This document shows, piece after piece, positions 1-49,625 of a stretch of DNA of 49,625 nucleotides. The DNA is taken from assembly GCA_965371575.1 (NCBI GenBank), contig CBDUYZ010000001.1:1-49625 (forward strand), written 5' to 3'. This DNA is from an uncultured bacterium. GTDB taxonomy: Bacteria; Krumholzibacteriota; Krumholzibacteriia; LZORAL124-64-63. The notes under the pieces were generated by a model, which ran no database searches, was not told the origin of the DNA, and worked only from the letters and a program-made list of their open reading frames with translations. Within the stretch, counting starts at the first letter, position 1; each line of letters starts with the position of its first letter. The position numbers and the translations under genes are program-made.

Positions 1-2
1 GA

Positions 3-1121
3 ATCCTCGAGGGACCGCAGGGAGCGGAAATCAAGGTGGGCGGAAAGACCGTCCTGAATTTCTGCGCCAACAACTACCTGGGCCTGGCCGCGGATCAGCG
101 GGTCGTGGAGGCGGCCCGCCGCACCCTGACCCAGTGGGGTTACGGCCTCAGTTCGGTGCGGTTCATCTGCGGAACGACAACCCTGCACAAGCAACTGGAG
201 CGTGAACTGAGCGATTTCCTCGGCACCGAGGACACCATCCTCTACGCAGCCTGTTTCGACGCCAACGGCGGGGTGTTCGAACCCCTGCTGGACAAGGACA
301 GCGCCATCATCACGGACCAGCTCAACCACGCCTCGATCATCGACGGCGTGCGGTTGGCCAAGGCCCGGCGGTTCATCTATAACCACGCGGACATGGACGA
401 CCTCGAGACCCAGCTGAAGGATGCCCAGGGCGCCGAATTCCGCCTGGTCGTCACCGACGGAGTTTTCTCCATGGACGGCCATCTGGCGCCGCTGCCGGAA
501 ATCTGCGACTTGGCCGAGAAGTACGAGGCCATGGTCCTGGTCGACGACAGCCACGCCACGGGCTTCACCGGTCCTACCGGCCGGGGTACGCACGAGAAGT
601 TCGGCGTTATGGATCGGGTGGACATGATCACCACCACCCTCGGCAAGGCCCTGGGCGGCGCGCTGGGTGGCTGCACGAGCGGCCGCCGGGAGATCATCCA
701 ATGGCTGCGGCAGAAGAGTCGGCCCTACCTGTTCAGCAACTCGCTGCCCATGATGATCTGCGGGGCGACTCTCGAGGTATTGAAGATCCTGCGCGAGGAT
801 CCCGGCCCGTTGAAGACCCTGGCCAGAAATCAGCTGCGGTTGCGGGGCGGACTGCGCGATCTCGGCTTCGACGTGGATGAAGGCGATCACCCCATCATCC
901 CGGTGCATTTCCGCAACCATGACAATGACGCCATCGTGGCCCAGGGCATGGCGGCCGATCTGCTGGACGAAGGCATCTACTGCATCGGGTTCAGCTTTCC
1001 GGTCGTGCCGCGGGGACAGGCGCGGATCCGCCTGCAGACCTCGGCGGCCCACAGCGACGCCCACGTGGACAGGTGTCTGGAAGCCTTCGCGACGGTGGGC
1101 CGGAAGCACGGCGCCATCTGA
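3..1121 (+). CDS. kbl: glycine C-acetyltransferase / 2-amino-3-ketobutyrate CoA ligase (5' partial; frame open to window edge)
   Basis: The reading frame has no stop from nt 3. Motifs [37 protein letters not shown] and TTLGKALGG fit class-II PLP aminotransferases of the Kbl/BioF family. The [10 protein letters not shown] block is Kbl-like. Confidence 0.8.
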
Positions 1122-1286
1122 TTTGTCTGTGGCAGATATCTTGTCGAAATGGTGCCGGCCGTTTTCAAGCATGGCCGGGGCGTCGGGGTCGGGTTGTCCA
1201 CCTCAGCGGCGTTGATCATCCGGCACCGTGTGGGCCAAGATCTTCCGAGAATGATCCGGGTTATCAATGTTGAGATTACAAATCCC

Positions 1287-1316
1287 ACCTTCCGGGAGGG
1301 TAATCTCTTTTTTTTT
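1287..1316 (+). terminator. weak candidate intrinsic terminator after kbl
   Basis: Short stem ACCTTC/GAGGGT (one G.U) with a 3-nt loop. A T9 run at 1308-1316 follows after a 6-nt gap. It lies about 165 nt downstream of the kbl stop. Confidence 0.3.
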
Positions 1317-1686
1317 AACAGTTTTTTTAAAAATATATATTTCTGTCCGATTTTACGAGAAAGGACAGTATTTTGATGGGATTATAATTGTGTAGAAACA
1401 AACAACATCAGAAATTTTTTTTCCACTCATAGGTAACTGATTGAATAACCGTGAATTGTCATGTTTTTGTCATGTGCCCCGTGACCACACTGTCTGGCCA
1501 GGGAGGAGGCGCGGCAGGACAGTCTTTTAATCCAAGGGAGTTATACGGGGAGGTGCTGGAAAAATATTTCGTTGATCCAAGACGAACTGGACCGATAGGA
1601 TTACCATGACAATTAAATAACCGCATCGAATAATGAAATAACAATGGGCGCGACCAGTGGCGCCTGATCGAAGGGTTGCTGAAGCG

Positions 1687-2682
1687 ATGAATCCCCACCG
1701 TACCTTCAGCCGGATATTGATGGTTCCGTTGGCACTAGCCTTGCTACTGGCTTTGCTGCTGTCGGCCGCCGCTGCGGGTGAGGCTCCGATCCGCATCCCG
1801 TTTACGGTGTACGGCATCGACGCTGCCCGACCGTTCAAGGCGCCGCGGGGGCTGTTTTGCGACCACGGCCAGGACGAGATCCTGGTCGCTGATCCCGGCA
1901 GCAGCCGGGTGATTATTTTCGACGGCGAGGGGTGGCCCAAGTACGAATTCATCCATTGGATCGAGCGCGACGGCGAACGTCTGCAGGGTGAGCCATGCGC
2001 CGTGGCGGTGACTCCTGCCGGCAACATTTTCTTGGTTGATGTGCTGAGTCCGGATCTTTCCATCCTGGATTTCCGTGGACAGCCTCTCAACCGCCTGACT
2101 CCGGACGAACTGCTTCCCGGGGAGGATGAGGTGACACTGTCTGCCTGCCTGGCGGCGGGACCGGAAGGCCACATTTACGCAGTCGGCCATTCATCCGGGG
2201 GCCACAGCCTCATCGAGATGATGCCCAGCGGCGAAGTTGTGGCCAGGGTTCCTCTCGGGCAGACCGACGATCTGGTGCAGGTCACGGGTCTTGCCGTCGA
2301 TGCGCAACGGATCTACGTGTCCGACCTGTCCGCCGCGGCCTGTGTGCAGGTATTCGATCGCCAGGGCCGGCGGGAATTGGCCTTCGGCATCCACGACGCC
2401 GGGTGGGGCAACTTCTCCCTGCCGGCGTCCATCGCCGTGACTTCGGAGGGGCATATGTGGGTGGTCGACCAGATTCGACAAATCGTCAATCATTTCGACG
2501 CCGAGGGTCACTTCCTCGGCTTCATAGGTGGCAGCGGGTTCGGCCCCGGCTCCATGAAATATCCCTGCGCCGTCGCAACTGACCGGACGGATCGGGTCAT
2601 GGTGCTGGAAAAGGTCGGACGGCGGCTCCAGGCTTTTGTCCTGCCGGAAGGGGGTGGTCCGGCCGGGAAAGCCGGTGCCTGA
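1687..2682 (+). CDS. secreted NHL-repeat beta-propeller protein
   Basis: ATG 1687 gives a signal peptide MNPHRTFSRILMVPLALALLLALLLSAAAAGEA. The body has repeated ~45-aa blades of the type P.G...D.....V.D....RV..FD..G, e.g. GLAVDAQRIYVSDLSAAACVQVFDRQG and SIAVTSEGHMWVVDQIRQIVNHFDAEG. The alternative GTG start at 1657 is less likely. Confidence 0.7.
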   Translation: MNPHRTFSRILMVPLALALLLALLLSAAAAGEAPIRIPFTVYGIDAARPFKAPRGLFCDHGQDEILVADPGSSRVIIFDGEGWPKYEFIHWIERDGERLQGEPCAVAVTPAGNIFLVDVLSPDLSILDFRGQPLNRLTPDELLPGEDEVTLSACLAAGPEGHIYAVGHSSGGHSLIEMMPSGEVVARVPLGQTDDLVQVTGLAVDAQRIYVSDLSAAACVQVFDRQGRRELAFGIHDAGWGNFSLPASIAVTSEGHMWVVDQIRQIVNHFDAEGHFLGFIGGSGFGPGSMKYPCAVATDRTDRVMVLEKVGRRLQAFVLPEGGGPAGKAGA

Positions 2683-2736
2683 TAGATTTGAACCAAGCGT
2701 TAGTCGTATACCAGCAACCCATGCGGAGGTTATTCA

Positions 2737-3720
2737 GTGAAAAAGCTACTCATCCTTACAGTCCTGGTACTTGTGATCGCTTTTGCCGGCGTGGCCATTG
2801 CCGGCGACTTTCACTCCGGATCATCCCTGATCTGCTCGCAGTGCCACATAATGCACGCCAGCCAATCCCACAGCTACGTGGCCAATCAAGCTTTTACACC
2901 AGCTGTTCTTACTCCCCACGTGCGCCTGCTGAAGGAAACAGCCAACGATCTCTGTCTGTCCTGCCACGATGGCAGCCCCTCAATCACCGATGTCTTCGAA
3001 ATTCCTTCCGACGGCGTCGTGCGTGCTGCCGGCGGGTTGAACAACGCGGGCACCGTGGCTGGATTGTACCACCAGGACAATGGTCATTCCCTGGGTTCGA
3101 TCGACCAGGCGCCGGGCGGTACCTTCGAAAACACGGCGGGCCTGAATTGCACAGACTGCCATAATGCGCACGGCTACGCGGACGGCGTCGGTAACCCGTG
3201 GCGTAATCTCGTCGCGGTCGATGTCTCCAGCAATTTGTTTTACATGACCTACAACACCGGCGCCGTCGACCCTGCCTTCGACGTCACCCAGGCGGTCGTC
3301 CGCGACTACGTGTGGAGCAACTTGACGTTCAACAAGACCACCGCCTCTCCTTTGACGTCCGCCTATGCCGATTATTGCAAAGCCTGCCACACCGATTTCC
3401 ATGGTGCAGTCGGCTCGGCCGAGATCGGTGGTACTGTGGCCGCAGGTGACTTCATTCGCCACCCGGCGGCTGAGGTTCTCATCGGCGCCATTGGCGGTGG
3501 ACATTCGAATGCAGGGGTCTACGGCAGCCACGCCAACCAAGTGCTGGTCCAGATCGACGGTACGGATCTGACGCCGTCCTGCTTCAGCTGCCACAAGGGC
3601 CACGGCAACCAGAACCCCTTCGGTCTCATCTTCATGGAAGGTGGCGGGGCGGCGGTTGACGAAGAGGGCGATGGCGGCGCCGGGGTCCAGGACCTCTGCG
3701 GCCAGTGCCACGTGCAGTAA
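2737..3720 (+). CDS. secreted hexahaem c-type cytochrome
   Basis: GTG start preceded by GGAGG, and signal peptide MKKLLILTVLVLVIAFAGVAIAG. There are six CXXCH motifs: CSQCH, CLSCH, CTDCH, CKACH, CFSCH and CGQCH. The last sits at the extreme C-terminus. Confidence 0.9.
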   Translation: MKKLLILTVLVLVIAFAGVAIAGDFHSGSSLICSQCHIMHASQSHSYVANQAFTPAVLTPHVRLLKETANDLCLSCHDGSPSITDVFEIPSDGVVRAAGGLNNAGTVAGLYHQDNGHSLGSIDQAPGGTFENTAGLNCTDCHNAHGYADGVGNPWRNLVAVDVSSNLFYMTYNTGAVDPAFDVTQAVVRDYVWSNLTFNKTTASPLTSAYADYCKACHTDFHGAVGSAEIGGTVAAGDFIRHPAAEVLIGAIGGGHSNAGVYGSHANQVLVQIDGTDLTPSCFSCHKGHGNQNPFGLIFMEGGGAAVDEEGDGGAGVQDLCGQCHVQ

Positions 3721-3758
3721 TTATTTGGCGATAACGCTTTTCAGCAGTTGCGCTTGAA

Positions 3759-3782
3759 TGGGATGGGGGTGTTCCCCCATCC
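3759..3782 (+). terminator. GC-rich hairpin between the two small cytochrome genes (attenuator or weak terminator)
   Basis: Perfect 10-bp stem GGGATGGGGG / CCCCCATCCC with loop TGTT, followed by TGATTCTT, which is only a weak U-tract. Confidence 0.4.
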
Positions 3783-3933
3783 CTGATTCTTGGCGGGTCA
3801 GGCCCAAAGCTAGGCGATCGCCATCCTTATTGTTTGGTATTTAACAATCCTCCGGGACTGTGATAAAGTCATGATGCATATCGCGCCCCCTGCGTACAGG
3901 GCATCGACAAAAATTTGTTTCCGGAGAAAGATC

Positions 3934-5094
3934 ATGCTCATTCGCTTACGACTGTTTCGGGCAGGATTCATCACAGGCCTGCTCCTGGTCGCGGTAACGC
4001 CGGACCGGATTCCCGCCCAGATCCCCGGTACACATGACGATCCGCAGTATGGAGTCAATAGGGTGGTTACGGTCCCGTCCACACGCGGCTCCTGCGTGCA
4101 ATGTCACGATACGCATGCCATGGAGAGCGGTGCGGTGACCGGCGTGGAACCGGTCCTGTTCCGCGCCAACGAAAATGGCCTCTGCTTCGATACCTCGGGT
4201 GTTGGGGGATGTCACAACGAACCGGCTGTCAACTACCCGTTGCTCGATACGGAGTTCATGCCGGAATTCTCGCCATATCCCGGTTACCCCGAGGCCAACG
4301 CCGGCGGTGATTATACCTACGGCGTGGAAATGCGTGGACGTTGGCCGGGTTCCAGTGTCTACGAGAACAGTGGTCAGTACCTGGGCCGCGATTTCTCACC
4401 CCACTACATCGACAGCGATATGCCCCAGCAGGACAGCCAGGGCGCGGGTATGTGCCTGAACTGCCATTCTCCCCACGACACGGACAACCCGTTCGACCAG
4501 CTGACCGCAATGTACACAAACATCGGCGGACACGCCGATTTCGGCACTCCGCCGAACCAGCAGCTGTGTTTCGATTGCCACGGGCCCGACGGGCCTGCCG
4601 GCATGAACGGTTCCGGCAGGCTGATCGCCGACTATTTCGACGAGAGCGTGAATCCCGGGACGGCCGGTCACCAGATCCGGCGCAATTCCGAGATCGCCCT
4701 TTCCTGGCCGGCCTCGGTCCAGGTCGGGGACAAGCTGCCCTGCTACCTTTGTCACAATCCCCACGGCTCCCGGGGAGCCAGCGGTGCTTCTCCCAATACC
4801 TTCGTGCTCAACGACGCCCGCCCGGGTTGGGACGGCATATTGGACCCCACGGGAAGTGCCCTCGATTCCCGGGCCGTGTGTTTCGGGTGTCACATTCCGT
4901 CCGACGGTGTGCCGGGCTCGCGCGTAGTGATGGGGATCGTCATGAACACCATCCCCAGCAAGGGTGCCCATAAAACGTCCGCCGCCCAGAATTGTGCCAA
5001 AACTCACGGTGACTTATACGACACGCCTACGAGCATCAACATCCACAACATTACCACCAAATCCGCTTTGAGCCCGGAAGAATTCTGGAAATGA
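3934..5094 (+). CDS. secreted pentahaem c-type cytochrome (plus one non-canonical CX8CH candidate site)
   Basis: ATG 3934 is preceded by GGAGAAAG, and the hydrophobic leader is MLIRLRLFRAGFITGLLLVAV. CXXCH motifs: CVQCH, CLNCH, CFDCH, CYLCH, CFGCH. The extra site is CFDTSGVGGCH. The stop overlaps the next start (ATGA at 5091-5094). Confidence 0.85.
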   Translation: MLIRLRLFRAGFITGLLLVAVTPDRIPAQIPGTHDDPQYGVNRVVTVPSTRGSCVQCHDTHAMESGAVTGVEPVLFRANENGLCFDTSGVGGCHNEPAVNYPLLDTEFMPEFSPYPGYPEANAGGDYTYGVEMRGRWPGSSVYENSGQYLGRDFSPHYIDSDMPQQDSQGAGMCLNCHSPHDTDNPFDQLTAMYTNIGGHADFGTPPNQQLCFDCHGPDGPAGMNGSGRLIADYFDESVNPGTAGHQIRRNSEIALSWPASVQVGDKLPCYLCHNPHGSRGASGASPNTFVLNDARPGWDGILDPTGSALDSRAVCFGCHIPSDGVPGSRVVMGIVMNTIPSKGAHKTSAAQNCAKTHGDLYDTPTSINIHNITTKSALSPEEFWK

Positions 5095-6752
5095 CCAGTG
5101 TTTGGCGCAACCGGTCGCTCGGGTCTTTCAATCTCCGCTTTTTCCCGCTTTCCCTTTTCCTGTGGTGTGTTTTGGCCGGGTTACCCCTTGCAGCCGAAGC
5201 GTCCCAGACTTCCGGGCGCATCCGTCTGAACTACCACGAGTCCACCATCAGGGGAGACGTATCCAGCCAACTTTTTCAGGAATACCGTGTCTCGAGCCAG
5301 GACCGCATCTTCGGTTCCAATATGCTTCGTCTCGATCTGCGCTGGGATCGCATCGTCGACTACGCCTATCCTCAGGCTGTCGATCGACCGGTCTTGCGCG
5401 CCACGCTGACCGGGCTGGCCTATGACTTCACCCTGCGTTACACTCCTTCCCAGTACGCTACGCCCGCGGGACGGGTGACGGGCTCCAAACTGGAGGGGCT
5501 ACAGGCCGCCTGGCGGTTCCAACATGATGGTTTGCCCGGCCTGAGACTGGAATATCGCGATGACAAGCGACACCAGGCCCAGTTCAATTTCAACACCTTT
5601 TCGTCGGTGGCCCGGATGCGGTTGGCCGAGTTGGATCATCGGGTGGGGATGCTTCGCTTCGGGGCTTCCTATCGCCAGAACGACAACACCAGCACAGCCG
5701 CCACCGCTGGTGACCGGACTGCCGGGACGACCACCCTGAGGGTAGTGGTGGACAAGGCCGTCACGCCCGCCTTGCGCGTCAGCCTCGGGGGTGACGTCCA
5801 GCGGACCGAGGTTTCGCAAGATCCATCCCCGGACACCGTCAGCCGCACCCGCAATCTGCGTGGCAGCGCGGTCATGAGATTGACCCCCCGGCTGCGGATC
5901 GGTGTTACCGGGTTTTTCCGGGAAATGCTCAACGAGGGTGGAGGTCGTCCGTCCCTGCTTGACGTGAATCGGACCTTCTCGACACGCGCCGTTTTCATAC
6001 CGACGGAGGAACTGGATCTGAGCCTTCAGCGTGAAATCAGGGATCTGAACCGGCCGGCGGGCTATTCCTACTACGACGTCCTGCGGATGCAGGCGATCTA
6101 TTCAGGACGGTTGCGCAGAGGATTGCGCGCCCGCCTGACCGGCATGAAATACGTGACTATCAAGACACAGAACGCAGGTACTCCCGCCGATGCCACCGAC
6201 CTCACCCTGCATTTCCAACTCTACCGTCGGACAACGGCCCGGGCTTCGCTGACGTACAACCGGCAACAGCACCGCGATAGTGAATTCCTGAGCCGTCACG
6301 CCGTGAACAAGGTCGCCGAGGTGAAGTCCCAGCTGACCCGGCGACTGCTGGTCAGGCTCGATTACCGGGGATCCCAGACCTCCAGAGCCTTCGAGTTCCT
6401 TGAGATTGACTCCCACAACTACTCCGCGAATCTCAACTACACCAATTCGGGGGGATTCTCTTTGTCCGGGAGCGTGCGAAAGTCGATATTGAAGGAAGAG
6501 GAAAACAGGAGCCAGACCTTCTTCGGCTTGAACATGGCCGGCCGTCTTACAGCGAAATTTACCTTCAATCTGGACGGCACCTGGACCCAACACACGGTTT
6601 CCGAACTGGGTGAGCGCGCCTCGGGCTACAATGCCCGGCTGTATTATCGTTTCAGCAACAGGACTTTCTTGACGGCAAACTACCAGACCTCCGAACGGGA
6701 TGGTGAGAGAGAAAGCGACTCCTTCGGAGCATCTTTTCAGACCGCATTCTGA
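5091..6752 (+). CDS. outer-membrane beta-barrel protein (porin-like partner of the cytochromes)
   Basis: Signal peptide ...FLWCVLAGLPLAAEASQ. The whole length shows alternating hydrophobic/polar beta-strand periodicity with Y/N/R-rich hairpins (YSANLNYTNSGG, LLVRLDYRGSQ, YNARLYYRFSNR). The C-terminus ...SFGASFQTAF ends in Phe, the usual OMP signature. There is no CXXCH. Confidence 0.7.
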   Translation: MTSVWRNRSLGSFNLRFFPLSLFLWCVLAGLPLAAEASQTSGRIRLNYHESTIRGDVSSQLFQEYRVSSQDRIFGSNMLRLDLRWDRIVDYAYPQAVDRPVLRATLTGLAYDFTLRYTPSQYATPAGRVTGSKLEGLQAAWRFQHDGLPGLRLEYRDDKRHQAQFNFNTFSSVARMRLAELDHRVGMLRFGASYRQNDNTSTAATAGDRTAGTTTLRVVVDKAVTPALRVSLGGDVQRTEVSQDPSPDTVSRTRNLRGSAVMRLTPRLRIGVTGFFREMLNEGGGRPSLLDVNRTFSTRAVFIPTEELDLSLQREIRDLNRPAGYSYYDVLRMQAIYSGRLRRGLRARLTGMKYVTIKTQNAGTPADATDLTLHFQLYRRTTARASLTYNRQQHRDSEFLSRHAVNKVAEVKSQLTRRLLVRLDYRGSQTSRAFEFLEIDSHNYSANLNYTNSGGFSLSGSVRKSILKEEENRSQTFFGLNMAGRLTAKFTFNLDGTWTQHTVSELGERASGYNARLYYRFSNRTFLTANYQTSERDGERESDSFGASFQTAF

Positions 6753-6786
6753 TGGATGCCGGGAGTCACAATATGAGGAAGGAAAT

Positions 6787-7365
6787 ATGGCCAAGTCATT
6801 GAAATCTGCACTAGTCCTCTGGACTGCGGCGCTCTGCACCGTTGCCGGTTGCAGTTCGCCTCCCGTTTTCATCGAACCGGCGGCGGACCTCGACTTCTAC
6901 GAGCGGGTTGCGGTCACACCCTTCTGGGCCTCCAGTGCTGATCGGTCCGCCAGCGACCAGGTCACTGACGCTTTCGTGACGGCCCTGATGATTTCCGAAA
7001 AATACGAGGTCGTCGAGCCCGGGCTCTTTCGGCACCTTTTGGCGGAAATTGCCGACCAAGCCAGTTCCACCCATCGCGGACTGACCCCCCAGCAGGTTCA
7101 GGAATTGGGTACGAAGGCCGAGGTGCAGGCTGTCTTCGAGGGTACGATCCTGACCTACGAGATGACCCGAATCGGCCAGAACCAGTACCCTCTCATCTCG
7201 GTGGAACTGAGAATGCTCGACGCCCAGACCGGTCGGCTGGTCTGGGCGATGACACTGACCCGCAAGGGGGGGCCCGGGTTCCCCTTCTTCGGCTTCGGCC
7301 AGACGCGCACACTGCCCGAACTGGCCGCCAAGGTCGTGGACGAGTTCGTCGCGGGGGTGCCCTGA
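6787..7365 (+). CDS. lipoprotein, non-haem (LpoB/PelC/TolB-N-like sequence pattern)
   Basis: ATG 6787 follows GAGGAAGGAAAT. Lipobox LCTVAG|C. The motif VAVTPFWASSADRSASDQVTDAFVTALMISEKYEVVEP resembles the VAVLPF.N.S pattern of small OM-associated lipoproteins. The fold assignment is inference. Confidence 0.65.
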   Translation: MAKSLKSALVLWTAALCTVAGCSSPPVFIEPAADLDFYERVAVTPFWASSADRSASDQVTDAFVTALMISEKYEVVEPGLFRHLLAEIADQASSTHRGLTPQQVQELGTKAEVQAVFEGTILTYEMTRIGQNQYPLISVELRMLDAQTGRLVWAMTLTRKGGPGFPFFGFGQTRTLPELAAKVVDEFVAGVP

Positions 7366-7366
7366 C

Positions 7367-7960
7367 ATGGCGGCCCGAAGGCGTCCATTCATGAGCTGGC
7401 CATTGCCGGTCCTGTTGCCGCTGTTTGGCGCGCTGGTCCTGCTGGCGGGCTGCGGGGCGGGTGTTCGTCACCACGCGGTACATGATTTCCCGGGCGACCG
7501 GCCTTATCGCTTGGCGCTGTTGCCCCTGACCAACCTGACTACTGATCCAAGCGCCGCCGACGTGCTCAGTTCCGCTCTGGCGGTCGAGTTGCTGGGCGTA
7601 CCGGAGTTCGCCGTCGTGGACGTGGTCGCGGTCAACTCGGTCCTCAGCCGCCATCGGATCCGCTATGCGGACCGGATGAACACGGAGCAGTTCATGGTCC
7701 TGGGCCGGGAACTGGCTGTCGACGGTGTTCTGGTCGGCGCCGTCTATGCGTTTGAATACCGCCAGGAGCAGGAAGGCCCTGTTCCCCTGGTCTCCATGCA
7801 CGCGCGGATCATAGACGTGGCCGATGGCCGTATCCTCTGGGTGGCGGAGCAGACCCGCACCGGTACGGATGGTGAATTCATCTTGGGCATCGGTTTTGAA
7901 AAATCCCTTACGAGGCTTGCTTCCCGCGTGGCCGGCGAGATCGTGGAGACCTTGCGCTGA
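7367..7960 (+). CDS. lipoprotein, paralogue of the preceding gene
   Basis: Lipobox VLLAG|C. LALLPLTNLTTDPSAADVLSSALAVELLGVPEFAVVD parallels the motif of the 6787 gene. The start lies 1 nt after the previous stop. The alternative ATG at 7391 is also compatible with the signal peptide. Confidence 0.65.
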   Translation: MAARRRPFMSWPLPVLLPLFGALVLLAGCGAGVRHHAVHDFPGDRPYRLALLPLTNLTTDPSAADVLSSALAVELLGVPEFAVVDVVAVNSVLSRHRIRYADRMNTEQFMVLGRELAVDGVLVGAVYAFEYRQEQEGPVPLVSMHARIIDVADGRILWVAEQTRTGTDGEFILGIGFEKSLTRLASRVAGEIVETLR

Positions 7961-7974
7961 AAGGTGATATTCTG

Positions 7975-8451
7975 ATGAAGGTCAAATCCTGGTTGTGGGT
8001 CCTTTTCCTGCTGACTGTGCCTGTCCCGGGTCTAGCCGAAACCGTGAAGGCTCCGGCAGTGGAATCCCCGCACGAGCCGACGACCATTACCGTGATCGTC
8101 AGGCATCGGGTGGCGGCGTCCTTTGCGGACACTCTGGAAGTCGTCTGGGGGACCGGTGAACAGTACTGGATCGGTGATACCGAATTCAGTCTGGAAATTT
8201 CACGGTTCGTTGCCGATTTCGGCATCAGCCAGACCGGAGAAGTCATCGAGCGCAGTTCTGAAGCCCACAATCCGGCCTGCGAGGTCGTGATCTACAACGA
8301 GGGCATCGAGGAGGATCGGGTCTGGGCGTTCTTCGGCACAGGGTCTCCGCATTTCCGGCGCGAGTCCATGCTGGCCGTGGACATGATCTCCTTCCCCTGG
8401 CGTGGTTCCGTGCTGACCGAGCCGATTCCCCGGAAGGATGAAGTGAAATGA
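7975..8451 (+). CDS. small secreted hypothetical protein
   Basis: Signal peptide MKVKSWLWVLFLLTVPVPGLA|ETV. No haem motif. The stop overlaps the start of the 42-haem gene (ATGA at 8448-8451). Confidence 0.55.
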   Translation: MKVKSWLWVLFLLTVPVPGLAETVKAPAVESPHEPTTITVIVRHRVAASFADTLEVVWGTGEQYWIGDTEFSLEISRFVADFGISQTGEVIERSSEAHNPACEVVIYNEGIEEDRVWAFFGTGSPHFRRESMLAVDMISFPWRGSVLTEPIPRKDEVK

Positions 8452-11400
8452 GCCGCAGCAAGCTGGTCCGTTTCAATCCGTTCTGGCTCTCAGCCATGGT
8501 CCTACTGCTGGCCATGTCTTGCGCTGATCCAGGCCTGGCTGCCAAGAAACGACGTGAGTGTCTCGACTGCCACAAGAACATGAAGCAACTCAAGGAGTTG
8601 GCCCGGGTACATGAACCTTTCAACGAAGACAAGTGCCTTGATTGCCACCAGCGGCACGGGTTTGCCCAGAACCTGATCCTGAAGAGCGCCCCTCCGGAAT
8701 TGTGCGCCGAGTGTCACGCCGACCAGATGCCGAGCACCGAGGTGGCTTTCCCGCACGAGCCCGTCGCTCAGGGCTATTGCAACGCCTGCCACAACCCTCA
8801 TGCATCCGATAACTCGGCGCTCATCCGGGGCAGCACCCCGGGCGGCGCCTGCCTGCCCTGCCATCCGGTGGTCAAGGAAGCTCTCGACGGGGCGGCTGGC
8901 CACCAACCGTTCATGAACGGTGACTGCAGCGTTTGCCACAAGGCCCACGGCAGCGATCAGCCCGCTATTCTTGTTTCCCGACAGATCGACGTCTGCCTCG
9001 GGTGTCATGAAGGAATCGATCCGGTCAGCCACTTCCAAACCGGAGTGAACGACCAATCCTGCACCGCTTGCCACGATGCCCACCTCGCCACGAAAAACAA
9101 TATGTTGCGGAGTGATGCCCATCCGCCCTTTGCCGAAGGTGACTGTAGCGCCTGTCACCAGGCGAACGAGGGCAGAGCCCTTGAAGCACCTGCCGTCGCG
9201 GATCCCGCCCTCTGTTTCGAATGCCACGAGGAAATTGAAGACAGAACAGGGCTCCTTCATCCCCACGACCCGGCCCTCGACGGGTGCCTGGACTGCCATG
9301 ACGCCCATCGTTCGGGATTCCCCTTCCTGCTGACAGGAGCTCAGCGCGATGTTTGTCTGGACTGCCATGACGATCCTGCCAGCGGGGAAAATATCGGCGT
9401 GGTGCACGGGCCTGTCGTGGATGGTGACTGCGCGGCGTGTCACGATCCGCATGGCGGTGATCGCGATCTGATGCTCACGGCCGAGGGAGACGCCCTCTGT
9501 GCCCGGTGCCACGAGGATCTTCTGACAGCTGCCCGACAGGCGGTTGTTCCCCATGAGGCCCTGGACGACGGTTGCGCTGCCTGCCATCGGCCCCATGCTT
9601 CGACTGAGCCCGGCCTCCTGATCTTCAACCAGTTGGTGTTGTGTGGCGAGTGCCACGACGAAATCATCTCCGGCGCAGGAGACCATCAGCAACACGCGCC
9701 TTTCCAGGCCGGAGCCTGCCGGGAGTGCCACAATCCCCACGGGTCGGACCGCAGAGCCATGCTCGTCAAAACGGATCCGGCGGAAAATTGTGTGCGTTGC
9801 CACGCCGGTCTGGCCGCAGGTCTCAAGTCGGGCGAGGGCCACGTTCCATTCGCCGACGGGGATTGCGCCGACTGCCACGCGCCGCATTACTCGAGCCAGC
9901 AGCCGGGCCTTCTGGTCGAGCCGGTCAACACCCTGTGTGCCACATGCCACGATGATCTGGAGGGGAAGCTTTCCCGCCCGCATGTACATACGGCCATCCT
10001 CAGGGGCGCCTGCACAGACTGCCACGACCCGCACGACGCCGAGGCATCGCTGCTGCTCGTGGCCGAAACGGAGCTTTGTCTTGGTTGCCATCCGGACGTC
10101 GCGGCCGCCGTCGAGTTGGCGGTGGTGCATGAACCCGCCCGAGGCGGCGCCTGCCTGACCTGTCATGACCCTCACGGCTCGGATCAGCCCATGGGCCTGG
10201 CGGTCCCGGTGGCCCGACTCTGTGCCGAATGCCATTCCGTCGTCGACGAGGCGTTCGCCACCAGCCACGGCGGTCTGGCCGACGAAGACTCCCAGTGCAC
10301 GACCTGTCACAACCCGCACGGTTCCACCGATCCCATGCTGCTGAACCGGGTCATCCACTCGCCCTTCGCGGACAAGGACTGCGCTTCCTGTCACGATGAC
10401 TTCACCCTGGAGCAGTTCGCCGAGGAGACGGCCGGCCTCTGCGGCGAGTGTCACGACCAGCCCGACGAGTTCGCCGGCAAGAAACAGATTCACGCACCGG
10501 TTGCCGAGGGCGACTGTACGGTATGTCACGACCCCCACACCGCCCGCGGGGACCTGCTCCTGCGTGCGGATGTACCGGAGCTGTGCGCCGAGTGCCATGA
10601 CGACATCGTTAATCCCACATCCGGCGTCAAACAGCACCGCCCGGTGGAACTGGGCGGATGTCTGGACTGTCACGAATCGCACGCGGGCGATTTCCGCTCC
10701 CTGCTCAGGGATTCAGGCGACAACCTGTGCCTGGGCTGCCATGACGCGCTGAAACAACGCCTGGAAACCGGGGTCCGCCACGACCCTGTGGCCGAGGGCG
10801 ATTGTACGGCCTGCCACAACGGGCATGATTCGGCTGAGGCTGCTCTGCTCAACAAGCGCGTGCACCTGCTGTGCGCCGACTGTCACGAAGTGGCAGGTGA
10901 GGACATCATGAGCGCACACAGCGGCTTCGAGGTGGAGGGGACCGACTGCGTGACATGCCACGATCCCCATGTGTCGACCGATGACAGGGGCAAGTTCCTG
11001 CGGACCGTCAGGCACGATCCGTTCGCCGACGGCGATTGTTCATCCTGCCACGTACCGGGTAGTATTCGTGTTTCCCTGCCGGTGCCTCAGCTCTGCCTGG
11101 AATGCCACGACGAGTTCGCGGAAATCCTGGAGTCCGAGGGGCTCCACGCGGCCCTGAAGAACGAGAAATCCTGCATATCCTGTCATGCTCCCCACGCAGG
11201 TTTCGCGGGGCTGATCAACCGTTCGTCACAGAAGGAGACCTGCCTGCGTTGCCACGATCGCCAGGGCTACGAGGGCGAGTTCCGGCACGAGCCGGTCGAG
11301 GAGGCCTGTACGAATTGCCACGATCCTCACGCCGGTGAGAAGCCGTTTTTGCTGACCCTCGACATCATGGAGCTCTGCCTGCAGTGCCACGAAGTCCATC

Positions 11401-11564
11401 TCCATCCCGTGGGTGAGGAATACCAGGATCCCCGTACCGGCGGTCCGTTGACCTGCGTCAGCTGCCATACGCCCCATTCTGCGGCCGAGAAGTACCTGCT
11501 GTCCCATGAGAAGTCGCGCGCCCTGTGTGTCCAGTGCCACGTGGGCACCATGGGACCTCATTGA
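8448..11564 (+). CDS. giant multihaem c-type cytochrome, 42 CXXCH motifs (tandem paired-CXXCH / c7-like units)
   Basis: I counted 42 CXXCH motifs in the 1038-aa translation. They lie in about 21 repeats of ~48 aa with the pattern C..CH-(D/N)PH...L-C..CH.....H.P...G(D)-C..CH. The N-terminal leader ends LLAMS|C, a possible lipobox. Confidence 0.95.
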   Translation: MSRSKLVRFNPFWLSAMVLLLAMSCADPGLAAKKRRECLDCHKNMKQLKELARVHEPFNEDKCLDCHQRHGFAQNLILKSAPPELCAECHADQMPSTEVAFPHEPVAQGYCNACHNPHASDNSALIRGSTPGGACLPCHPVVKEALDGAAGHQPFMNGDCSVCHKAHGSDQPAILVSRQIDVCLGCHEGIDPVSHFQTGVNDQSCTACHDAHLATKNNMLRSDAHPPFAEGDCSACHQANEGRALEAPAVADPALCFECHEEIEDRTGLLHPHDPALDGCLDCHDAHRSGFPFLLTGAQRDVCLDCHDDPASGENIGVVHGPVVDGDCAACHDPHGGDRDLMLTAEGDALCARCHEDLLTAARQAVVPHEALDDGCAACHRPHASTEPGLLIFNQLVLCGECHDEIISGAGDHQQHAPFQAGACRECHNPHGSDRRAMLVKTDPAENCVRCHAGLAAGLKSGEGHVPFADGDCADCHAPHYSSQQPGLLVEPVNTLCATCHDDLEGKLSRPHVHTAILRGACTDCHDPHDAEASLLLVAETELCLGCHPDVAAAVELAVVHEPARGGACLTCHDPHGSDQPMGLAVPVARLCAECHSVVDEAFATSHGGLADEDSQCTTCHNPHGSTDPMLLNRVIHSPFADKDCASCHDDFTLEQFAEETAGLCGECHDQPDEFAGKKQIHAPVAEGDCTVCHDPHTARGDLLLRADVPELCAECHDDIVNPTSGVKQHRPVELGGCLDCHESHAGDFRSLLRDSGDNLCLGCHDALKQRLETGVRHDPVAEGDCTACHNGHDSAEAALLNKRVHLLCADCHEVAGEDIMSAHSGFEVEGTDCVTCHDPHVSTDDRGKFLRTVRHDPFADGDCSSCHVPGSIRVSLPVPQLCLECHDEFAEILESEGLHAALKNEKSCISCHAPHAGFAGLINRSSQKETCLRCHDRQGYEGEFRHEPVEEACTNCHDPHAGEKPFLLTLDIMELCLQCHEVHLHPVGEEYQDPRTGGPLTCVSCHTPHSAAEKYLLSHEKSRALCVQCHVGTMGPH

Positions 11565-11621
11565 TGGATGATGGGTAACCGCACGGCCTGCAGAAGGGGG
11601 GGGCGCAAGGGAATTGCCCCG

Positions 11622-11662
11622 GAGAATCCTGCGCGCGGCACGTATTCTCGAGTTTGCTTTTT
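11622..11662 (+). terminator. candidate intrinsic terminator after the cytochrome operon
   Basis: Outer stem GAGAAT (11622-27) / ATTCTC (11644-49) encloses a GC-rich inner stem. It is followed by GAGTTTGCTTTTT. Confidence 0.4.
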
Positions 11663-11700
11663 CCAGGCACCCGGCCTATCTTCCCGCCTCAACGTCTGTT

Positions 11701-11877
11701 AACCCGGATCATCATGAATCGCCTGCTGCGGCTGCGTATGATTAGATTTGACAGCACGCTCTCGGTTTTGCTCCCTGAACGTACCTATTGGTACGCCTCG
11801 GTCCCAAAACCTTGCGAGGGCACTGTCAAATCAAATCATACACATTCTCGCTACGGTGATTCATGATGATCCGGGTT
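11701..11877. repeat. 177-nt imperfect palindrome with perfect 20-nt terminal inverted repeats
   Basis: AACCCGGATCATCATGAATC (11701-11720) is the exact reverse complement of 11858-11877. The arms also share GTATGATT(A/T)GATTTGACAG and GTTTTG blocks. The apex is CGTACC-TATT-GGTACG at 11780-11795. Confidence 0.85.
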
Positions 11878-11990
11878 GCTAACCTGCAACACTGGTAGGG
11901 GCAGGCGTATATTTTTTGTCCGGACAAACGTGTCCGGGCATCGGCGCAGGCTCGGCGCGTGGGAATCCGCCGGAAACCGGGACCAAGGAC

Positions 11991-14078
11991 ATGACTGCAG
12001 ACCTGAAAATGATCAGGAATATCGGGATCAGCGCGCATATCGATTCGGGCAAGACGACCCTGACCGAGCGGATCCTCTTCTACACCGGGCGCATCCGCAA
12101 CATCCACGAGGTGCGCGGCAAGGACGGCGTGGGCGCCACCATGGATTCCATGGAACTCGAGCGCGAGCGCGGCATCACCATCCAGAGCGCGGCGACCTTT
12201 ACCACGTGGAACGGGCATCACGTCAACATCATCGACACACCCGGCCACGTCGATTTCACGATCGAGGTGGAAAGGGCGTTGAAGGTCCTGGACGGGGCGA
12301 TCCTGGTGCTGTGCTCGGTGGCCGGCGTGCAGAGCCAGTCGATCACCGTCGACCGCCAGATGAAGCGCTACAACGTGCCCCGCATCGCCTTCGTGAACAA
12401 GTGCGACCGTTCCGGCGCCAATCCCGCCCGGGTCACCGAACAGCTGTGCGATAAGCTGAAACACAACGCGGTGATGATGCAGATCCCCATCGGGCTGGAG
12501 GACAAGCACGAGGGCGTGGTCGACCTGATCACCATGAAGGCCTTCACCTTCGAGGGCGAGAACGGGGAGAAGGTCGTCACCGGCGACATTCCCGCCGCCC
12601 TGCAGGTCGAGGCCGAGGCTCGCCGCGAGGCCATGCTCGACACGGTGAGCATGTTCAGCGACGTACTGATGGAGGCCATTCTGGAAGACGCGGTCACCGA
12701 GGAAATGATCCACGACGCGGTTCGCCGGGGGGTCCTGGCCAACGAGTTGACCCCGGTCTACATGGGCAGCGCCTACAAGAACAGAGGCGTGCAGCAGCTG
12801 CTCGACGCGGTCATGCGCTATTTGCCTGCGCCCACGGACATCGACAACACCGCCATCCGGATGCTGAAGGGCGGCGAGGAGGAGGAGTTCGTCCTCTCCA
12901 ACAGCCCCGCTGACGACCTGGTCTGCAACGTCTTCAAGCTGGAAGAGGGATCCTACGGTCAGCTGACCTACGTGCGCATCTACCAGGGCGTCCTCAAGAA
13001 GGGCGAGGAAATCTACAACAGCCGGACCGGCAAGAAGGTCAAGGTGGGCCGGCTGGGCCGTATGCACGCCGATCAGATGGAGGAGATCGAGAAGGCCGCC
13101 GCGGGCGACATAATCGCCCTGTTCGGGGTGGACTGCGCCAGCGGCGATACTTTCACCGGGGGCGAACGCATTTCCCTGTCCAGCATGCACGTGCCCGAGC
13201 CGGTGGTCAGCCTGGCCGTCGTGCCCGAGGACAACAAGGCCGCCGCGCAAATGTCCAAGGCCTTCCACAGGTTCACCCGGGAGGATCCCACCTTCCGGAC
13301 ATCGGTGGACTCCGAAACCGGGGACACGATCATCAGCGGGATGGGTGAATTGCACCTCGAGGTCTACATCGAGCGGATCAAGCGGGAGTTCAACGCGGTA
13401 GTCACAACCGGGGCGCCCCAGGTGAAGTACCGCGAGACGATCACCCAGGCCATCCGGTTCGACTACACCCATAAGAAGCAGACGGGCGGCTCGGGCCAGT
13501 ACGCCAAGGTTCAGGGCACCATGGAACCCAGCGAGGACGGCCAGTTCCACTTCGAGAGCAAGGTTGTCGGCGGTCGCATTCCCACCGAGTACATCGGCGC
13601 CTGTCGGAAGGGTTTCGAGTTTTCCATCCTCGCGGGTCAGTACATCGGAGCCCCGGTCCAGGGTTTGAAGGTGACCCTGCTCGATGGGAATTCCCACGCG
13701 GTGGACTCCTCGGACATGGCCTTCCAGACGGCCTGCCGTGCGGCCTTCCGCGAGTTCTATCGCCAGGGCAAGCCGGCGGCCCTTGAGCCGTTGATGCTGG
13801 TGTCCATCGAAGGGCCCAGCGAGTACCAGGGCGAAATCATCAAGACCCTGATGCAGCGGCGGGGCGTGATCGTGGGTACCACCGAGGACGAGGGGTTCGT
13901 CAGGGTCGATGCGAACGTGCCCCTGGCCGAGATGTTCGGTTACGCCACGGTCTTGCGTTCCTCGACCCAGGGCAAGGCCGAGTTCACCATGGAGTTCGCC
14001 AGGTACGCGCCGGCCCCCGGTGAGGTGGCCGAGGAACTGGTCAAGGAATTCCTGGAGAACAGGGCCGCAGGCAAATAA
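11991..14078 (+). CDS. fusA: elongation factor G family GTPase (stand-alone paralogue, not in an rpsL-rpsG-fusA context)
   Basis: ATG 11991 follows AAGGA. G-domain motifs [17 protein letters not shown] and NKCD are present, with full-length EF-G architecture (695 aa). The longer ORF from 11916 has no support. Confidence 0.9.
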
Positions 14079-14123
14079 TCTGTTATCCTGAGAGCGGGAT
14101 CAATTCAGGGAGTGAGGAAGACG

Positions 14124-14831
14124 ATGGTTGAAAAAAGCATGATGGATCGCAGCCCCGTCCGGATCTTCGAACGGGCCATAGGTGGTGGCCTGGGTGATGG
14201 GAAACTGGGCGTGGTCCTGTCCCGACGCGGTGTCGGCAAGACGGGATTCCTGATCAGCCTGGCCGTCGACCAGTTGCTGCAGGGCAAAAAGGTGCTCTAC
14301 ATTTCGACCAAGGAGAGTGTCGAGCACATCACAAACTTCTTCGACCAGATCTTTCATGCCATGGCCGCTTCCCTGGAGCTGGATCAGATCCCCCAGAAGC
14401 AACTCCGGATGGAGCGCAACCGATATATCCACGTCTACAACCGCGATCTCTTTTCCCTCGAGAAACTCGAGCAGTCGGTGGGCTTCCTCAAGGAAGCCGC
14501 CGGTTTCGTACCGGACATGGTCATCCTGGACGGAACCCCCCGCTTTGAAAGCACCGAAGAATGGGAGATCCAGGGCGTGAAGAAACTGGCCGCCGAGTGG
14601 GGTGCCGAAGTTTGGACCAGCAGCAACATCCACCGCGAGGGCCAGGAAACCGATGACCGGGGCGTTCCCCATTCCGTGGCGCGGTTCGATAGCGAGCTCG
14701 GCGTGATCATCAACCTCGAGCCCGATAGCGACAACGTCAAGGTCAGGATCCTCAAGGAGCACGGGAGCACGGAGCCGGCCCAGGTCCAGATTGAACTGGA
14801 CCCGAGGACCCTGCTGCTGCGCTGGCGATAG
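14124..14831 (+). CDS. RecA-superfamily (KaiC/DnaB-C-like) P-loop ATPase, function unknown
   Basis: ATG 14124 follows GAGGAAG. Walker A-like LSRRGVGKTG and Walker B-like PDMVILDG are present, in a single ~235-aa domain. Confidence 0.55.
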   Translation: MVEKSMMDRSPVRIFERAIGGGLGDGKLGVVLSRRGVGKTGFLISLAVDQLLQGKKVLYISTKESVEHITNFFDQIFHAMAASLELDQIPQKQLRMERNRYIHVYNRDLFSLEKLEQSVGFLKEAAGFVPDMVILDGTPRFESTEEWEIQGVKKLAAEWGAEVWTSSNIHREGQETDDRGVPHSVARFDSELGVIINLEPDSDNVKVRILKEHGSTEPAQVQIELDPRTLLLRWR

Positions 14832-14839
14832 GATTGGGC

Positions 14840-15562
14840 ATGGCCGACCATCCGGTGGCCGAAAGATTGGCGCGGGTCCGTGAAAGGATCGCGGAAGCCT
14901 GTGTCCGGACGGGAAGACCCGCCGACGCGGTCAAGCTGGTGGCGGTGAGCAAGCGGATCCCCCTGCCCCTGGTGGTGGAGGCGTGCCGGGCGGGCCAGTG
15001 GGACCTGGGCGAGAACAGGGTCGCCGAAGCGGTGGACAGGCAGCTTGAGTTGACCGGCCTCCTGGTCGGGGCGGGACTTCCGGCCGAACTGCTGCGTTGG
15101 CATTTCATCGGTCATCTGCAGAGCAACAAGGCCGGCCAGGCAGCCGGCCGTTTTCATCTGCTGCACAGCGTAGATTCGCTCAAACTGGCTGGAAAGCTGT
15201 CCCGGCTGGCAACCGAAGCGGGCCGTACAGAGACCGTCCTGCTGGAAATCAATATTTCCGGGGAGGCCCAGAAACACGGTCTGGCCACGGATGAAGCCTC
15301 CGACGCGGCTGCCCGTATTTCCGCTCTGCCGGGCCTGGATCTGCGGGGCCTCATGGGGATGGCGAAGTATGGGGCAGGAGAAAGAGAGCTGCGGTCCAGC
15401 TTCGCCTTGCTCAGTCGTCTGGCAGCGGACGCCCGGGCGGACGCCGGCCTGGCGTTGCCTGAGTTGAGCATGGGCATGAGCGACGATTTCGAGGCGGCCA
15501 TCACCGAGGGCAGCACCCTTGTCCGGATCGGCGGAGCCATATTCGGTCCCCGTCAGCGATGA
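14840..15562 (+). CDS. yggS: YggS-family pyridoxal-phosphate homeostasis protein
   Basis: Motifs VKLVAVSKR, LGENRVAEA, HFIGHLQSNK, LLEINISGE..KHG, LRGLMGMA and LSMGMSDDFEAAI..GST.VRIG match the YggS/PROSC signature. Confidence 0.85.
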   Translation: MADHPVAERLARVRERIAEACVRTGRPADAVKLVAVSKRIPLPLVVEACRAGQWDLGENRVAEAVDRQLELTGLLVGAGLPAELLRWHFIGHLQSNKAGQAAGRFHLLHSVDSLKLAGKLSRLATEAGRTETVLLEINISGEAQKHGLATDEASDAAARISALPGLDLRGLMGMAKYGAGERELRSSFALLSRLAADARADAGLALPELSMGMSDDFEAAITEGSTLVRIGGAIFGPRQR

Positions 15563-15606
15563 ACAATATTTTCCACCGGCCAGAATCAGGCCGGAAAGGT
15601 TGAGAT

Positions 15607-15855
15607 ATGGCCATCACGAAATTGATCGTGGCCGTTCTGCAGGTCTATTCCTGGCTGATCATCGTCCGGGTGATCCAGAGTTGGGTGAACCCACGGCCCC
15701 GTAACGAGATTCTATTGCTGGTCATCCGGGTGACCGAACCCCTTCTGGGCTTTCTGCGGGCCCTGATACCCCTGCGCGGCATTGATCTTTCGCCCATACT
15801 GGCATGGCTCTTGATGCAACTCCTCATGAGATTGATAGTTCAAGTTGGCTCCTGA
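15607..15855 (+). CDS. yggT: YggT-family membrane protein
   Basis: 82 aa and hydrophobic. YSWLIIVRVIQSWVNP......V..VTEPLL...R..IP...GIDLSPI is the YggT/Ycf19 pattern, and the gene sits next to yggS. Confidence 0.8.
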   Translation: MAITKLIVAVLQVYSWLIIVRVIQSWVNPRPRNEILLLVIRVTEPLLGFLRALIPLRGIDLSPILAWLLMQLLMRLIVQVGS

Positions 15856-15941
15856 TACGGATTATTGAATTTACGTCTGGTCCGTGACGGGTCCGACAAT
15901 CCAGGCACGGGGCCCGGTATCCGCAGTTGGAGGAGAATGAC

Positions 15942-16895
15942 ATGAGGATTACGCCGCTCGACGTCCGCAAACAGGATTTCCGCAAAGCGGTCCGAGGTTT
16001 TGATTGTGACGAGGTCCGGGCCTTTCTCTCGACTCTTGCGGACGAGTACGAAACAGTTCTCGTCGACAACAAGCAGATCCGCGTGCTGATCATGGAGCAG
16101 GAAGACAAGATCCAGGAATATCAAGGCATGGAGCGTAATCTCCGGGATACCCTGATGACCGCAGAGCGCGTCATGAAGGAAACCCGTGAAAATGCGGGCA
16201 AGAAAGGCGAACTGATCATCAAGGACGCCGAGATGCAAGCCCAACGGGTCCTCGAGGAATGCCGTCTGCGCACCGAGGAGTTGCGTCGCGAAATCGTGGG
16301 GTTGCGCAAGGAGAAGGAAAATTACCTGGCCCGTTTCAAGTCCCTGGCCCAGGCCCAGGTCCAGTTTGTCGAAACCCATGAGAGCGATTTCGAGGATCTG
16401 GACAATCGCCTGACCGATATCGTCGATTCGGTCGTGGCCACCGCCGGGCGAACCCACCGGAAAACCGAGGTGAAGCCGGTCAACATTCCTGAGGCGACCG
16501 CGCAGACGATCCCGGTGTTGGATCCCTTCGCCGCGGGAAATCGGATCGAGGGTGATCCGTCCGCCCCACGGGACCTGCCTTCCGTCGGCGGCGAAGTCGC
16601 CGACAGCAGAGAAGAAAAGCCGGAAGTGGCCGTTCCGGCCGCACAACTGGAAAACGATGTCTGGCGTGATTACAATGCGGGTTTAGGCAAGGAGGACTAT
16701 GATGAAACCGCCGGTTCCATCGCCGACCTGGTGTCCGAATCCCTGGCTGAAACCGGCGAAGGCTCCGCGCCGGCGGATGATGAATCACCAGCCGCCGAGG
16801 AAGCCAGGAAATCAGAACCCTCCCACGCAGGCGAGCCGGTGCTGACCCGGGTCGAGGAACCCGTCGCGGCGGGTTCTTCCCGGGACACCATCTGA
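15942..16895 (+). CDS. divIVA: DivIVA-domain protein
   Basis: ATG 15942 follows GGAGGAG. The N-terminus MRITPLDVRKQDFRKAVRGFDCDEVRAFL is the canonical DivIVA lipid-binding domain. A coiled-coil region and an acidic low-complexity tail follow. Confidence 0.85.
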   Translation: MRITPLDVRKQDFRKAVRGFDCDEVRAFLSTLADEYETVLVDNKQIRVLIMEQEDKIQEYQGMERNLRDTLMTAERVMKETRENAGKKGELIIKDAEMQAQRVLEECRLRTEELRREIVGLRKEKENYLARFKSLAQAQVQFVETHESDFEDLDNRLTDIVDSVVATAGRTHRKTEVKPVNIPEATAQTIPVLDPFAAGNRIEGDPSAPRDLPSVGGEVADSREEKPEVAVPAAQLENDVWRDYNAGLGKEDYDETAGSIADLVSESLAETGEGSAPADDESPAAEEARKSEPSHAGEPVLTRVEEPVAAGSSRDTI

Positions 16896-16971
16896 CCGAC
16901 CGACCCTGGCGCCGGGACCGAGCCTCACCGCCCGGTGTGGCCGGTAATCTTCAGTCTCACGGCGGAAACTG

Positions 16972-16999
16972 GCGGGAATCCACGGATTCCCGCTTTTTT
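16972..16999 (+). terminator. intrinsic terminator after divIVA
   Basis: Stem GCGGGAATCC / GGATTCCCGC followed directly by T6. Confidence 0.8.
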
Positions 17000-17080
17000 C
17001 TTGGTGGTCCGCTAAGGCCATGTTAGTTTGTCTCGTTCCCGAAAACCGTGTTCCCAACCTGGAGGATCGTCTTGCGCGAC

Positions 17081-17899
17081 ATGTGGCAGCAGATCAAGGA
17101 AGCCGCAGACTTCATCCGCACGAAGACTGATTTCGAGCCGGAATTCGGCCTGATCCTGGGAACGGGTCTGGGGGAACTCGGTCATCGCATCGAAACAGTC
17201 TGCTCCCTTCCCTACGGTGAGATACCCCATTTCGTGGAATCCACGGCCACCAGCCACGATGGCAAGCTGGTGTTCGGCACTCTGGGAGGGCGGAAGGTCG
17301 TCGCGATGCAGGGCAGGGTCCATTATTACGAGGGCTACAGCATGCAGCAGATAACCCTGCCGGTCCGGGTTATGAAGGTCCTGGGCTGCGGGGCCCTGCT
17401 GATGAGCAACGCGGTTGGAGGTATGAATCCCCAACACGAGCCCGGTGATATAGCCGTCATGTCCGACCATATCAACCTCATGGGTGACAATCCCTTGATC
17501 GGCTGGAACGACGACCGTCTCGGTCCCCGGTTCCCGGACATGTCCGAACCCTACGACCGCGGGTTCCTGGCCACCATGGAAGAGGTGGCCCTGGATCTTA
17601 AGATTCCCCTCAAGAAGGTTGTCTACGCCTCGGTCGCCGGTCCCAACCTGGAAACCGGAGCCGAATACCGGTATCTACGCACCATCGGGGCCGATACGGT
17701 GGGGATGTCCAGCGTACCGGAGTGCCTGGCCGCCGTGCACGGGGGCATGAGGGTCATCGGCATGTCGGTGATTACGGATGCCTGCTTTCCAGACGCCCTG
17801 AAGCCGGCCGACGTGCAGCAGATCATCAGAGTGGCCAACGCCGCCCAACCCAATCTCGAGGCCTTGGTCACCGGGTTCCTGAAAAAAGTGACTCTTTAA
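17081..17899 (+). CDS. punA: purine nucleoside phosphorylase (trimeric PNP/MTAP family)
   Basis: Motifs GLILGTGLG, GRVHYYEGY, LSNAVGG, RFPDMS.PYD and GPNLETGAEYR...GADTVGMSSVPE. An in-frame TTG at 17072 with GGAGGA 5 nt upstream is an alternative start. Confidence 0.85.
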   Translation: MWQQIKEAADFIRTKTDFEPEFGLILGTGLGELGHRIETVCSLPYGEIPHFVESTATSHDGKLVFGTLGGRKVVAMQGRVHYYEGYSMQQITLPVRVMKVLGCGALLMSNAVGGMNPQHEPGDIAVMSDHINLMGDNPLIGWNDDRLGPRFPDMSEPYDRGFLATMEEVALDLKIPLKKVVYASVAGPNLETGAEYRYLRTIGADTVGMSSVPECLAAVHGGMRVIGMSVITDACFPDALKPADVQQIIRVANAAQPNLEALVTGFLKKVTL

Positions 17900-17946
17900 G
17901 TATAGTGGCCAGGGCGGATCCAACCGCCAAAGGACGAAACGGAACG

Positions 17947-20900
17947 ATGGTCAACACACCCTCCAGGGACAGGAAGCCCGCCTATCCTGCCCTGGCCAGC
18001 AAATTCCACGATTCCCATTCCGAGGAACTGATCAGCGGTTTCTGGCAGAAGGATGACACTTTCCGGCGCAGTATCGCCCAACGGGAAGGTGCGCCGGAAT
18101 GGGTGTTCTACGAGGGCCCGCCGACGGCCAACGGCCTGCCCGGCGTGCACCATGTCATGGCCCGGTTGTGCAAGGACATCATGTGCCGGTTCAAGACCAT
18201 GTCCGGGCACCGGGTGATGCGCAAGGCGGGTTGGGACACCCACGGCCTGCCGGTCGAACGGGCCGTGGAGAAGATACTGAACATCCAGGGCGCCCAGGCC
18301 ATCCAGGATTTCGGCCTGGTGCCCTTCAACGAAAAGTGCCGTGAGAGTGTCTGGAGTTGCAAGGAGGACTGGGACGAATTCACCGAACGTCTGGGATACT
18401 GGGTAGATCTGGACGATCCCTACATCACCTACGACAACAGATACATCGAGACGGTTTGGTGGATCCTGAGCCGGTTCCACGCCGAGGGTCTGCTCTACAA
18501 GGGTCACAAGGTGGTGCCCTATTGTCCGGTCTGCGCCACACCGATTTCCAGCCACGAAATGGCCAACAGCTATCGAATGGTCAGCGATCAGAGTATCTAC
18601 GTCAAACTGAAGGCGACCGACGCGGATGAATATTTCCTGACCTGGACCACCACGCCCTGGACCCTGCCCTCGAACGTGGCTCTGGCTGTCGGCGCCGATT
18701 TCGACTACGTGCGTGTGCGTCACGGCGGCGAGGTACTGATCCTGGCCAAGGCCCTGCTGGAAGTGTTGGATCCCGAAGTGCCGACCGAGGTTTTGGCTGA
18801 GTTCAAGGGCGCCGACCTGCTCGGTCGCACCTACGAACAGCTGCTGCCGTTCGTGTCGCCCGGCGACGAGAGGGCCTTCGTGGTGGTCGAGGCCGATTTC
18901 GTCACCCTCGATTCCGGCACGGGCATAGTCCACCTGGCGCCGGCTTTCGGCGAGGACGACTACCAGATCGGCAAACTGGAAAATCTGGCCTTCTTCAAGC
19001 CCGTGGACGCCAATGGAAAATTCACGGAAGAGGTCGCACCCTGGGCGGGGCTGAACGTCAAGAAGGCCGACCGGGGGATCATCAAGCATCTTCAGGACGA
19101 GGGTAAGCTGCTGCGGGAGGAAACCTACAGCCACGACTATCCCCACCATGACCGCTGCGACAGCCCGTTGATCTACTTCGCCACTCCCAGCTGGTTCATC
19201 AAGACCAGTTCCATGCGGGATCAACTGGTCGCAGCCAACAGGGCGATCAAGTGGGCGCCGCCCGAGGTCGGCAGCGGCCGGTTCGGCAACTGGCTGGCCG
19301 GCAACATAGACTGGAGCCTGAGTCGGAACCGGTTCTGGGGAACTCCGCTGAACATCTGGATCTGCGACGATTGCGGGCGCTTGCACATGCCCACCTGCCG
19401 CGCGGACCTGAGCGAACTGACCGGCCACGACCAGTCGGAACTCGATCTGCACCGGCCTCACGTGGACGACCTCACCTTCGGTTGCACGGGCGGCGGCTGC
19501 TCCGGGACCATGCGGCGGACCAGCGAGGTCATCGACGCCTGGTTCGATTCCGGCAGCATGCCCTTCGCCCAGTACCACTATCCCTTCGAGAACGAAGAGC
19601 TGTTCGAAAGCCAGTTTCCCGCGGACTTCATCAGCGAGGGCATCGACCAGACGCGCGGCTGGTTCTACACCATGCTGGTGATCAGCATCTTCCTGAAGGG
19701 GACCAGCAGCTACAAGAGCTGCCTCGTGAACGAGCTGATCCTGGACAAGAAGGGTAAGAAGATGTCCAAGAGCGTGGGGAATACCATGGACCCCATGGAC
19801 ATCATGCGCACCGAGGGGGCCGACCCGCTGCGCTGGTACATGATCACCTGCAGCCCGGTCTGGACCCCCACCCGTTTCGACAGGGAGGGAGTGAAGGAGG
19901 CCCAGCGCAAGCTGCTGGCCACCCTGGAAAACACCTACAACTTCTTCTCACTCTACGCCAACCTCGACGGGTTCAAGCCCGCGGACGGCGGCGACCAGGA
20001 ACTCGACCATCTGGACCGCTGGATCTTGAGCCGTCTGCAGAGCGTGACCAGGTCGGTGGCGGGCGATCTCGACGCGCTGCACCTGACTCGGGCGGCAAAA
20101 ACCCTTGCCGCGTTTATCCTGGACGATGTCAGCAACTGGTACCTCCGGCTCAGCCGCCGCCGCTTTTGGAAGGGGGAGATGACTCCGGACAAGCGGGCTG
20201 CCTTTACCACGCTCTATTCGGTCCTGGAGGCCGGTTTGCGTCTGTTGGCGCCCTTCATCCCCTTCGTGACCGAGGAGATCTTCCGCGGATTGACCGCCCA
20301 CGTCGATCCCCACGGATCGGTGCATCTCCAGGATTTTCCGGTGGCGGACGAATCCCTGATCGACGAGGAGCTGGAAGCATCCATGATCGTCGCCCAGGCC
20401 GTGGTGGGTCTGGGCCGCAGCCTGCGCCAGGAAGCGGGCCTCAAGATCAGGCAGCCCCTGAGCCGTCTGGTCATGCACGCGGACGATGACCGGGTGGCGC
20501 TGCTGATGGCGGATGAAATCCTGACTGGATATATTGCCGGCGAACTGAACGTCAAGGAGGTGGGCGCGGTCGCCGATCCCCGTGAGGTCGCGAACCTGTC
20601 GGCCAAGGCCAATTTCCGGGCTCTGGGACCCCGGTTCGGTAAGCGTTCTCCCTTGGCGGCCCAGCGCATAGTGGAGATGACGCCGGCGGAAATCATGACC
20701 CTGCGCGCCGAGGGCCGGGTCGTCCTGGATTTCGAGGGGGAAGAAGTCGCTTTCACCTTCGAGGAGGTGATCGTGGCGGAAAAGGGCGTGGGTTCCTTCG
20801 TGGCCGCCGGGGGGCAGGGGCTGACCGTGGCCCTGGATACCACCCTGACCGAGGATCTGCGCCTGGAGGGATTGGCCCGGGAGATCATCAACAAGGTCCA

Positions 20901-21114
20901 GAATCTGCGCAAGAAGAGCGGACTGGTGGTTTCCGACCGCATCGAATTGGCCATAAGCGGGCCGGAAGCCGTTCTGACGGCGGTTTCCCGGTTTTCAGAG
21001 CGGATCGCCACCGAGACCCTCGCTCTGGACGTTGCTTCGGACAGGGAATTGGCTTATAAAGAGACATTCAAGATCGATGACCATGACATCAGCATCGCCC
21101 TGGAGAGGGCCTGA
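17947..21114 (+). CDS. ileS: isoleucine--tRNA ligase (long, type-2-like form)
   Basis: ATG 17947. The motifs PPTANGLPGVHHVMAR (HIGH region), KKMSKSVGN (KMSKS), an editing-domain insertion and WTTTPWTLP are present. The ORF extension back to 17722 overlaps punA and is rejected. Confidence 0.95.
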   Translation: MVNTPSRDRKPAYPALASKFHDSHSEELISGFWQKDDTFRRSIAQREGAPEWVFYEGPPTANGLPGVHHVMARLCKDIMCRFKTMSGHRVMRKAGWDTHGLPVERAVEKILNIQGAQAIQDFGLVPFNEKCRESVWSCKEDWDEFTERLGYWVDLDDPYITYDNRYIETVWWILSRFHAEGLLYKGHKVVPYCPVCATPISSHEMANSYRMVSDQSIYVKLKATDADEYFLTWTTTPWTLPSNVALAVGADFDYVRVRHGGEVLILAKALLEVLDPEVPTEVLAEFKGADLLGRTYEQLLPFVSPGDERAFVVVEADFVTLDSGTGIVHLAPAFGEDDYQIGKLENLAFFKPVDANGKFTEEVAPWAGLNVKKADRGIIKHLQDEGKLLREETYSHDYPHHDRCDSPLIYFATPSWFIKTSSMRDQLVAANRAIKWAPPEVGSGRFGNWLAGNIDWSLSRNRFWGTPLNIWICDDCGRLHMPTCRADLSELTGHDQSELDLHRPHVDDLTFGCTGGGCSGTMRRTSEVIDAWFDSGSMPFAQYHYPFENEELFESQFPADFISEGIDQTRGWFYTMLVISIFLKGTSSYKSCLVNELILDKKGKKMSKSVGNTMDPMDIMRTEGADPLRWYMITCSPVWTPTRFDREGVKEAQRKLLATLENTYNFFSLYANLDGFKPADGGDQELDHLDRWILSRLQSVTRSVAGDLDALHLTRAAKTLAAFILDDVSNWYLRLSRRRFWKGEMTPDKRAAFTTLYSVLEAGLRLLAPFIPFVTEEIFRGLTAHVDPHGSVHLQDFPVADESLIDEELEASMIVAQAVVGLGRSLRQEAGLKIRQPLSRLVMHADDDRVALLMADEILTGYIAGELNVKEVGAVADPREVANLSAKANFRALGPRFGKRSPLAAQRIVEMTPAEIMTLRAEGRVVLDFEGEEVAFTFEEVIVAEKGVGSFVAAGGQGLTVALDTTLTEDLRLEGLAREIINKVQNLRKKSGLVVSDRIELAISGPEAVLTAVSRFSERIATETLALDVASDRELAYKETFKIDDHDISIALERA

Positions 21115-21135
21115 TGCCTGACGGGGAGGGACCCC

Positions 21136-21513
21136 ATGCGAAAAACTGAGCTTCAGAGATTCAGGAAATTGCTCACCGAGGAGAAGGATCGTGTAACCCA
21201 ATCTCTGACCCATCATGAAAAGATCATCAAACACACCGACGACCAATCCGGTCTGGAGGTGGGCAAGGCCCACTCGAACCACATGGCGGATCAGGGTTCG
21301 GACGAATTCCAGTACGAGACCACCATCAAGTTCGCCAACACCGAGGGCCGTTACCTCTACAACATAGAAGAGGCCCTGGGCAGGATCGAGGACGGTACCT
21401 ACGGCAAATGCCAGGAATGCAACAAGGCCATCGGATTGGCCCGCTTGAAACGATTGCCGTACACCCGCTTGTGTATAGAATGCAAGGAGGAGGAGGAGGC
21501 GGGAGCCTTTTGA
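21136..21513 (+). CDS. DksA/TraR-family C4 zinc-finger protein
   Basis: The C-terminal CQECNKAIGLARLKRLPYTRLCIECK is a CxxC-x17-CxxC finger after a coiled-coil region. Confidence 0.8.
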   Translation: MRKTELQRFRKLLTEEKDRVTQSLTHHEKIIKHTDDQSGLEVGKAHSNHMADQGSDEFQYETTIKFANTEGRYLYNIEEALGRIEDGTYGKCQECNKAIGLARLKRLPYTRLCIECKEEEEAGAF

Positions 21514-21992
21514 TGCTCAGCCGAGTCTTTCCGCCCTGGGTATGGGCCCCCCTCGTCTTGATACTCGATTTCGTGACCAAGAGAACGGTGCTGGCCAACG
21601 AGGCGGCCCTGCGCTCCAAGGTCTCGATCATCGGGGATTTACTGCGTTTCATCTACGTCCGCAATTCCGGCTCGGCCATGGGGCTGTTCCCGGTGGGCCG
21701 CGGGGTCCTGGTGGGAGTCAGCGTGGCGGCCTCGGTCTTCCTGATCTACCTCTACCGCTCTACCGATCCCGGGTTGAAGATCCGCCGGGGAGCCATGGCC
21801 GCCATTCTGGGCGGTGCGGCGGGCAACCTGGTCGACCGCGTTTTCTATGGCGGCCACGTGGTCGATTTCATCGACGTGGGTCTCGGCGTCCATCGGTTCT
21901 ACACCTTCAACGTGGCCGATATGGGCGTGACCGTTGGAGGAACGCTCCTGTTCCTGTGTATCCTGTTCGACGGAAATCGGTCCCATGACTGA
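21513..21992 (+). CDS. lspA: lipoprotein signal peptidase II
   Basis: ATG 21513 overlaps the previous stop (TGATG). Motifs DFVTKR, NSGSAMG, GGAAGNLVDR, VVDFIDV and FNVAD(M) are present, with four hydrophobic segments. Confidence 0.9.
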   Translation: MLSRVFPPWVWAPLVLILDFVTKRTVLANEAALRSKVSIIGDLLRFIYVRNSGSAMGLFPVGRGVLVGVSVAASVFLIYLYRSTDPGLKIRRGAMAAILGGAAGNLVDRVFYGGHVVDFIDVGLGVHRFYTFNVADMGVTVGGTLLFLCILFDGNRSHD

Positions 21993-22962
21993 ACCGGATC
22001 CCCAGGAGCGGGTTTTCACCGCGGGACCGGAAGACGATGGACAGCGTCTGGACAGTTTTCTGGTGAAGCGGTGTTCCGACCTTTCCCGCAGCCGAATCCA
22101 CACGGACATGAAGGAAGAACCGGTCTTGGTGGACGGCCGCCCGCGCCCCAAGGGGTTTCGTCTGCGGGCCGGCAGCCGGGTGGTTTTCCGGCCGGGGGTC
22201 AGGCCGGAAATGAAAGCCGTGGCCCAGGATATCCCCCTGGACATCGTCCATGAGGATGAACACGTTCTGGTGATCAACAAGGCGGCGGGCATGGTGGTCC
22301 ATCCAGCCGTGGGTCACCCGGACGGCACCCTGGTCAACGCCCTGTTGCACCATTGTAGGAATTTGTCCGCGGGAGGGGATCCCCTGCGCCCGGGAATCGT
22401 TCACCGCCTGGACCGGGACACTTCCGGGTTGATGGCCGTCGCCCTGACGGACGCGGCCCACAGACACCTGGCGGTGCAACTCCAGGACCGCCGCATGGGA
22501 CGGACCTACCTGGCGGTTTCCTGGGGCCGGTGGAAGCAGGATCAAGACACCCTGACCGGGGATATCGGTCGGCATCCCCGGTTTCGCCAGAAGATGGCGG
22601 TCGTAAATCAGGGCGGTAAGCCCGCGGTGAGCAGGTACCAGGTGCTGGAGGATTTCGGTTTCGCACAGTTGTGCGAGGTTCAATTGGAAACCGGCCGTAC
22701 CCACCAGATCCGGGTCCATTTCGCTCATCGCGGTCATCCCGTGGTGGGCGACCGGATGTACGGGGATGATCTGCGGGCACGCGGCATTCACAATCTCGAC
22801 CGTCGCCCGGCCGACCGTATGGTAAAGGCCGCGGACCGCCAACAGCTGCATGCCGCCGGGTTGCGGCTGGTTCACCCGGCCACCGATGACGTCCTGGAAT
22901 TTTCCGTCGAACCGCCGGCGGACATGGCCGGTGTCTTGGCAATACTCAGGGAAAACACCTGA
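21985..22962 (+). CDS. rluD: RluA/RluD-family 23S rRNA pseudouridine synthase
   Basis: S4-like N-terminus (RLDSFL), then VINKAAGMVVHP, the catalytic HRLDRDTSGL, and TGRTHQIRVH. There is an 8-nt overlap with lspA. Confidence 0.9.
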   Translation: MTEPDPQERVFTAGPEDDGQRLDSFLVKRCSDLSRSRIHTDMKEEPVLVDGRPRPKGFRLRAGSRVVFRPGVRPEMKAVAQDIPLDIVHEDEHVLVINKAAGMVVHPAVGHPDGTLVNALLHHCRNLSAGGDPLRPGIVHRLDRDTSGLMAVALTDAAHRHLAVQLQDRRMGRTYLAVSWGRWKQDQDTLTGDIGRHPRFRQKMAVVNQGGKPAVSRYQVLEDFGFAQLCEVQLETGRTHQIRVHFAHRGHPVVGDRMYGDDLRARGIHNLDRRPADRMVKAADRQQLHAAGLRLVHPATDDVLEFSVEPPADMAGVLAILRENT

Positions 22963-23103
22963 ACTCGCGGGGTGGCGGACGATACCACTTGTGGACAGGG
23001 TGATTCACGTATCCTATGCTGATGCGGCCAATGGAATACGCCGGGTTGGCCGAGGAGCCGTTCCCGGCGGCATGATCCGACTCCTTCAAAAGGGTGAAAG
23101 TGC

Positions 23104-23442
23104 GTGAAGATCAAGGAACGCAAGAGGGATGGCGTGGCCATCCTGGAGATGAGCGGCAAACTCATGGGGGGGCCCGACGCCGAGGCCTTCGATGAGACAC
23201 TCAAGACCCTGATCCACGAGGGCTGTCACAACGTCATCGTGAGCTTGGAACGGGTGAAGTGGGTCAACAGCACTGGCTTGGGAATCCTCATCTCGGGTTA
23301 TACCACCCTCAAGAAAAGCGGGGGAGAGCTGAAACTTCTCAAGGTTTCGGACCGTATCGAGAACATCTTCATCGTCTCGAAACTCTATACCGTTTTCGAG
23401 TCGTTCCAGGATGAGGACGAAGCCGTCCGGAGTTTTTCCTGA
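23104..23442 (+). CDS. STAS-domain anti-sigma-factor antagonist (SpoIIAA/RsbV-like)
   Basis: GTG start. The sequence VAILEMSGKL.....EAFDETL......G..NVIVSLERVKWVNSTGLGILI shows the phosphorylatable Ser context (NSTGLG). Confidence 0.8.
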   Translation: MKIKERKRDGVAILEMSGKLMGGPDAEAFDETLKTLIHEGCHNVIVSLERVKWVNSTGLGILISGYTTLKKSGGELKLLKVSDRIENIFIVSKLYTVFESFQDEDEAVRSFS

Positions 23443-23482
23443 TGCTGATCAGTTACGATGGTTACGATAGCGGGCAGGTGAA

Positions 23483-23908
23483 TTGATCGTGGTGTCCAGA
23501 ATCGAAATCCGACTGCCCAGCAACATGGAATATCTCGGCGTGCCCGATGCCGTGCTGATGGAAATCGGCAGCGACATGGATTGCTGCAAACGGGCCCTGG
23601 AGGAACTCGGAACTTCGGTGATCGAGGCCTGCACCAACGCCATGGAACACGGGAACCAACTGGACGACGTGCTGCCCATCCAGGTGGTCTTCGAAGTGGA
23701 TGGTCTCGATATCACCATCACGGTCCTGGACGAGGGCCCCGGTTTCGACTTCGAGCACTGGATCCCCCCCCAAGAACTCATGCGCAAACGCGGCCGCGGC
23801 ATCCTCATCATGCGCGAATTCACCGACACCCTCGAGTTCGGCCATCACCAGGACGGTCGTTTCATGATCCGTATGGTCAAGAAGCTCGAGCCTTCCGAAG
23901 ACGACTGA
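23483..23908 (+). CDS. anti-sigma regulatory factor, Ser/Thr kinase (RsbW/SpoIIAB-like HATPase_c)
   Basis: N-box EACTNAMEHGN, G1 box DEGPGFD, and GRGILIMREFTD. The start is TTG 23483 or GTG 23489. Confidence 0.75.
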   Translation: MIVVSRIEIRLPSNMEYLGVPDAVLMEIGSDMDCCKRALEELGTSVIEACTNAMEHGNQLDDVLPIQVVFEVDGLDITITVLDEGPGFDFEHWIPPQELMRKRGRGILIMREFTDTLEFGHHQDGRFMIRMVKKLEPSEDD

Positions 23909-23912
23909 AACC

Positions 23913-24347
23913 ATGTCCTGCTATCTTGGACTAGATTACGGCCTGCGCCGGATCGGTATCGCCGCCAGCGACCCCGCAAAGTCCCTGGCCTTTGCTTTGG
24001 GTACCCATGTGGAGGGCCGCGACGGTTCGATCCTGACCCACCTCGGCGAGTTGATCCTCGCCAGGGACGTCACCGGGTTGGTGCTGGGGCTGCCCCTGAC
24101 CGCCGACGGGCGCGAAGGCGACATGGCCGAGCGGGTCCGTAAATTCGCCCGGCGTCTGGCCAGGGAATTCGAGGTGGAGGTGATCCTCTGGGACGAGAGG
24201 TTCTCCAGCGCCGAGGCGGATCGCTGGCTCGGCGGCAGCAACCGATCCGGCAAGGAGGACCGGGACGCCCTGGCCGCCCAGATCATTCTCCAGTCCTACC
24301 TGGACAGCCGGAGCGCAGGGGCCAGGCCCCAGGAGGAGCAGCCGTGA
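23913..24347 (+). CDS. ruvX: Holliday-junction resolvase-like nuclease RuvX/YqgF
   Basis: YLGLDYGLRRIGIAASDP, LVLGLPLTADGREG and ILWDERFSSAEA match the YqgF signature. Confidence 0.9.
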   Translation: MSCYLGLDYGLRRIGIAASDPAKSLAFALGTHVEGRDGSILTHLGELILARDVTGLVLGLPLTADGREGDMAERVRKFARRLAREFEVEVILWDERFSSAEADRWLGGSNRSGKEDRDALAAQIILQSYLDSRSAGARPQEEQP

Positions 24348-25480
24348 TTAAACGCCGGGCCGCCGTGGCGGGGGCCGCCTTCCTGCTGGGTTTGTTGATC
24401 ATTCTGTGGGCCTGGCGGCTGTGGACGGGGCCGGGGCCGCTTTCCGCGCCGAACCGGGAGTCCGTCCCCGGGTCCGCGACGACACTGATGCGGATTCCCC
24501 CCGGCATGACCTTGACCGCCGCCGCGGATTCCCTGGCCGCGCGCGGCCTGCTGAAGCACCCCGCAGTACTTCTGACGGGAGCCAGGTTGACGGGGAGGGG
24601 CCGGGCGTTACGGGCCGGTCTCTACGAATTGCCGGTCGGCGCTTCGCCCCGGGACCTGCTGCAGGCCCTGACCACGGGATCGGTCGTGCAGGTGAAGGTG
24701 ACGATACCCGAGGGTCTGGACGCCGAGGAGATCGCTGACCTCGTATCCGGAGCCCTGGGTTTCTCACGGGAGGAATTTCTGGCCGTGGCCGATTCCCTGG
24801 TGATGACGGCCGCGCGACAGGGACGCCTGCTGAAGGGAGACGAATCAGCGGCTGGAGATTACGATTCCCTGTTGGCGGTCGAGTCGTCCCGCCATCCGCG
24901 GCGCTTCCTGTGGTGTGAGGGGCATCTTGCGCCGGATACCTTCCAATTCGCCGAGGGCACCGGCGCGGCCCAGGCGGCGCGTTTCCTGGTCGCGACCCAG
25001 TGGGCGCGCCTCGATTCGGTGATGGCGGGATCCGGATCCGTCGACGCTCTTGATCTCTCTCGGCAGGAGCTTCTCACCCTCGCCTCCATCGTGGAGGCCG
25101 AGGCCCGTTGCGACGAAGAGCGGCCACTCATTGCCGCGGTCTACGTCAATCGTCTGCGGAAGGAGTGGCGATTGGCGGCGGATCCCACGGTGGCCTTCAT
25201 CCTGCGCAAGAAAGGGAAGCGTCTCTTCTACCGGGACCTGGAAGTCTCTTCTCCGTTCAACACGTACCGCAACCGGGGATTGCCACCCGGACCCATCGGC
25301 AGTCCGGGTCGCGCCGCCCTCAAGGCGGCCGCCCATCCGGATTCCGCCTGCCGGGCCATGTATTTCGTGTCCGACGGCCGGGACGGCCATGTGTTCTCCA
25401 GGACCGCCCGTGAGCACGAGGCGGCCGTGCGGGAATTCCGACGCGCCAGGGCCGCAGACCGCAGCCGCCGGAATGATTGA
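24344..25480 (+). CDS. mltG: endolytic murein transglycosylase MltG (YceG family)
   Basis: GTG overlaps the ruvX stop (GTGA). An N-terminal TM segment is followed by LRAGLYELP, IPEGL, LASIVEAE, YVNRL, ADPTV, SPFNTYRNRGLPPGPIGSPG and YFVSDGRDGHVFSRT..EH. Confidence 0.9.
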   Translation: MIKRRAAVAGAAFLLGLLIILWAWRLWTGPGPLSAPNRESVPGSATTLMRIPPGMTLTAAADSLAARGLLKHPAVLLTGARLTGRGRALRAGLYELPVGASPRDLLQALTTGSVVQVKVTIPEGLDAEEIADLVSGALGFSREEFLAVADSLVMTAARQGRLLKGDESAAGDYDSLLAVESSRHPRRFLWCEGHLAPDTFQFAEGTGAAQAARFLVATQWARLDSVMAGSGSVDALDLSRQELLTLASIVEAEARCDEERPLIAAVYVNRLRKEWRLAADPTVAFILRKKGKRLFYRDLEVSSPFNTYRNRGLPPGPIGSPGRAALKAAAHPDSACRAMYFVSDGRDGHVFSRTAREHEAAVREFRRARAADRSRRND

Positions 25481-25576
25481 CGGAACCGCCTCCCCATTTT
25501 ATTGTTCAGGCGATCCCAAGGGGGTTCGGCGAGTCACGCTGGTTTATTTATTTCTGCGCTGCCGGAGGGAAAGTCG

Positions 25577-25753
25577 ATGGGCTTGGTGAAAAAGTTCTGG
25601 TTGTTGTGGGTTTCGCTGGGCGCGGTCGTTCTGGGCTTCGTCACCCTGGCCGCCGGTATGCTGACGATCGGACCGGTTCTGCTGGTTCTCGGCTATTGCG
25701 TCTTGTTGCCTTTCTTTTTGTGGCGTTCATTCCAGGATAGCGTGGGCGAATAG
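25577..25753 (+). CDS. small (58 aa) two-TM membrane protein, hypothetical
   Basis: ATG follows GGAGGGAAAG and the profile is strongly hydrophobic (LLWVSLGAVVLGFVTLAAGMLTIGPVLLVLGYCVLLPFFLW). The last 10 nt overlap the 5' end of tRNA-Val, which lowers confidence. Confidence 0.4.
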   Translation: MGLVKKFWLLWVSLGAVVLGFVTLAAGMLTIGPVLLVLGYCVLLPFFLWRSFQDSVGE

Positions 25754-25820
25754 TTCAGTTGGCTAGAACGCCTGCTTTACACGCAGGAGGTCACAGGTTC
25801 GAGTCCTGTTTCGCCCACCA
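25744..25820 (+). tRNA. tRNA-Val (anticodon UAC), CCA encoded
   Basis: Manual cloverleaf: acceptor GGGCGAA/UUCGCCC, D arm GUUC-AGUUGGCUA-GAAC, anticodon arm CCUGC-UUUACAC-GCAGG, variable loop AGGUC, T arm ACAGG-UUCGAGU-CCUGU, discriminator A plus CCA. Total 77 nt. Confidence 0.95.
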
Positions 25821-25968
25821 CATAACCCAGATTGACAAATAAATCACGATTACCCAAAAAATCTCTCGATTCGCCCGGAAAACAGGATCGAGTAACCTTA
25901 TTTTACTCATCGAATTTGAAGATTACGATTTTTTCCCCAATTTTCCGCAGAAGACAAAAAATATAGGT

Positions 25969-25997
25969 TGCATCGGCCAGATGTGTATGGTAATCTA
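25969..25997 (+). promoter_or_regulatory. candidate sigma70-type promoter for the dockerin-like gene
   Basis: TTGCAT, a 17-nt spacer, then TAATCT with TGG immediately upstream (extended -10). It lies in an AT-rich intergenic tract. Confidence 0.35.
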
Positions 25998-26109
25998 ATG
26001 ATGTCAAGTGATGGACATGTGAGTGGGAAGGAGAGCTCAACGCAATTGTCAATGTGTCCGCTTGGGTTAGCCACCCTCGCTAGAATGTGCCTTTTTTGGA
26101 GGTGTCCTA

Positions 26110-26787
26110 ATGGTTCTTAGGAAATTCATGGGTATTTTCGCAATTACCCTGATTATTGGTGCCGCTTCACTCGCCATGGCGGGTGTTCCGGACGTGGAGA
26201 ATTGCACTTCTTCCCGGGCCTACACTGGTCCTGAGAAGTTGATGTTACTGGTTGTGCCTGGTGGCTTTGCTGACGCAACGTTCGAGACAGCCTGGGTCTT
26301 TATCACTCCTAATGGAAGTGCTCAGCCTCAGGTAACCCAAGACGCCACCATCTCGGTGACGGTCAAGGATGGCGCGCTTCCGGTCCCCCAGATCATCGAA
26401 TTATATCCCTTCGAGGATATTTGGTTGGTCTGCCCCGGTGTGGGTGCCGAACTCGGACTTATGCCTTGTGCCGGCGGCAACAGCGCAGATTTCGCCACCG
26501 ATGAAATTGGCTATACTGAGTTCAATAACCCGGTGACGGGTGGCGGACAAAGTACCGGAGCCACATCGGTTGTTATCAACGGCAACGCCCTGCCCAACAC
26601 CGTAGACGTCGGCTACCTCAGCCCTGATATTAATGGCGATGGACTTGTGGATCTCGTCGATTTTCAGCAATTCGTGGTTGACTTCACAGGGACGTACAAT
26701 TTCCAAAGCGATTACTTCTACGACGGAGTCGTGGACCTGATCGACTTCCAGAAATTTGCATCCTGGTTCGCATGGGGCTGCATCTAG
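26110..26787 (+). CDS. secreted protein with C-terminal dockerin-like duplicated Ca-binding repeat
   Basis: GGAGG RBS and signal peptide ...IIGAASLAMA|G. The C-terminus carries two related segments, DINGDGLVDLVDFQQFVVDF and DYFYDGVVDLIDFQKFASWF, which fit the dockerin/EF-hand-like D.N.DG..D..D pattern. Codon usage is AT-richer than in neighbouring genes. Confidence 0.6.
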   Translation: MVLRKFMGIFAITLIIGAASLAMAGVPDVENCTSSRAYTGPEKLMLLVVPGGFADATFETAWVFITPNGSAQPQVTQDATISVTVKDGALPVPQIIELYPFEDIWLVCPGVGAELGLMPCAGGNSADFATDEIGYTEFNNPVTGGGQSTGATSVVINGNALPNTVDVGYLSPDINGDGLVDLVDFQQFVVDFTGTYNFQSDYFYDGVVDLIDFQKFASWFAWGCI

Positions 26788-26954
26788 GATCCCCGCGCCG
26801 CACCCGGCTTTAACTGGGTGTGACGGAGGATTCTTGGAAATTCACACCAGTGGGTGGTCCTGCTAGTGCAGGTGGCAGGGCCACGAATATTTCGCCCGCT
26901 TCTTTCTGGGGAAAACACTGAAAGTACCTGCTTGTAACTTCAAGGAGACGCAAC

Positions 26955-27551
26955 ATGAAGAAGTTGTTAGTAATTTTGATGGCAAGTCTGATCGCAACCT
27001 CGGCTTTCGCAGTCATTGATCCTGATCCTAGTTCGATTGGGATCTACTTCGACGAAACCGCCGATGTGAATTGCTTGGATTTTGTCGGTGGGGCGTTGAA
27101 CATATACGTCGTTTGGACCTCACCCCTCATTCCTGCGTTTTTAGGCTATGAGTTTGGGTATTTCATGGACATCGAAGCAGGTGCGTCAATTTTCATGTCA
27201 CAAACCCTTCTGTTCAACGGAGTGACTGAGGGCTTTGACATATTTTCCGGTCAAACAGAGGTAGAGGGTAGTCATGCTGTGGTGTGCGTCGACCCTGTGC
27301 CGACTGGGCCAGCTACGATTATCCATGCGTGGGTGTACCAGATTTTCTCCCCTGGCTACATGAAATGTTTCATCTTCCAGAGCGAGACAATGGGCGGTAC
27401 ATTGCCGCAGGTTCTGGGCACGGAAGAAGATCTGCATCAGCTCAATCAGTCGACCGGCGGCTGGGATGTTCCCGTCGCTACGCTGAACACTAGTTGTGTT
27501 GTGGATAATGAGGAAGCCAGCTTCGGCAGCGTGAAGAGCTTGTTCCGGTAA
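26955..27551 (+). CDS. secreted hypothetical protein, paralogue A, with SFGSVKSLFR C-terminal tail (possible cohesin-like beta-sandwich)
   Basis: AAGGAG RBS and signal peptide MKKLLVILMASLIATSAFA. It shares the blocks IGIYFD / LGYEF and the extreme C-terminal motif with the 29849 gene. Confidence 0.7.
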   Translation: MKKLLVILMASLIATSAFAVIDPDPSSIGIYFDETADVNCLDFVGGALNIYVVWTSPLIPAFLGYEFGYFMDIEAGASIFMSQTLLFNGVTEGFDIFSGQTEVEGSHAVVCVDPVPTGPATIIHAWVYQIFSPGYMKCFIFQSETMGGTLPQVLGTEEDLHQLNQSTGGWDVPVATLNTSCVVDNEEASFGSVKSLFR

Positions 27552-27611
27552 ACACCGGTGTGAGTTGCAGCTTCAGCTGCTGGATCTAGATGGGCCGTAA
27601 ATGGTCCAGGG

Positions 27612-27647
27612 ACCCGGGTGGAATTTCCACCCGGGTTTTTTGTTTTG
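27612..27647 (+). terminator. intrinsic terminator of paralogue A (also the group II intron insertion site)
   Basis: Perfect 11-bp stem ACCCGGGTGGA / TCCACCCGGGT with a 3-nt loop, followed by TTTTTTGTTTTG. The intron 5' GTGCG starts at 27648. Confidence 0.85.
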
Positions 27648-29533
27648 GTGCGCCCGGCAGGGCGCACACTCTTGGAGGTGCAAGTCCTCTACAGACCCGA
27701 CAGGGGGAACTGTTAGCTTAACGGCAAGGGCTGCCACCGCGAGGTGGGGTCTGAAGGAAGCCGCAGGCAAAGCACTGGCCCGACGAACAGGAATCGCATA
27801 CGAGGCGGTCGTGCTGGGTAAGGAGTCCAATCTCTCCAAAGCCCAATACCTGTACGGAAAGCACGGACGTATATGCGGCGGGCATAAGTGTGAAGGAGTG
27901 TGCGCATTACCCGGGGAGATCTGTCGATTTGCCTTGTGCTAGGTCCGTCGAGAGGCGGTCCGATGGATCGACAGAAGTCAGCCGAGGGCATATTAGGTCG
28001 TTCGATCCGACTGAAGGCCCGAACATGAACATGGAGCAGGAGACCTGACTCTCGATGGCTAACCAAGACACAGACCGTTCGGCTGGGATGCCGGGCACCA
28101 CTCCGGAAGGTAGCGGGCGGAACCCGCGAGAGCATGGGGCTGGGGTGTCGGTTGCTGCGATGAGTTGGGACCATTTCCGCTCGGAGACAACGCAACTTAT
28201 GGATGCGGTGATCGAACGCGAGAACATGATCGAGGCCTTGCGCCGAGTGGAACGGAACAAGGGAGCGGCCGGGGTCGACAAGATGCCGGTCAGCGAACTT
28301 CGCCCTTACCTGAAGGAGCATTGGTCTCGGATCAAGGAAGAGTTGCTGGTTGGCAGCCATCAGCCGTCGGCGGTACGGGAAGTCATGATCCCGAAGCCCG
28401 GCGGCAGAGGGGTGCGCAAGCTTGGCATCCCAACGGTGGTTGACCGTCTGATCCAGCAAGCTCTGCATCAAGTGTTGAGTCCGATCTTTGACCCCTTCTT
28501 CAGTGAACACAGCTACGGGTTCCGCCCCGGTCGCAGCGCACATCAGGCCGTGCTTCAGGCACGGCAGTATGTGTCCGCTGGACGACGGTGGACCGTGGAC
28601 ATGGATCTGGAGAAGTTCTTCGACAACGTGAACCACGACCTCTTGATGTCGCGGGTCGGTCGAAGAGTTGGAGATCGGCGGGTCCTTGCGATGATCCGTC
28701 GTTACTTGCAGGCTGGTACGATGGCCGGAGGCGCTGAGTCTCCACGACAGGAAGGCACGCCGCAAGGTGGCCCCCTGTCGCCGCTGCTGTCGAACATCCT
28801 GCTGGACGATCTGGACAAGGAACTGGAGAGACGTGGCCATGCGTTTTGTCGTTACGCCGATGACTGCAACATCTATGTGCGGTCCCGGCGGGCGGGCAAG
28901 CGGGTGCTATCGTCACTCACCAGCTACCTGAAGGAAGAGTTGAAGTTGAAGGTGAACCGAGCCAAGAGCGCGGTGGATCGACCGTGGCAGCGCAAGTTCC
29001 TCGGCTACTCGATGACCTCACATAAGCAGCCGCGACTGAAAGTCGCTCCGGCCAGTGTGCAACGTCTGAAAGACAAGCTGAGGGTCGAGTTCCGCCGGGG
29101 CCGTGGCCGCAATCTGGGCCGGTTTATCACCGAAGACCTGCAACCACTTCTGAAGGGTTGGATCAACTACTTCCGGTTGGTGGAGGTTAAGAGAATCTTC
29201 GAGGAACTGGATGGCTGGATCCGTAGAAAACTGCGGAACATCCTCTGGCGACAATGGAAGAGGAATTGGACCCGAGCCCGGAAACTGATGCAATTTGGGT
29301 TGGACGAGGCTCGCGCGAAGCGCTCATCCACCAACGGGCGGGGCCCGTGGTGGAACTCCGGGGCTTCGCATATGAACCAAGCCATCTCGAAGGACTTCCT
29401 TGATCGTCTTGGTCTTGTGAATCTGCTGAATGAGTTACGTAGACTTCAATATGTGTCATGAACCGCCGTGGTACGTGAACCGTTTGCCCGGTGGTGTGGG
29501 AGGGTGAGGTCGCAAGGCCACACCCTACCCGAT
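27648..29533 (+). mobile_element. group II intron (bacterial class C-like), about 1.9 kb
   Basis: The 5' end is GUGCG at 27648, with an RT/maturase ORF inside. After the ORF stop there is a domain V-like hairpin at 29463-29494. Its positions 2-4 are CGC with a G.U wobble at the middle G, and it has a 2-nt bulge on the 3' strand. A domain VI-like hairpin follows at 29498-29529 with a GCAA loop and an unpaired A at 29527. The proposed 3' end is ...GAU at 29533, uncertain by about 10 nt. Confidence 0.8.
28055..29461 (+). CDS. group II intron reverse transcriptase/maturase (no endonuclease domain evident)
   Basis: RT blocks: RVERNKGAAGVDK, IPKPGGRGVRKLGIPTVVDRLIQQA, SYGFRPGRSAHQA, DLEKFFDNVNHD, GTPQGGPLSPLLSNILLDDLD, and RYADDCNIYV (YADD). 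The maturase X region is FLGY...GWINYFR. The real start may be ATG 28160 (MSWDHF..., 433 aa). Confidence 0.92.
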   Translation: MANQDTDRSAGMPGTTPEGSGRNPREHGAGVSVAAMSWDHFRSETTQLMDAVIERENMIEALRRVERNKGAAGVDKMPVSELRPYLKEHWSRIKEELLVGSHQPSAVREVMIPKPGGRGVRKLGIPTVVDRLIQQALHQVLSPIFDPFFSEHSYGFRPGRSAHQAVLQARQYVSAGRRWTVDMDLEKFFDNVNHDLLMSRVGRRVGDRRVLAMIRRYLQAGTMAGGAESPRQEGTPQGGPLSPLLSNILLDDLDKELERRGHAFCRYADDCNIYVRSRRAGKRVLSSLTSYLKEELKLKVNRAKSAVDRPWQRKFLGYSMTSHKQPRLKVAPASVQRLKDKLRVEFRRGRGRNLGRFITEDLQPLLKGWINYFRLVEVKRIFEELDGWIRRKLRNILWRQWKRNWTRARKLMQFGLDEARAKRSSTNGRGPWWNSGASHMNQAISKDFLDRLGLVNLLNELRRLQYVS

Positions 29534-29848
29534 CCCCGACTGACCACGCAGAAAAAGCCCGCTTGCCAGCCTTTGTCCACTCTTGACAGACTTGAAGATT
29601 GTCCTGATATTCAATCAGGTTCTGTATTCAGCCTGCTAGCGGTCAATAAAAATCGACTTGGACCGAAAAGAGTGCTTGTCGGTCCGGAAGAGACTCTGTA
29701 TCTTCTAGCTGTTGTCGCTGAAGGCGTTCCCAGTTGACCATATGAGGGACCCGGCATGACGGATCGTCCTGTGGTCGGGTTTTGATTTTGCAGGAACGCC
29801 AGATGTCCCAGAGCAGGAAAACGGATTTTCCAGAAAGGGGAATCGAAA

Positions 29849-30487
29849 ATGAAAAAGTTGTTTTTTGCTGTTTCTGCGTTAGCCGCGCTTTCTCTGTTGG
29901 TCCCCAGCGCGGGTTTTGCCCAGCATGAGTTCTCCAACCAGGTTGGCCTCTACCTGACCCCCGACGGTTTCGGAGAGACCGGCACCATGACAGTGGGTGA
30001 CGAGGTGTTCGTGTTCCTGGTTCTGACCCGGCCGACCGACGTACTGAACGGCGAGTTGCCCTATGAAGACATCCTCGGTTTCGAGTTAAGGTTGTACTTC
30101 AGCGACCCCACGGTCCTGTTCAAGAGCACTACATTCTTTCCGACCGGCGCCATGGTTATCGGTGGCGACGAAACCTGGGACGACGGCTACCTGGAATATT
30201 ACGTGGTGATGGCCGACGATTTCCCCGTGACCGAGGAATCGGTCGTATTGATCAAATTCGGATTCGTAGCCTTTTCAGCAAATCCGGTCCTGGTCACCCT
30301 GGGGCCGACTATTACTAACCCCGCTGTTGAGGGTCAGATGACATTTATGGCGGTCAGCCCCGATCTGCGCGCCATGTACCCGTCCAGCGGTTCCTTTGAC
30401 GATCCCGTGTTCACCTTCAACGTCGAGGGCGGCGCCGTGCCAACCGAAAACGAGTCCTTCGGATCGGTCAAGGCCCTGTTTCGGTAG
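29849..30487 (+). CDS. secreted hypothetical protein, paralogue B, with SFGSVKALFR C-terminal tail (possible cohesin-like beta-sandwich)
   Basis: Signal peptide MKKLFFAVSALAALSLLVPSAGFA|Q. The blocks VGLYL, VFVFLVL, ILGFELRLYFSDPTVLF and VVLIKFGFVA resemble the cohesin-type pattern (i.gf.f.l.yd..vl). The tail is TENESFGSVKALFR*. Confidence 0.7.
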   Translation: MKKLFFAVSALAALSLLVPSAGFAQHEFSNQVGLYLTPDGFGETGTMTVGDEVFVFLVLTRPTDVLNGELPYEDILGFELRLYFSDPTVLFKSTTFFPTGAMVIGGDETWDDGYLEYYVVMADDFPVTEESVVLIKFGFVAFSANPVLVTLGPTITNPAVEGQMTFMAVSPDLRAMYPSSGSFDDPVFTFNVEGGAVPTENESFGSVKALFR

Positions 30488-30532
30488 AAAAACTGCTTGA
30501 AAAGATCCGGATTGATTCCGGTTCGGCGATTG

Positions 30533-30564
30533 GCTAAAGGGGCGGCTTGATCCGCCCCTTTAGC
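30533..30564 (+). terminator. intrinsic-terminator-like hairpin after paralogue B
   Basis: Perfect 13-bp stem GCTAAAGGGGCGG / CCGCCCCTTTAGC with loop CTTGAT. The following T-tract is weak (TTGCCTT). Confidence 0.6.
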
Positions 30565-30605
30565 TTGCCTTCGCGGTTCCACGCCCGATTTTCGGTGGCA
30601 AGCAA

Positions 30606-30634
30606 TTGACCCGGATCCCATTCGGTCCTATAAT
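30606..30634 (+). promoter_or_regulatory. near-consensus sigma70 promoter of the C25 peptidase gene
   Basis: TTGACC (30606-11), an exactly 17-nt spacer, then TATAAT (30629-34). This argues against the TTG 30606 and ATG 30633 ORF starts. Confidence 0.6.
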
Positions 30635-30704
30635 GAAAGTACGCCCAACCGCGCCGTACCTGCCCCTGATCGGCCAATCAGCAACTTCTGTCCGGGAGAC
30701 CAGA

Positions 30705-33700
30705 ATGGATGGTTTCGTGTATCGTCTGACCACGTTGGCTCGCACCACCTCCTTCCATAGCCTGAAGTGGTCAATTCGTCGGCTGATCTTCTTGGGGCTG
30801 TTCGCGCTGGGCCTTTCTCTGCCCGCTGCCGTTTCGGTCGCCGCGGATGCCCCGGGAAACGGCGCGGCGGGGATCTCCGTCGTTGCGAGCGGGCCGGACG
30901 CGCTGCGTTTTTCTGTCCTGGGGCTCGAGCCCGTCTGGACGCCACGTATCATCGGGGACCCGGCCGTTACGCTGTACGAGGTGAGCATGGGGGGCTTCGT
31001 GACTTCCGGCGCGCCGGGCCATCCCCTCCTGCCTCGGACCGGTGGCTGGGTCGTGGTGCCCCCGGGAACGCGGCCGGAACTGAAGATCATCGAAGAGCAG
31101 TGGAAGCCAGCGGGTGACCGTCCCTTGATGGTGGCAGGCGTGCCGGTCATCATCCAGGGTGCCGAATCCCGGGAAAACTTCGCGTCCGAGATCCTCGTGC
31201 TGCCCGGCGAGGATCCCCCCCCCGGAGCCGCCATCCCGGCAGGGGCTCTGGAAGCCCTGGCCCGCCGCGGGAGGGCCTCAGCCTCCGTGGCTGTGACCCT
31301 GGGCAAGGTGGCCTGGTGGCGCGGACGGCGCATCGTATCCTACCAGTTGGTTCCCCTTCACCACGACGCCGCCGGTAGGGCTGGGCAGGCACTGGCGGGT
31401 GGTATCTGGGAAATCCGTTTTGTGCCCGACGTCTCCGCCGGCCGGACCATCAAGCCGGCTCACGCCGGTAAATCCTCCACCCGCAACGACGACAGGTTCG
31501 GCGGCATCTTCCTGAACGGAGAGCTGCTGACTCAATTGCCCACGGAAGCGGCGTGGCAGGGAGTCGATATCTCCTCTTTGGAGGATGCGGACAAATCCGA
31601 CCTGGACAAGGTGAGAGGCGGACAGGCCGGGACCCTGCTGGGACCTGAAACGCGGCTTGCCGTCTGGAAGACCGGACTCGTCAGGGTGACCTATGATCGA
31701 CTGAATTCACGAGGGCTACTGCCCACCGGTGCGATCCGCGAGGATCAGATCCGGCTCTATCAACGCCGTTACATTGCGTCCCTCGACGACGGGTCGGGAC
31801 AGGCTCCATACATGGATGTCGAGGTCCCCATCCACATGGTCGGGGAAGGGGACGATTTCGACGGCGACGATTTCTTCATCTTCCACGGCCTGCGTCCGCG
31901 GGACGACGGGCCGTATGTCGCGGACCTCGGTAACGGGCCGGAAACCATTCCCGGCTGCGGCGACGCCTGGGAGATGAACAACGAGGCCAACCTCTACTGG
32001 CTGGCCGCCAGCGAGGCTGAACCGGGGCAGCCCTGGGCCCGCATGGCCACAACCACCCTGCCTGCGGCCACGGGCACCCCCCTGTCTGGCTATCGCCGCA
32101 GCGATCACATCGAGGAACAGCTGGCTTTCCGTGAGAATCTGCCCGAGGTCCAGGCCGATCGCGTCTACTACAACACTGAACGTGCGACGGATGTTCGGGC
32201 GGGTATCAATCCCCTGTGGGCGCCGGATCCGGTCGGATCCGCCGTGGACATCAAGCTCGGTATTGTGGGCAAGTACACCGGGGGTGTGCCTCTGCGCTTC
32301 GAACTGATTACTGACTCGAGCCTGACCACGCACTTGGAAGACTATATCCTGTCCAGTAATTACGAGGTGGTGCGAAGCTACGTCGTTCCCGCTTCGGCCA
32401 TCGCAGGAGATTTCGCCGAAATCCGCATGTACGACCACGTCTATTTTCGCGACCCGGTTGAAGGCTTCCTGAATTGGGTTGAAATCTCCTACGATGCCCT
32501 CTACATGGCGACCAGAGACAAGATCACCTTCCACTGCGGCGATAGTCCCGGGCTGCGGCCGGTGGAAGTGACCGGTTTCACTTCCGCGGACATCGGCTTG
32601 GTCGAAGTCACGGATCCGCGGCAACCGGTGCTGGTGGAACTCGGCGGGGCCAATATCACGACGTCCGATGACGTGACCTGGACCCTGTCGGTGATGCCGG
32701 ACCAGTCCGGGCCGATCCGCTCCTTCGCCGCCGTGGGAGACTTTACTTCCGACGGCGTGGACGAATTCCCCTCCCACCTGTCGTCCGCGGTTCCTGACCC
32801 GACCAACCCCACCGATCTGGCGGGGCCGGCCCCCGATCTGATCGTTATAACGCATCCGACTTTCCGGGCCGCGCTGGAACGGTGGCTGGAGCACCGCCGA
32901 AGCCGGGCCGGCGGGAACCTCAACGTCCACGTGGTGGATGTGGAGGACCTTTTCGACTGGTACAGCGGTGGGCTGAAGGATCCCTGGGCCCTCAAGCGCT
33001 TCGTGACCCACGCCATCATCCACTGGAACAGCTGGGTCCTGACGGTGGTGGGGGACGCGAACGAAAACGTCCTGGAAAAGGGGGTGCTGCCTGCGGCCCG
33101 CGCCTGGGGCAAGGACTGGGTACCGACCCATTACCACGTGCAAAAGGCGCTCGCCTACACGCCTGAACTGATGGCCTCGGACAAATGGTACGTCACCCTG
33201 GAATCGGGCATGAATTACCCGGAAGACGTGTTCCCCGACGACGTGACAGCCCCCTGGGACATGTACACCGGCCGGTTCCCCTGCAACTCGGTGGCCGAGC
33301 TGGACATAATGATCGACAAGGTCATGACGGTGGAAAATGTGCAGGCCGGACAGGATTGGCGCCGGAAGGGCATCTTCTTTGCCGATGACCGGTGGTCAAA
33401 CGGGTACGGGGCGGATTCCTACGACGTACTGGACTACAAGGATTACGAAAAAGTGTTCGCGGTGAGCGAACGGGATTCCCTGTCCCGGCTGTGGCGCAGC
33501 GGTTCACCGGTGGTTCTGGACAGCGTCCTGGTGCTGCTGGGAGACACCCTGGATCCGGAATACCCCCCGCCGCCCGCTTCCCGTGATTTGAGCGAAACCA
33601 GGACTTTCACGGGCGCCGCCGCCACTCCGATCCTGCTGGCCAAACTCAGCGAAGGAGGTCTGGTGGCCCATTACCAGGGTCACGCCAATCCCTACGTGCT

Positions 33701-35153
33701 GTCCTCGGAATACTGGCTGGAGGACCGGAACGACGCCGTGGGGCGCCAGGATGTCGCCAAGATCGGCAACACCGACAAACCATGGTTTTTCATGGGGTTG
33801 GGTTGTCATATCGCTGACTGGGCACAGAACACCGTGCTCACCAGTACCCGGTCGCATGAACGATCCATCTCCGAAAAATTTCTTTTAAGATCGCGGGCAG
33901 GCGCCTCGGCCACCTATGCCAGTTCGGGTTACGAATACATCACCGAGAACAGGGAGTTCGGGGAATACATCTTCCTGCGCTGGATGGTCAATCCTCCCGT
34001 CCAGCGCTCCGTCGGTGCCCCGGCAACGGTGCGCAGCCGCTGGGTCCTGGGCGAGTTGATGTGGGCGGCCGAGTCAGATATCTTAGCGGCGAACACAAGT
34101 CCGACCTTCGGTGCGGATAAGACAATCCGGGAAATGGTTTCCCAGTACGTCATTCTGGGCGATCCCCTGATGGGGCTGGATGCGGGCGAGGCGCAGGTCA
34201 CCGCCACTCTCGTCGGTTCCCCGGACCAGGAGATCACCGGCGAGGCCGAAATCTTCGCCACCGATGAGACCAACCTGCGGACCGTCACCCTGACGGCCAG
34301 GGACGAGGCGGGCATCGACCACATCAAGGTGATGGACTCCACCGGTCAGGATCTGACCACGGGCATCGTCACCGAGAGCCTGCCGCCCGGCGCGACCGAT
34401 CACCAAGTTGTTGACTACAGCCTGCAGGTGCCGGTGCGGCCTTTCGATCACGACCTGACGGTCATGGTCTGGGACACCGGGGGGCCCCTGGAATCCGATC
34501 GGCATTACGAACTCGTTCTGAAGATGCCCCAGACCGCAGTGTTTTCGACAAGCGGCAATGCCATCGATCCGGCGACTTTCATCTTCCCGGCCGACACGCC
34601 GCTCCGCTTCAACGGCCAGGTCACCAGCGCGGCCTGGCTGCTGGATTACGACCCGAACGCCGACTTCGCCCTGACCAGCGAGACCCTTATCCTGACGGAC
34701 ATCGAGTTCCTGCTGGCCAAGAACCAGCATCTGACGGTGGATTTCACGGCCACGTCAGCGACGGAGAACGCGGACGACGAGCATACCGTAGTGCTGACCA
34801 TCGACGGCTACCCGACTGATCTGGTGCTCCAGGCGGGCATCGGGGCAGCCATCAGTCAGACCATCGGCAAGGTATACAATTTCCCGAACCCCATGCGTGA
34901 GAGCACCCGATTCGTGTTCGAAAGCGGACTTAACAACGGGTCCGGTACCATCCGGGTCTTCTCGGTCGCCGGTCGCCCCGTGGCCCGCATCCATTTCCGG
35001 TTCACCGGCGGCGGGTCGGGGGTCGTGGACTGGGACGGGAGGGACAGCGCCGGGGATGAGATGGGCAACGGAACCTATCTGTACCGGGTGGAGATCGACA
35101 CCGACGAAGGGCTCGTCGTCAGCGACATGCAGCGGCTGGTGATGATGCGTTGA
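30705..35153 (+). CDS. very large secreted peptidase C25 (gingipain/PorU-like) family protein with FlgD-Ig / T9SS-type C-terminal domain
   Basis: The leader ends ...LIFLGLFALGLSLPAAVSVAADA. The C25-type core includes PDLIVITHPTFRAALERWLEHRRS.G..V.VV.VEDLFDWYSGGLKDPWALKRF, VLTVVGDAN, YTGRFPC, a His context HYQGHANPY and a Cys context FFMGLGCHIADW. The last ~90 aa match the FlgD-Ig / T9SS CTD pattern: VYNFPNPMRESTRFVF...IRVFSVAGRPVA...DWDGRDSAGDEMGNGTYLYRVEI. Confidence 0.7.
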   Translation: MDGFVYRLTTLARTTSFHSLKWSIRRLIFLGLFALGLSLPAAVSVAADAPGNGAAGISVVASGPDALRFSVLGLEPVWTPRIIGDPAVTLYEVSMGGFVTSGAPGHPLLPRTGGWVVVPPGTRPELKIIEEQWKPAGDRPLMVAGVPVIIQGAESRENFASEILVLPGEDPPPGAAIPAGALEALARRGRASASVAVTLGKVAWWRGRRIVSYQLVPLHHDAAGRAGQALAGGIWEIRFVPDVSAGRTIKPAHAGKSSTRNDDRFGGIFLNGELLTQLPTEAAWQGVDISSLEDADKSDLDKVRGGQAGTLLGPETRLAVWKTGLVRVTYDRLNSRGLLPTGAIREDQIRLYQRRYIASLDDGSGQAPYMDVEVPIHMVGEGDDFDGDDFFIFHGLRPRDDGPYVADLGNGPETIPGCGDAWEMNNEANLYWLAASEAEPGQPWARMATTTLPAATGTPLSGYRRSDHIEEQLAFRENLPEVQADRVYYNTERATDVRAGINPLWAPDPVGSAVDIKLGIVGKYTGGVPLRFELITDSSLTTHLEDYILSSNYEVVRSYVVPASAIAGDFAEIRMYDHVYFRDPVEGFLNWVEISYDALYMATRDKITFHCGDSPGLRPVEVTGFTSADIGLVEVTDPRQPVLVELGGANITTSDDVTWTLSVMPDQSGPIRSFAAVGDFTSDGVDEFPSHLSSAVPDPTNPTDLAGPAPDLIVITHPTFRAALERWLEHRRSRAGGNLNVHVVDVEDLFDWYSGGLKDPWALKRFVTHAIIHWNSWVLTVVGDANENVLEKGVLPAARAWGKDWVPTHYHVQKALAYTPELMASDKWYVTLESGMNYPEDVFPDDVTAPWDMYTGRFPCNSVAELDIMIDKVMTVENVQAGQDWRRKGIFFADDRWSNGYGADSYDVLDYKDYEKVFAVSERDSLSRLWRSGSPVVLDSVLVLLGDTLDPEYPPPPASRDLSETRTFTGAAATPILLAKLSEGGLVAHYQGHANPYVLSSEYWLEDRNDAVGRQDVAKIGNTDKPWFFMGLGCHIADWAQNTVLTSTRSHERSISEKFLLRSRAGASATYASSGYEYITENREFGEYIFLRWMVNPPVQRSVGAPATVRSRWVLGELMWAAESDILAANTSPTFGADKTIREMVSQYVILGDPLMGLDAGEAQVTATLVGSPDQEITGEAEIFATDETNLRTVTLTARDEAGIDHIKVMDSTGQDLTTGIVTESLPPGATDHQVVDYSLQVPVRPFDHDLTVMVWDTGGPLESDRHYELVLKMPQTAVFSTSGNAIDPATFIFPADTPLRFNGQVTSAAWLLDYDPNADFALTSETLILTDIEFLLAKNQHLTVDFTATSATENADDEHTVVLTIDGYPTDLVLQAGIGAAISQTIGKVYNFPNPMRESTRFVFESGLNNGSGTIRVFSVAGRPVARIHFRFTGGGSGVVDWDGRDSAGDEMGNGTYLYRVEIDTDEGLVVSDMQRLVMMR

Positions 35154-35202
35154 CTTTGCCCCATGATGGTGGCAGGTTGGCCTTCAGCCTGGAAGGGGTG
35201 GT

Positions 35203-36603
35203 ATGAGACGGATCTCGACCCGGAACGAAGTCTGTACTTGGGGCGGTCTTGCCCTGATGAGTTTGTCCCTGATGAGCCTTCCCTTGCTGAGCTTTTCCCT
35301 GGGTGGGTGTGCAGGCTCCAAGCGCACTCTGCCCCTGGAGACCGGACCTTTGCCGGACCTTGAACCGGCTGCGGGGACACCGACCCTGCTGGGGGTCGGT
35401 CTGCTCGAGAAATCTAACTCCCTGGAAATTTCGGCGAACGGCCCCGCTCTGCTCCTGGACGGCGCCAGCGGACGTCGTCTGACCCGTCTGGACGGGCCGG
35501 GCCAGGTGATCTGCTCGCGGTCCGGTCGTCAGGTCGCCTGGCGGGCCAATGGCGTGCAGGGCAAGTCCGAAACGGTGATTCTCCAGCCCCTGGATCCCGG
35601 GCACCGGGTGATCCACGGTGAGTCTGAATACCGGGGCGAATTCCTGGTGCGGCCCACCCCCGGCGGTCCGGGACTCACCCTGGTCAACAATCTGGACCTG
35701 GAGTCGTATCTGCAGGGCGTGGTCCCCTGGGAAATCGGCCGTCATGAACGCAACCGGCTGGCTGCCCTGGAGGCCCAGGCAGTGGCTGCCCGCACCTACA
35801 CCCTTTCCCATCTCGGCATCCGTAAGAGCCGCGGTTTCGATGTGTACGCAAGCGTCCAGGACCAGGTATACAAGGGAGCCGCCGACGAGGATCCTCTCTG
35901 CAATTTCGCGGTGGAAAATACCGCCGGTCTGGTTTTGCGTTACGGTGGCCAGGAAATCGAAGCCTACTACAGCGCCTGTTGCGGAGGCGTGTCCAGCAAC
36001 ATCGAGGAAGTCTGGGCGCAGGATCCCAAACCCTACCTGGTCAGCAAACCTGACACCCCCCGTGGGGGCGGGGACGCCTACTGTTCCACCTCCCGTCATT
36101 TCCACTGGCGGGAAGTCTGGACCGTGGGCCGGCTGGAGGAGATCATGCGGCGAACCCTGCCTGAATTCGTGGAGTACATGGCCCAGCCGGGCCGGGCCGA
36201 CTGGGCAGGTCCGTTGTTTTCGCCCAGGGACGGTTCTGCCTCCGCCGACAGACCCGGTCGGTTGAGGAATCTGGAAATACTGGCCAGGACGACCAGCGGG
36301 CGGGTGGCCCATCTCGCCGTCACCACCGATGCGGGGGTCTACCACGTGCGGGGGGATCGGGTACGCTGGGTTCTGAAGCCCGCCGACGGAAACCCTTTCA
36401 TCCTGCGCAGCGCTCTGTTCGAGGTGGAACTGGTCAGGGACGGGGAGCATCTGGTGGAAGTGGTGGCCCGGGGCCGGGGGTATGGTCACGGAATCGGGTT
36501 GTGCCAGACTGGAGCCCTGGCCATGGCGGAACAGGGGAAAAGCGCGCGGGAAATCCTGGCCCATTATTACCCAGGGGCCATCCTGGCCGAGGTGGGTCGA
36601 TGA
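35203..36603 (+). CDS. SpoIID/LytB-domain lipoprotein (lytic transglycosylase-type cell-wall remodelling)
   Basis: Lipobox SFSLGG|C. Motifs LESYLQGVVPWEIG, LEAQAVAARTY, FDVYASVQDQVYKG, AYYSACCGG and GHGIGLCQTGALAMAEQG are present. Confidence 0.85.
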   Translation: MRRISTRNEVCTWGGLALMSLSLMSLPLLSFSLGGCAGSKRTLPLETGPLPDLEPAAGTPTLLGVGLLEKSNSLEISANGPALLLDGASGRRLTRLDGPGQVICSRSGRQVAWRANGVQGKSETVILQPLDPGHRVIHGESEYRGEFLVRPTPGGPGLTLVNNLDLESYLQGVVPWEIGRHERNRLAALEAQAVAARTYTLSHLGIRKSRGFDVYASVQDQVYKGAADEDPLCNFAVENTAGLVLRYGGQEIEAYYSACCGGVSSNIEEVWAQDPKPYLVSKPDTPRGGGDAYCSTSRHFHWREVWTVGRLEEIMRRTLPEFVEYMAQPGRADWAGPLFSPRDGSASADRPGRLRNLEILARTTSGRVAHLAVTTDAGVYHVRGDRVRWVLKPADGNPFILRSALFEVELVRDGEHLVEVVARGRGYGHGIGLCQTGALAMAEQGKSAREILAHYYPGAILAEVGR

Positions 36604-38045
36604 ACCCTGATCCGGCCGCGCGACTCGTGGTGGGGCTGGCAGGAACCTGGCCGACGGCCTTCGAATCCGCCTGGTTGGCTCAATGGCAGCCGTCCGGCGT
36701 CATTCTTTTTTCGCGGAACCTGGTTGATTACAAAACATTACGAGATCTCTGCAACGTTCTTCATCAACTGGTGCCCGGCCTGGAAATCATGGCCGACCAC
36801 GAGGGCGGGCCGGTTTCTCAGCTGGCTGTGGCCCTGGGCAGGCCGCCGTCCGCGTGGAGCCTTGGCGTCCTGGATGACGTGGGTTTGACGGCGCGGGTTT
36901 TCGAACAAACCGGTTGCCGCCTGCGCGAGGTCGGGATTGATCGTGTCCTGGCTCCGGTGGCCGATGTTTTGACCGAGATCCGCAATCCAGTAATCGGCGC
37001 CCGTTCCTTCGGCTCGGATTCCTCGCTGGTGACCCGGCATACGGTCGCCGCGGTCACCGGCCTTCTCGAAGCTGGAGTGAAGGTCTGCCTCAAACACTGG
37101 CCGGGCCACGGGGGCAGTAGCGGTGACAGCCATCTCAAGGAAACCGCGGTTAGCCTGGGCGCTCTCCCGGCTCCTTTCGAAAGCGGGCTGACCGCGGGCG
37201 CGGACGCGGTGATGGTCGGTCATCTGCTCATTGAGCGTGGGCAGGATGAAGCTCCCGCCCTTCCGGTGACCCTGGATCGGGAATTCATTTCCGACTCCAG
37301 GCGGCAACTAGGGCCCGGGCATGTCGAAAATCTGCTCTTCTTCGCCGACGACATCACCATGGGCGCCCTGGGTCCGGCCATGAAGCGCCTGGGCGTCCAA
37401 GTGCCGGAAACCCAGGAGACGGGTTTGTTCGACCCCGGATCGCTGCCGGCAGCCTGGTTTGAACGGCTGGCCGACGCCGGTTGCGACCGGCTGCTGATCA
37501 GGGGCATTCCCGGGACGGCGTTTCCCTTGGCGGGGGAGCCGGGCAGTTCGGAAGCCCGGGCGGAGCCGGAAGCGCCCCAGGTTCCCGAGTTCTCCGCAGG
37601 GCCCTATGCCGAGGCGAGACGACGTCTATGGGCGCCGATCGGGGCGGGCTTCGTGGACCCGGACGCCGACTTGTTGTGGCTGGATTTCTCGCGCAATGAT
37701 CGTTGGGGGGCCGCAGCGGGTCAAAATGCAGGGATCCGGGCTGGCGGTGTCCTGGACGCCCTCCAGGTCCGTCTTTCCCGGATGTTCCGTTCGGTCAGTC
37801 CGGCTGCCGACCCTCCTATATCTGGACGGCCCTGGAGTCGCCTGCTGGTTTCATCCCACCGTCCTTTACCGGAAATGGAAGACCTTGCGGTCGACCTGTC
37901 ATCCCGGGGCGTCTGTCTCGCACTGGGCCACCCCTCGCTCAAGACCCATTTGGAAGGTCGATTGGGGATGGGCTGGAAGGTCGAGGCCTTGTACGATATC
38001 GCCCCGGAGGACCTGTTCTGTGGCTCCGAGGAGCCGGAACATTAA
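36600..38045 (+). CDS. nagZ: glycoside hydrolase family 3 N-terminal domain protein (NagZ-like beta-N-acetylhexosaminidase) with uncharacterised C-terminal half
   Basis: ATG 36600 overlaps the SpoIID stop (ATGA). Motifs GVILFSRN, DHEGGPVSQL, LAPVADV...NPVIGARSFG and KHWPGHGGSSGDSH are present. Confidence 0.65.
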   Translation: MNPDPAARLVVGLAGTWPTAFESAWLAQWQPSGVILFSRNLVDYKTLRDLCNVLHQLVPGLEIMADHEGGPVSQLAVALGRPPSAWSLGVLDDVGLTARVFEQTGCRLREVGIDRVLAPVADVLTEIRNPVIGARSFGSDSSLVTRHTVAAVTGLLEAGVKVCLKHWPGHGGSSGDSHLKETAVSLGALPAPFESGLTAGADAVMVGHLLIERGQDEAPALPVTLDREFISDSRRQLGPGHVENLLFFADDITMGALGPAMKRLGVQVPETQETGLFDPGSLPAAWFERLADAGCDRLLIRGIPGTAFPLAGEPGSSEARAEPEAPQVPEFSAGPYAEARRRLWAPIGAGFVDPDADLLWLDFSRNDRWGAAAGQNAGIRAGGVLDALQVRLSRMFRSVSPAADPPISGRPWSRLLVSSHRPLPEMEDLAVDLSSRGVCLALGHPSLKTHLEGRLGMGWKVEALYDIAPEDLFCGSEEPEH

Positions 38046-38046
38046 T

Positions 38047-38075
38047 TTGACATGGTTCAAAGCTGCCGCTATATT
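38047..38075 (+). promoter_or_regulatory. sigma70-type promoter of tRNA-Asp
   Basis: TTGACA (38047-52), a 17-nt spacer, then TATATT (38070-75). The tRNA 5' end lies 23 nt downstream. Confidence 0.6.
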
Positions 38076-38097
38076 GCCAACTCTTTCGGGTCCAGGC

Positions 38098-38175
38098 GGG
38101 GGCGTAGTTCAGTTTGGTTAGAACGCCGGCCTGTCAAGCCGGAGGTCGCGAGTTCAAGTCTCGTCGCTCCCGCCA
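38098..38175 (+). tRNA. tRNA-Asp (anticodon GUC), CCA encoded
   Basis: Manual cloverleaf: acceptor GGGGGCG/CGCUCCC (one G.U), D arm GUUC-AGUUUGGUUA-GAAC, anticodon arm CCGGC-CUGUCAA-GCCGG, variable loop AGGUC, T arm GCGAG-UUCAAGU-CUCGU, discriminator G plus CCA. Total 78 nt. Confidence 0.95.
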
Positions 38176-38181
38176 TACATC

Positions 38182-38209
38182 AACCGCGGCTTTTGTCGCG
38201 GTTTTTTTT
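38182..38209 (+). terminator. intrinsic terminator after tRNA-Asp
   Basis: Stem AACCGCG / CGCGGTT with an 8-nt loop, running into a T8 tract. Confidence 0.8.
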
Positions 38210-38258
38210 GGTCCTCGGATCCGGACGTCGTTGTTATCCCCCAGCCAAGGAGTCCGCC

Positions 38259-40007
<1,749 letters not shown>

Positions 40008-40041
40008 AGGGCAAGGGGCAGGAAAATCGGCGGGTGTGGGA

Positions 40042-40060
40042 CGGGATCATGCGGATCCCG
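40042..40060. terminator. hairpin between convergent genes (possible bidirectional terminator)
   Basis: Stem CGGGATC / GATCCCG with loop ATGCG, flanked by G-rich and C-rich runs. There is no strong T-tract. Confidence 0.35.
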
Positions 40061-40074
40061 CCCCTTTCAAGGGT

Positions 40075-41319
40075 CTACTCGGGGAAAACCCTGGTCAGCA
40101 TGGCGTACAGTTTGTTGAATATGTCCGGGTCCAGGGGCGGTACGGTCTGGAAAAGTTCGCTGCCGAGGGCTCCCGGCACGGGAACCGGCACCGGATTCAA
40201 GGAGGCTGCTTCCTGATAGGCCGCCAGGAAAGAGGGAACCGAACGACTCACGGCCCGGAGGCGCTCTTCGCCAAGATGGGCGGCGATCACCGCTGACATA
40301 CCGTATCCGGCCCTAACGAAGGAGCCGCCAACCGCCAGTAGTCTGGTGAAAGCCAAACCGTTCTCGGCCATCCTGTCCTCATCATCCAACATGGGACCCA
40401 GTTGACTATTGAACAGGGCGATCGTCTCCTGGGTCTCCAGGAAGAAATCTTCCGGGACGAGCGCGATCCTGTCCAGGGCGGGATGCCTTGTGTCGAAATC
40501 GAGGTCGACGATCTGTTCGATCCATCCGGCGAGACCCTCGTTCATCATCACCCGTAAGGAGTGGGCGACCGCTTCGGCGCCTTCCTGTTTCATGGGGATG
40601 GGTCCCGGCACGAACTGGTAATTGCGGTAGAGGAGTGAAGCCATCTGGCGGATGACCTGATCTACGCTGCTGGCGCCCACTATCCCGGTGTCGACCAGGA
40701 GGGAACCTTCGAAGATCCGGATTTCCGTCTTGGCCGGCAGGAAAAGGATGGTCAAGGTCTGGGGCAACAGGCCGGGTTCGACCCAGAGGCGCGCCAGGTC
40801 TGCGACTTCGCATTTCCGGGGGCCGGTCAGTTCGGCCAGCCGTTTGTCGATGAGGTCCCGATGGCCCAGGCTGTAGCGGTAACTGCGCATCAAGATGCTG
40901 CGGTCGGTGTTCGACTTCTGTTTTCCCTCGTGGCCCAGCTCTTTCCAGAAGGTTCCTTCCAGCCAGTTGCCCAGGCGCTGGGCGGAGGGGACACGGGGTT
41001 GCTGGGTATTGCGCCAAATGGTTACCGTCGGCAGGTCACCGAAGGCATCCAGCTCCTCTTTGGTCACGTCCGCCCCGGCGGCGATCCGGTCCGCCACTAC
41101 CTTGAGGGCCGTCCAGGCGCTGGTATCGGTGATCACGGCGCAATCTGCAGCCGGGTCCGCCGCTTGCGCGGACGACTTTTCGCCCGTGCCGGCATCCTGC
41201 GAGCAGGCGGTAACGGCCAGGATCGGAATGACCAACAGCAGAAGGATCAGGACTTTCCGGTGGAACGGGATGCAGCCGGAGGCGGCCACATTGTGGCGAA
41301 CCGAGTCTTGGGTTATCAT
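40075..41319 (-). CDS. hypothetical lipoprotein
   Basis: Lipobox ILAVTA|C after the hydrophobic leader KVLILLLLVIPI. The start is ambiguous: ATG 41319, TTG 41325 (8 nt after AGGAGA) or GTG 41355. I can assign no family from the sequence alone. Confidence 0.6.
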   Translation of the reverse strand: MITQDSVRHNVAASGCIPFHRKVLILLLLVIPILAVTACSQDAGTGEKSSAQAADPAADCAVITDTSAWTALKVVADRIAAGADVTKEELDAFGDLPTVTIWRNTQQPRVPSAQRLGNWLEGTFWKELGHEGKQKSNTDRSILMRSYRYSLGHRDLIDKRLAELTGPRKCEVADLARLWVEPGLLPQTLTILFLPAKTEIRIFEGSLLVDTGIVGASSVDQVIRQMASLLYRNYQFVPGPIPMKQEGAEAVAHSLRVMMNEGLAGWIEQIVDLDFDTRHPALDRIALVPEDFFLETQETIALFNSQLGPMLDDEDRMAENGLAFTRLLAVGGSFVRAGYGMSAVIAAHLGEERLRAVSRSVPSFLAAYQEAASLNPVPVPVPGALGSELFQTVPPLDPDIFNKLYAMLTRVFPE

Positions 41320-41390
41320 TCGCAATTCGGTAATTCTCCTTTGAATCCATCCCACCAGGGATCGGCTACGGAACCGGCCGGGAAAACAAC

Positions 41391-42053
41391 ATGCTTCTGA
41401 TCAACGAAATATATACCGCTATCTGCGGGGAGTCACGTTTCATAGGGCGTCCCTGCACCCTGGTGAGGTTGACGGGATGCCATATCCGCTGTGTCTGGTG
41501 CGATTCGGAACATTCTTTTACCGAGGGTCGCTCCCTGAGCGTAAATGAGATCCTGACTGAGATCCAAAGCCTTGGCTTCCCCACGGTTCTGGTGACGGGA
41601 GGCGAACCTCTGCTGCAGGCCGAGATTGTGGATCTCCTGGCTGCTCTCCTGGACGATTGTCGCACGGTCCTGCTGGAAACCAGCGGCGCCCTCGGCCATG
41701 CTAAACTCGTTCCTCTCGGAGATGTTCCCGCAGGCGTGCATCGGATAGTCGACATCAAGGCGCCCGGGAGCGGCATACCCGCCGAATTCATCGACTGGGA
41801 GGGGATTGCCGGCCTGGGTTCCGGAGATGAAGTCAAGATCGTTTGCGTGGACAGGAACGATTACAAGTGGGCTCGGGAACTGGTTCGGGCCGGTGACCGG
41901 ATCCCGGCCGAGGCCGTGGTCACCTTTTCACCGGTCCAGGAGAAATTGCCTCCCCGGGACCTGGCGGAATGGATTCTGGCCGACGGTCTGGATGTCTGTT
42001 TCCAGATCCAGCTGCACCGGGCCGTCTGGCCTGAAATCGACCGGGGGGTCTGA
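41391..42053 (+). CDS. queE: 7-carboxy-7-deazaguanine synthase (radical SAM)
   Basis: The N-terminal INEIYTAICGES...GRPCTLVRLTGCHIRCVWCDSEH carries the QueE-type CX3CX2C cluster with a GES motif. The gene is adjacent to queC. Confidence 0.85.
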   Translation: MLLINEIYTAICGESRFIGRPCTLVRLTGCHIRCVWCDSEHSFTEGRSLSVNEILTEIQSLGFPTVLVTGGEPLLQAEIVDLLAALLDDCRTVLLETSGALGHAKLVPLGDVPAGVHRIVDIKAPGSGIPAEFIDWEGIAGLGSGDEVKIVCVDRNDYKWARELVRAGDRIPAEAVVTFSPVQEKLPPRDLAEWILADGLDVCFQIQLHRAVWPEIDRGV

Positions 42054-42054
42054 G

Positions 42055-42768
42055 TTGGCCGATCCGTCGCACAAGAATGCAGGGGAGAGGCATACCCGGC
42101 CCCTGGCCGTGGTCCTGGCCAGCGGCGGCCTTGACTCGACCGTGTGTCTGGCCGAGGCGGTGCGCCGGTTCGAGGTCGCCCTTCTGCACATCAACTACGG
42201 TCAGCGCACCGAAGCCAGGGAGCTGCGGGCCTTCCGGGATCTGGCGGACCATTACGGAATCACCCGGCGGCTGGTGGCGGACATCTCCTATCTCAAGAAA
42301 ATCGGTGGTTCCTCCCTGGTGGACGACCGGCTGCGGGTGGAGACGGGTCTGCCGGCCGGAGATGGGACGATACCCTCGACCTATGTCCCCTTTCGGAACG
42401 CCCACATACTGTGCGTTGGGGTTTCCTGGGCCGAGATCATCGGTGCCGAGGCGCTGTTCATCGGGGTGGTGGAGGAGGACAGCAGCGGCTATCCCGACTG
42501 CCGCGAGGAATTCTACCGTTTATTCGGCGCGGTCGTCGATGCGGGAACCAGACCCGAAACGAACATCACCATCCGGACCCCGTTGATCAGGCTGGACAAG
42601 GCGGCCATCGTTCGCCGGGGCGTCGAACTGGATGTGCCCCTGCACCTTACCTGGTCCTGCTACACCGACTCCGAGGAAGCCTGTGGCGTTTGCGAGAGCT
42701 GCCGGCTGCGCCTGCGCGGGTTCGCCCAGGCCGGCTTGAAGGATCCTATTCCATACCGTCGTTCGTAG
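42055..42768 (+). CDS. queC: 7-cyano-7-deazaguanine synthase
   Basis: The only plausible start is TTG 42055, directly after the queE stop. Motifs: AVVLASGGLDS (PP-loop), YGQR, YVPFRN, and the C-terminal zinc site WSCY....CGVCESCRLR. Confidence 0.85.
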   Translation: MADPSHKNAGERHTRPLAVVLASGGLDSTVCLAEAVRRFEVALLHINYGQRTEARELRAFRDLADHYGITRRLVADISYLKKIGGSSLVDDRLRVETGLPAGDGTIPSTYVPFRNAHILCVGVSWAEIIGAEALFIGVVEEDSSGYPDCREEFYRLFGAVVDAGTRPETNITIRTPLIRLDKAAIVRRGVELDVPLHLTWSCYTDSEEACGVCESCRLRLRGFAQAGLKDPIPYRRS

Positions 42769-43699
42769 CGAAGCTGGAAAAATCGTAATCCTGATAAGCG
42801 TTGCAGCGACTGCACAGATTCAGCAGATCACGCCGACCGTCATCCAGTGTGGCCCGCATGCACTGCACGGCGTAGCTCTCCCAGATCTCCCCCACCGACT
42901 GGTCGTTGACGTTGCCGATGACCGCCCGCTCATGGACGTCCCAGCAGCAGATTGTTGCGTTGCCGTTGGTGTAGAAGAACATCTCGTCCAGGATCTTGAG
43001 ACAGGGCTTGAGCACCACGTCTTCGCGTTTTTGTCCGGTCCAGGGCCACTGATACATGGCGGTAATCAGGACCTCGTTGCAAAGGGGACCCCAATAATCC
43101 CGGTAGGCTTCCACCTCGTGCTTGTTTTCGGGAACCTCGATCATGCGTAGCTCGGTGAACACCTTGTCCCGGTAGCCGCCTTCGTCCCACAACTCGAGGA
43201 AGCGCCGGGTTCTTTCCATCACTTTGGTGAAATCGATGCCTATGCGCGAAGGCTCATAGGTTTCGCGACTGAACCCGTCGATGGAAAAACGCATGATGTC
43301 CACGCCGGCTTCCAGCAGTTCGACGGACAGTTTCTCGGTCATGAGTTCGCCGTTGGTGTTGAATTCCACCCGGGCGGTGGGATCATTGTCCTTGATGTAG
43401 CGTACGATCTCGGGCATACGGTTGTCCACGAACGGTTCGTTGGTCAGGAACGGCCGGTAGGTGATCCCCCAGCCGCGGGTGTCTGCGACGATCTTCCGCC
43501 AGGTCTCGGTCGGCATGCGCGCGGGATCCCGCACAATCTCGTTCTGGGGACAGAAGGGGCACTTGGCGTTACACTTGGTCACGGTTTCCATCTGGATGAA
43601 CTTGGGCTTCGCGGTGTAGGGCATATGCCACCGCGCACCCGCCTCGTTGCTGGACAGCGGATCTTTGGTGGGAAGTTGGTCTGCCTGTTCCGGTCGCAT
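42746..43699 (-). CDS. radical SAM / SPASM-domain protein
   Basis: ATG 43699 lies 7 nt after GGAGG. The cluster motif is METVTKCNAKCPFCPQ (CX3CX2C). The Cys-rich C-terminal region is CLKILDEMFFYTNGNATICCWD...LCSRCNAY (SPASM/twitch-like). It is the last gene of the minus-strand GT9-waaA operon, and its 3' end overlaps queC convergently by 23 nt. Confidence 0.75.
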   Translation of the reverse strand: MRPEQADQLPTKDPLSSNEAGARWHMPYTAKPKFIQMETVTKCNAKCPFCPQNEIVRDPARMPTETWRKIVADTRGWGITYRPFLTNEPFVDNRMPEIVRYIKDNDPTARVEFNTNGELMTEKLSVELLEAGVDIMRFSIDGFSRETYEPSRIGIDFTKVMERTRRFLELWDEGGYRDKVFTELRMIEVPENKHEVEAYRDYWGPLCNEVLITAMYQWPWTGQKREDVVLKPCLKILDEMFFYTNGNATICCWDVHERAVIGNVNDQSVGEIWESYAVQCMRATLDDGRRDLLNLCSRCNAYQDYDFSSFATNDGME

Positions 43700-43725
43700 C
43701 TATGTTCCTCCCATTGGGCGGCTCG

Positions 43726-45051
43726 TCAAAGGTAGGGCTTTATCATGGCCATGCTGCGTGCAGTGGCGCCCCGCTGGTCCAGAACGACCTGCCGGGCGGT
43801 TTCACCCAGGGCCTCCAGACGGGCCGGTTCCTGCAGCAGGCCGCCGGCGATAGCCAGGGCGTCGTCGGGATCTTTCAGGATGAAGCCCGCGCCACGCCGG
43901 ACCAGCAACCCCGCTTCCTCTGCGTTGTGGAAAACGGGACCGAACATCACGGGCATGCCGGCCACGGCGGGCTCCATGGTGTTGTGGACCCCCGTGGTGA
44001 AGCTGCCGCCGACGTACGTAAGATGGCCCGCCCGGTAAATCTCCGCCAGCACTCCGACTGAATCGGTGAGGATGACCCGGGCGGGATCCCCGCTGCCGCG
44101 GGGCTCGGCCATGAGCGCGGAGAGGCGGCGATGAGGGATTTCCCGGCGGTCCAGGAGGCCTTCCAGAGCCTCAAGGCGGTCCGCCGTGGGTTCGTGGGGC
44201 GTCAAGACGACCCGCAGATCGGGAAAAGATCCCAGCAACTTGCCTAGCACCGGCAGCCACAACTTCTCGTCCGGGGGCCAGGTGCTGCCCAGGATGAGCA
44301 GGCGACCGCCCAACTCCCGCAGGCGCGTAGCAGTGTCCCCGGCCTTGGCGGCCTCATAGCGGATAATCACCTGTTCCACGCGGGTGTCGCCCGTGACTGA
44401 CACCGGACATGTTACGCCCAGTCCGTCGATGAAGCGCTGACGGTCTTCTGGTGTGCAGACCCCGAGGTGGGCGAAGCGGTTGAAGACGTCCCGGAACAGG
44501 GGTCGGCCCAGGGGATTGAGTCGCGCGCTATGGGGCTGGAGGGAGCCTGCGACCAGGACCACCGGGATATCCCGATCCGCTGCCGCCACGACCTGGTTGG
44601 GCCAGCAATCGAACTTCACGAACACGAGCAGGCGTGGTTGCCAGAGATCCATCAAGCGGGCCATGTCCGCGGGATGGTCGAAGGGCAGGTAATCATGCAG
44701 ATCGGCGCAGGGGCGGGCCTTGGCGTATTCGAAGCCTGAGGGGGAAAAGTGGGTCACGGCGACCGGAGGCGATTCGGGCCCTTCCTTCACTGCGGCGATG
44801 ATCGGCCGGGCCTGTTCGTACTCGCCCACTGAGGTGACGTGGAACCAGATTCCGCCCCGCACCAGGGCGGCGCCCGCGGTCAACCGGTCCATCAAACCCC
44901 GCCTGCCGGCGATGCCCTTGGCCAGTTTTGGTGACAGAGGCCCGGCCAGCCGGGTCGCTGCGCACAGGGCGGGGCCCAGTCCGCGGTAGAGACCGAGCAG
45001 GAAGCCGGTCCGGACCTTCTGCGCGGAACGATCGGATTCACGCTGAGTCAT
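43726..45051 (-). CDS. waaA: 3-deoxy-D-manno-octulosonic acid (Kdo) transferase
   Basis: ATG 45051 follows GGAGG and overlaps the stop of the upstream GT9 gene (ATGA). Motifs IWFHVTSVGEYEQARPII, and the C-terminal GGSF...GVHNTMEPA..G.PV..GP....F. Confidence 0.85.
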   Translation of the reverse strand: MTQRESDRSAQKVRTGFLLGLYRGLGPALCAATRLAGPLSPKLAKGIAGRRGLMDRLTAGAALVRGGIWFHVTSVGEYEQARPIIAAVKEGPESPPVAVTHFSPSGFEYAKARPCADLHDYLPFDHPADMARLMDLWQPRLLVFVKFDCWPNQVVAAADRDIPVVLVAGSLQPHSARLNPLGRPLFRDVFNRFAHLGVCTPEDRQRFIDGLGVTCPVSVTGDTRVEQVIIRYEAAKAGDTATRLRELGGRLLILGSTWPPDEKLWLPVLGKLLGSFPDLRVVLTPHEPTADRLEALEGLLDRREIPHRRLSALMAEPRGSGDPARVILTDSVGVLAEIYRAGHLTYVGGSFTTGVHNTMEPAVAGMPVMFGPVFHNAEEAGLLVRRGAGFILKDPDDALAIAGGLLQEPARLEALGETARQVVLDQRGATARSMAMIKPYL

Positions 45052-46100
45052 CGATCCTCCCTCATGGTGCTCAGGGTGGCGTTGGCTTCGGCCGGCGTAA
45101 TGTCCCGGAGGCAGGCCAGATCCCCCCGGTGACAGGATCGCTTGCCGTTGCGGGAGCAGGGCCGGCAATCCAGAGGTCGTTCCAGCACCCTGCTGCCGGC
45201 CAGCACCGGGTAGTAGCCGAATTCCCGGACAGTCGGTCCGAATATGGCCAGGACGGGCGTGCCAACCGCTTCGGCTAGGTGCAGCAGGCCGCTGTCGTTG
45301 GTCACCAATCGGCTACATCCGGACAGAAGGGCCGCCACCTCGGTCAGGGGGCGGCCGCGGATGATCTCCGTCCGTCCGCTGCTGCGGGCGGTCCCTTCCA
45401 GGGGTCCGCCGCCGAACCAGTTTTCCTCGCGGGGGCCCAGGAAGATCCGGACGGGGCCGGGATGGTCCCGCAGATGCATGCGCAGCAAGGCGACGAAATG
45501 CTCTTCGGGCCACCGCTTGGTATCCCACTGGGCGCCGGGGGCGAGTCCCAGGATATTCGGCAAGGGCTGACTGGTCGGAGCTGTTGCCAGGGAGGCCAGT
45601 GGGGGGAGGGTTTCGCCCCTGCTGTGCTGGCCGGTGGCCGGACCGGCGGTCAACTCTTCGAAACGGTCGTGCATTGTACGATCCAGCCTGTCGGTACGGT
45701 ATCCGAATCCCAGGAAGGCCAGCCGGGCGGCGGTGTCTTTGGCCAGCCGCCGATGCGGCCGACGCCCCATCATTCCCCAAAGCAGATGGCTCCGCAGGAT
45801 GTTGTGGGCGTCGATGATCAGGTCCCAGGGGCTGCCGCGCAATTCACCGGCCAACCGGACCAAGCCACCGGCGCCGGCGTCAGGCAAGGAAATCACCCGC
45901 TGGATTCCGCGCACGTGCTTCATCAGGGGGGCGAAGGCGGGTTTGGTCACCAGAGTCACCCGACGGTCCTTGCGGCCCGCCCGATCGCCCAGGCGGGCCA
46001 TGGCCCAGCCCAGCAGGCACAGGTCGCCAAGAGAACCGAAACGGACAACCAGGATGTCGCGCGGATCGTCCGATGAGGAATGCGGTTGGCTGACTGACAT
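45048..46100 (-). CDS. glycosyltransferase family 9 (LPS heptosyltransferase-type)
   Basis: ILVVRFGSLGDLCLL, ...GPRE, LVTNDSGLLHLAEAVGTPVLAIFGPT, and a C-terminal CRPCSRNGKRSCHRGDLACL. Confidence 0.8.
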   Translation of the reverse strand: MSVSQPHSSSDDPRDILVVRFGSLGDLCLLGWAMARLGDRAGRKDRRVTLVTKPAFAPLMKHVRGIQRVISLPDAGAGGLVRLAGELRGSPWDLIIDAHNILRSHLLWGMMGRRPHRRLAKDTAARLAFLGFGYRTDRLDRTMHDRFEELTAGPATGQHSRGETLPPLASLATAPTSQPLPNILGLAPGAQWDTKRWPEEHFVALLRMHLRDHPGPVRIFLGPREENWFGGGPLEGTARSSGRTEIIRGRPLTEVAALLSGCSRLVTNDSGLLHLAEAVGTPVLAIFGPTVREFGYYPVLAGSRVLERPLDCRPCSRNGKRSCHRGDLACLRDITPAEANATLSTMREDR

Positions 46101-46344
46101 GAAACCTTTCCAATAAAATCCCGGGACGGTTGCAACTGCCTACTGACCCGGATTATTCTCTCGCCACGCCGGGAGTGTAGCGAGCAAAATATTCCAGGCT
46201 GGGAATTCCCCCCCCCAATGTTATCGGGAAAACTATATTCCTACCGGGTAAATAACCGCCGATGGCCTTGCCCGCGGGACGGTAAAAAGGTAACATCCAA
46301 ACAATGATCGGCCCCATGAGAGGGGCCGACAGGTTCACCCCGGC

Positions 46345-47622
46345 GTGGAGACCCTATTTTTGGATCTGCTGCTGCTCCTCGTTCTCTTGGGATTGTCCGC
46401 CGTATTCTCCGGATCGGAAACCGCTTTTTTTTCCCTGGGGCCGGTGGATCTCGCCCGCATGGAAAAGGAAGGTTCCCGTGCCGGTCGGCGAGTGATCTCT
46501 CTGCTGGCCCGCTCCCATGACCTGCTTTCCGCTCTTTTGATCGGCAACCTGCTGGTGAATATCGCTGCCGGCGTGGTGGCCACCAGCCTGTGCCTGCATT
46601 GGTTCGGACCGAGAGGGGTAGTGGTGGCGGTGCCGGCTACGACCATGGCACTGCTTCTGCTGGGAGAGATCACGCCCAAGATGCTTGCCCTGCGTTTCCG
46701 GCAGAGGGTGTCTATGCTGGCCCAGGTGCCTGTGGGGGCCTGGTTGACGGCGACCGGTCCCGTTTTGAGGATAATCGGCGGGCTGGTCGAGGCCCTGATC
46801 GACAGCCTGCCGTTCGAACGCACAGGCTCCAGGAACCTGACGACCGCGGAACTCCGGACCGCCTGCGACCTGGCCGTGGAGGACGGAACCCTGACCGAAA
46901 CCGAAGGCCGGGCCCTGGCTCGGCTCCTCCAACTGGAGGATCTCGAGGTGTCCCACATCATGACGCCCAGGATTTCGGTGGTGGCCATGCGGAAGGACAT
47001 GTCATTGCTGCAGGTGTTGGCCACCGCCCGCCGCGCCGGTTTCAATCGCTACCCGGTCCTGGACGCCGACGGAGGCCGCCCGGTGGGACTGTTCCATCTG
47101 AAGGATCTCTTGGCCTGGACCCCGGTGCCGGTCCGTCCGCTGCAGGAGGAACTGCGCGAACTCCTGTTCGTGCCGGAAAGCAAGGATGTGGCCGCCCTGC
47201 TGACCCATATGCGCGACGGAAAGACCCATCTGGCGGCCGTGGTGGATGAACACGGCGACTTCACCGGAATCGTGACCCTGGCCGATTGTCTGCAGGCTCT
47301 CATGGGCCCGGTTGCGGACATAATGGACAGGACCCAGGAGATGATCCCGCTCGGTGACGGCCGCTGGATCATCAGCGGGCGGACTGACCTGCGGGAACTG
47401 GAGGAGAACTGCGGGATCAGCCTGCCGCCCAGCCGGGATTACGTGACCGTAACCGGCTTCCTGATGACCAGCCTGGGCCGGGTTCTGCAACCGGGCGACA
47501 AGGTGACCCTCCCGACGGCGCGGCTGTCCGTTCTGGATATGACCGGCCATACGGTGGATCGCATCCAGGTGACCCTGTTGGCTGACCAACGGGTCGCGAC
47601 CACCCTGCGAGGTGAGCCGTGA
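46345..47622 (+). CDS. CNNM/CorB-family (DUF21-CBS-CorC_HlyC) transporter-associated protein
   Basis: GTG start. The DUF21 TM region has FSGSETAFFSL, followed by a CBS pair (IMTPRISVV...) and a C-terminal CorC/HlyC-like domain. Confidence 0.85.
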   Translation: METLFLDLLLLLVLLGLSAVFSGSETAFFSLGPVDLARMEKEGSRAGRRVISLLARSHDLLSALLIGNLLVNIAAGVVATSLCLHWFGPRGVVVAVPATTMALLLLGEITPKMLALRFRQRVSMLAQVPVGAWLTATGPVLRIIGGLVEALIDSLPFERTGSRNLTTAELRTACDLAVEDGTLTETEGRALARLLQLEDLEVSHIMTPRISVVAMRKDMSLLQVLATARRAGFNRYPVLDADGGRPVGLFHLKDLLAWTPVPVRPLQEELRELLFVPESKDVAALLTHMRDGKTHLAAVVDEHGDFTGIVTLADCLQALMGPVADIMDRTQEMIPLGDGRWIISGRTDLRELEENCGISLPPSRDYVTVTGFLMTSLGRVLQPGDKVTLPTARLSVLDMTGHTVDRIQVTLLADQRVATTLRGEP

Positions 47623-48701
47623 ATCTGGTCACCGAAGGTCTGGCCGGTCTGGGATCCACGGGCATCATCGGTCTGGGGGCCTTCAGCCTTCTCATGTCCG
47701 GATTCTTTTCCGGCAGCGAAACCGGCTACATGAGTGTCAGCCGGGTCCGGTTGCGCAATCTCCCGAACTTCAACAGCCCCCTTGTTCGCCGGTTGCAACT
47801 CCAGGTGCGCAGGATCGAGGATCCCATCCTGACCTGTCTGATCGGGACCAACTTCTTCAATGTGCTCTTAACCGTACTGGTCACCACCGTTTTCGCCGAA
47901 AGGTTCGGGGCCGGGGGCGAATGGCTGGCCATGGGCTTCGTATCGATCCTGGTGATCCTGTTGGGCGAGATCCTGCCCAAGGTTCTGTACCGGGAATTTC
48001 CCGAGCGGATGATGCTCGCCTCGGTGCCCTTCATTTCCGTAGCCATGGGAATTTTGTCGCCTGTCCGGTGGCTGCTGCGGGGCTACACGGCGCTTTGGCG
48101 CCGCATTCTGCCCGAGACAGAGCCCGGCCGCGGGGGGCTGAACCGCAGAAGCTTGGCCGCCCTGCTGTTGACCAACAGGGTGTCCAGCGATAATGAACAG
48201 CGCTTCGCCGAAGCCCTGGACAGGTTTATCAAGCTCGCGGGGCACCCCCTTGCGCAGAGCATGCGGCCGCTGGACAGCCTGGTGACCGTCGGGCCCGACG
48301 TCACGGTCGGGGAATGTCTGGCCACCGCCTCGCAGTCTGGTTTCAGCCGGTTGCCCGTCACTCGCGAGGACGGCCGGGATCTGCAAGGGTACGTGCTGGT
48401 GCGCGATCTCCTGTTCCTGTCCCGCCAGGAACATGGTCGTATCCTGCCGCGCAAATTCATCAGGTCGTTTTTACTGGTGGACGAACGCATGTCCCCGTAT
48501 GAACTTTTCGAGGAATTGCGTAGCCAGAACAGGCAACTCGCCGTGGTCGTGGACGGGAGCGGGAACCCGCGAGGGATGATCACGCTTGAAGATCTTATTG
48601 AAACCGTCATCGGCTCGATCCGGGACGAGTTCGACCCACCGGCGGATCGGGAAGGAACTTCCGGACAAGTGCATATCCACGGGAGGATTGATCATGGGTA
48701 G
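47619..48701 (+). CDS. second CNNM/CorB-family (DUF21-CBS) protein
   Basis: GTG overlaps the previous stop (GTGA). It has FFSGSETGYMSV, four TM segments and a CBS pair (AVVVDGSGNPRGMITLEDLIE). The C-terminal domain is shorter than in the first copy. Confidence 0.8.
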   Translation: MNLVTEGLAGLGSTGIIGLGAFSLLMSGFFSGSETGYMSVSRVRLRNLPNFNSPLVRRLQLQVRRIEDPILTCLIGTNFFNVLLTVLVTTVFAERFGAGGEWLAMGFVSILVILLGEILPKVLYREFPERMMLASVPFISVAMGILSPVRWLLRGYTALWRRILPETEPGRGGLNRRSLAALLLTNRVSSDNEQRFAEALDRFIKLAGHPLAQSMRPLDSLVTVGPDVTVGECLATASQSGFSRLPVTREDGRDLQGYVLVRDLLFLSRQEHGRILPRKFIRSFLLVDERMSPYELFEELRSQNRQLAVVVDGSGNPRGMITLEDLIETVIGSIRDEFDPPADREGTSGQVHIHGRIDHG

Positions 48702-49050
48702 CAACGAGATGAACAAGCACGATCACGTACTGGCGGGACTGGTCTTCAGCCTTCAGGCGGCCGCCATGCAACAGCTGGGCAAGATCCAGAATCCCCTGAC
48801 CGGGGAAATCGAAATGGATCTGGACCAGGCCAAAGGTACGATCGACGTCCTGGATATGCTCAAGGTCAAGTGCCGCACGGATACGCCGGAGGAATTATTG
48901 CGGATGATCGACAGCGCGGTGATGGATCTTCAACTCAACTACATGGACGAGGTGAAGAAGTCAGCCGCCCAGGAAAACGATCCCGCCGCCGAGAACGAAA
49001 CCGCCGCTGAAGCCCCGCAGGACGATGCAGGGGACGAGGCCGGCGGTTGA
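48694..49050 (+). CDS. DUF1844-like small acidic protein
   Basis: ATG 48694 follows GGGAGG. The pattern LVFSLQAAAMQQLGKIQNPLTGEIEMDLDQAKGTIDVLDMLKVKCRT fits DUF1844, with an acidic tail. Confidence 0.6.
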   Translation: MGSNEMNKHDHVLAGLVFSLQAAAMQQLGKIQNPLTGEIEMDLDQAKGTIDVLDMLKVKCRTDTPEELLRMIDSAVMDLQLNYMDEVKKSAAQENDPAAENETAAEAPQDDAGDEAGG

Positions 49051-49625
49051 AGCTCCTGCTCCTGGCAATACTGACCCTTTGCTCGTCGTTCCCCTTCGCG
49101 GTCCAGGCGGAGGTGCGGCCGCAGGTGGCAAACGATCCTGTGGGAATTCCCCCTTCCAACCATCAGGATTCGGTCCGGCTGACCCGGGCGTTCTCGGCGG
49201 TCATGCCGGCGGACGGCCTGTGGAGCGTGGGCCTGGGCTGGCGGACCTACAGCACCGTCCATCTCCTGGACGGTTTTCTGCACCGGGTGAACCAGAAAGA
49301 CGCCTTCCTGCAGACCGAACTGGCCCTGTGGTCATGGTTGAATGTGTGGGGGGAGGTGCCCTGGCGGACGTGGTCCGAAGGCGACTCCTTCATTCCTGAG
49401 ACCGGCTCGGGCCTGGGTGACGGCAGCTGGCAGGCCACCGTGGGATGTCCGCTCAAGAGCGGTTTCCTGCATGCCGCCCTGATGGGCGGAGGCAACATAC
49501 CGGTCGGCGACGAGGGCCAGGGCCAACTGTTTGATAGCCGCGCCCGACATCCAGCCTTTGCCCACCACGCTGCCCAAAAGAGGACGTCCTGTTTCGATAT
49601 CTATTTTAAGGGCCGTGCCAATCGA
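49047..49625 (+). CDS. secreted/outer-membrane hypothetical protein (3' partial, runs off window)
   Basis: This ORF is not in the supplied track. Frame 3 is open from TTG 49047 (overlapping the previous stop, TTGA) to the window end. The leader is LKLLLLAILTLCSSFPFAVQA|EV. I checked codon by codon and found no stop. Confidence 0.5.
   Translation, partial: MKLLLLAILTLCSSFPFAVQAEVRPQVANDPVGIPPSNHQDSVRLTRAFSAVMPADGLWSVGLGWRTYSTVHLLDGFLHRVNQKDAFLQTELALWSWLNVWGEVPWRTWSEGDSFIPETGSGLGDGSWQATVGCPLKSGFLHAALMGGGNIPVGDEGQGQLFDSRARHPAFAHHAAQKRTSCFDIYFKGRANR

What the first reader, a model, noticed from the sequence alone, without database searches (positions are those of the whole stretch)
1687..11564. 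Non-canonical porin-cytochrome gene cluster: NHL propeller, 6-haem, 5-haem, 553-aa beta-barrel, two non-haem lipoproteins, small secreted protein, 42-haem cytochrome
Eight same-strand genes are tightly packed. Their junctions are ATGA at 5091, a 1-nt gap at 7366 and ATGA at 8448. Every product carries a signal peptide or lipobox. Together they encode 53 canonical CXXCH sites plus a large barrel ending in Phe. Known porin-cytochrome modules (MtrCAB, OmaB/OmbB/OmcB, ExtABCD types) pair a barrel with a periplasmic and a lipoprotein cytochrome. Here the lipoproteins next to the barrel are haem-free paralogues, and the dominant cytochrome is a ~1000-aa repeat polymer. This may be an undescribed architecture for trans-outer-membrane electron transfer; the direction of transfer (metal reduction or oxidation) cannot be inferred.
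Basis: partly seen in the sequence, partly recalled or inferred. Interest (0 to 1): 0.8.

Follow-up and report, generated by a model that had tools for sequence, protein, structure and literature searches.

The report
OmcS-type cytochrome nanowire assembly cluster
This eight-gene block is a stripped-down, divergent relative of the Geobacter "omcS companion" cluster, which builds and exports conductive cytochrome filaments; it sits in an uncultured sediment bacterium and carries an unusually long 42-haem periplasmic cytochrome.

Summary
Eight tightly packed same-strand genes (1687-11564) encode 6 + 5 + 42 = 53 CXXCH sites, a 553-aa barrel ending in Phe, two paralogous haem-free lipoproteins and a small secreted protein. 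The order is conserved in seven independent loci, down to 22% barrel identity.

The "undescribed architecture" reading is only partly right. The 6-haem protein belongs to the OmcS nanowire family (profile-profile 99.3%, E 2e-20, full length). The block matches the Geobacter omcS/osc cluster in the same gene order:
- NHL propeller = GSU2505.
- Barrel = OscE (weakest link, 91-94%).
- Lipoproteins = OscF and OscG (PelC-like).
- The 42-haem protein = OscI/GSU2495 (26 haems in Geobacter; 31% identity from the N-terminus, E 2e-52).

Best reading: a cytochrome-filament export and wiring module. An OmcS-like subunit leaves through a 28-strand barrel fitted with PelC-like lipoproteins, and an MtrA-like 42-haem wire feeds it.

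It differs from Geobacter: there is no PPIase (OscH) or YncE propeller (OscD), the OscG is single-domain, the barrel lacks the insert, there is an extra 158-aa protein, and the haem count is fixed at 42. I call it a new variant of a known kind, of moderate interest. Filament formation and the direction of electron flow are untested.

The parts
1687..2682 (+). Secreted NHL-repeat beta-propeller, counterpart of Geobacter GSU2505 (the gene next to omcS)
   Evidence: Pfam NHL 1.1e-9. BLASTP against the Geobacter 312-aa protein upstream of omcS gives 24% identity over 319 aa, E 1.5e-17. GSU2505 is annotated as an NHL repeat protein beside omcS. The NCBI gene call starts 11 codons later (320 aa).
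2737..3720 (+). OmcS-family hexahaem cytochrome (B), 327 aa; the candidate filament subunit
   Evidence: It has 6 CXXCH. BLASTP against OmcS 6EF8 gives E 3e-10. The profile of 6 orthologues against a profile of 60 OmcS homologues gives hhalign 99.3%, E 2.2e-20, over 307 columns, full length, with all six haem motifs collinear. The predicted mature N-terminus is GDFHSG..C..CH.MH, and the equivalent of OmcS His16 is invariant.
3760..3783 (+). GC-rich 10-bp stem-loop directly after gene B (attenuator or mRNA-stabiliser candidate)
   Evidence: Found by the terminator-like scan. Stem-loops at the same position, four with a similar GGGATGG..CCATCCC sequence, occur in L001, L002, L013 and L014. Strong stem-loops also follow omcS in Geobacter L016 and L019.
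3934..5094 (+). Second, more divergent OmcS-like cytochrome (C); 5 CXXCH plus an invariant CX8CH
   Evidence: hhalign of the C-family against the B-family gives 97.2%, E 3.2e-11, over 232 columns. C84..C93-H94 are invariant and align to haem 2 of B. The direct match to the OmcS profile is weak (47%). An alternative start lies at 3871.
5091..6752 (+). 28-strand outer-membrane beta-barrel, probable OscE (GSU2499) counterpart
   Evidence: AF2 pLDDT 89.4 with 28 strands. The top Foldseek hit is MtrB 6r2q_B (E 2e-11, TM 0.51), followed by FimD and LptD. hhalign against Geobacter OscE gives 91-94%, E 1e-6 to 1.5e-7. The family has only 16 representatives among 1.84 billion proteins.
6787..7365 (+). 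PelC/LpoB/CsgG-fold lipoprotein E, OscF (GSU2498) counterpart
   Evidence: It has a lipobox (VAGC). Pfam CsgG 1.2e-8. BLASTP against Geobacter OscF gives 35% over 177 aa, E 5e-24. The family profile hits PelC 9h80_C at 7e-13, 5t11 at 5e-11 and GNA1162 4hrv at 6e-8.
7367..7960 (+). Paralogous lipoprotein F, single-domain counterpart of the tandem-domain OscG (GSU2497)
   Evidence: It has a lipobox (LAGC) and is 30% identical to E. It matches both halves of the Geobacter 392-aa lipoprotein: 25-26%, E 1e-10, 4e-9 and 2e-6. The public gene call starts at 7391.
7975..8451 (+). Conserved 158-aa secreted protein G, no detectable family; cluster-specific accessory
   Evidence: Present at the same position in all seven loci. 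It has a lipoprotein-type signal in the two most distant loci, L014 and L015. No Pfam or PDB match and no Geobacter counterpart.
8448..11564 (+). 42-haem MtrA-like periplasmic cytochrome H, OscI (GSU2495) homologue
   Evidence: It has 42 CXXCH and 90 His, arranged as 21 di-haem units. NCBIfam DmsE family gives 10 stretches, 2.6e-132. PDB MtrA 6r2q_A matches at 5e-16. BLASTP against Geobacter OscI from the N-terminus gives 31% over 387 aa, E 2.3e-52. The count of 42 haems is conserved in 5 of 6 orthologues.

Best explanation
The block is an osc-type ("omcS companion") cytochrome-nanowire module in an uncultured bacterium. The organism is probably Krumholzibacteriota or a related FCB-group lineage.

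Proposed mechanism (only the sequence facts are shown; the rest is inferred):
1. All products are exported by Sec, and the cytochromes are haem-loaded in the periplasm (signal sequences shown; the rest inferred).
2. The OmcS-family hexahaem B, possibly with its divergent paralogue C, is the abundant structural subunit. A conserved stem-loop after its gene fits a major-subunit gene. B crosses the outer membrane through the 28-strand barrel (OscE-like).
3. The two PelC-like lipoproteins (OscF/OscG-like) sit on the periplasmic face of the barrel, by analogy with the PelC ring under the PelB porin. B polymerises outside the cell into a haem-stacked filament through an inter-subunit His-haem bond.
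4. The NHL propeller (GSU2505-like) acts as an assembly or anchoring factor.
5. The 42-haem MtrA-like cytochrome (OscI-like; about 33 nm if extended, my estimate) carries electrons across the periplasm from inner-membrane quinol oxidoreductases to the outer-membrane complex or filament base.

The direction of net electron flow cannot be read from the sequence.
For: Homology to the Geobacter cluster, gene by gene and in the same order:
- B against the OmcS family: hhalign 99.3%, E 2e-20, full length, six haem motifs collinear.
- NHL against the protein upstream of omcS: E 1.5e-17.
- Barrel against OscE: 91-94%.
- E against OscF: 35%, E 5e-24. F against both halves of OscG. H against OscI: 31%, E 2e-52, starting at the N-terminus.
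- The Geobacter loci have the same order.

Literature:
- The GSU2500-2493 block is linked to nanowire maturation and secretion, and GSU2495 has 26 haems (PMC12977616).
- OmcS-like genes have been noted in Krumholzibacteria (PMC7914226).

Other support:
- The lipoprotein profile hits PelC at 7e-13.
- The barrel has 28 strands and is MtrB-like in fold.
- Synteny is conserved in seven loci with unrelated flanks.
- The His that aligns with OmcS His16 is invariant. In OmcS one haem-5 ligand comes from the neighbouring subunit (PMC6584659). That this ligand is His16 is my own knowledge.
- A conserved stem-loop follows B, and one follows omcS.
- In relatives the cluster sits beside Rieske/cytochrome b/NapC-type genes or a cytochrome next to a 4Fe-4S ferredoxin-domain protein.
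Against: - No filament, localisation or expression data exist for this lineage.
- In Geobacter only OmcS itself, not its paralogues, is known to polymerise (PMC12977616). B is only about 24% identical to OmcS and about 100 aa shorter.
- The barrel-OscE link is the weakest (hhalign 91-94%, confident mainly over the first ~200 columns).
- Two Geobacter components with assigned roles are absent from the cluster in all seven loci: the PPIase OscH and the YncE-type propeller OscD.
- I could not read the primary osc paper (not held). The letters OscD-H are assigned from gene order plus the three published anchors.
- The PelC analogy rests on sequence-profile similarity; the AF2 model of E failed (pLDDT 46.6).
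Confidence: 0.62

Rival explanations
1. It is a classical porin-cytochrome conduit (MtrAB-like). The 42-haem MtrA-like H threads the 28-strand barrel permanently. B and C are non-polymerising surface or periplasmic partner cytochromes. The lipoproteins only stabilise the complex.
For: H matches the DmsE/MtrA family ten times (2.6e-132) and MtrA 6r2q_A (5e-16). The barrel's best structural match is MtrB. The haem count is fixed at 42 in distant orthologues, which suggests a length constraint. PCC3 is a precedent for periplasmic cytochromes of 21-27 haems paired with a porin.
Against: B is clearly OmcS-family, and the lipoproteins are PelC-like, i.e. export-associated. The Geobacter homologues OscE, F and G are assigned to secretion of OmcS. 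No lipoprotein MtrC/OmcA-type decahaem is present. The barrel has no sequence similarity to the MtrB/PioB family.
Confidence: 0.25
2. It is a periplasmic electron store (capacitor) or periplasmic redox chain with no dedicated trans-outer-membrane function, and the barrel and lipoproteins serve an unrelated transport role.
For: H is peptide-minimised and bis-His (90 His for 42 haems), like storage or relay cytochromes. None of B, C or H has a lipobox or a T9SS C-terminal domain.
Against: The strict co-inheritance of the barrel, the lipoproteins and the cytochromes is hard to reconcile with unrelated functions. It holds in seven loci with different flanks and in Geobacter.
Confidence: 0.08
3. 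It is a Pel-like exopolysaccharide export gate (PelC-like lipoproteins plus a porin) that happens to sit among cytochrome genes.
For: The lipoprotein profile hits PelC at 7e-13.
Against: The gene tables show no Pfam glycosyltransferase, deacetylase or TPR-porin (PelA, PelB, PelD-G) domains in the cluster or its conserved neighbours. The barrel has 28 strands and is MtrB-like, not a TPR-fused PelB-type porin. The partners conserved with it are cytochromes.
Confidence: 0.03

Closest known systems
Geobacter sulfurreducens omcS / osc (omcS-companion) cluster, GSU2505-GSU2493 (Shen et al. 2025, Cell Chem Biol; cited in PMC13194489 and PMC12977616)
   Same: The gene order and homology match: NHL protein, OmcS-family hexahaem(s), large outer-membrane barrel, LpoB/PelC-like lipoproteins, giant MtrA-like periplasmic cytochrome. 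One relative (L014) even has the sigma54 response regulator upstream, as Geobacter has GSU2506.
   Different: - No OscB (spermine-synthase-like), no OscD (YncE propeller) and no OscH (SurA-like PPIase) in the cluster.
- OscG is single-domain rather than tandem.
- The barrel is 529-561 aa against 718-749 aa, so it lacks an insertion of roughly 170-200 aa.
- There is an extra conserved 158-aa protein.
- OscI has 42 haems rather than 26.
- The OmcS-like subunit is about 100 aa shorter, and the second paralogue carries a CX8CH site.
- The host belongs to a different phylum-level lineage.
MtrCAB / MtoAB porin-cytochrome complexes (PDB 6R2Q)
   Same: A large barrel (28 against 26 strands) is the best structural match to MtrB. 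H is built of MtrA/DmsE-like units.
   Different: The barrel has no sequence similarity to the MtrB/PioB family. There is no MtrC/OmcA-type lipoprotein decahaem. H has 42 haems, not 10. PelC-like lipoproteins and an OmcS-like cytochrome are present.
PCC3 of Gallionellaceae/Sideroxydans (He et al. 2017; Hoover et al. 2023)
   Same: A porin is paired with a very long periplasmic multihaem cytochrome (21-27 haems) proposed to span the periplasm, plus further multihaem cytochromes.
   Different: [quoted passage not shown] No NHL protein, OmcS-like protein or PelC-like lipoproteins are described for it. I could not compare sequences here.
Uet cluster of Tenderiales/Gallionella (bioRxiv 10.1101/2022.05.06.490989)
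   Same: It has a predicted 28-strand barrel (UetC), NHL propeller proteins (UetH, UetI) and several multihaem cytochromes in one conserved block.
   Different: Uet has an undecahaem, a tetrahaem and three c7-type trihaems, a cupredoxin and a PPIase. No PelC-like lipoproteins or 42-haem protein are reported. I could not compare sequences here.
PelBC exopolysaccharide export gate (PelC; PDB 9H80, 5T10, 5T11, 5T0Z)
   Same: The small lipoproteins belong to the same sequence superfamily (profile E 7e-13) and are encoded next to an outer-membrane barrel. PelC forms a 12-mer ring under the porin (my knowledge; 9H80 and 5T11 hold 12 chains).
   Different: The cargo genes are cytochromes, not a polysaccharide pathway. 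There are two paralogous lipoproteins rather than one. The barrel is far larger than a PelB porin.

Membership tests
osc / omcS-companion nanowire cluster | An OmcS-family hexahaem cytochrome is encoded in the cluster | tested here: met
   B-family against OmcS-family profiles: hhalign 99.3%, E 2.2e-20, full length, six haem motifs collinear. Pairwise BLASTP against 6EF8 gives E 3e-10.
osc / omcS-companion nanowire cluster | An NHL-type propeller (GSU2505 homologue) lies adjacent to the OmcS-like gene | tested here: met
   24% identity over 319 aa, E 1.5e-17, against the Geobacter protein upstream of omcS. It occupies the same position.
osc / omcS-companion nanowire cluster | Channel components OscE, F and G: a large outer-membrane barrel followed by LpoB/PelC-like lipoproteins | tested here: met
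   E against OscF: 35%, E 5e-24. F against both halves of OscG: E 1e-10, 4e-9 and 2e-6. Barrel against OscE: hhalign 91-94%, E about 1e-7, which is the weakest link. The order barrel-lipoprotein-lipoprotein is identical. Which Geobacter gene carries which Osc letter is my inference from gene order and the published anchors oscC, oscI and oscJ.
osc / omcS-companion nanowire cluster | A giant periplasmic multihaem cytochrome OscI (GSU2495) lies downstream of the channel genes | tested here: met
   H against the first 400 aa of Geobacter OscI: 31% over 387 aa, aligned from residue 13 to residue 12, E 2.3e-52. H has 42 haems against 26.
osc / omcS-companion nanowire cluster | A prolyl-isomerase chaperone OscH (SurA-like) is in the cluster | tested here: not met
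   Geobacter has a 561-aa Rotamase_2/SurA_N protein between OscG and OscI. The window and all six related loci have the unrelated 157-165-aa protein G at that position, and no Rotamase hit appears in the cluster. A PPIase elsewhere in the genome cannot be excluded.
osc / omcS-companion nanowire cluster | A YncE-type beta-propeller OscD is in the cluster | tested here: not met
   Geobacter has a 483-492-aa YNCE protein. None is present here; the only propeller is the NHL protein.
OmcS filament-forming cytochromes | Polymerisation into haem-stacked filaments through an inter-subunit His-haem 5 ligand | not testable with these tools
   The His that aligns with OmcS His16 (CH-x-M-H) is invariant in six orthologues, which is compatible with polymerisation but not proof. 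OmcS paralogues in Geobacter are not known to polymerise.
MtrCAB-type porin-cytochrome | A MtrB/PioB-family barrel | tested here: inconclusive
   No Pfam MtrB_PioB hit and no PDB sequence hit. MtrB is nevertheless the top Foldseek match (E 2e-11, TM 0.51), with 28 against 26 strands.
MtrCAB-type porin-cytochrome | A surface lipoprotein decahaem (MtrC/OmcA family) | tested here: not met
   B and C have type-I-like signal sequences (read by eye), 6 and 5 CXXCH, and only sub-threshold OmcA/MtrC scores.
Pel polysaccharide export (PelBC) | PelC lipoprotein together with a TPR-porin PelB and Pel biosynthesis genes | tested here: not met
   PelC-like lipoproteins are present. No TPR-porin or glycosyltransferase is present in any of the seven loci.
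PCC3 and Uet clusters | Sequence homology of the porin and cytochromes to Slit_0867-0870 or UetA-J | not tested
The comparison is by published description only.

The most novel reading that the evidence does not exclude
The osc-type "secretion channel" is at the same time the electrical junction. A single 42-haem polypeptide of fixed length acts as a molecular ruler. [quoted passage not shown] That would make a continuous protein wire from the quinol oxidase to micrometres outside the cell. It would also define the minimal conserved core of cytochrome-nanowire machines (NHL, OmcS-like, barrel, two PelC-like lipoproteins, OscI), shared between Desulfuromonadia and an FCB-group phylum.
Probability: 0.22. 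Interest if true: 0.75.

Novelty: new variant of a known kind. Interest (0 to 1): 0.45.

Why it matters
Cytochrome nanowires are studied almost only in Geobacter, where redundancy and paralogy obscure which accessory genes are essential. This cluster shares six homologous components with Geobacter across a very large phylogenetic distance, and it lacks three others (OscB, OscD, OscH). That gives a natural minimal set, and so a testable hypothesis for the core export and wiring machine.

It also extends probable filament-based extracellular electron transfer to Krumholzibacteriota-like sediment bacteria, for which only FeGenie-type hits had been reported.

Two features bear on how electrons reach the filament base, which is still open in Geobacter: the PelC relationship of the lipoproteins, and the strictly conserved 42-haem length of the OscI homologue. 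Both suggest concrete structural tests.

Tried and rejected
1. Word-index protein searches with the barrel, alone and as a 19-sequence profile, returned only 4 proteins. The exhaustive representative search was needed to find 16.
2. phmmer and hmmsearch of B or its 6-sequence profile against the PDB found no OmcS, although BLASTP and hhalign show clear homology. A negative HMMER result on peptide-minimised cytochromes should not be trusted.
3. A metagenome scan with the barrel alignment failed because no stretch was conserved enough. A scan with Geobacter OscE found nothing.
I reached OscH and OscI through a more compact Geobacter locus instead, and only the first 400 aa of OscI were obtained.
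With 2 sequences it gave an unusable model (pLDDT 46.6), so no fold search was run on it.
6. E alone against the PDB gives PelC as the top hit, but not significantly (E 0.43). Only the family profile is significant.
7. A perfect sigma54 -24/-12 consensus at 1730-1745 lies inside the NHL coding region. Matches with up to 2 mismatches are no more frequent in the window than chance, so I did not treat it as a promoter.
8. Protein G has no Pfam, PDB or Geobacter match.
9. The primary osc paper could not be read.
10. Cluster look-ups gave no organism names for the window's proteins.

Full report
**1. Observation**

The eight ORFs exist as described, all on the + strand:
- NHL protein, 1687-2682.
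- 6-haem cytochrome B, 2737-3720.
- 5-haem cytochrome C, 3871 or 3934 to 5094.
- Barrel, 5091-6752 (553 aa, C-terminal ...SFQTAF).
- Lipoprotein E, 6787-7365.
- Lipoprotein F, 7367 or 7391 to 7960.
- Small protein G, 7975-8451.
- Cytochrome H, 8448-11564 (1038 aa).

CXXCH counts are 6, 5 and 42. These are the only CXXCH-bearing ORFs of 80 aa or more in the 49.6-kb window. The junctions are ATGA at 5091, a one-base gap at 7366 and ATGA at 8448.

All products start with a hydrophobic signal. E and F carry lipoboxes (VAGC, LAGC); the others look like type-I signals. I read this directly from the sequence and ran no predictor.

H is a regular array of 21 di-haem units of about 48 aa. It has 90 His for 42 haems, enough for bis-His ligation throughout. 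E and F are 30% identical paralogues.

The flanks are housekeeping genes: an aminotransferase upstream and EF-G downstream.

**2. Conservation**

The barrel family is rare. A word-index search found 4 proteins. An exhaustive HMMER scan of 1.84 billion representatives found 16, all 529-559 aa.

I fetched the contigs for relatives at 65, 57, 35, 28, 23 and 22% barrel identity. Every one long enough shows the same order: NHL, 6-haem, 5-haem, barrel, lipoprotein, lipoprotein, a protein of about 160 aa, and a cytochrome of about 1030-1085 aa. The flanking genes are unrelated.

Further points from these loci:
- The giant cytochrome has 42 CXXCH in five of the six orthologues and 41 in the sixth.
[quoted passage not shown] The window lacks it.
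- The closest named relative is a Candidatus Krumholzibacteriota MAG.

**3. What the parts are**

*Barrel.* AF2 gives a confident 28-strand barrel (pLDDT 89.4). Its best structural match is MtrB of the Mtr complex (E 2e-11, TM 0.51), followed by FimD, LptD and TonB-dependent receptors. It has no significant Pfam hit and no sequence match in the PDB.

*H.* It is made of MtrA/DmsE-like units (ten stretches, 2.6e-132). It matches chain A of 6R2Q at 5e-16. That chain is MtrA, although this PDB copy labels it "cystathionine beta-synthase" (my knowledge).

*B.* This is the decisive result. Its mature N-terminus (GDFHSG..C..CH.MH) and its CHTDFH...RHPA motif reminded me of OmcS. I verified the OmcS sequence against 6EF8 and then tested the link:
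- BLASTP gives 24% identity over the whole mature protein, E 3e-10.
- A profile of six B orthologues against a profile of 60 OmcS homologues gives hhalign probability 99.3%, E 2.2e-20, over 307 aligned columns from end to end, with all six haem motifs in register.
- phmmer and hmmsearch against the PDB missed this entirely.

*C.* It is a more divergent member of the same family (C against B: 97.2%, E 3e-11). An invariant C-x8-CH aligns with haem site 2 of B.

*E and F.* Their profile hits PelC at 7e-13 (9H80). It also hits 5T11, 5T10 and 5T0Z at 5e-11 to 7.5e-9 (that these are PelC is my knowledge), then GNA1162 and LpoB, with sub-threshold (E > 0.1) matches to CsgG.

*G.* It has no detectable relatives outside these clusters.

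**4. Link to a known system**

I used OmcS to fetch three Geobacter loci. The gene order there is:
1. Histidine kinase.
2. Sigma54 regulator.
3. NHL-like protein of about 315 aa (GSU2505).
4. OmcS.
5. OmcT (in two loci).
6. A 1017-aa spermine-synthase-like protein (in two loci).
7. An OmcS-like hexahaem (GSU2501 = OscC).
8. A YncE propeller.
9. A 718-749-aa outer-membrane protein ending in Phe.
10. A 199-aa GNA1162/LpoB-like lipoprotein.
11. A 392-aa tandem LpoB-like lipoprotein.
12. A SurA-like PPIase.
13. A large multihaem cytochrome.

Published statements fix oscC = GSU2501, oscI = GSU2495 and oscJ = GSU2494. They assign folding to OscH, secretion to OscE, F and G, and morphology to OscD (PMC13194489). 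GSU2495 has 26 haems, and the GSU2500-2493 block is linked to nanowire maturation and secretion (PMC12977616). By gene order this makes the propeller OscD, the barrel OscE, the lipoproteins OscF and OscG, and the PPIase OscH. That assignment is my inference.

Window proteins against these (the E-values are effectively pairwise):

| Window protein | Geobacter counterpart | Result |
|---|---|---|
| NHL | GSU2505-like | 24% over 319 aa, E 1.5e-17 |
| E | OscF | 35% over 177 aa, E 5e-24 |
| F | both halves of OscG | 25-26%, E 1e-10, 4e-9 and 2e-6 |
| H | OscI, from the N-terminus (AAKK..C.DCH) | 31% over 387 aa, E 2.3e-52 |
| Barrel | OscE | hhalign 91-94%, E 1e-6 to 1.5e-7 |

One distant relative (L014) even keeps the sigma54 response regulator upstream, as Geobacter has GSU2506. 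OmcS-type genes had already been flagged in a Krumholzibacteria MAG by FeGenie (PMC7914226).

**5. How it most likely works**

Shown: the homologies, the signal sequences, the 28-strand barrel model and the conserved order.

Inferred:
- B, perhaps with C, is the structural subunit of an OmcS-type filament. The His that aligns with OmcS His16 is invariant. In OmcS, one axial ligand of haem 5 is donated by the neighbouring subunit (PMC6584659). That this ligand is His16 is my knowledge.
- A GC-rich stem-loop sits directly after gene B at 3760-3783. It recurs at that position in four relatives, and one follows omcS in Geobacter. This fits a highly expressed major-subunit gene followed by less expressed assembly genes.
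- The wide barrel would let a folded, haem-loaded subunit or a haem rod pass. Simple barrel geometry gives a backbone diameter of about 5 nm for 28 strands (my estimate).
- The PelC-like lipoproteins would form a periplasmic collar, as PelC does under PelB.
- H would be about 33 nm long at roughly 0.8 nm per haem (my estimate from OmcS and MtrA geometry). That is long enough to bridge the periplasm.
- In relatives the cluster lies next to a Rieske/cytochrome b/NapC-type operon (L014), or next to a cytochrome and a 4Fe-4S ferredoxin-domain protein (L015). These are plausible inner-membrane electron donors or acceptors.
- The direction of electron flow is not inferable.

**6. Differences from Geobacter, and novelty**

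- The cluster lacks OscB, OscD and OscH in all seven loci.
- OscG is single-domain.
- The barrel is about 170-200 aa shorter (no insertion).
- An extra conserved 158-aa protein sits where the PPIase would be. It has a lipoprotein-type signal in the two most distant loci.
- OscI has 42 rather than 26 haems, with the number held constant across deep divergence.
- The barrel family is too divergent for HMMER to connect it to OscE.

I therefore class it as a new variant of a known kind. I could not read the 2025 primary paper. If it already lists such clusters, this would be merely a new member.

**7. Rivals**

- *A permanent Mtr-like conduit.* H sits in the barrel and B and C do not polymerise. 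This remains plausible at about 0.25, and it is compatible with a dual role of the barrel.
- *Pel-like polysaccharide export.* The gene tables show no Pfam glycosyltransferase or TPR-porin domains in any of the loci, which argues strongly against it.
- *A purely periplasmic store.* This does not explain the obligate linkage to the barrel and the lipoproteins.

**8. Limits**

- There are no expression, localisation or structural data.
- The barrel-OscE homology is moderate.
- The model of E failed.
- Only 400 aa of OscI were available.
- PCC3 and Uet were compared by description only.
- The taxonomy of the window is inferred from its closest relative.

Noticed in passing
window 27733-29461: A group II intron: Rfam D1-D4 domains at 27733-27904 and 27939-28019, with an intron-encoded reverse transcriptase/maturase ORF at 28055-29461 (RVT_1 6e-40, GIIM 2.5e-19). 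GC drops to 0.53-0.57 in this stretch.
   Followed up: partly
window 3934-5094 (cytochrome C): Besides its 5 CXXCH, C has an invariant C84-x8-C93-H94 that aligns with haem site 2 of the OmcS-like B, so it may be a sixth, non-canonical haem site. It also has an invariant C354...H358 near the C-terminus. That site is a full CGDCH in locus L014 but C-A-K-T-H here.
   Followed up: partly
window 1121-1686, compared with L001 5571-6701, L002 1673-2809, L010 5465-6616 and L013 5529-6707: Four relatives have an extra 7-haem, OmcS-like cytochrome of about 380 aa directly upstream of the NHL gene. The window has only a 565-bp AT-rich intergenic region there, so that gene is absent or lost.
   Followed up: partly
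window 1730-1745: A perfect match to the sigma54 -24/-12 consensus (TGGCAC-N5-TTGCT) lies inside the signal-peptide coding part of the NHL gene. Matches with up to 2 mismatches are not enriched in the window. Geobacter and locus L014 have sigma54 regulators beside the cluster, so this may deserve a look, but it is probably chance.
   Followed up: partly
L014 16532-21599 (- strand) and L015 9149-11235: In two distant relatives the cluster abuts likely inner-membrane redox genes. L014 has Rieske, split cytochrome b, a 417-aa multihaem cytochrome and a 683-aa NapC/NirT-family cytochrome. L015 has a 238-aa cytochrome next to a 4Fe-4S ferredoxin-domain protein. These are candidate quinol-pool connections for the 42-haem protein.
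   Followed up: no
L001 16723-19662: The Krumholzibacteriota MAG has a further 979-aa, 22-haem cytochrome just downstream of the giant cytochrome. It has faint-to-weak Pfam hits (marked 'hint, not finding' by the tool) to a T9SS-type C-terminal sorting domain (Por_Secre_tail) and FlgD_ig. If real, this would be a second, T9SS-dependent route for surface cytochromes in the same lineage.
   Followed up: no
window 30606-35153: A 1515-aa ORF with a Peptidase_C25 (gingipain-like) domain (2.7e-49). This fits an FCB-group organism.
   Followed up: no
Geobacter loci L016 18713-20869, L017 17284-19461, L019 14277-16526: The Geobacter barrel (OscE by my assignment) is 170-200 aa longer than the window's barrel family. 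The extra length appears to be a central insertion with no Pfam match. Its nature was not examined.
   Followed up: no
PDB 6r2q chain A (tool output): The chain that matches the 42-haem protein is labelled "Cystathionine beta-synthase" in this PDB copy. By entry, length and sequence family it is the decahaem MtrA of the Mtr complex, so the label is an annotation slip that could mislead.
   Followed up: no

What the first reader, a model, noticed from the sequence alone, without database searches (positions are those of the whole stretch)
8448..11564. 42-haem cytochrome built from about 21 tandem paired-CXXCH units, all apparently bis-His
I count 42 CXXCH motifs in 1038 aa, about one haem per 25 residues. 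They are organised as a ~48-aa unit: C..CH-(D/N)PH-~14 aa-L-C..CH-~10 aa-H.P-~6 aa-G(D). Each unit supplies two extra conserved His (the xPH and H.P positions) for its two haems. This implies bis-His low-potential haems throughout, a continuous haem-wire design reminiscent of polymerised c7-type domains. The leader ends LLAMS|C, so it may be lipid-anchored. At this size the protein could span the periplasm or thread a barrel.
Basis: seen in the sequence. Interest (0 to 1): 0.7.

Follow-up and report, generated by a model that had tools for sequence, protein, structure and literature searches.

The report
Fused 42-haem periplasmic cytochrome wire
This gene encodes a real 42-haem protein "wire" that joins two known giant cytochromes (26 and 16 haems) into one chain and sits in a gene cluster for OmcS-type extracellular cytochromes; its haem count is almost perfectly conserved across distant bacteria, but its role is untested.

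Summary
ORF 8448-11564(+) encodes 1038 aa with exactly 42 CXXCH motifs, arranged as 21 Paired_CXXCH_1 (PF09699) domains. All 85 cysteines are in haem motifs except Cys25. Exactly 42 conserved extra histidines and no conserved methionine fit all-bis-His ligation.

It is not a polymer of c7 domains. The only significant match to a solved structure is MtrA, the haem wire of the Shewanella Mtr complex. It is also not an orphan: 77 of 78 full-length homologues, mostly from FCB-group phyla, also have 42 motifs. In a Desulfuromonas MAG the same protein is split into adjacent 26-haem and 16-haem genes that align haem-for-haem with haems 1-26 and 27-42. This matches the "26-haem + 16-haem" pair of Skennerton 2017; the Geobacter OscI/OscJ (GSU2495/2494) equivalence rests on literature only.

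The conserved cluster also holds an OmcS-like hexahaem cytochrome, a pentahaem cytochrome, an outer-membrane beta-barrel, two CsgG/LpoB/PelC-like lipoproteins and an NHL propeller.

Best reading: a periplasm-crossing electron wire feeding an outer-membrane, OmcS-type extracellular cytochrome system. The function is inferred, not shown. The lipobox is not conserved. It is a new (fused) variant of a known kind, of moderate interest.

The parts
1657..2682 (+). NHL-repeat six-bladed beta-propeller protein with a signal peptide; first gene of the conserved cluster
   Evidence: Pfam NHL E=1.3e-9. Orthologues occupy the same position in L001, L004 and L043. A propeller is a core gene of the Skennerton 26+16-haem operon.
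2737..3720 (+). OmcS-like hexahaem cytochrome (327 aa, 6 CXXCH, signal peptide AIA|GDFHSG)
   Evidence: 6 CXXCH. The mature N-terminus FHSGSSLICSQCHIMHAS aligns from residue 1 of OmcS 6ef8_A (FHSGGVAECEGCHTMHNS), E=0.0096 for a 60-aa query. The G-D-[FY]-H-x-G...CxxCHxMH motif, six haems and a C-terminal LCxQCHxQ are conserved in 5 orthologues. The full-length phmmer search found no PDB hit, so membership is weak.
3760..3783 (+). Strong GC-rich hairpin (10 bp stem) just after the OmcS-like gene; possible attenuator between this gene and the downstream genes
   Evidence: Terminator-like scan. A promoter-like site lies at 3841-3869. These are consensus matches only.
3871..5094 (+). Pentahaem cytochrome (about 387-407 aa, depending on the start codon) with a signal peptide; its stop overlaps the barrel gene's start
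   Evidence: 5 CXXCH. Weak MtrC/OmcA-type hits. 47-71% orthologues in L001, L003 and L043; the same-position cytochrome in L004 was not matched by tblastn and has 9 CXXCH.
5091..6752 (+). Probable large outer-membrane beta-barrel (553 aa, signal peptide, C-terminal ...SFQTAF)
   Evidence: Weak OMP_b-brl hit, E=4e-4. The terminal Phe is conserved in 5 of 6 cluster orthologues. The AF2 model is low confidence (pLDDT 48, 4 sequences) but all-beta with 22 long strands. Foldseek hits are exclusively large OM barrels at low TM (~0.2). There is no TM helix. The family is narrow: 18 representatives of 529-559 aa.
6787..7365 (+). CsgG/LpoB-like lipoprotein (lipobox VAG|C)
   Evidence: Pfam CsgG E=1.8e-8. 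The lipobox is visible in the translation. The orthologue in L003 hits LpoB, and the one in L005 hits LpoB, CsgG and GNA1162.
7367..7960 (+). PelC/GNA1162-like lipoprotein (lipobox LAG|C)
   Evidence: PDB sequence hits to PelC: 5t11_A E=6.2e-6 and 9h80_C E=1.1e-4. The L001 orthologue carries PF05643 GNA1162-like.
7975..8451 (+). Small secreted protein (158 aa) of unknown family; its stop overlaps the ATG of the 42-haem gene (ATGA)
   Evidence: No Pfam or NCBIfam hit. Conserved immediately upstream of the 42-haem gene in L001, L003, L004 and L043.
8448..8540 (+). Signal peptide of the 42-haem protein (aa 1-31), with Cys25 in a lipobox-like LAMS|C and a signal-peptidase-I-type GLA|AKK site
   Evidence: Sequence. 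Comparison of N-termini.
8559..9212 (+). Module 1: haems 1-9 (aa 38-255)
   Evidence: The module ends at a motif with no following His (haem 9). The junction spacing of 28/23 is conserved. pLDDT dips at residues 191-250.
9213..10439 (+). Module 2: haems 10-26 (aa 256-664). Its end matches the C-terminus of the separate 26-haem protein in Desulfuromonas sp. BM513
   Evidence: Haem-for-haem alignment with L005 8998-10932. There is no His after haem 26 in 53 of 53 orthologues.
10440..11093 (+). Module 3: haems 27-35 (aa 665-882). Its start matches the N-terminus of the separate 16-haem protein
11094..11564 (+). Module 4: haems 36-42 (aa 883-1038) plus the stop codon. Contains the conserved H-x-H-P-x-G-x4-DPRTG motif, which resembles the C-terminal end of MtrA
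   Evidence: Conserved columns H984, H986, G989, D994 and P995. The MtrA C-terminus CLNCHSQVHGSNHPSG is seen. This module has lower pLDDT (60-75).

Best explanation
The gene encodes a Sec-exported, haem-packed electron wire with about 24 residues per haem. It consists of 21 doubled-CXXCH domains arranged in four modules of 9+17+9+7 haems, probably all bis-His, with the elongated MtrA-type fold. It is the single-chain (fused) form of the adjacent 26-haem and 16-haem cytochromes known from Desulfuromonadales, Geobacter and SEEP-SRB1 (OscI/GSU2495 and OscJ/GSU2494 of the omcS-companion cluster). It is co-transcribed, with overlapping stop and start codons, with an OmcS-like hexahaem cytochrome, a pentahaem cytochrome, an outer-membrane beta-barrel, two CsgG/LpoB/PelC-like lipoproteins and an NHL propeller. 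The most likely function is to carry electrons across the periplasm, between inner-membrane or periplasmic donors and the outer-membrane channel with its OmcS-type extracellular cytochromes. The N-terminal 26 haems would cover the periplasmic gap, and the C-terminal 16 haems would reach or enter the outer-membrane assembly. Shown here: the anatomy, the homology, the fusion/fission relationship, the conserved gene context and the conserved haem number. Inferred: localisation, bis-His ligation, overall length, orientation, partners and direction of electron flow.
For: The protein has 42 CXXCH motifs and 21 PF09699 domains. Each of 53 orthologues has 42 non-motif His, and there is no conserved Met. 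The AF2 model has pLDDT 82, and its only significant PDB fold match is MtrA 6r2q_A (E=2e-6, TMt 0.58 over 249 columns). The sequence search also hits MtrA (E=5e-16). 77 of 78 full-length homologues carry 42 motifs, and all 42 are column-aligned in 2226 of 2226 cells. In L005 the homologue is split into a 26-haem lipoprotein plus a 16-haem protein. These align 1:1 with haems 1-26 and 27-42 at 37-38% identity. Literature supports the link: the propeller + 16-haem + 26-haem + PPIase operon (PMC5539420), GSU2495 as the 26-haem OscI and GSU2494 as OscJ within the GSU2500-2493 block linked to OmcS maturation and secretion (PMC12977616; PMC13194489). The gene order is conserved in L001, L003 (Latescibacterota), L004 (Eisenbacteria) and L043. 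Cluster partners include an OmcS-like N-terminus, a PelC-like lipoprotein and barrel indications. A Kdo transferase in the window indicates a diderm host. For length, a published review finds haem number and length linearly related, with ~27 haems needed for a ~200 A periplasm (PMC7096707). My extrapolation gives about 190 A for 26 haems, 120 A for 16 and 310 A for 42.
Against: There is no experimental evidence for function. Skennerton et al. state that the 26/16-haem homologues have no known physiological role and were not expressed during metal respiration in several cultured species. No inner-membrane quinol dehydrogenase is encoded in the cluster. I had no access to model coordinates, so the overall shape and length are extrapolated, and the pLDDT dips at module junctions could be hinges or kinks. 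Related proteins with 26-38 haems in other arrangements exist, so 42 is not universal. The PPIase of the Desulfuromonas/Geobacter-type cluster is absent here. I could not align directly to GSU2495/GSU2494, and the key paper (Shen et al. 2025) was not held. Another published model charges OmcS filaments through small triheme Ppc cytochromes instead (PMC10954620, title and abstract only).
Confidence: 0.6

Rival explanations
1. It is a true porin-cytochrome conduit of the MtrAB type. The C-terminal 16-haem part threads the 553-aa barrel and contacts the small cytochromes on the cell surface, so one polypeptide links the inner-membrane face to the exterior. The barrel would then be a sheath for the wire, not a secretion pore.
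For: The fold match is to MtrA, and TIGR03508 (DmsE/MtrA family) scores 440 bits. A barrel gene lies in the same operon. The extrapolated length of ~310 A exceeds a ~200 A periplasm by roughly the length MtrA needs to cross the outer membrane. The C-terminal HxHP motif resembles the barrel-inserted end of MtrA. The C-terminal module has lower pLDDT, as expected for a segment that is ordered by a partner.
Against: The barrel has no detectable similarity to MtrB/PioB, with no Pfam hit at E<=0.001 apart from a weak generic OMP domain. The barrel model is low confidence, so its lumen size is unknown. The accompanying CsgG/LpoB/PelC-like lipoproteins point to an export funnel, as in PelBC. The literature attributes secretion, not conduction, to OscEFG.
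Confidence: 0.3
2. The protein is itself exported through the cluster's outer-membrane channel and acts as an extracellular or surface-attached monomeric nanowire.
For: The OmcS-like protein in the same cluster also has only a Sec signal and would need this machinery for export. Some homologues are lipoproteins, as are surface cytochromes such as MtrC and OmcB. The closest relative's cluster also encodes a 979-aa multihaem protein with a T9SS Por_Secre_tail, so extracellular cytochromes are part of this system.
Against: The 42-haem protein has no T9SS C-terminal domain. Its fold class (MtrA) is periplasmic or barrel-inserted. Geobacter OscI and OscJ are listed as periplasmic. Skennerton et al. 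inferred a periplasmic location.
Confidence: 0.1
3. It acts mainly as a periplasmic electron store (capacitor) or redox buffer holding up to 42 electrons, with no fixed geometry or dedicated partners.
For: Haem density is very high and all haems look low-spin bis-His. No catalytic site is evident and no inner-membrane partner is encoded nearby.
Against: Storage alone would not explain an exactly conserved number and order of 42 haems, conserved junction spacings, or 26+16 adding up to the same total. It would also not explain the tight, translationally coupled linkage to outer-membrane components.
Confidence: 0.1
4. One reading: a polymer of triheme cytochrome c7 domains like Geobacter GSU1996.
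For: PF14522 Cytochrome_C7 gives 150 bits in 9 stretches.
Against: Those hits lie under the far stronger PF09699 signal (674 bits). The c7 equivalog NF043011 scores 17.5 against a cutoff of 120. The period is two haems per ~48 aa, not three per ~75 aa. There is no conserved Met for the His-Met haem of c7-type polymer domains. No c7-type structure appears in the fold search.
Confidence: 0.03

Closest known systems
26-haem + 16-haem cytochrome pair of Desulfuromonadales, Geobacter, Anaeromyxobacter and SEEP-SRB1 (Skennerton et al. 2017); in G. sulfurreducens OscI (GSU2495) and OscJ (GSU2494) of the omcS-companion (osc) cluster (Shen et al. 2025)
   Same: The Desulfuromonas pair (L005) matches haem-for-haem at 37-38% identity. 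The domain type is the same, and the NHL propeller neighbour is present. CsgG/LpoB-like lipoproteins, a barrel and OmcS-sized cytochromes lie nearby. The split point falls exactly at a module junction of the window protein.
   Different: Here the two proteins are one polypeptide. No PPIase gene is in the cluster. The hosts appear to be FCB-group bacteria rather than Desulfobacterota. The N-terminal lipid anchor common in the 26-haem proteins is mostly absent. Gene order also differs. The Geobacter sequences themselves were not compared.
MtrA/DmsE/PioA/MtoA decahaem cytochromes (PDB 6R2Q chain A)
   Same: MtrA is the only significant structural and sequence match in the PDB. It shares the doubled-CXXCH building block, the elongated haem chain and a similar C-terminal HxxHP-type ending. 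That MtrA is all bis-His is my recollection, not a tool result.
   Different: The window protein has 42 haems rather than 10, so it is about four times longer. The partner barrel is not detectably MtrB/PioB-like. The gene context is OmcS/osc-type rather than mtrCAB.
PCC3 periplasmic multihaem cytochromes of Fe(II) oxidisers (He et al. 2017)
   Same: Both involve very haem-dense, repeat-built periplasmic cytochromes (median 21 haems) encoded next to a porin and extracellular cytochromes. Both have been proposed to bridge the two membranes.
   Different: PCC3 clusters carry a conserved 5-TM di-haem-b inner-membrane protein, and no such gene is seen in this cluster. PCC3 haem numbers vary widely, whereas here 42 is fixed. 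Homology was not tested.
GSU1996-type c7-domain polymers
   Same: Both are long chains of low-potential c-type haems built by domain repetition.
   Different: The repeat unit differs (triheme c7 domains with one His-Met haem). The family model is not matched.

Membership tests
Paired_CXXCH_1 (PF09699 / TIGR01905) multidomain cytochromes | Match to the doubled-CXXCH domain model above the curated cutoff | tested here: met
   PF09699 674 bits against a cutoff of 20.6, in 21 stretches. TIGR01905 627 bits against 25.2, in 21 stretches.
26-haem + 16-haem pair (OscI/OscJ type) | Collinear, haem-for-haem homology to an adjacent 26-haem and 16-haem gene pair | tested here: met
   L005 (Desulfuromonas sp. 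BM513): 26/26 and 16/16 motifs align to haems 1-26 and 27-42 at 37-38% identity.
26-haem + 16-haem pair (OscI/OscJ type) | Core operon partners: six-bladed beta-propeller and peptidyl-prolyl isomerase (Skennerton 2017) | tested here: inconclusive
   An NHL propeller is present at 1657-2682. No PPIase is found in the cluster or among the window ORFs scanned. PPIase-cytochrome fusions exist among homologues P0080 and P0119.
26-haem + 16-haem pair (OscI/OscJ type) | Direct sequence orthology to G. sulfurreducens GSU2495 and GSU2494 | not tested
The link rests on the literature.
osc / omcS-type nanowire cluster | An OmcS-family hexahaem cytochrome encoded in the cluster | tested here: inconclusive
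   Six haems. The N-terminal 60 aa best match OmcS 6ef8_A from residue 1 (E=0.0096), including the CxxCHxMH His. The motif is conserved in 5 orthologues.
MtrA/DmsE decahaem family (TIGR03508) | Decahaem protein of ~300 aa matching the family model end to end | tested here: not met
   The score of 440 bits exceeds the cutoff of 192, but it is spread over 9 partial stretches of a 42-haem, 1038-aa protein. The fold is similar only locally.
MtrA/DmsE decahaem family (TIGR03508) | Adjacent MtrB/PioB-type porin | tested here: not met
   The 553-aa barrel candidate has no MtrB_PioB hit, only a weak generic OMP_b-brl match at E=4e-4.
Cytochrome c7 / c7-domain polymers | Match to the c7 equivalog model; triheme unit with a His-Met haem in polymer domains | tested here: not met
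   NF043011 scores 17.5 bits against a cutoff of 120. The period is two haems, and no Met column reaches 50% conservation.
All-bis-His multihaem wire | One distal His per haem, shown by structure or spectroscopy | not testable with these tools
   The count fits: 42 conserved non-motif His for 42 haems in all 53 orthologues. Which His ligates which haem needs a haem-loaded model or spectroscopy.
Bacterial lipoproteins | Lipobox Cys at the end of the signal peptide, conserved in orthologues | tested here: inconclusive
   The window has LAMS|C25. The closest relative L043 has Ile at that position. Only 6 of 75 orthologues with 42 haems are lipobox-like. An alternative GLA|AKK cleavage site is present.
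PCC3 (He et al. 2017) | Conserved ~300-aa 5-TM inner-membrane protein with two WX3HX13H motifs in the cluster | tested here: not met
   All eight cluster genes have a signal peptide or lipobox at the N-terminus. A hydropathy scan for TM helices was run only on the barrel protein. No candidate 5-TM protein lies between 1657 and 11564.

The most novel reading that the evidence does not exclude
The 42-haem chain is a molecular ruler. Its haem number is held fixed, whether the chain is encoded as one gene or as 26+16, because the wire must exactly bridge the distance from the inner-membrane surface, through a ring of PelC/CsgG-like lipoproteins and the barrel, to the base of an OmcS-type extracellular filament. 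A single polypeptide of about 30 nm would then be a hard-wired trans-envelope conductor, removing the need for diffusing periplasmic shuttles.
Probability: 0.25. Interest if true: 0.8.

Novelty: new variant of a known kind. Interest (0 to 1): 0.5.

Why it matters
How electrons cross the ~20 nm periplasm, and how extracellular cytochrome filaments are charged, is still debated. The competing ideas are diffusing small cytochromes and fixed wires.

This protein gives three useful handles. First, the fusion works as a Rosetta-stone argument that the 26-haem and 16-haem proteins (OscI and OscJ), whose roles are unassigned in the literature I could read, act end to end as one wire. Second, the almost invariant total of 42 haems across distant phyla makes a length constraint testable. 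Third, it shows that an OmcS/osc-type cluster exists, in rearranged form, in uncultivated FCB-group lineages (Zixibacteria, Latescibacterota, Krumholzibacteria, Eisenbacteria, Gemmatimonadota). This suggests extracellular electron exchange of this type well outside the Desulfobacterota.

If the protein proves to be only another periplasmic multihaem cytochrome, the finding is a routine annotation improvement. Public records currently call it 'cytochrome c3 family protein'.

Tried and rejected
(1) The c7-polymer reading was rejected on model scores, repeat period and the lack of conserved Met.
(2) A recent tandem duplication was rejected. TRF finds nothing, only motif-level DNA similarity remains, and unit identity is ~30%.
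(3) Equating the cluster with OetABI (Murali 2023) was rejected, because that is a different conduit with 11-12-haem OmcX-type partners.
(4) An exact-sequence look-up of the 42-haem protein failed. The contig was found instead through the barrel protein.
(5) A genome scan with the alignment failed for lack of conserved stretches. The single-protein scan gave L004 and L005 plus many unrelated multihaem loci.
(6) Two searches to widen the barrel family returned only 4 proteins. The barrel AF2 model is therefore poor (pLDDT 48), and its Foldseek hits (TM ~0.2) show only the class 'large OM barrel'.
(7) Host taxonomy was not determined. The cluster look-up returned no names, and the window is not among the GTDB representatives scanned.
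(8) Searches for '42 haem' literature found nothing relevant.
(9) Shen et al. 2025 could not be read. My recollection of its abstract (OscH as a prolyl-isomerase chaperone, OscEFG as channel-like, OscD as beta-propeller-like) is from memory only. If OscD is the homologue of the 553-aa protein, my barrel assignment would conflict with their description. This is unresolved.
(10) Full-length PDB sequence searches with the two small cytochromes and the CsgG-like protein gave nothing significant.

Full report
**1. Observation**

The ORF at 8448-11564 (+) is real, with an ATG start and 1038 aa. A recount gives exactly 42 CXXCH motifs and no variant motifs. Spacings mostly alternate 25 and 23 residues. 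The protein has 85 Cys, of which 84 are in motifs and one is Cys25 in the leader. Even with this extreme composition, chance predicts only 0.6 motifs.

Pfam PF09699 (Paired_CXXCH_1) matches 21 times (E=2e-208), and TIGR01905 matches 21 times. At DNA level there is no tandem array. Only 60-85% motif-level similarity remains, at spacings that are multiples of ~144 nt. Units within the protein are ~30% identical. The repeats are therefore ancient, not a recent expansion or an assembly artefact.

**2. Haem ligation**

I aligned 53 full-length orthologues (A1). All 42 motifs are column-aligned in 2226 of 2226 cells, and even the odd spacings are conserved.

- 39 non-motif His columns are at least 90% conserved. 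The other three (H195, H900, H984) are alignment-shifted but present in every sequence.
- The pattern is one His after most motifs, two after haems 8, 25, 34 and 40, and none after haems 9, 26 and 35.
- That gives 42 distal-His candidates for 42 haems. No Met column is conserved.

This fits all-bis-His ligation numerically. Assigning each His to a haem needs a haem-loaded structure. The 'no-His' motifs divide the chain into four modules of 9, 17, 9 and 7 haems. AF2 confidence dips at those junctions.

**3. Fold and family**

AF2 on A1 gave pLDDT 82 and pTM 0.55. The only significant PDB fold match is MtrA of the Shewanella MtrCAB complex (6r2q_A, E=2e-6, TMt 0.58 over 249 columns). MtrA is also the best sequence hit in the PDB (E=5e-16). 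The DmsE/MtrA model TIGR03508 scores 440 bits, but in nine partial stretches. The cytochrome c7 equivalog is far below its cutoff, at 17.5 against 120. So the wire is MtrA-like and about four times longer. It is not a c7 polymer.

**4. Relatives and the fusion**

A database search found about 78 full-length homologues of 986-1090 aa at 33-45% identity. Where named, they come from Zixibacteria, Latescibacterota, Krumholzibacteria, Gemmatimonadaceae and 'FCB group' MAGs, and all are annotated only as 'cytochrome c3 family protein'. 77 of the 78 have exactly 42 CXXCH. The exception, and the 64%-identical relative in L043, each differ by a single residue in one motif.

A second class has 26 haems and covers ~60% of the query. 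In Desulfuromonas sp. BM513 (L005) the homologue is two adjacent, overlapping genes: a 26-haem lipoprotein and a 16-haem protein with its own signal peptide. They align one-to-one with haems 1-26 and 27-42 at 37-38% identity. The break falls exactly at the module 2/3 junction.

This is the 'six-bladed propeller + 16-haem + 26-haem + PPIase' operon that Skennerton et al. described in SEEP-SRB1, Desulfuromonadales, Geobacter and Anaeromyxobacter. They found 'no known physiological function', although the proteins were detected in seep metaproteomes (PMC5539420). In G. sulfurreducens the 26-haem protein is GSU2495 (about 70 kDa, 26 haems). [quoted passage not shown] GSU2495 and GSU2494 are named oscI and oscJ, with OscH assigned to folding, OscE/F/G to secretion and OscD to filament morphology (PMC13194489 citing Shen et al. 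2025). I could not read Shen et al. and could not align to the Geobacter sequences, so that last link rests on the literature.

**5. Gene context**

The genes run in the same direction, and two junctions have ATGA stop/start overlaps (5091-5094 and 8448-8451). The cluster contains:

- an NHL propeller (1657-2682);
- a hexahaem cytochrome (2737-3720);
- a pentahaem cytochrome (3871-5094);
- a 553-aa protein (5091-6752);
- two lipoproteins (6787-7365 and 7367-7960);
- a 158-aa secreted protein (7975-8451);
- the 42-haem gene (8448-11564).

This order is conserved in L001, L003 (a complete Latescibacterota genome), L004 (Eisenbacteria) and L043.

The hexahaem protein's mature N-terminus (FHSGSSLICSQCHIMHAS) aligns from residue 1 of OmcS (FHSGGVAECEGCHTMHNS; E=0.0096 for a 60-aa query). 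The motif, the six haems and a C-terminal LCxQCHxQ are conserved in five orthologues. The second His of the CxxCHxMH motif corresponds, from my memory of the OmcS structure, to the His that ligates a haem of the next subunit. This match is suggestive, not proof.

The 7367-7960 lipoprotein matches PelC (5t11_A E=6e-6, 9h80_C E=1e-4). From my own knowledge, PelC is the ring-forming funnel under the PelB export barrel. The 6787-7365 lipoprotein is CsgG/LpoB-like.

The 553-aa protein is probably a large outer-membrane barrel:

- It has a signal peptide and no TM helix.
- The C-terminal Phe is conserved in 5 of 6 cluster orthologues.
- It has a weak OMP_b-brl hit.
- The AF2 model is all-beta with 22 long strands, but has low confidence.
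- Foldseek hits only large OM barrels, at low TM.

A Kdo transferase elsewhere in the window indicates a diderm host. No inner-membrane quinol oxidoreductase is in the cluster.

**6. Mechanism**

A published review reports a linear relation between haem number and length. It estimates that about 27 haems are needed to cross a ~200 A periplasm, and that MtrA alone reaches only ~30 A into it (PMC7096707). Extrapolating, which is my inference, gives about 190 A for 26 haems, 120 A for 16 and 310 A for 42.

The most economical reading is a fixed electron wire. The N-terminal 26 haems would cover the periplasmic gap, and the C-terminal 16 haems would reach or enter the outer-membrane assembly serving the OmcS-like cytochromes. 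The fusion argues that the two halves work end to end. The near-invariant total argues for a length or geometry constraint. Whether the wire threads the barrel (MtrAB-like), or the barrel with its PelC-like ring is an export channel for the OmcS-like protein (as the Osc literature suggests), is not resolved. The direction of electron flow is also unknown.

**7. Lipid anchor**

The window has a lipobox-like LAMS|C25, but the 64%-identical relative has Ile at that position. Only 6 of 75 orthologues with 42 haems are lipobox-like. Nearly all have an AxA|(A/Q)K.C site, and the window has GLA|AKK. Lipoboxes are more common in the 26-haem class (5 of 16, plus L005). So N-terminal anchoring seems to come and go in this family. 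For this protein I cannot tell.

**8. Verdict**

The protein belongs to a family already noted in the literature, so it is not categorically new. However, I did not find the fused 42-haem form, its distribution in FCB-group phyla or the strict conservation of the haem count described in the searchable literature. No role for these proteins appears established. I rate it a new variant of a known kind, with interest 0.5.

Noticed in passing
window 27713-29461: Group II intron. Rfam D1-D4 hits lie at 27733-27904 and 27939-28019, followed by an RT/maturase ORF at 28055-29461 (RVT_1 + GIIM). It sits in a low-GC stretch (0.53 against ~0.61) downstream of a tRNA at 25744-25817, next to two ORFs with no family (26110-26787, 26955-27551). 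This may be a small mobile-element island.
   Followed up: partly
window 30606-35153: A 1515-aa protein with a Peptidase_C25 (gingipain-type) domain. A similar giant C25 protein lies just upstream of the orthologous cytochrome cluster in the Latescibacterota genome (L003 1-3166). This fits an FCB-group host with T9SS-type surface proteins.
   Followed up: no
L043 16723-19662: In the closest relative's cluster, the 42-haem gene is followed by a 979-aa cytochrome. It has 22 CXXCH counted on the stop-to-stop frame, a Por_Secre_tail (T9SS sorting domain) and a FlgD_ig domain, so it is a candidate T9SS-secreted extracellular multihaem cytochrome. The window has EF-G at this position instead.
   Followed up: partly
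P0080, P0119: Homologues exist in which SurA-like/PPIase domains are fused to a 26- or 23-haem Paired_CXXCH cytochrome. This suggests the cluster's PPIase (OscH type) may serve the giant cytochrome itself, which has dozens of conserved His-Pro and Pro-His positions.
   Followed up: no
window 3760-3783 and 3841-3869: A strong GC-rich hairpin lies right after the OmcS-like gene, followed by a promoter-like site before the pentahaem gene. This layout could give higher expression of the putative filament subunit than of the downstream machinery.
   Followed up: no
window 11916-14078: A full-length EF-G gene (TIGR00484, 921 bits) lies directly downstream of the cytochrome cluster, outside any visible ribosomal-protein (str) operon context. 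It is possibly a second EF-G paralogue.
   Followed up: no
window 8502-10682 (-): A 726-aa antisense ORF lies inside the 42-haem gene, and several other long overlapping ORFs occur in the region. They have no support and are most likely by-products of the high-GC sequence.
   Followed up: no
L043 (haem 23) and P0025 (haem 12): Two orthologues each have one degenerate motif (YRVCH and CQDGH in place of CxxCH). These are either MAG sequencing errors or rare single-thioether or lost haem sites.
   Followed up: partly
window 42746-43699 (-) and 43726-45168 (-): A radical SAM/SPASM protein lies next to a Kdo transferase (WaaA). The latter indicates LPS and therefore a diderm envelope.
   Followed up: no

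Follow-up and report, generated by a model that had tools for sequence, protein, structure and literature searches.

An apparently undescribed C-terminal tag on many unrelated exported proteins of uncultured Krumholzibacteriota and allied lineages

The window analyzed here is a 49,625-nucleotide stretch of contig CBDUYZ010000001.1 (assembly GCA_965371575.1), from an uncultured member of the Krumholzibacteriota. Within it lie two genes for small secreted proteins, referred to here as A and B, whose products end in closely similar tails. A gene for a dockerin-like protein precedes the pair, a group II intron separates its members, and a gene for a PorU-like C25 cysteine peptidase follows B (Table 1).

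Table 1. Features of the A/B locus, in window coordinates
Feature	Coordinates	Strand	Remarks
225-aa secreted protein, upstream neighbor of A	26110..26787	+	Two C-terminal dockerin-like calcium-loop repeats; no tag
Gene A, 198-aa secreted protein	26955..27551	+	Signal peptide, cohesin-like beta-sandwich, C-terminal tag
Signal peptide of A, MKKLLVILMASLIATSAFA	26955..27011	+	Unusually conserved across the A family
Tag of A, final 17 residues, VVDNEEASFGSVKSLFR	27498..27548	+	Stop codon 27549-27551
Group II intron between A and B	27733..29461	+	RNA domains and RT/maturase ORF (28055-29461); range shown runs to the ORF end
Gene B, 212-aa secreted paralogue of A	29849..30487	+	Architecture like A
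Signal peptide of B, MKKLFFAVSALAALSLLVPSAGFA	29849..29920	+	Unusually conserved across the B family
Tag of B, final 17 residues, AVPTENESFGSVKALFR	30434..30484	+	Stop codon 30485-30487
PorU-like C25 cysteine peptidase	30606..35153	+	Own FlgD-type/T9SS-like C-terminal domain; PF01364 E 2.7e-49, FlgD_ig E 1e-4

The end of A (27510-27551), GAG GAA GCC AGC TTC GGC AGC GTG AAG AGC TTG TTC CGG TAA, translates to EEASFGSVKSLFR and a stop, and that of B (30446-30487), GAA AAC GAG TCC TTC GGA TCG GTC AAG GCC CTG TTT CGG TAG, to ENESFGSVKALFR and a stop. The first-pass annotation had placed the tails at these coordinates, although its peptide strings began one codon ahead of them, a trivial discrepancy. 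With A ending in ASFGSVKSLFR and B in ESFGSVKALFR, 9 of the last 10 residues are identical, as had been noted, and 6 of these 9 are encoded by different synonymous codons (A/B: Ser AGC/TCC, Gly GGC/GGA, Ser AGC/TCG, Val GTG/GTC, Leu TTG/CTG, and Phe TTC/TTT), which supports the earlier view that conservation acts on the peptide and not on the DNA. Six-frame translation of the window yielded two tails of this type, those of A and B, and a degenerate DNA pattern of the tail matched twice, versus no match in 100 shuffles. Boundaries of the 17-residue tag were set from a logo of 124 tails.

The two proteins had been described as otherwise diverged. By BLASTP this stands, as the alignment is limited to the last 46 residues (43% identity, E 5e-8); profile-profile comparison with hhalign, however, detects homology from end to end (probability 99.95%, E 1e-37), and the description is therefore true only in part. 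A and B are remote paralogues within one family of ∼200 aa with a cohesin-like fold. The A family comprises 75 homologues of ∼200 aa, nearly all ending in [ED]xSFGSVKSLFR, and the B family 124 homologues of ∼210 aa, with endings of the form E[ST][FW]G.VKAL[YF]R. In whole-protein searches, nearly all of the ∼195 A/B homologues among the database matches listed keep the tail, where the majority-residue frequency is 0.81-0.87, versus 0.51-0.53 in the body. The corresponding frequency in the signal peptide is 0.81 among A homologues (body, 0.53) and 0.78 among B homologues (body, 0.51).

AlphaFold2 models predict a confident beta-sandwich for A (pLDDT 85.5; tail residues 185-198, <50) and score similarly for B (pLDDT 89.4; tail residues 201-212, ∼50). 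When the B model was searched against the PDB with Foldseek, ranks 1-29 were all cohesin modules, the best match being 4fl4_B (E 4.3e-7, probability 1.0), with TMt values of 0.55-0.67 across the matches. At the level of fold, both bodies match solved cohesins, which are nine-stranded jelly-roll beta-sandwiches; the likeness is confined to that level, as neither gave a Pfam match at E<=0.1. Likewise, no T9SS C-terminal domain (CTD) in Pfam or NCBIfam matched A or B at E<=0.1. In both models the tag forms a short helix rather than a strand and is detached from the folded domain, and in multi-module proteins the cohesin-like profile match ends before the tail. Judged from these models, the tag of A and B is not the last strand of the cohesin-like fold, contrary to the possibility that the tail is simply the final beta-strand of a known domain.

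Nor is the tail restricted to these two proteins. A genome scan retrieved at least 120 loci from at least about 78 MAGs, with at least 128 tag-ending ORFs. Among the matches listed, 128 ORFs give the consensus P-V-A-x-E-x-x-[ST]-W-G-x-V-K-[AS]-L-[YF]-R-COOH or, more loosely, P-V-[AP]-[TV]-E-x-x-[ST]-[WF]-G-x-V-K-[AS]-L-[YF]-R-COOH. The Lys at -4 is invariant and the terminal Arg is present in more than 95% of sequences; the logo shows that positions -16 to -13 and -3 are also conserved, though the search pattern did not force them. Of 21 additional motif matches for which position was left unforced, 17 were followed directly by a stop codon and 4 by 1-5 further residues, and none was an internal copy.

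The proteins bearing the tag are diverse. Among the matches listed, the bodies of 117 tagged proteins fall into 60 BLASTP clusters, A/B being the largest tagged family (18-21 of the 117), and Pfam matches include Beta_helix (8), LTD (4), Chlam_PMP (3), CHRD (2), PPC (2), NHL, and CBM_4_9. By a crude heuristic, the N-terminus resembles a signal peptide in 106 of the 117 (about 90%), and a lipobox-like motif is present in 5. Tagged bodies also match the choice-of-anchor J/P/V, floc_PepA, ScyF PEP-CTERM (E 2.5e-86), and MXAN_6652 MYXO-CTERM families, and proteins of these kinds carry PEP-CTERM, MYXO-CTERM, or T9SS anchors in other phyla. All carriers are uncultured MAGs, drawn from at least five phyla (Krumholzibacteriota, Eisenbacteria, Gemmatimonadota, Latescibacteria, and MAGs labeled Fibrobacteraceae). 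The tag is portable across unrelated folds and always terminal. The first-pass proposal of a short tag on signal-peptide proteins is thus upheld across at least 60 BLAST-distinct bodies, and so is its suggestion of novelty: Pfam 2025 and NCBIfam June 2026 hold no model of the tag, no description was found in the searchable literature, and it is apparently an undescribed C-terminal end-tag on many unrelated exported proteins.

The tag shares several properties with the T9SS CTD (TIGR04183/PF18962; FlgD_ig type; PorU, PorV/PorQ). Both occupy the extreme C-terminus of Sec-exported, surface-type cargo, both occur in the same genomes and gene neighborhoods (PorU-like and PorV/Q-like genes adjoin some tag carriers), and both have a hydrophobic ending with a terminal basic residue and a conserved Lys close by. 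Unlike the CTD, which is an Ig-like sandwich of 70-100 aa, the tag spans ∼17 residues and is predicted to be disordered or helical, with low pLDDT; in Pfam and NCBIfam searches, none of the 117 tagged proteins gave a TIGR04183, PF18962, or PF13860-type CTD match. Identification of the tag as a T9SS type A or FlgD_ig CTD was rejected. In the T9SS, PorU cleaves off the CTD and the cargo becomes linked to anionic LPS. Tag and FlgD-type CTD are mutually exclusive on one protein: a CTD HMM built here matched 49 ORFs near tag genes, none of which bears the tag, and of 19 large proteins with an A/B-type cohesin-like module, 17 end in a FlgD-type CTD and have no tag. CTD genes are present in 43 of the 120 tag loci among the matches listed, a raw count without a matched background. 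CTDs in these loci end in [KR]-phi-x-L-phi-[RK]-COOH, versus V-K-[AS]-L-[YF]-R-COOH for the tag, with the conserved Lys offset by one position.

Sortase-type signals (LPXTG/sortase, PEP-CTERM/exosortase, GlyGly-CTERM/rhombosortase, and MYXO-CTERM) resemble the tag as short, portable C-terminal signature motifs that mark many unrelated secreted proteins in particular lineages, and several tagged bodies belong to families that carry such anchors elsewhere. They were rejected as an identification because no transmembrane-length hydrophobic run follows the motif, just ∼12 residues lying past the conserved Glu, Lys and Ser/Gly among them. The tag also differs from them in that its basic part is a single terminal Arg, and no CTERM-type NCBIfam model matched the 117 tagged proteins. 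Whereas sortase-type signals have a sorting enzyme, none was identified for the tag among the ORFs of the 120 listed loci. An outer-membrane beta-signal was likewise rejected: the terminal Arg is not aromatic, and the bodies are soluble beta-sandwich, beta-helix, and propeller folds.

The gene downstream of B encodes, as previously annotated, a C25-family protein, of 1,482 aa from the first ATG at 30705 or 1,515 aa from a TTG start. As in PorU, a C25 domain with a His/Cys dyad is combined with a retained CTD. Five C25 orthologues all keep the His motif HYQGHAN and the Cys motif GMGCHI, and the sole PDB sequence match, PorU (6za2_A), aligns over two separate stretches, one at the start of the C25 region and one at the CTD. 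The FlgD_ig and TIGR04183 matches at the C-terminus are weak, and the score against the PorU model NF033707 is 143.4 bits versus an equivalog cutoff of 420. On sequence grounds, the product appears to be PorU-like rather than a demonstrable PorU orthologue.

In every informative locus, the C25 gene lies directly downstream of A/B-like genes. Among the matches listed, it occurs in just 2 of 120 tag-selected loci (a raw count, without a matched background). Tight synteny with the C25 gene is a property of the A/B pair and not of tag genes generally, and the proposed link between the tail and a C25/PorU peptidase did not extend beyond that pair. The adjacency could itself reflect lineage synteny, since the conserved block also carries the dockerin-like gene upstream and SpoIID, GH3, and M49 genes downstream. 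The dockerin-like repeats, read from the translation, are DINGDGLVDLVDF and YDGVVDLIDF; the dockerin_GC model NF041540 scores 15.6 bits, under its cutoff, and orthologues are found upstream of A in loci L001, L004, L133, L137-L139, L142, and L143. PorV/PorQ-family barrel genes (142-202 bits versus a cutoff of 90) adjoin tag genes in 6 of the 120 loci among the matches listed, a raw count without a matched background in which 4 of the 6 cases represent one orthologous operon. Clustering of all ORFs from the 120 listed loci returned no recurrent candidate receptor or processing gene.

The tag probably directs exported proteins to the cell surface or retains them there. We infer from sequence a fuller mechanism, which in our judgment has about an even chance of being correct: the tag would be a modular C-terminal signal for sorting or anchoring, and T9SS-like surface machinery may be its reader. 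The ∼17-residue tag is carried by Sec-exported, mostly nonlipoprotein proteins from Krumholzibacteriota, Eisenbacteria, and allied lineages of the FCB group. Once such a protein has been exported by Sec, a receptor in the envelope would read its free C-terminus, including the Lys at -4 and the terminal Arg, leading to sorting to, or retention at, the surface, and the tag would then be an alternative to the CTD. In the most speculative step, the reader would be T9SS-like attachment machinery (PorV/PorQ-family barrels and the PorU-like C25 peptidase), with the tag as a putative minimal counterpart of the essential C-terminal beta7 motif of the CTD and the conserved PVAxE linker as a candidate cleavage site. 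Within the tagged set, A and B represent the cohesin fold, and their genes belong to a conserved block with those of a dockerin-like protein and a PorU-like peptidase. In Porphyromonas gingivalis, translocation is reported to need the CTD C-terminal motif with its conserved beta7 Lys, and the targeting signal of HBP35 was located in its final 22 residues (PMC11285876). The T9SS signal is considered to require a folded Ig-like sandwich (PMC11285876). The lack of an Ig-like domain, the helix in the AlphaFold2 models, and the one-position offset of the Lys are points against a T9SS-like reader. If T9SS-like components do read the tag, this would call into question whether a CTD must be folded to serve as a signal.

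New envelope machinery has repeatedly come to light through short C-terminal sorting tags (LPXTG, PEP-CTERM, and the T9SS CTD), which also make it possible to infer secretomes from sequence alone. The exported proteins marked by the present tag form a large, coherent set, spread over at least five uncultured phyla that are poorly known and whose cell-surface biology is, to our knowledge, essentially unknown. With an HMM of the tag, hundreds to thousands of "hypothetical proteins" would at once be recognized as cargo of the envelope or surface, and partner machinery could be sought by phylogenetic profiling.

An unlikely but substantial alternative is that the tag acts as a minimal dockerin-like or donor-strand-like ligand, inserting in trans into cohesin-fold modules. 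Multi-cohesin proteins anchored by a CTD would be the scaffolds that receive tagged enzymes and adhesins, while A, B, and other proteins with one cohesin and a tag would serve as adaptors or polymerize head to tail. Maturation of the assembly would fall to the C25 peptidase, much as type V pilins are matured by gingipains. The cohesin fold of the largest tagged family fits this proposal, as does the predicted flexibility of the tag, which is undocked in cis in the models. The same lineages encode proteins with 2-4 cohesin-like modules and a CTD but no tag, and tag genes lie <8 kb from 3 of 5 such scaffold loci (directly upstream in L125), a tiny sample without a background. On the other hand, the dockerin-like protein encoded beside A/B is a more obvious cohesin ligand, and the partner that a cohesin binds in a dockerin is normally a folded module of about 70 aa that binds calcium. 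The A/B fold with its dockerin-like neighbor and the multi-cohesin scaffold-like proteins bring to mind cohesin-dockerin assemblies (cellulosome scaffoldins and anchoring proteins), and the pairing of a cohesin with a C-terminal anchor resembles that seen in anchoring scaffoldins (cohesin plus SLH). The present lineages are, however, Gram-negative members of the FCB group, no Pfam cohesin or dockerin match reaches family thresholds, and the A/B anchor is a 17-aa tail rather than an SLH or sortase signal. From general knowledge, type V (FimA/Mfa1) pili, whose pilins are matured by C25 gingipains, offer another likeness: small paralogous beta-sandwich subunits adjoin a C25-family peptidase, and the conserved C-terminal segment of A/B could act in trans. 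Unlike those pilins, A and B have type I rather than lipoprotein signal peptides and a cohesin-like rather than FimA-like fold. Somewhat less likely again is the complete scheme, in which trans docking would build a cellulosome- or pilus-like surface assembly in Gram-negative FCB phyla, anchored by CTD-bearing multi-cohesin scaffolds, matured by the PorU-like peptidase, and adapted or polymerized by A/B. Docking of the tag onto cohesin-like modules, if true, would be a new principle of surface assembly.

It is improbable that the tag is a periplasmic tether, its Lys being cross-linked or bound to peptidoglycan or another envelope polymer and its carriers being envelope resident rather than surface exposed. 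Braun's lipoprotein (Lpp) is cross-linked through its C-terminal Lys and ends in YRK; the invariant Lys and the basic, aromatic ending (Y/F-R) of the tag are reminiscent of this, and the block in the window is flanked by the peptidoglycan enzymes YceG/MltG, SpoIID, and GH3. The Lys of the tag is not terminal, however, the cargo (beta-helix, LTD, PPC, choice-of-anchor, and cohesin-like) is typical of extracellular proteins, and L,D-transpeptidase genes do not recur near tag genes in the 120 listed loci. Quite improbable, too, is a quality-control role, in which a PDZ protease or chaperone (DegS/Prc/Ctp type) or an assembly factor would bind the free C-terminus, and the tag would govern turnover or folding rather than location. 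A short, flexible segment strictly required at the extreme C-terminus would suit such a role, but precise replacement of a CTD on one module family is not what one would expect of a degradation tag, nor is the marking of families that have sorting anchors elsewhere, and no PDZ protease recurs nearby in the 120 listed loci. The reading that nothing portable exists, with the tail as the conserved structural terminus of a single superfamily and lineage synteny as the source of the C25 adjacency, would accommodate the homology of A and B and a synteny reaching housekeeping genes, but it is highly improbable, being already contradicted by the occurrence of the tag on Pfam-distinct folds (beta-helix, LTD, CHRD, PPC, and NHL propeller) in at least 60 BLAST clusters and by cohesin-like domains that exist without it, and AlphaFold2 does not pack the tag against the domain.

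The group II intron, absent from the syntenic loci L001, L002, and L004, is not part of the tag system; it was recognized in the window by RF02001 (147 bits), RF01998 (59.5 bits), and TIGR04416 (407 bits).

We are nearly certain that the tail shared by A and B, two small secreted-protein genes of the window, is a modular C-terminal tag carried by exported proteins. Nine of the 10 terminal residues are identical in A and B, and the codons differ at 6 of these 9; as such, the similarity has been maintained at the peptide level, in agreement with the first-pass annotation, and gene conversion or a DNA-level repeat is ruled out as its origin. Six-frame translation of the window gave these two tails as the only ones of their kind, and a degenerate nucleotide pattern encoding the tail matched twice in the window versus 0 times in 100 shuffles.

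Features of the window discussed in the text
Feature	Coordinates	Strand	Description
Multihaem c-type cytochrome	3871-5094		
Multihaem c-type cytochrome, larger	8448-11564		~20 paired-CXXCH stretches; matches DmsE/GSU2203-type decahaem families
Dockerin-like gene	26110-26787	+	225-aa secreted protein, two dockerin-like calcium-loop repeats, upstream of A
ORF A	26955-27551	+	198 aa, N-terminal signal peptide, C-terminus ...NEEASFGSVKSLFR (stop)
Signal peptide of A	26955-27011		
Terminator-like hairpin	27608-27640		Strong; 15-bp stem and T-run; ~90 nt before group II intron start
Group II intron, RF02001	27733-27904		Between A and B
Group II intron, RF01998	27939-28019		Between A and B
Group II intron, RT/maturase ORF	28055-29461		Between A and B
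ORF B	29849-30487	+	212 aa, N-terminal signal peptide, C-terminus ...TENESFGSVKALFR (stop)
Signal peptide of B	29849-29920		
PorU-like C25 protein	30606-35153	+	C25 domain E 2.7e-49; weak FlgD_ig/T9SS CTD at end
Radical-SAM gene	42746-43699		

The wider distribution of the tag was surveyed with a DNA pattern for E-x-x-[ST]-[FW]-G-x-V-K-x-[LM]-[YF]-R-stop, run against one genome from each GTDB species; given our estimate of ~39 bits, only a few chance matches are expected in 1.2e12 positions. The scan retrieved at least 120 loci from about 78 assemblies. Assigned by record title, the matches listed comprise 28 loci labelled Krumholzibacteri-, 22 from "Fibrobacteraceae" or Fibrobacter sp. MAGs, 16 from Eisenbacteria, 7 labelled Gemmatimonad-, 3 from one genome of Latescibacteria, 1 from Zixibacteria, 2 from probably mis-binned Verrucomicrobia and Reyranella, and 41 unclassified; no Bacteroidota label occurs among them, and the only proteobacterial one is the Reyranella bin. 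Since genes for FlgD-type, T9SS-like C-terminal domains (CTDs) are among the neighbors in the bins labelled Verrucomicrobia and Reyranella (Alphaproteobacteria; L049 and L078), mis-binning is likelier than true presence in those phyla.

At least 128 ORFs of 150 to 560 aa end in the tail, and the 117 tail-stripped bodies among the matches listed fall into 60 BLASTP clusters, so the tail extends well beyond A and B. Pfam matches on the 117 carriers include Beta_helix, LTD, Chlam_PMP, NosD, CHRD, PPC, NHL, and CBM_4_9, with most carriers giving no match. By crude heuristics, 106 of these 117 have a signal-peptide-like N terminus and 5 have a lipobox-like motif. Counted from the C terminus, conservation extends to positions left free by the search pattern (P/V at -16, V at -15, A/P at -14, T/V/N at -13, and A/S at -3), which sets the length of the tag at ~17 residues; a Cys lies at -17 to -19 in ~40% of carriers among the matches listed. 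These loci contain 21 further motif matches that were not selected by the pattern: in 17, the stop codon follows directly, the remaining 4 continue for 1 to 5 residues beyond the motif, and none is internal.

Tag genes frequently form tandem arrays, with four in 8 kb in each of loci L023 and L021 and three consecutive paralogues in each of L061 and L106. Two very short ORFs (L058, 2345-2461; L101, 5629-5817), 26 aa from the first Met and following the pattern MTV..N.FD.VP.E.MSWG.VKSLYR, are scarcely more than the tag; as an intact family member adjoins in L101, they probably represent the last part of frameshifted paralogues.

The proposal that the tag was undescribed held up: besides its portability across the 60 body clusters, no model in NCBIfam (June 2026) or Pfam (2025) covers the tag of A, B, or the 117 carriers. 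The commonest family in either library matches 8 of the 117, on the body rather than the tag. An alignment of the C-terminal 42 aa from diverse carriers, compared with a 5.8-billion-protein database, gave only 18 candidates and no matches, and full-text literature searches returned nothing relevant on the tail strings or on sorting signals in Krumholzibacteriota or Eisenbacteria.

A and B themselves have no match in Pfam or NCBIfam scans. Database searches gave 124 homologues for B and 75 for A, nearly all 195 to 230 aa long and ending in the same tail, from metagenomes and MAGs named Candidatus Krumholzibacteriota. The bodies had been described as otherwise diverged, and a BLASTP alignment of A with B is indeed confined to the last 46 residues; they are not unrelated, however, as profile-profile comparison shows the pair to be remote paralogues, homologous over their full length (probability 99.95%, E 1e-37). 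In both families the signal peptides are conserved to the same degree as the tag, with majority-residue frequencies of 0.78 to 0.81 versus 0.51 to 0.53 for the mature bodies (alignments A1 and A2). Such conservation is unusual for Sec signal peptides and suggests an extra role or retention of the A and B signal peptides.

AlphaFold2 predicts confident beta-sandwiches (pLDDT 89.4 for B and 85.5 for A), and cohesin modules fill ranks 1 to 29 of a Foldseek search against the PDB (best E 4.3e-7, probability 1.0). The last 12 to 14 residues, at a pLDDT of ~50 or below, are modelled as a short helix lying free of the body in both proteins, and a cis-docked tail was rejected on these predictions.

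The tail is separable from the cohesin-like module. A joint A+B profile search retrieved 2,393 cluster representatives, and among the best 150 of these the tail is terminal in 103 of 111 small (~200-aa) proteins. The same 150 include 19 large proteins (830 to 1,845 aa), each with 2 to 4 module copies, in which the profile match ends at about position 189 to 197 of 208, short of the tail; 17 of the 19 terminate in a CTD instead. The module thus exists without the tail, and the tail is not simply the last part of a known domain. In the scaffold-like members P0196, P0205, P0210, and P0225 (loci L125 to L132), 2 to 4 cohesin-like modules alternate with ASH/HYDIN-type Ig modules ahead of the terminal CTD. 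Directly upstream of the scaffold-like gene in L125 is a gene for a 358-aa protein with the tag-variant ending TSWGIMKNRYR.

Several observations bear on function. Tagged bodies match families whose NCBI definitions rest on other C-terminal anchors, among them choice-of-anchor J/P/V, floc_PepA and ScyF of the PEP-CTERM type (the latter at E 2.5e-86, L120), an MXAN_6652 MYXO-CTERM family, and ExeM/NucH. A CTD HMM built in this analysis detected 49 CTD ORFs, spread over 43 of the 120 loci among the matches listed (raw counts without matched background); none of the 49 is tagged, and CTDs are likewise absent from the tagged ORFs. PorV/PorQ-family barrels (NF033709, 142 to 202 bits, cutoff 90) adjoin tag genes in 6 of these 120 loci, a count that, like the other neighborhood counts, has no matched background. 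In L071, genes for a CTD protein, PorV/Q, a second CTD protein, and a tagged protein follow one another; this conserved operon (92-7068, with similar ones in L042, L061, and L112) encodes a 1,109-aa CTD protein, the barrel, a 580-aa CTD protein without family match, and then 1 to 3 tagged paralogues of the "VDLGxVV" family. CTDs in these loci end in [RKQ][KR]-phi-x-L-[VLI]-[RK]-COOH, compared with V-K-[AS]-L-[YF]-R-COOH for the tag. For the Porphyromonas gingivalis CTD, PMC11285876 describes a motif at the C terminus that includes a conserved beta7 Lys and is needed for translocation, gives the mapping of HBP35 targeting to its last 22 residues, and stresses the folded sandwich as essential.

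Anchor swapping, the mutual exclusivity with CTDs, the PorV/Q neighbors, and the similar endings are consistent with a sorting or anchoring tag whose use is related to that of the CTD. Such a signal would replace the CTD and be recognized at the free C terminus, with T9SS-like attachment machinery the most plausible reader; we give this model about an even chance. That the tag instead docks onto cohesin-fold modules is unlikely: the commonest carriers have a cohesin fold, multi-cohesin CTD scaffold proteins exist, and tag genes lie near 3 of 5 multi-cohesin scaffold loci (a raw count with no matched background), but the dockerin-like neighbor of A and B is the more obvious cohesin ligand. Tethering of carriers to peptidoglycan through the invariant Lys and recognition of the tag by a protease or chaperone are both highly improbable.

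The first-pass annotation had also suggested possible processing of the tag by the neighboring C25 peptidase. The only PDB sequence relative of this protein is PorU (6za2), which matches both its C25 and CTD regions, and its His and Cys motifs do not vary between orthologues; at 143 bits against a cutoff of 420 for the PorU model, it is PorU-like, with orthology unproven. Metagenome contigs were searched with the C25 query, independently of the tail, and loci with at least ~650 nt upstream and at least 47% C25 identity were kept. All 9 have cohesin-like tagged genes directly upstream, as do the MAG loci L001, L002, L004, and L030 and, at 40% C25 identity, L076. The association therefore stands for the A/B pair but not for the tag in general, since only 2 of 120 tail-selected loci among the matches listed contain a C25 gene. 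The link is real for A and B without being a property of the tag, and the present data do not distinguish it from lineage synteny, the conserved order being dockerin-like, A, B, C25, SpoIID, GH3, M49.

To look for a dedicated processing enzyme, every ORF of 90 aa or more in the 120 listed loci was clustered. ABC ATPases, TPR proteins, kinases, a Mg-chelatase-like ATPase, and a sulfatase recurred as neighbors, each no more often than its abundance predicts; PorV/PorQ was the sole suggestive family. A weak NCBIfam match of the radical-SAM gene of the window to the WgkB Trp-Lys crosslinking maturase (36 bits, cutoff 650) was put down to generic radical-SAM similarity.

Synteny of the dockerin-like gene extends to 8 or more further loci, with weak family-model support for its product (15.6 bits); encoded beside the cohesin-fold A and B, this protein may be the dockerin half of a cohesin-dockerin pair in a Gram-negative lineage. 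The group II intron is absent from syntenic MAG loci. The two multihaem cytochromes suggest extracellular electron transfer in the source organism.
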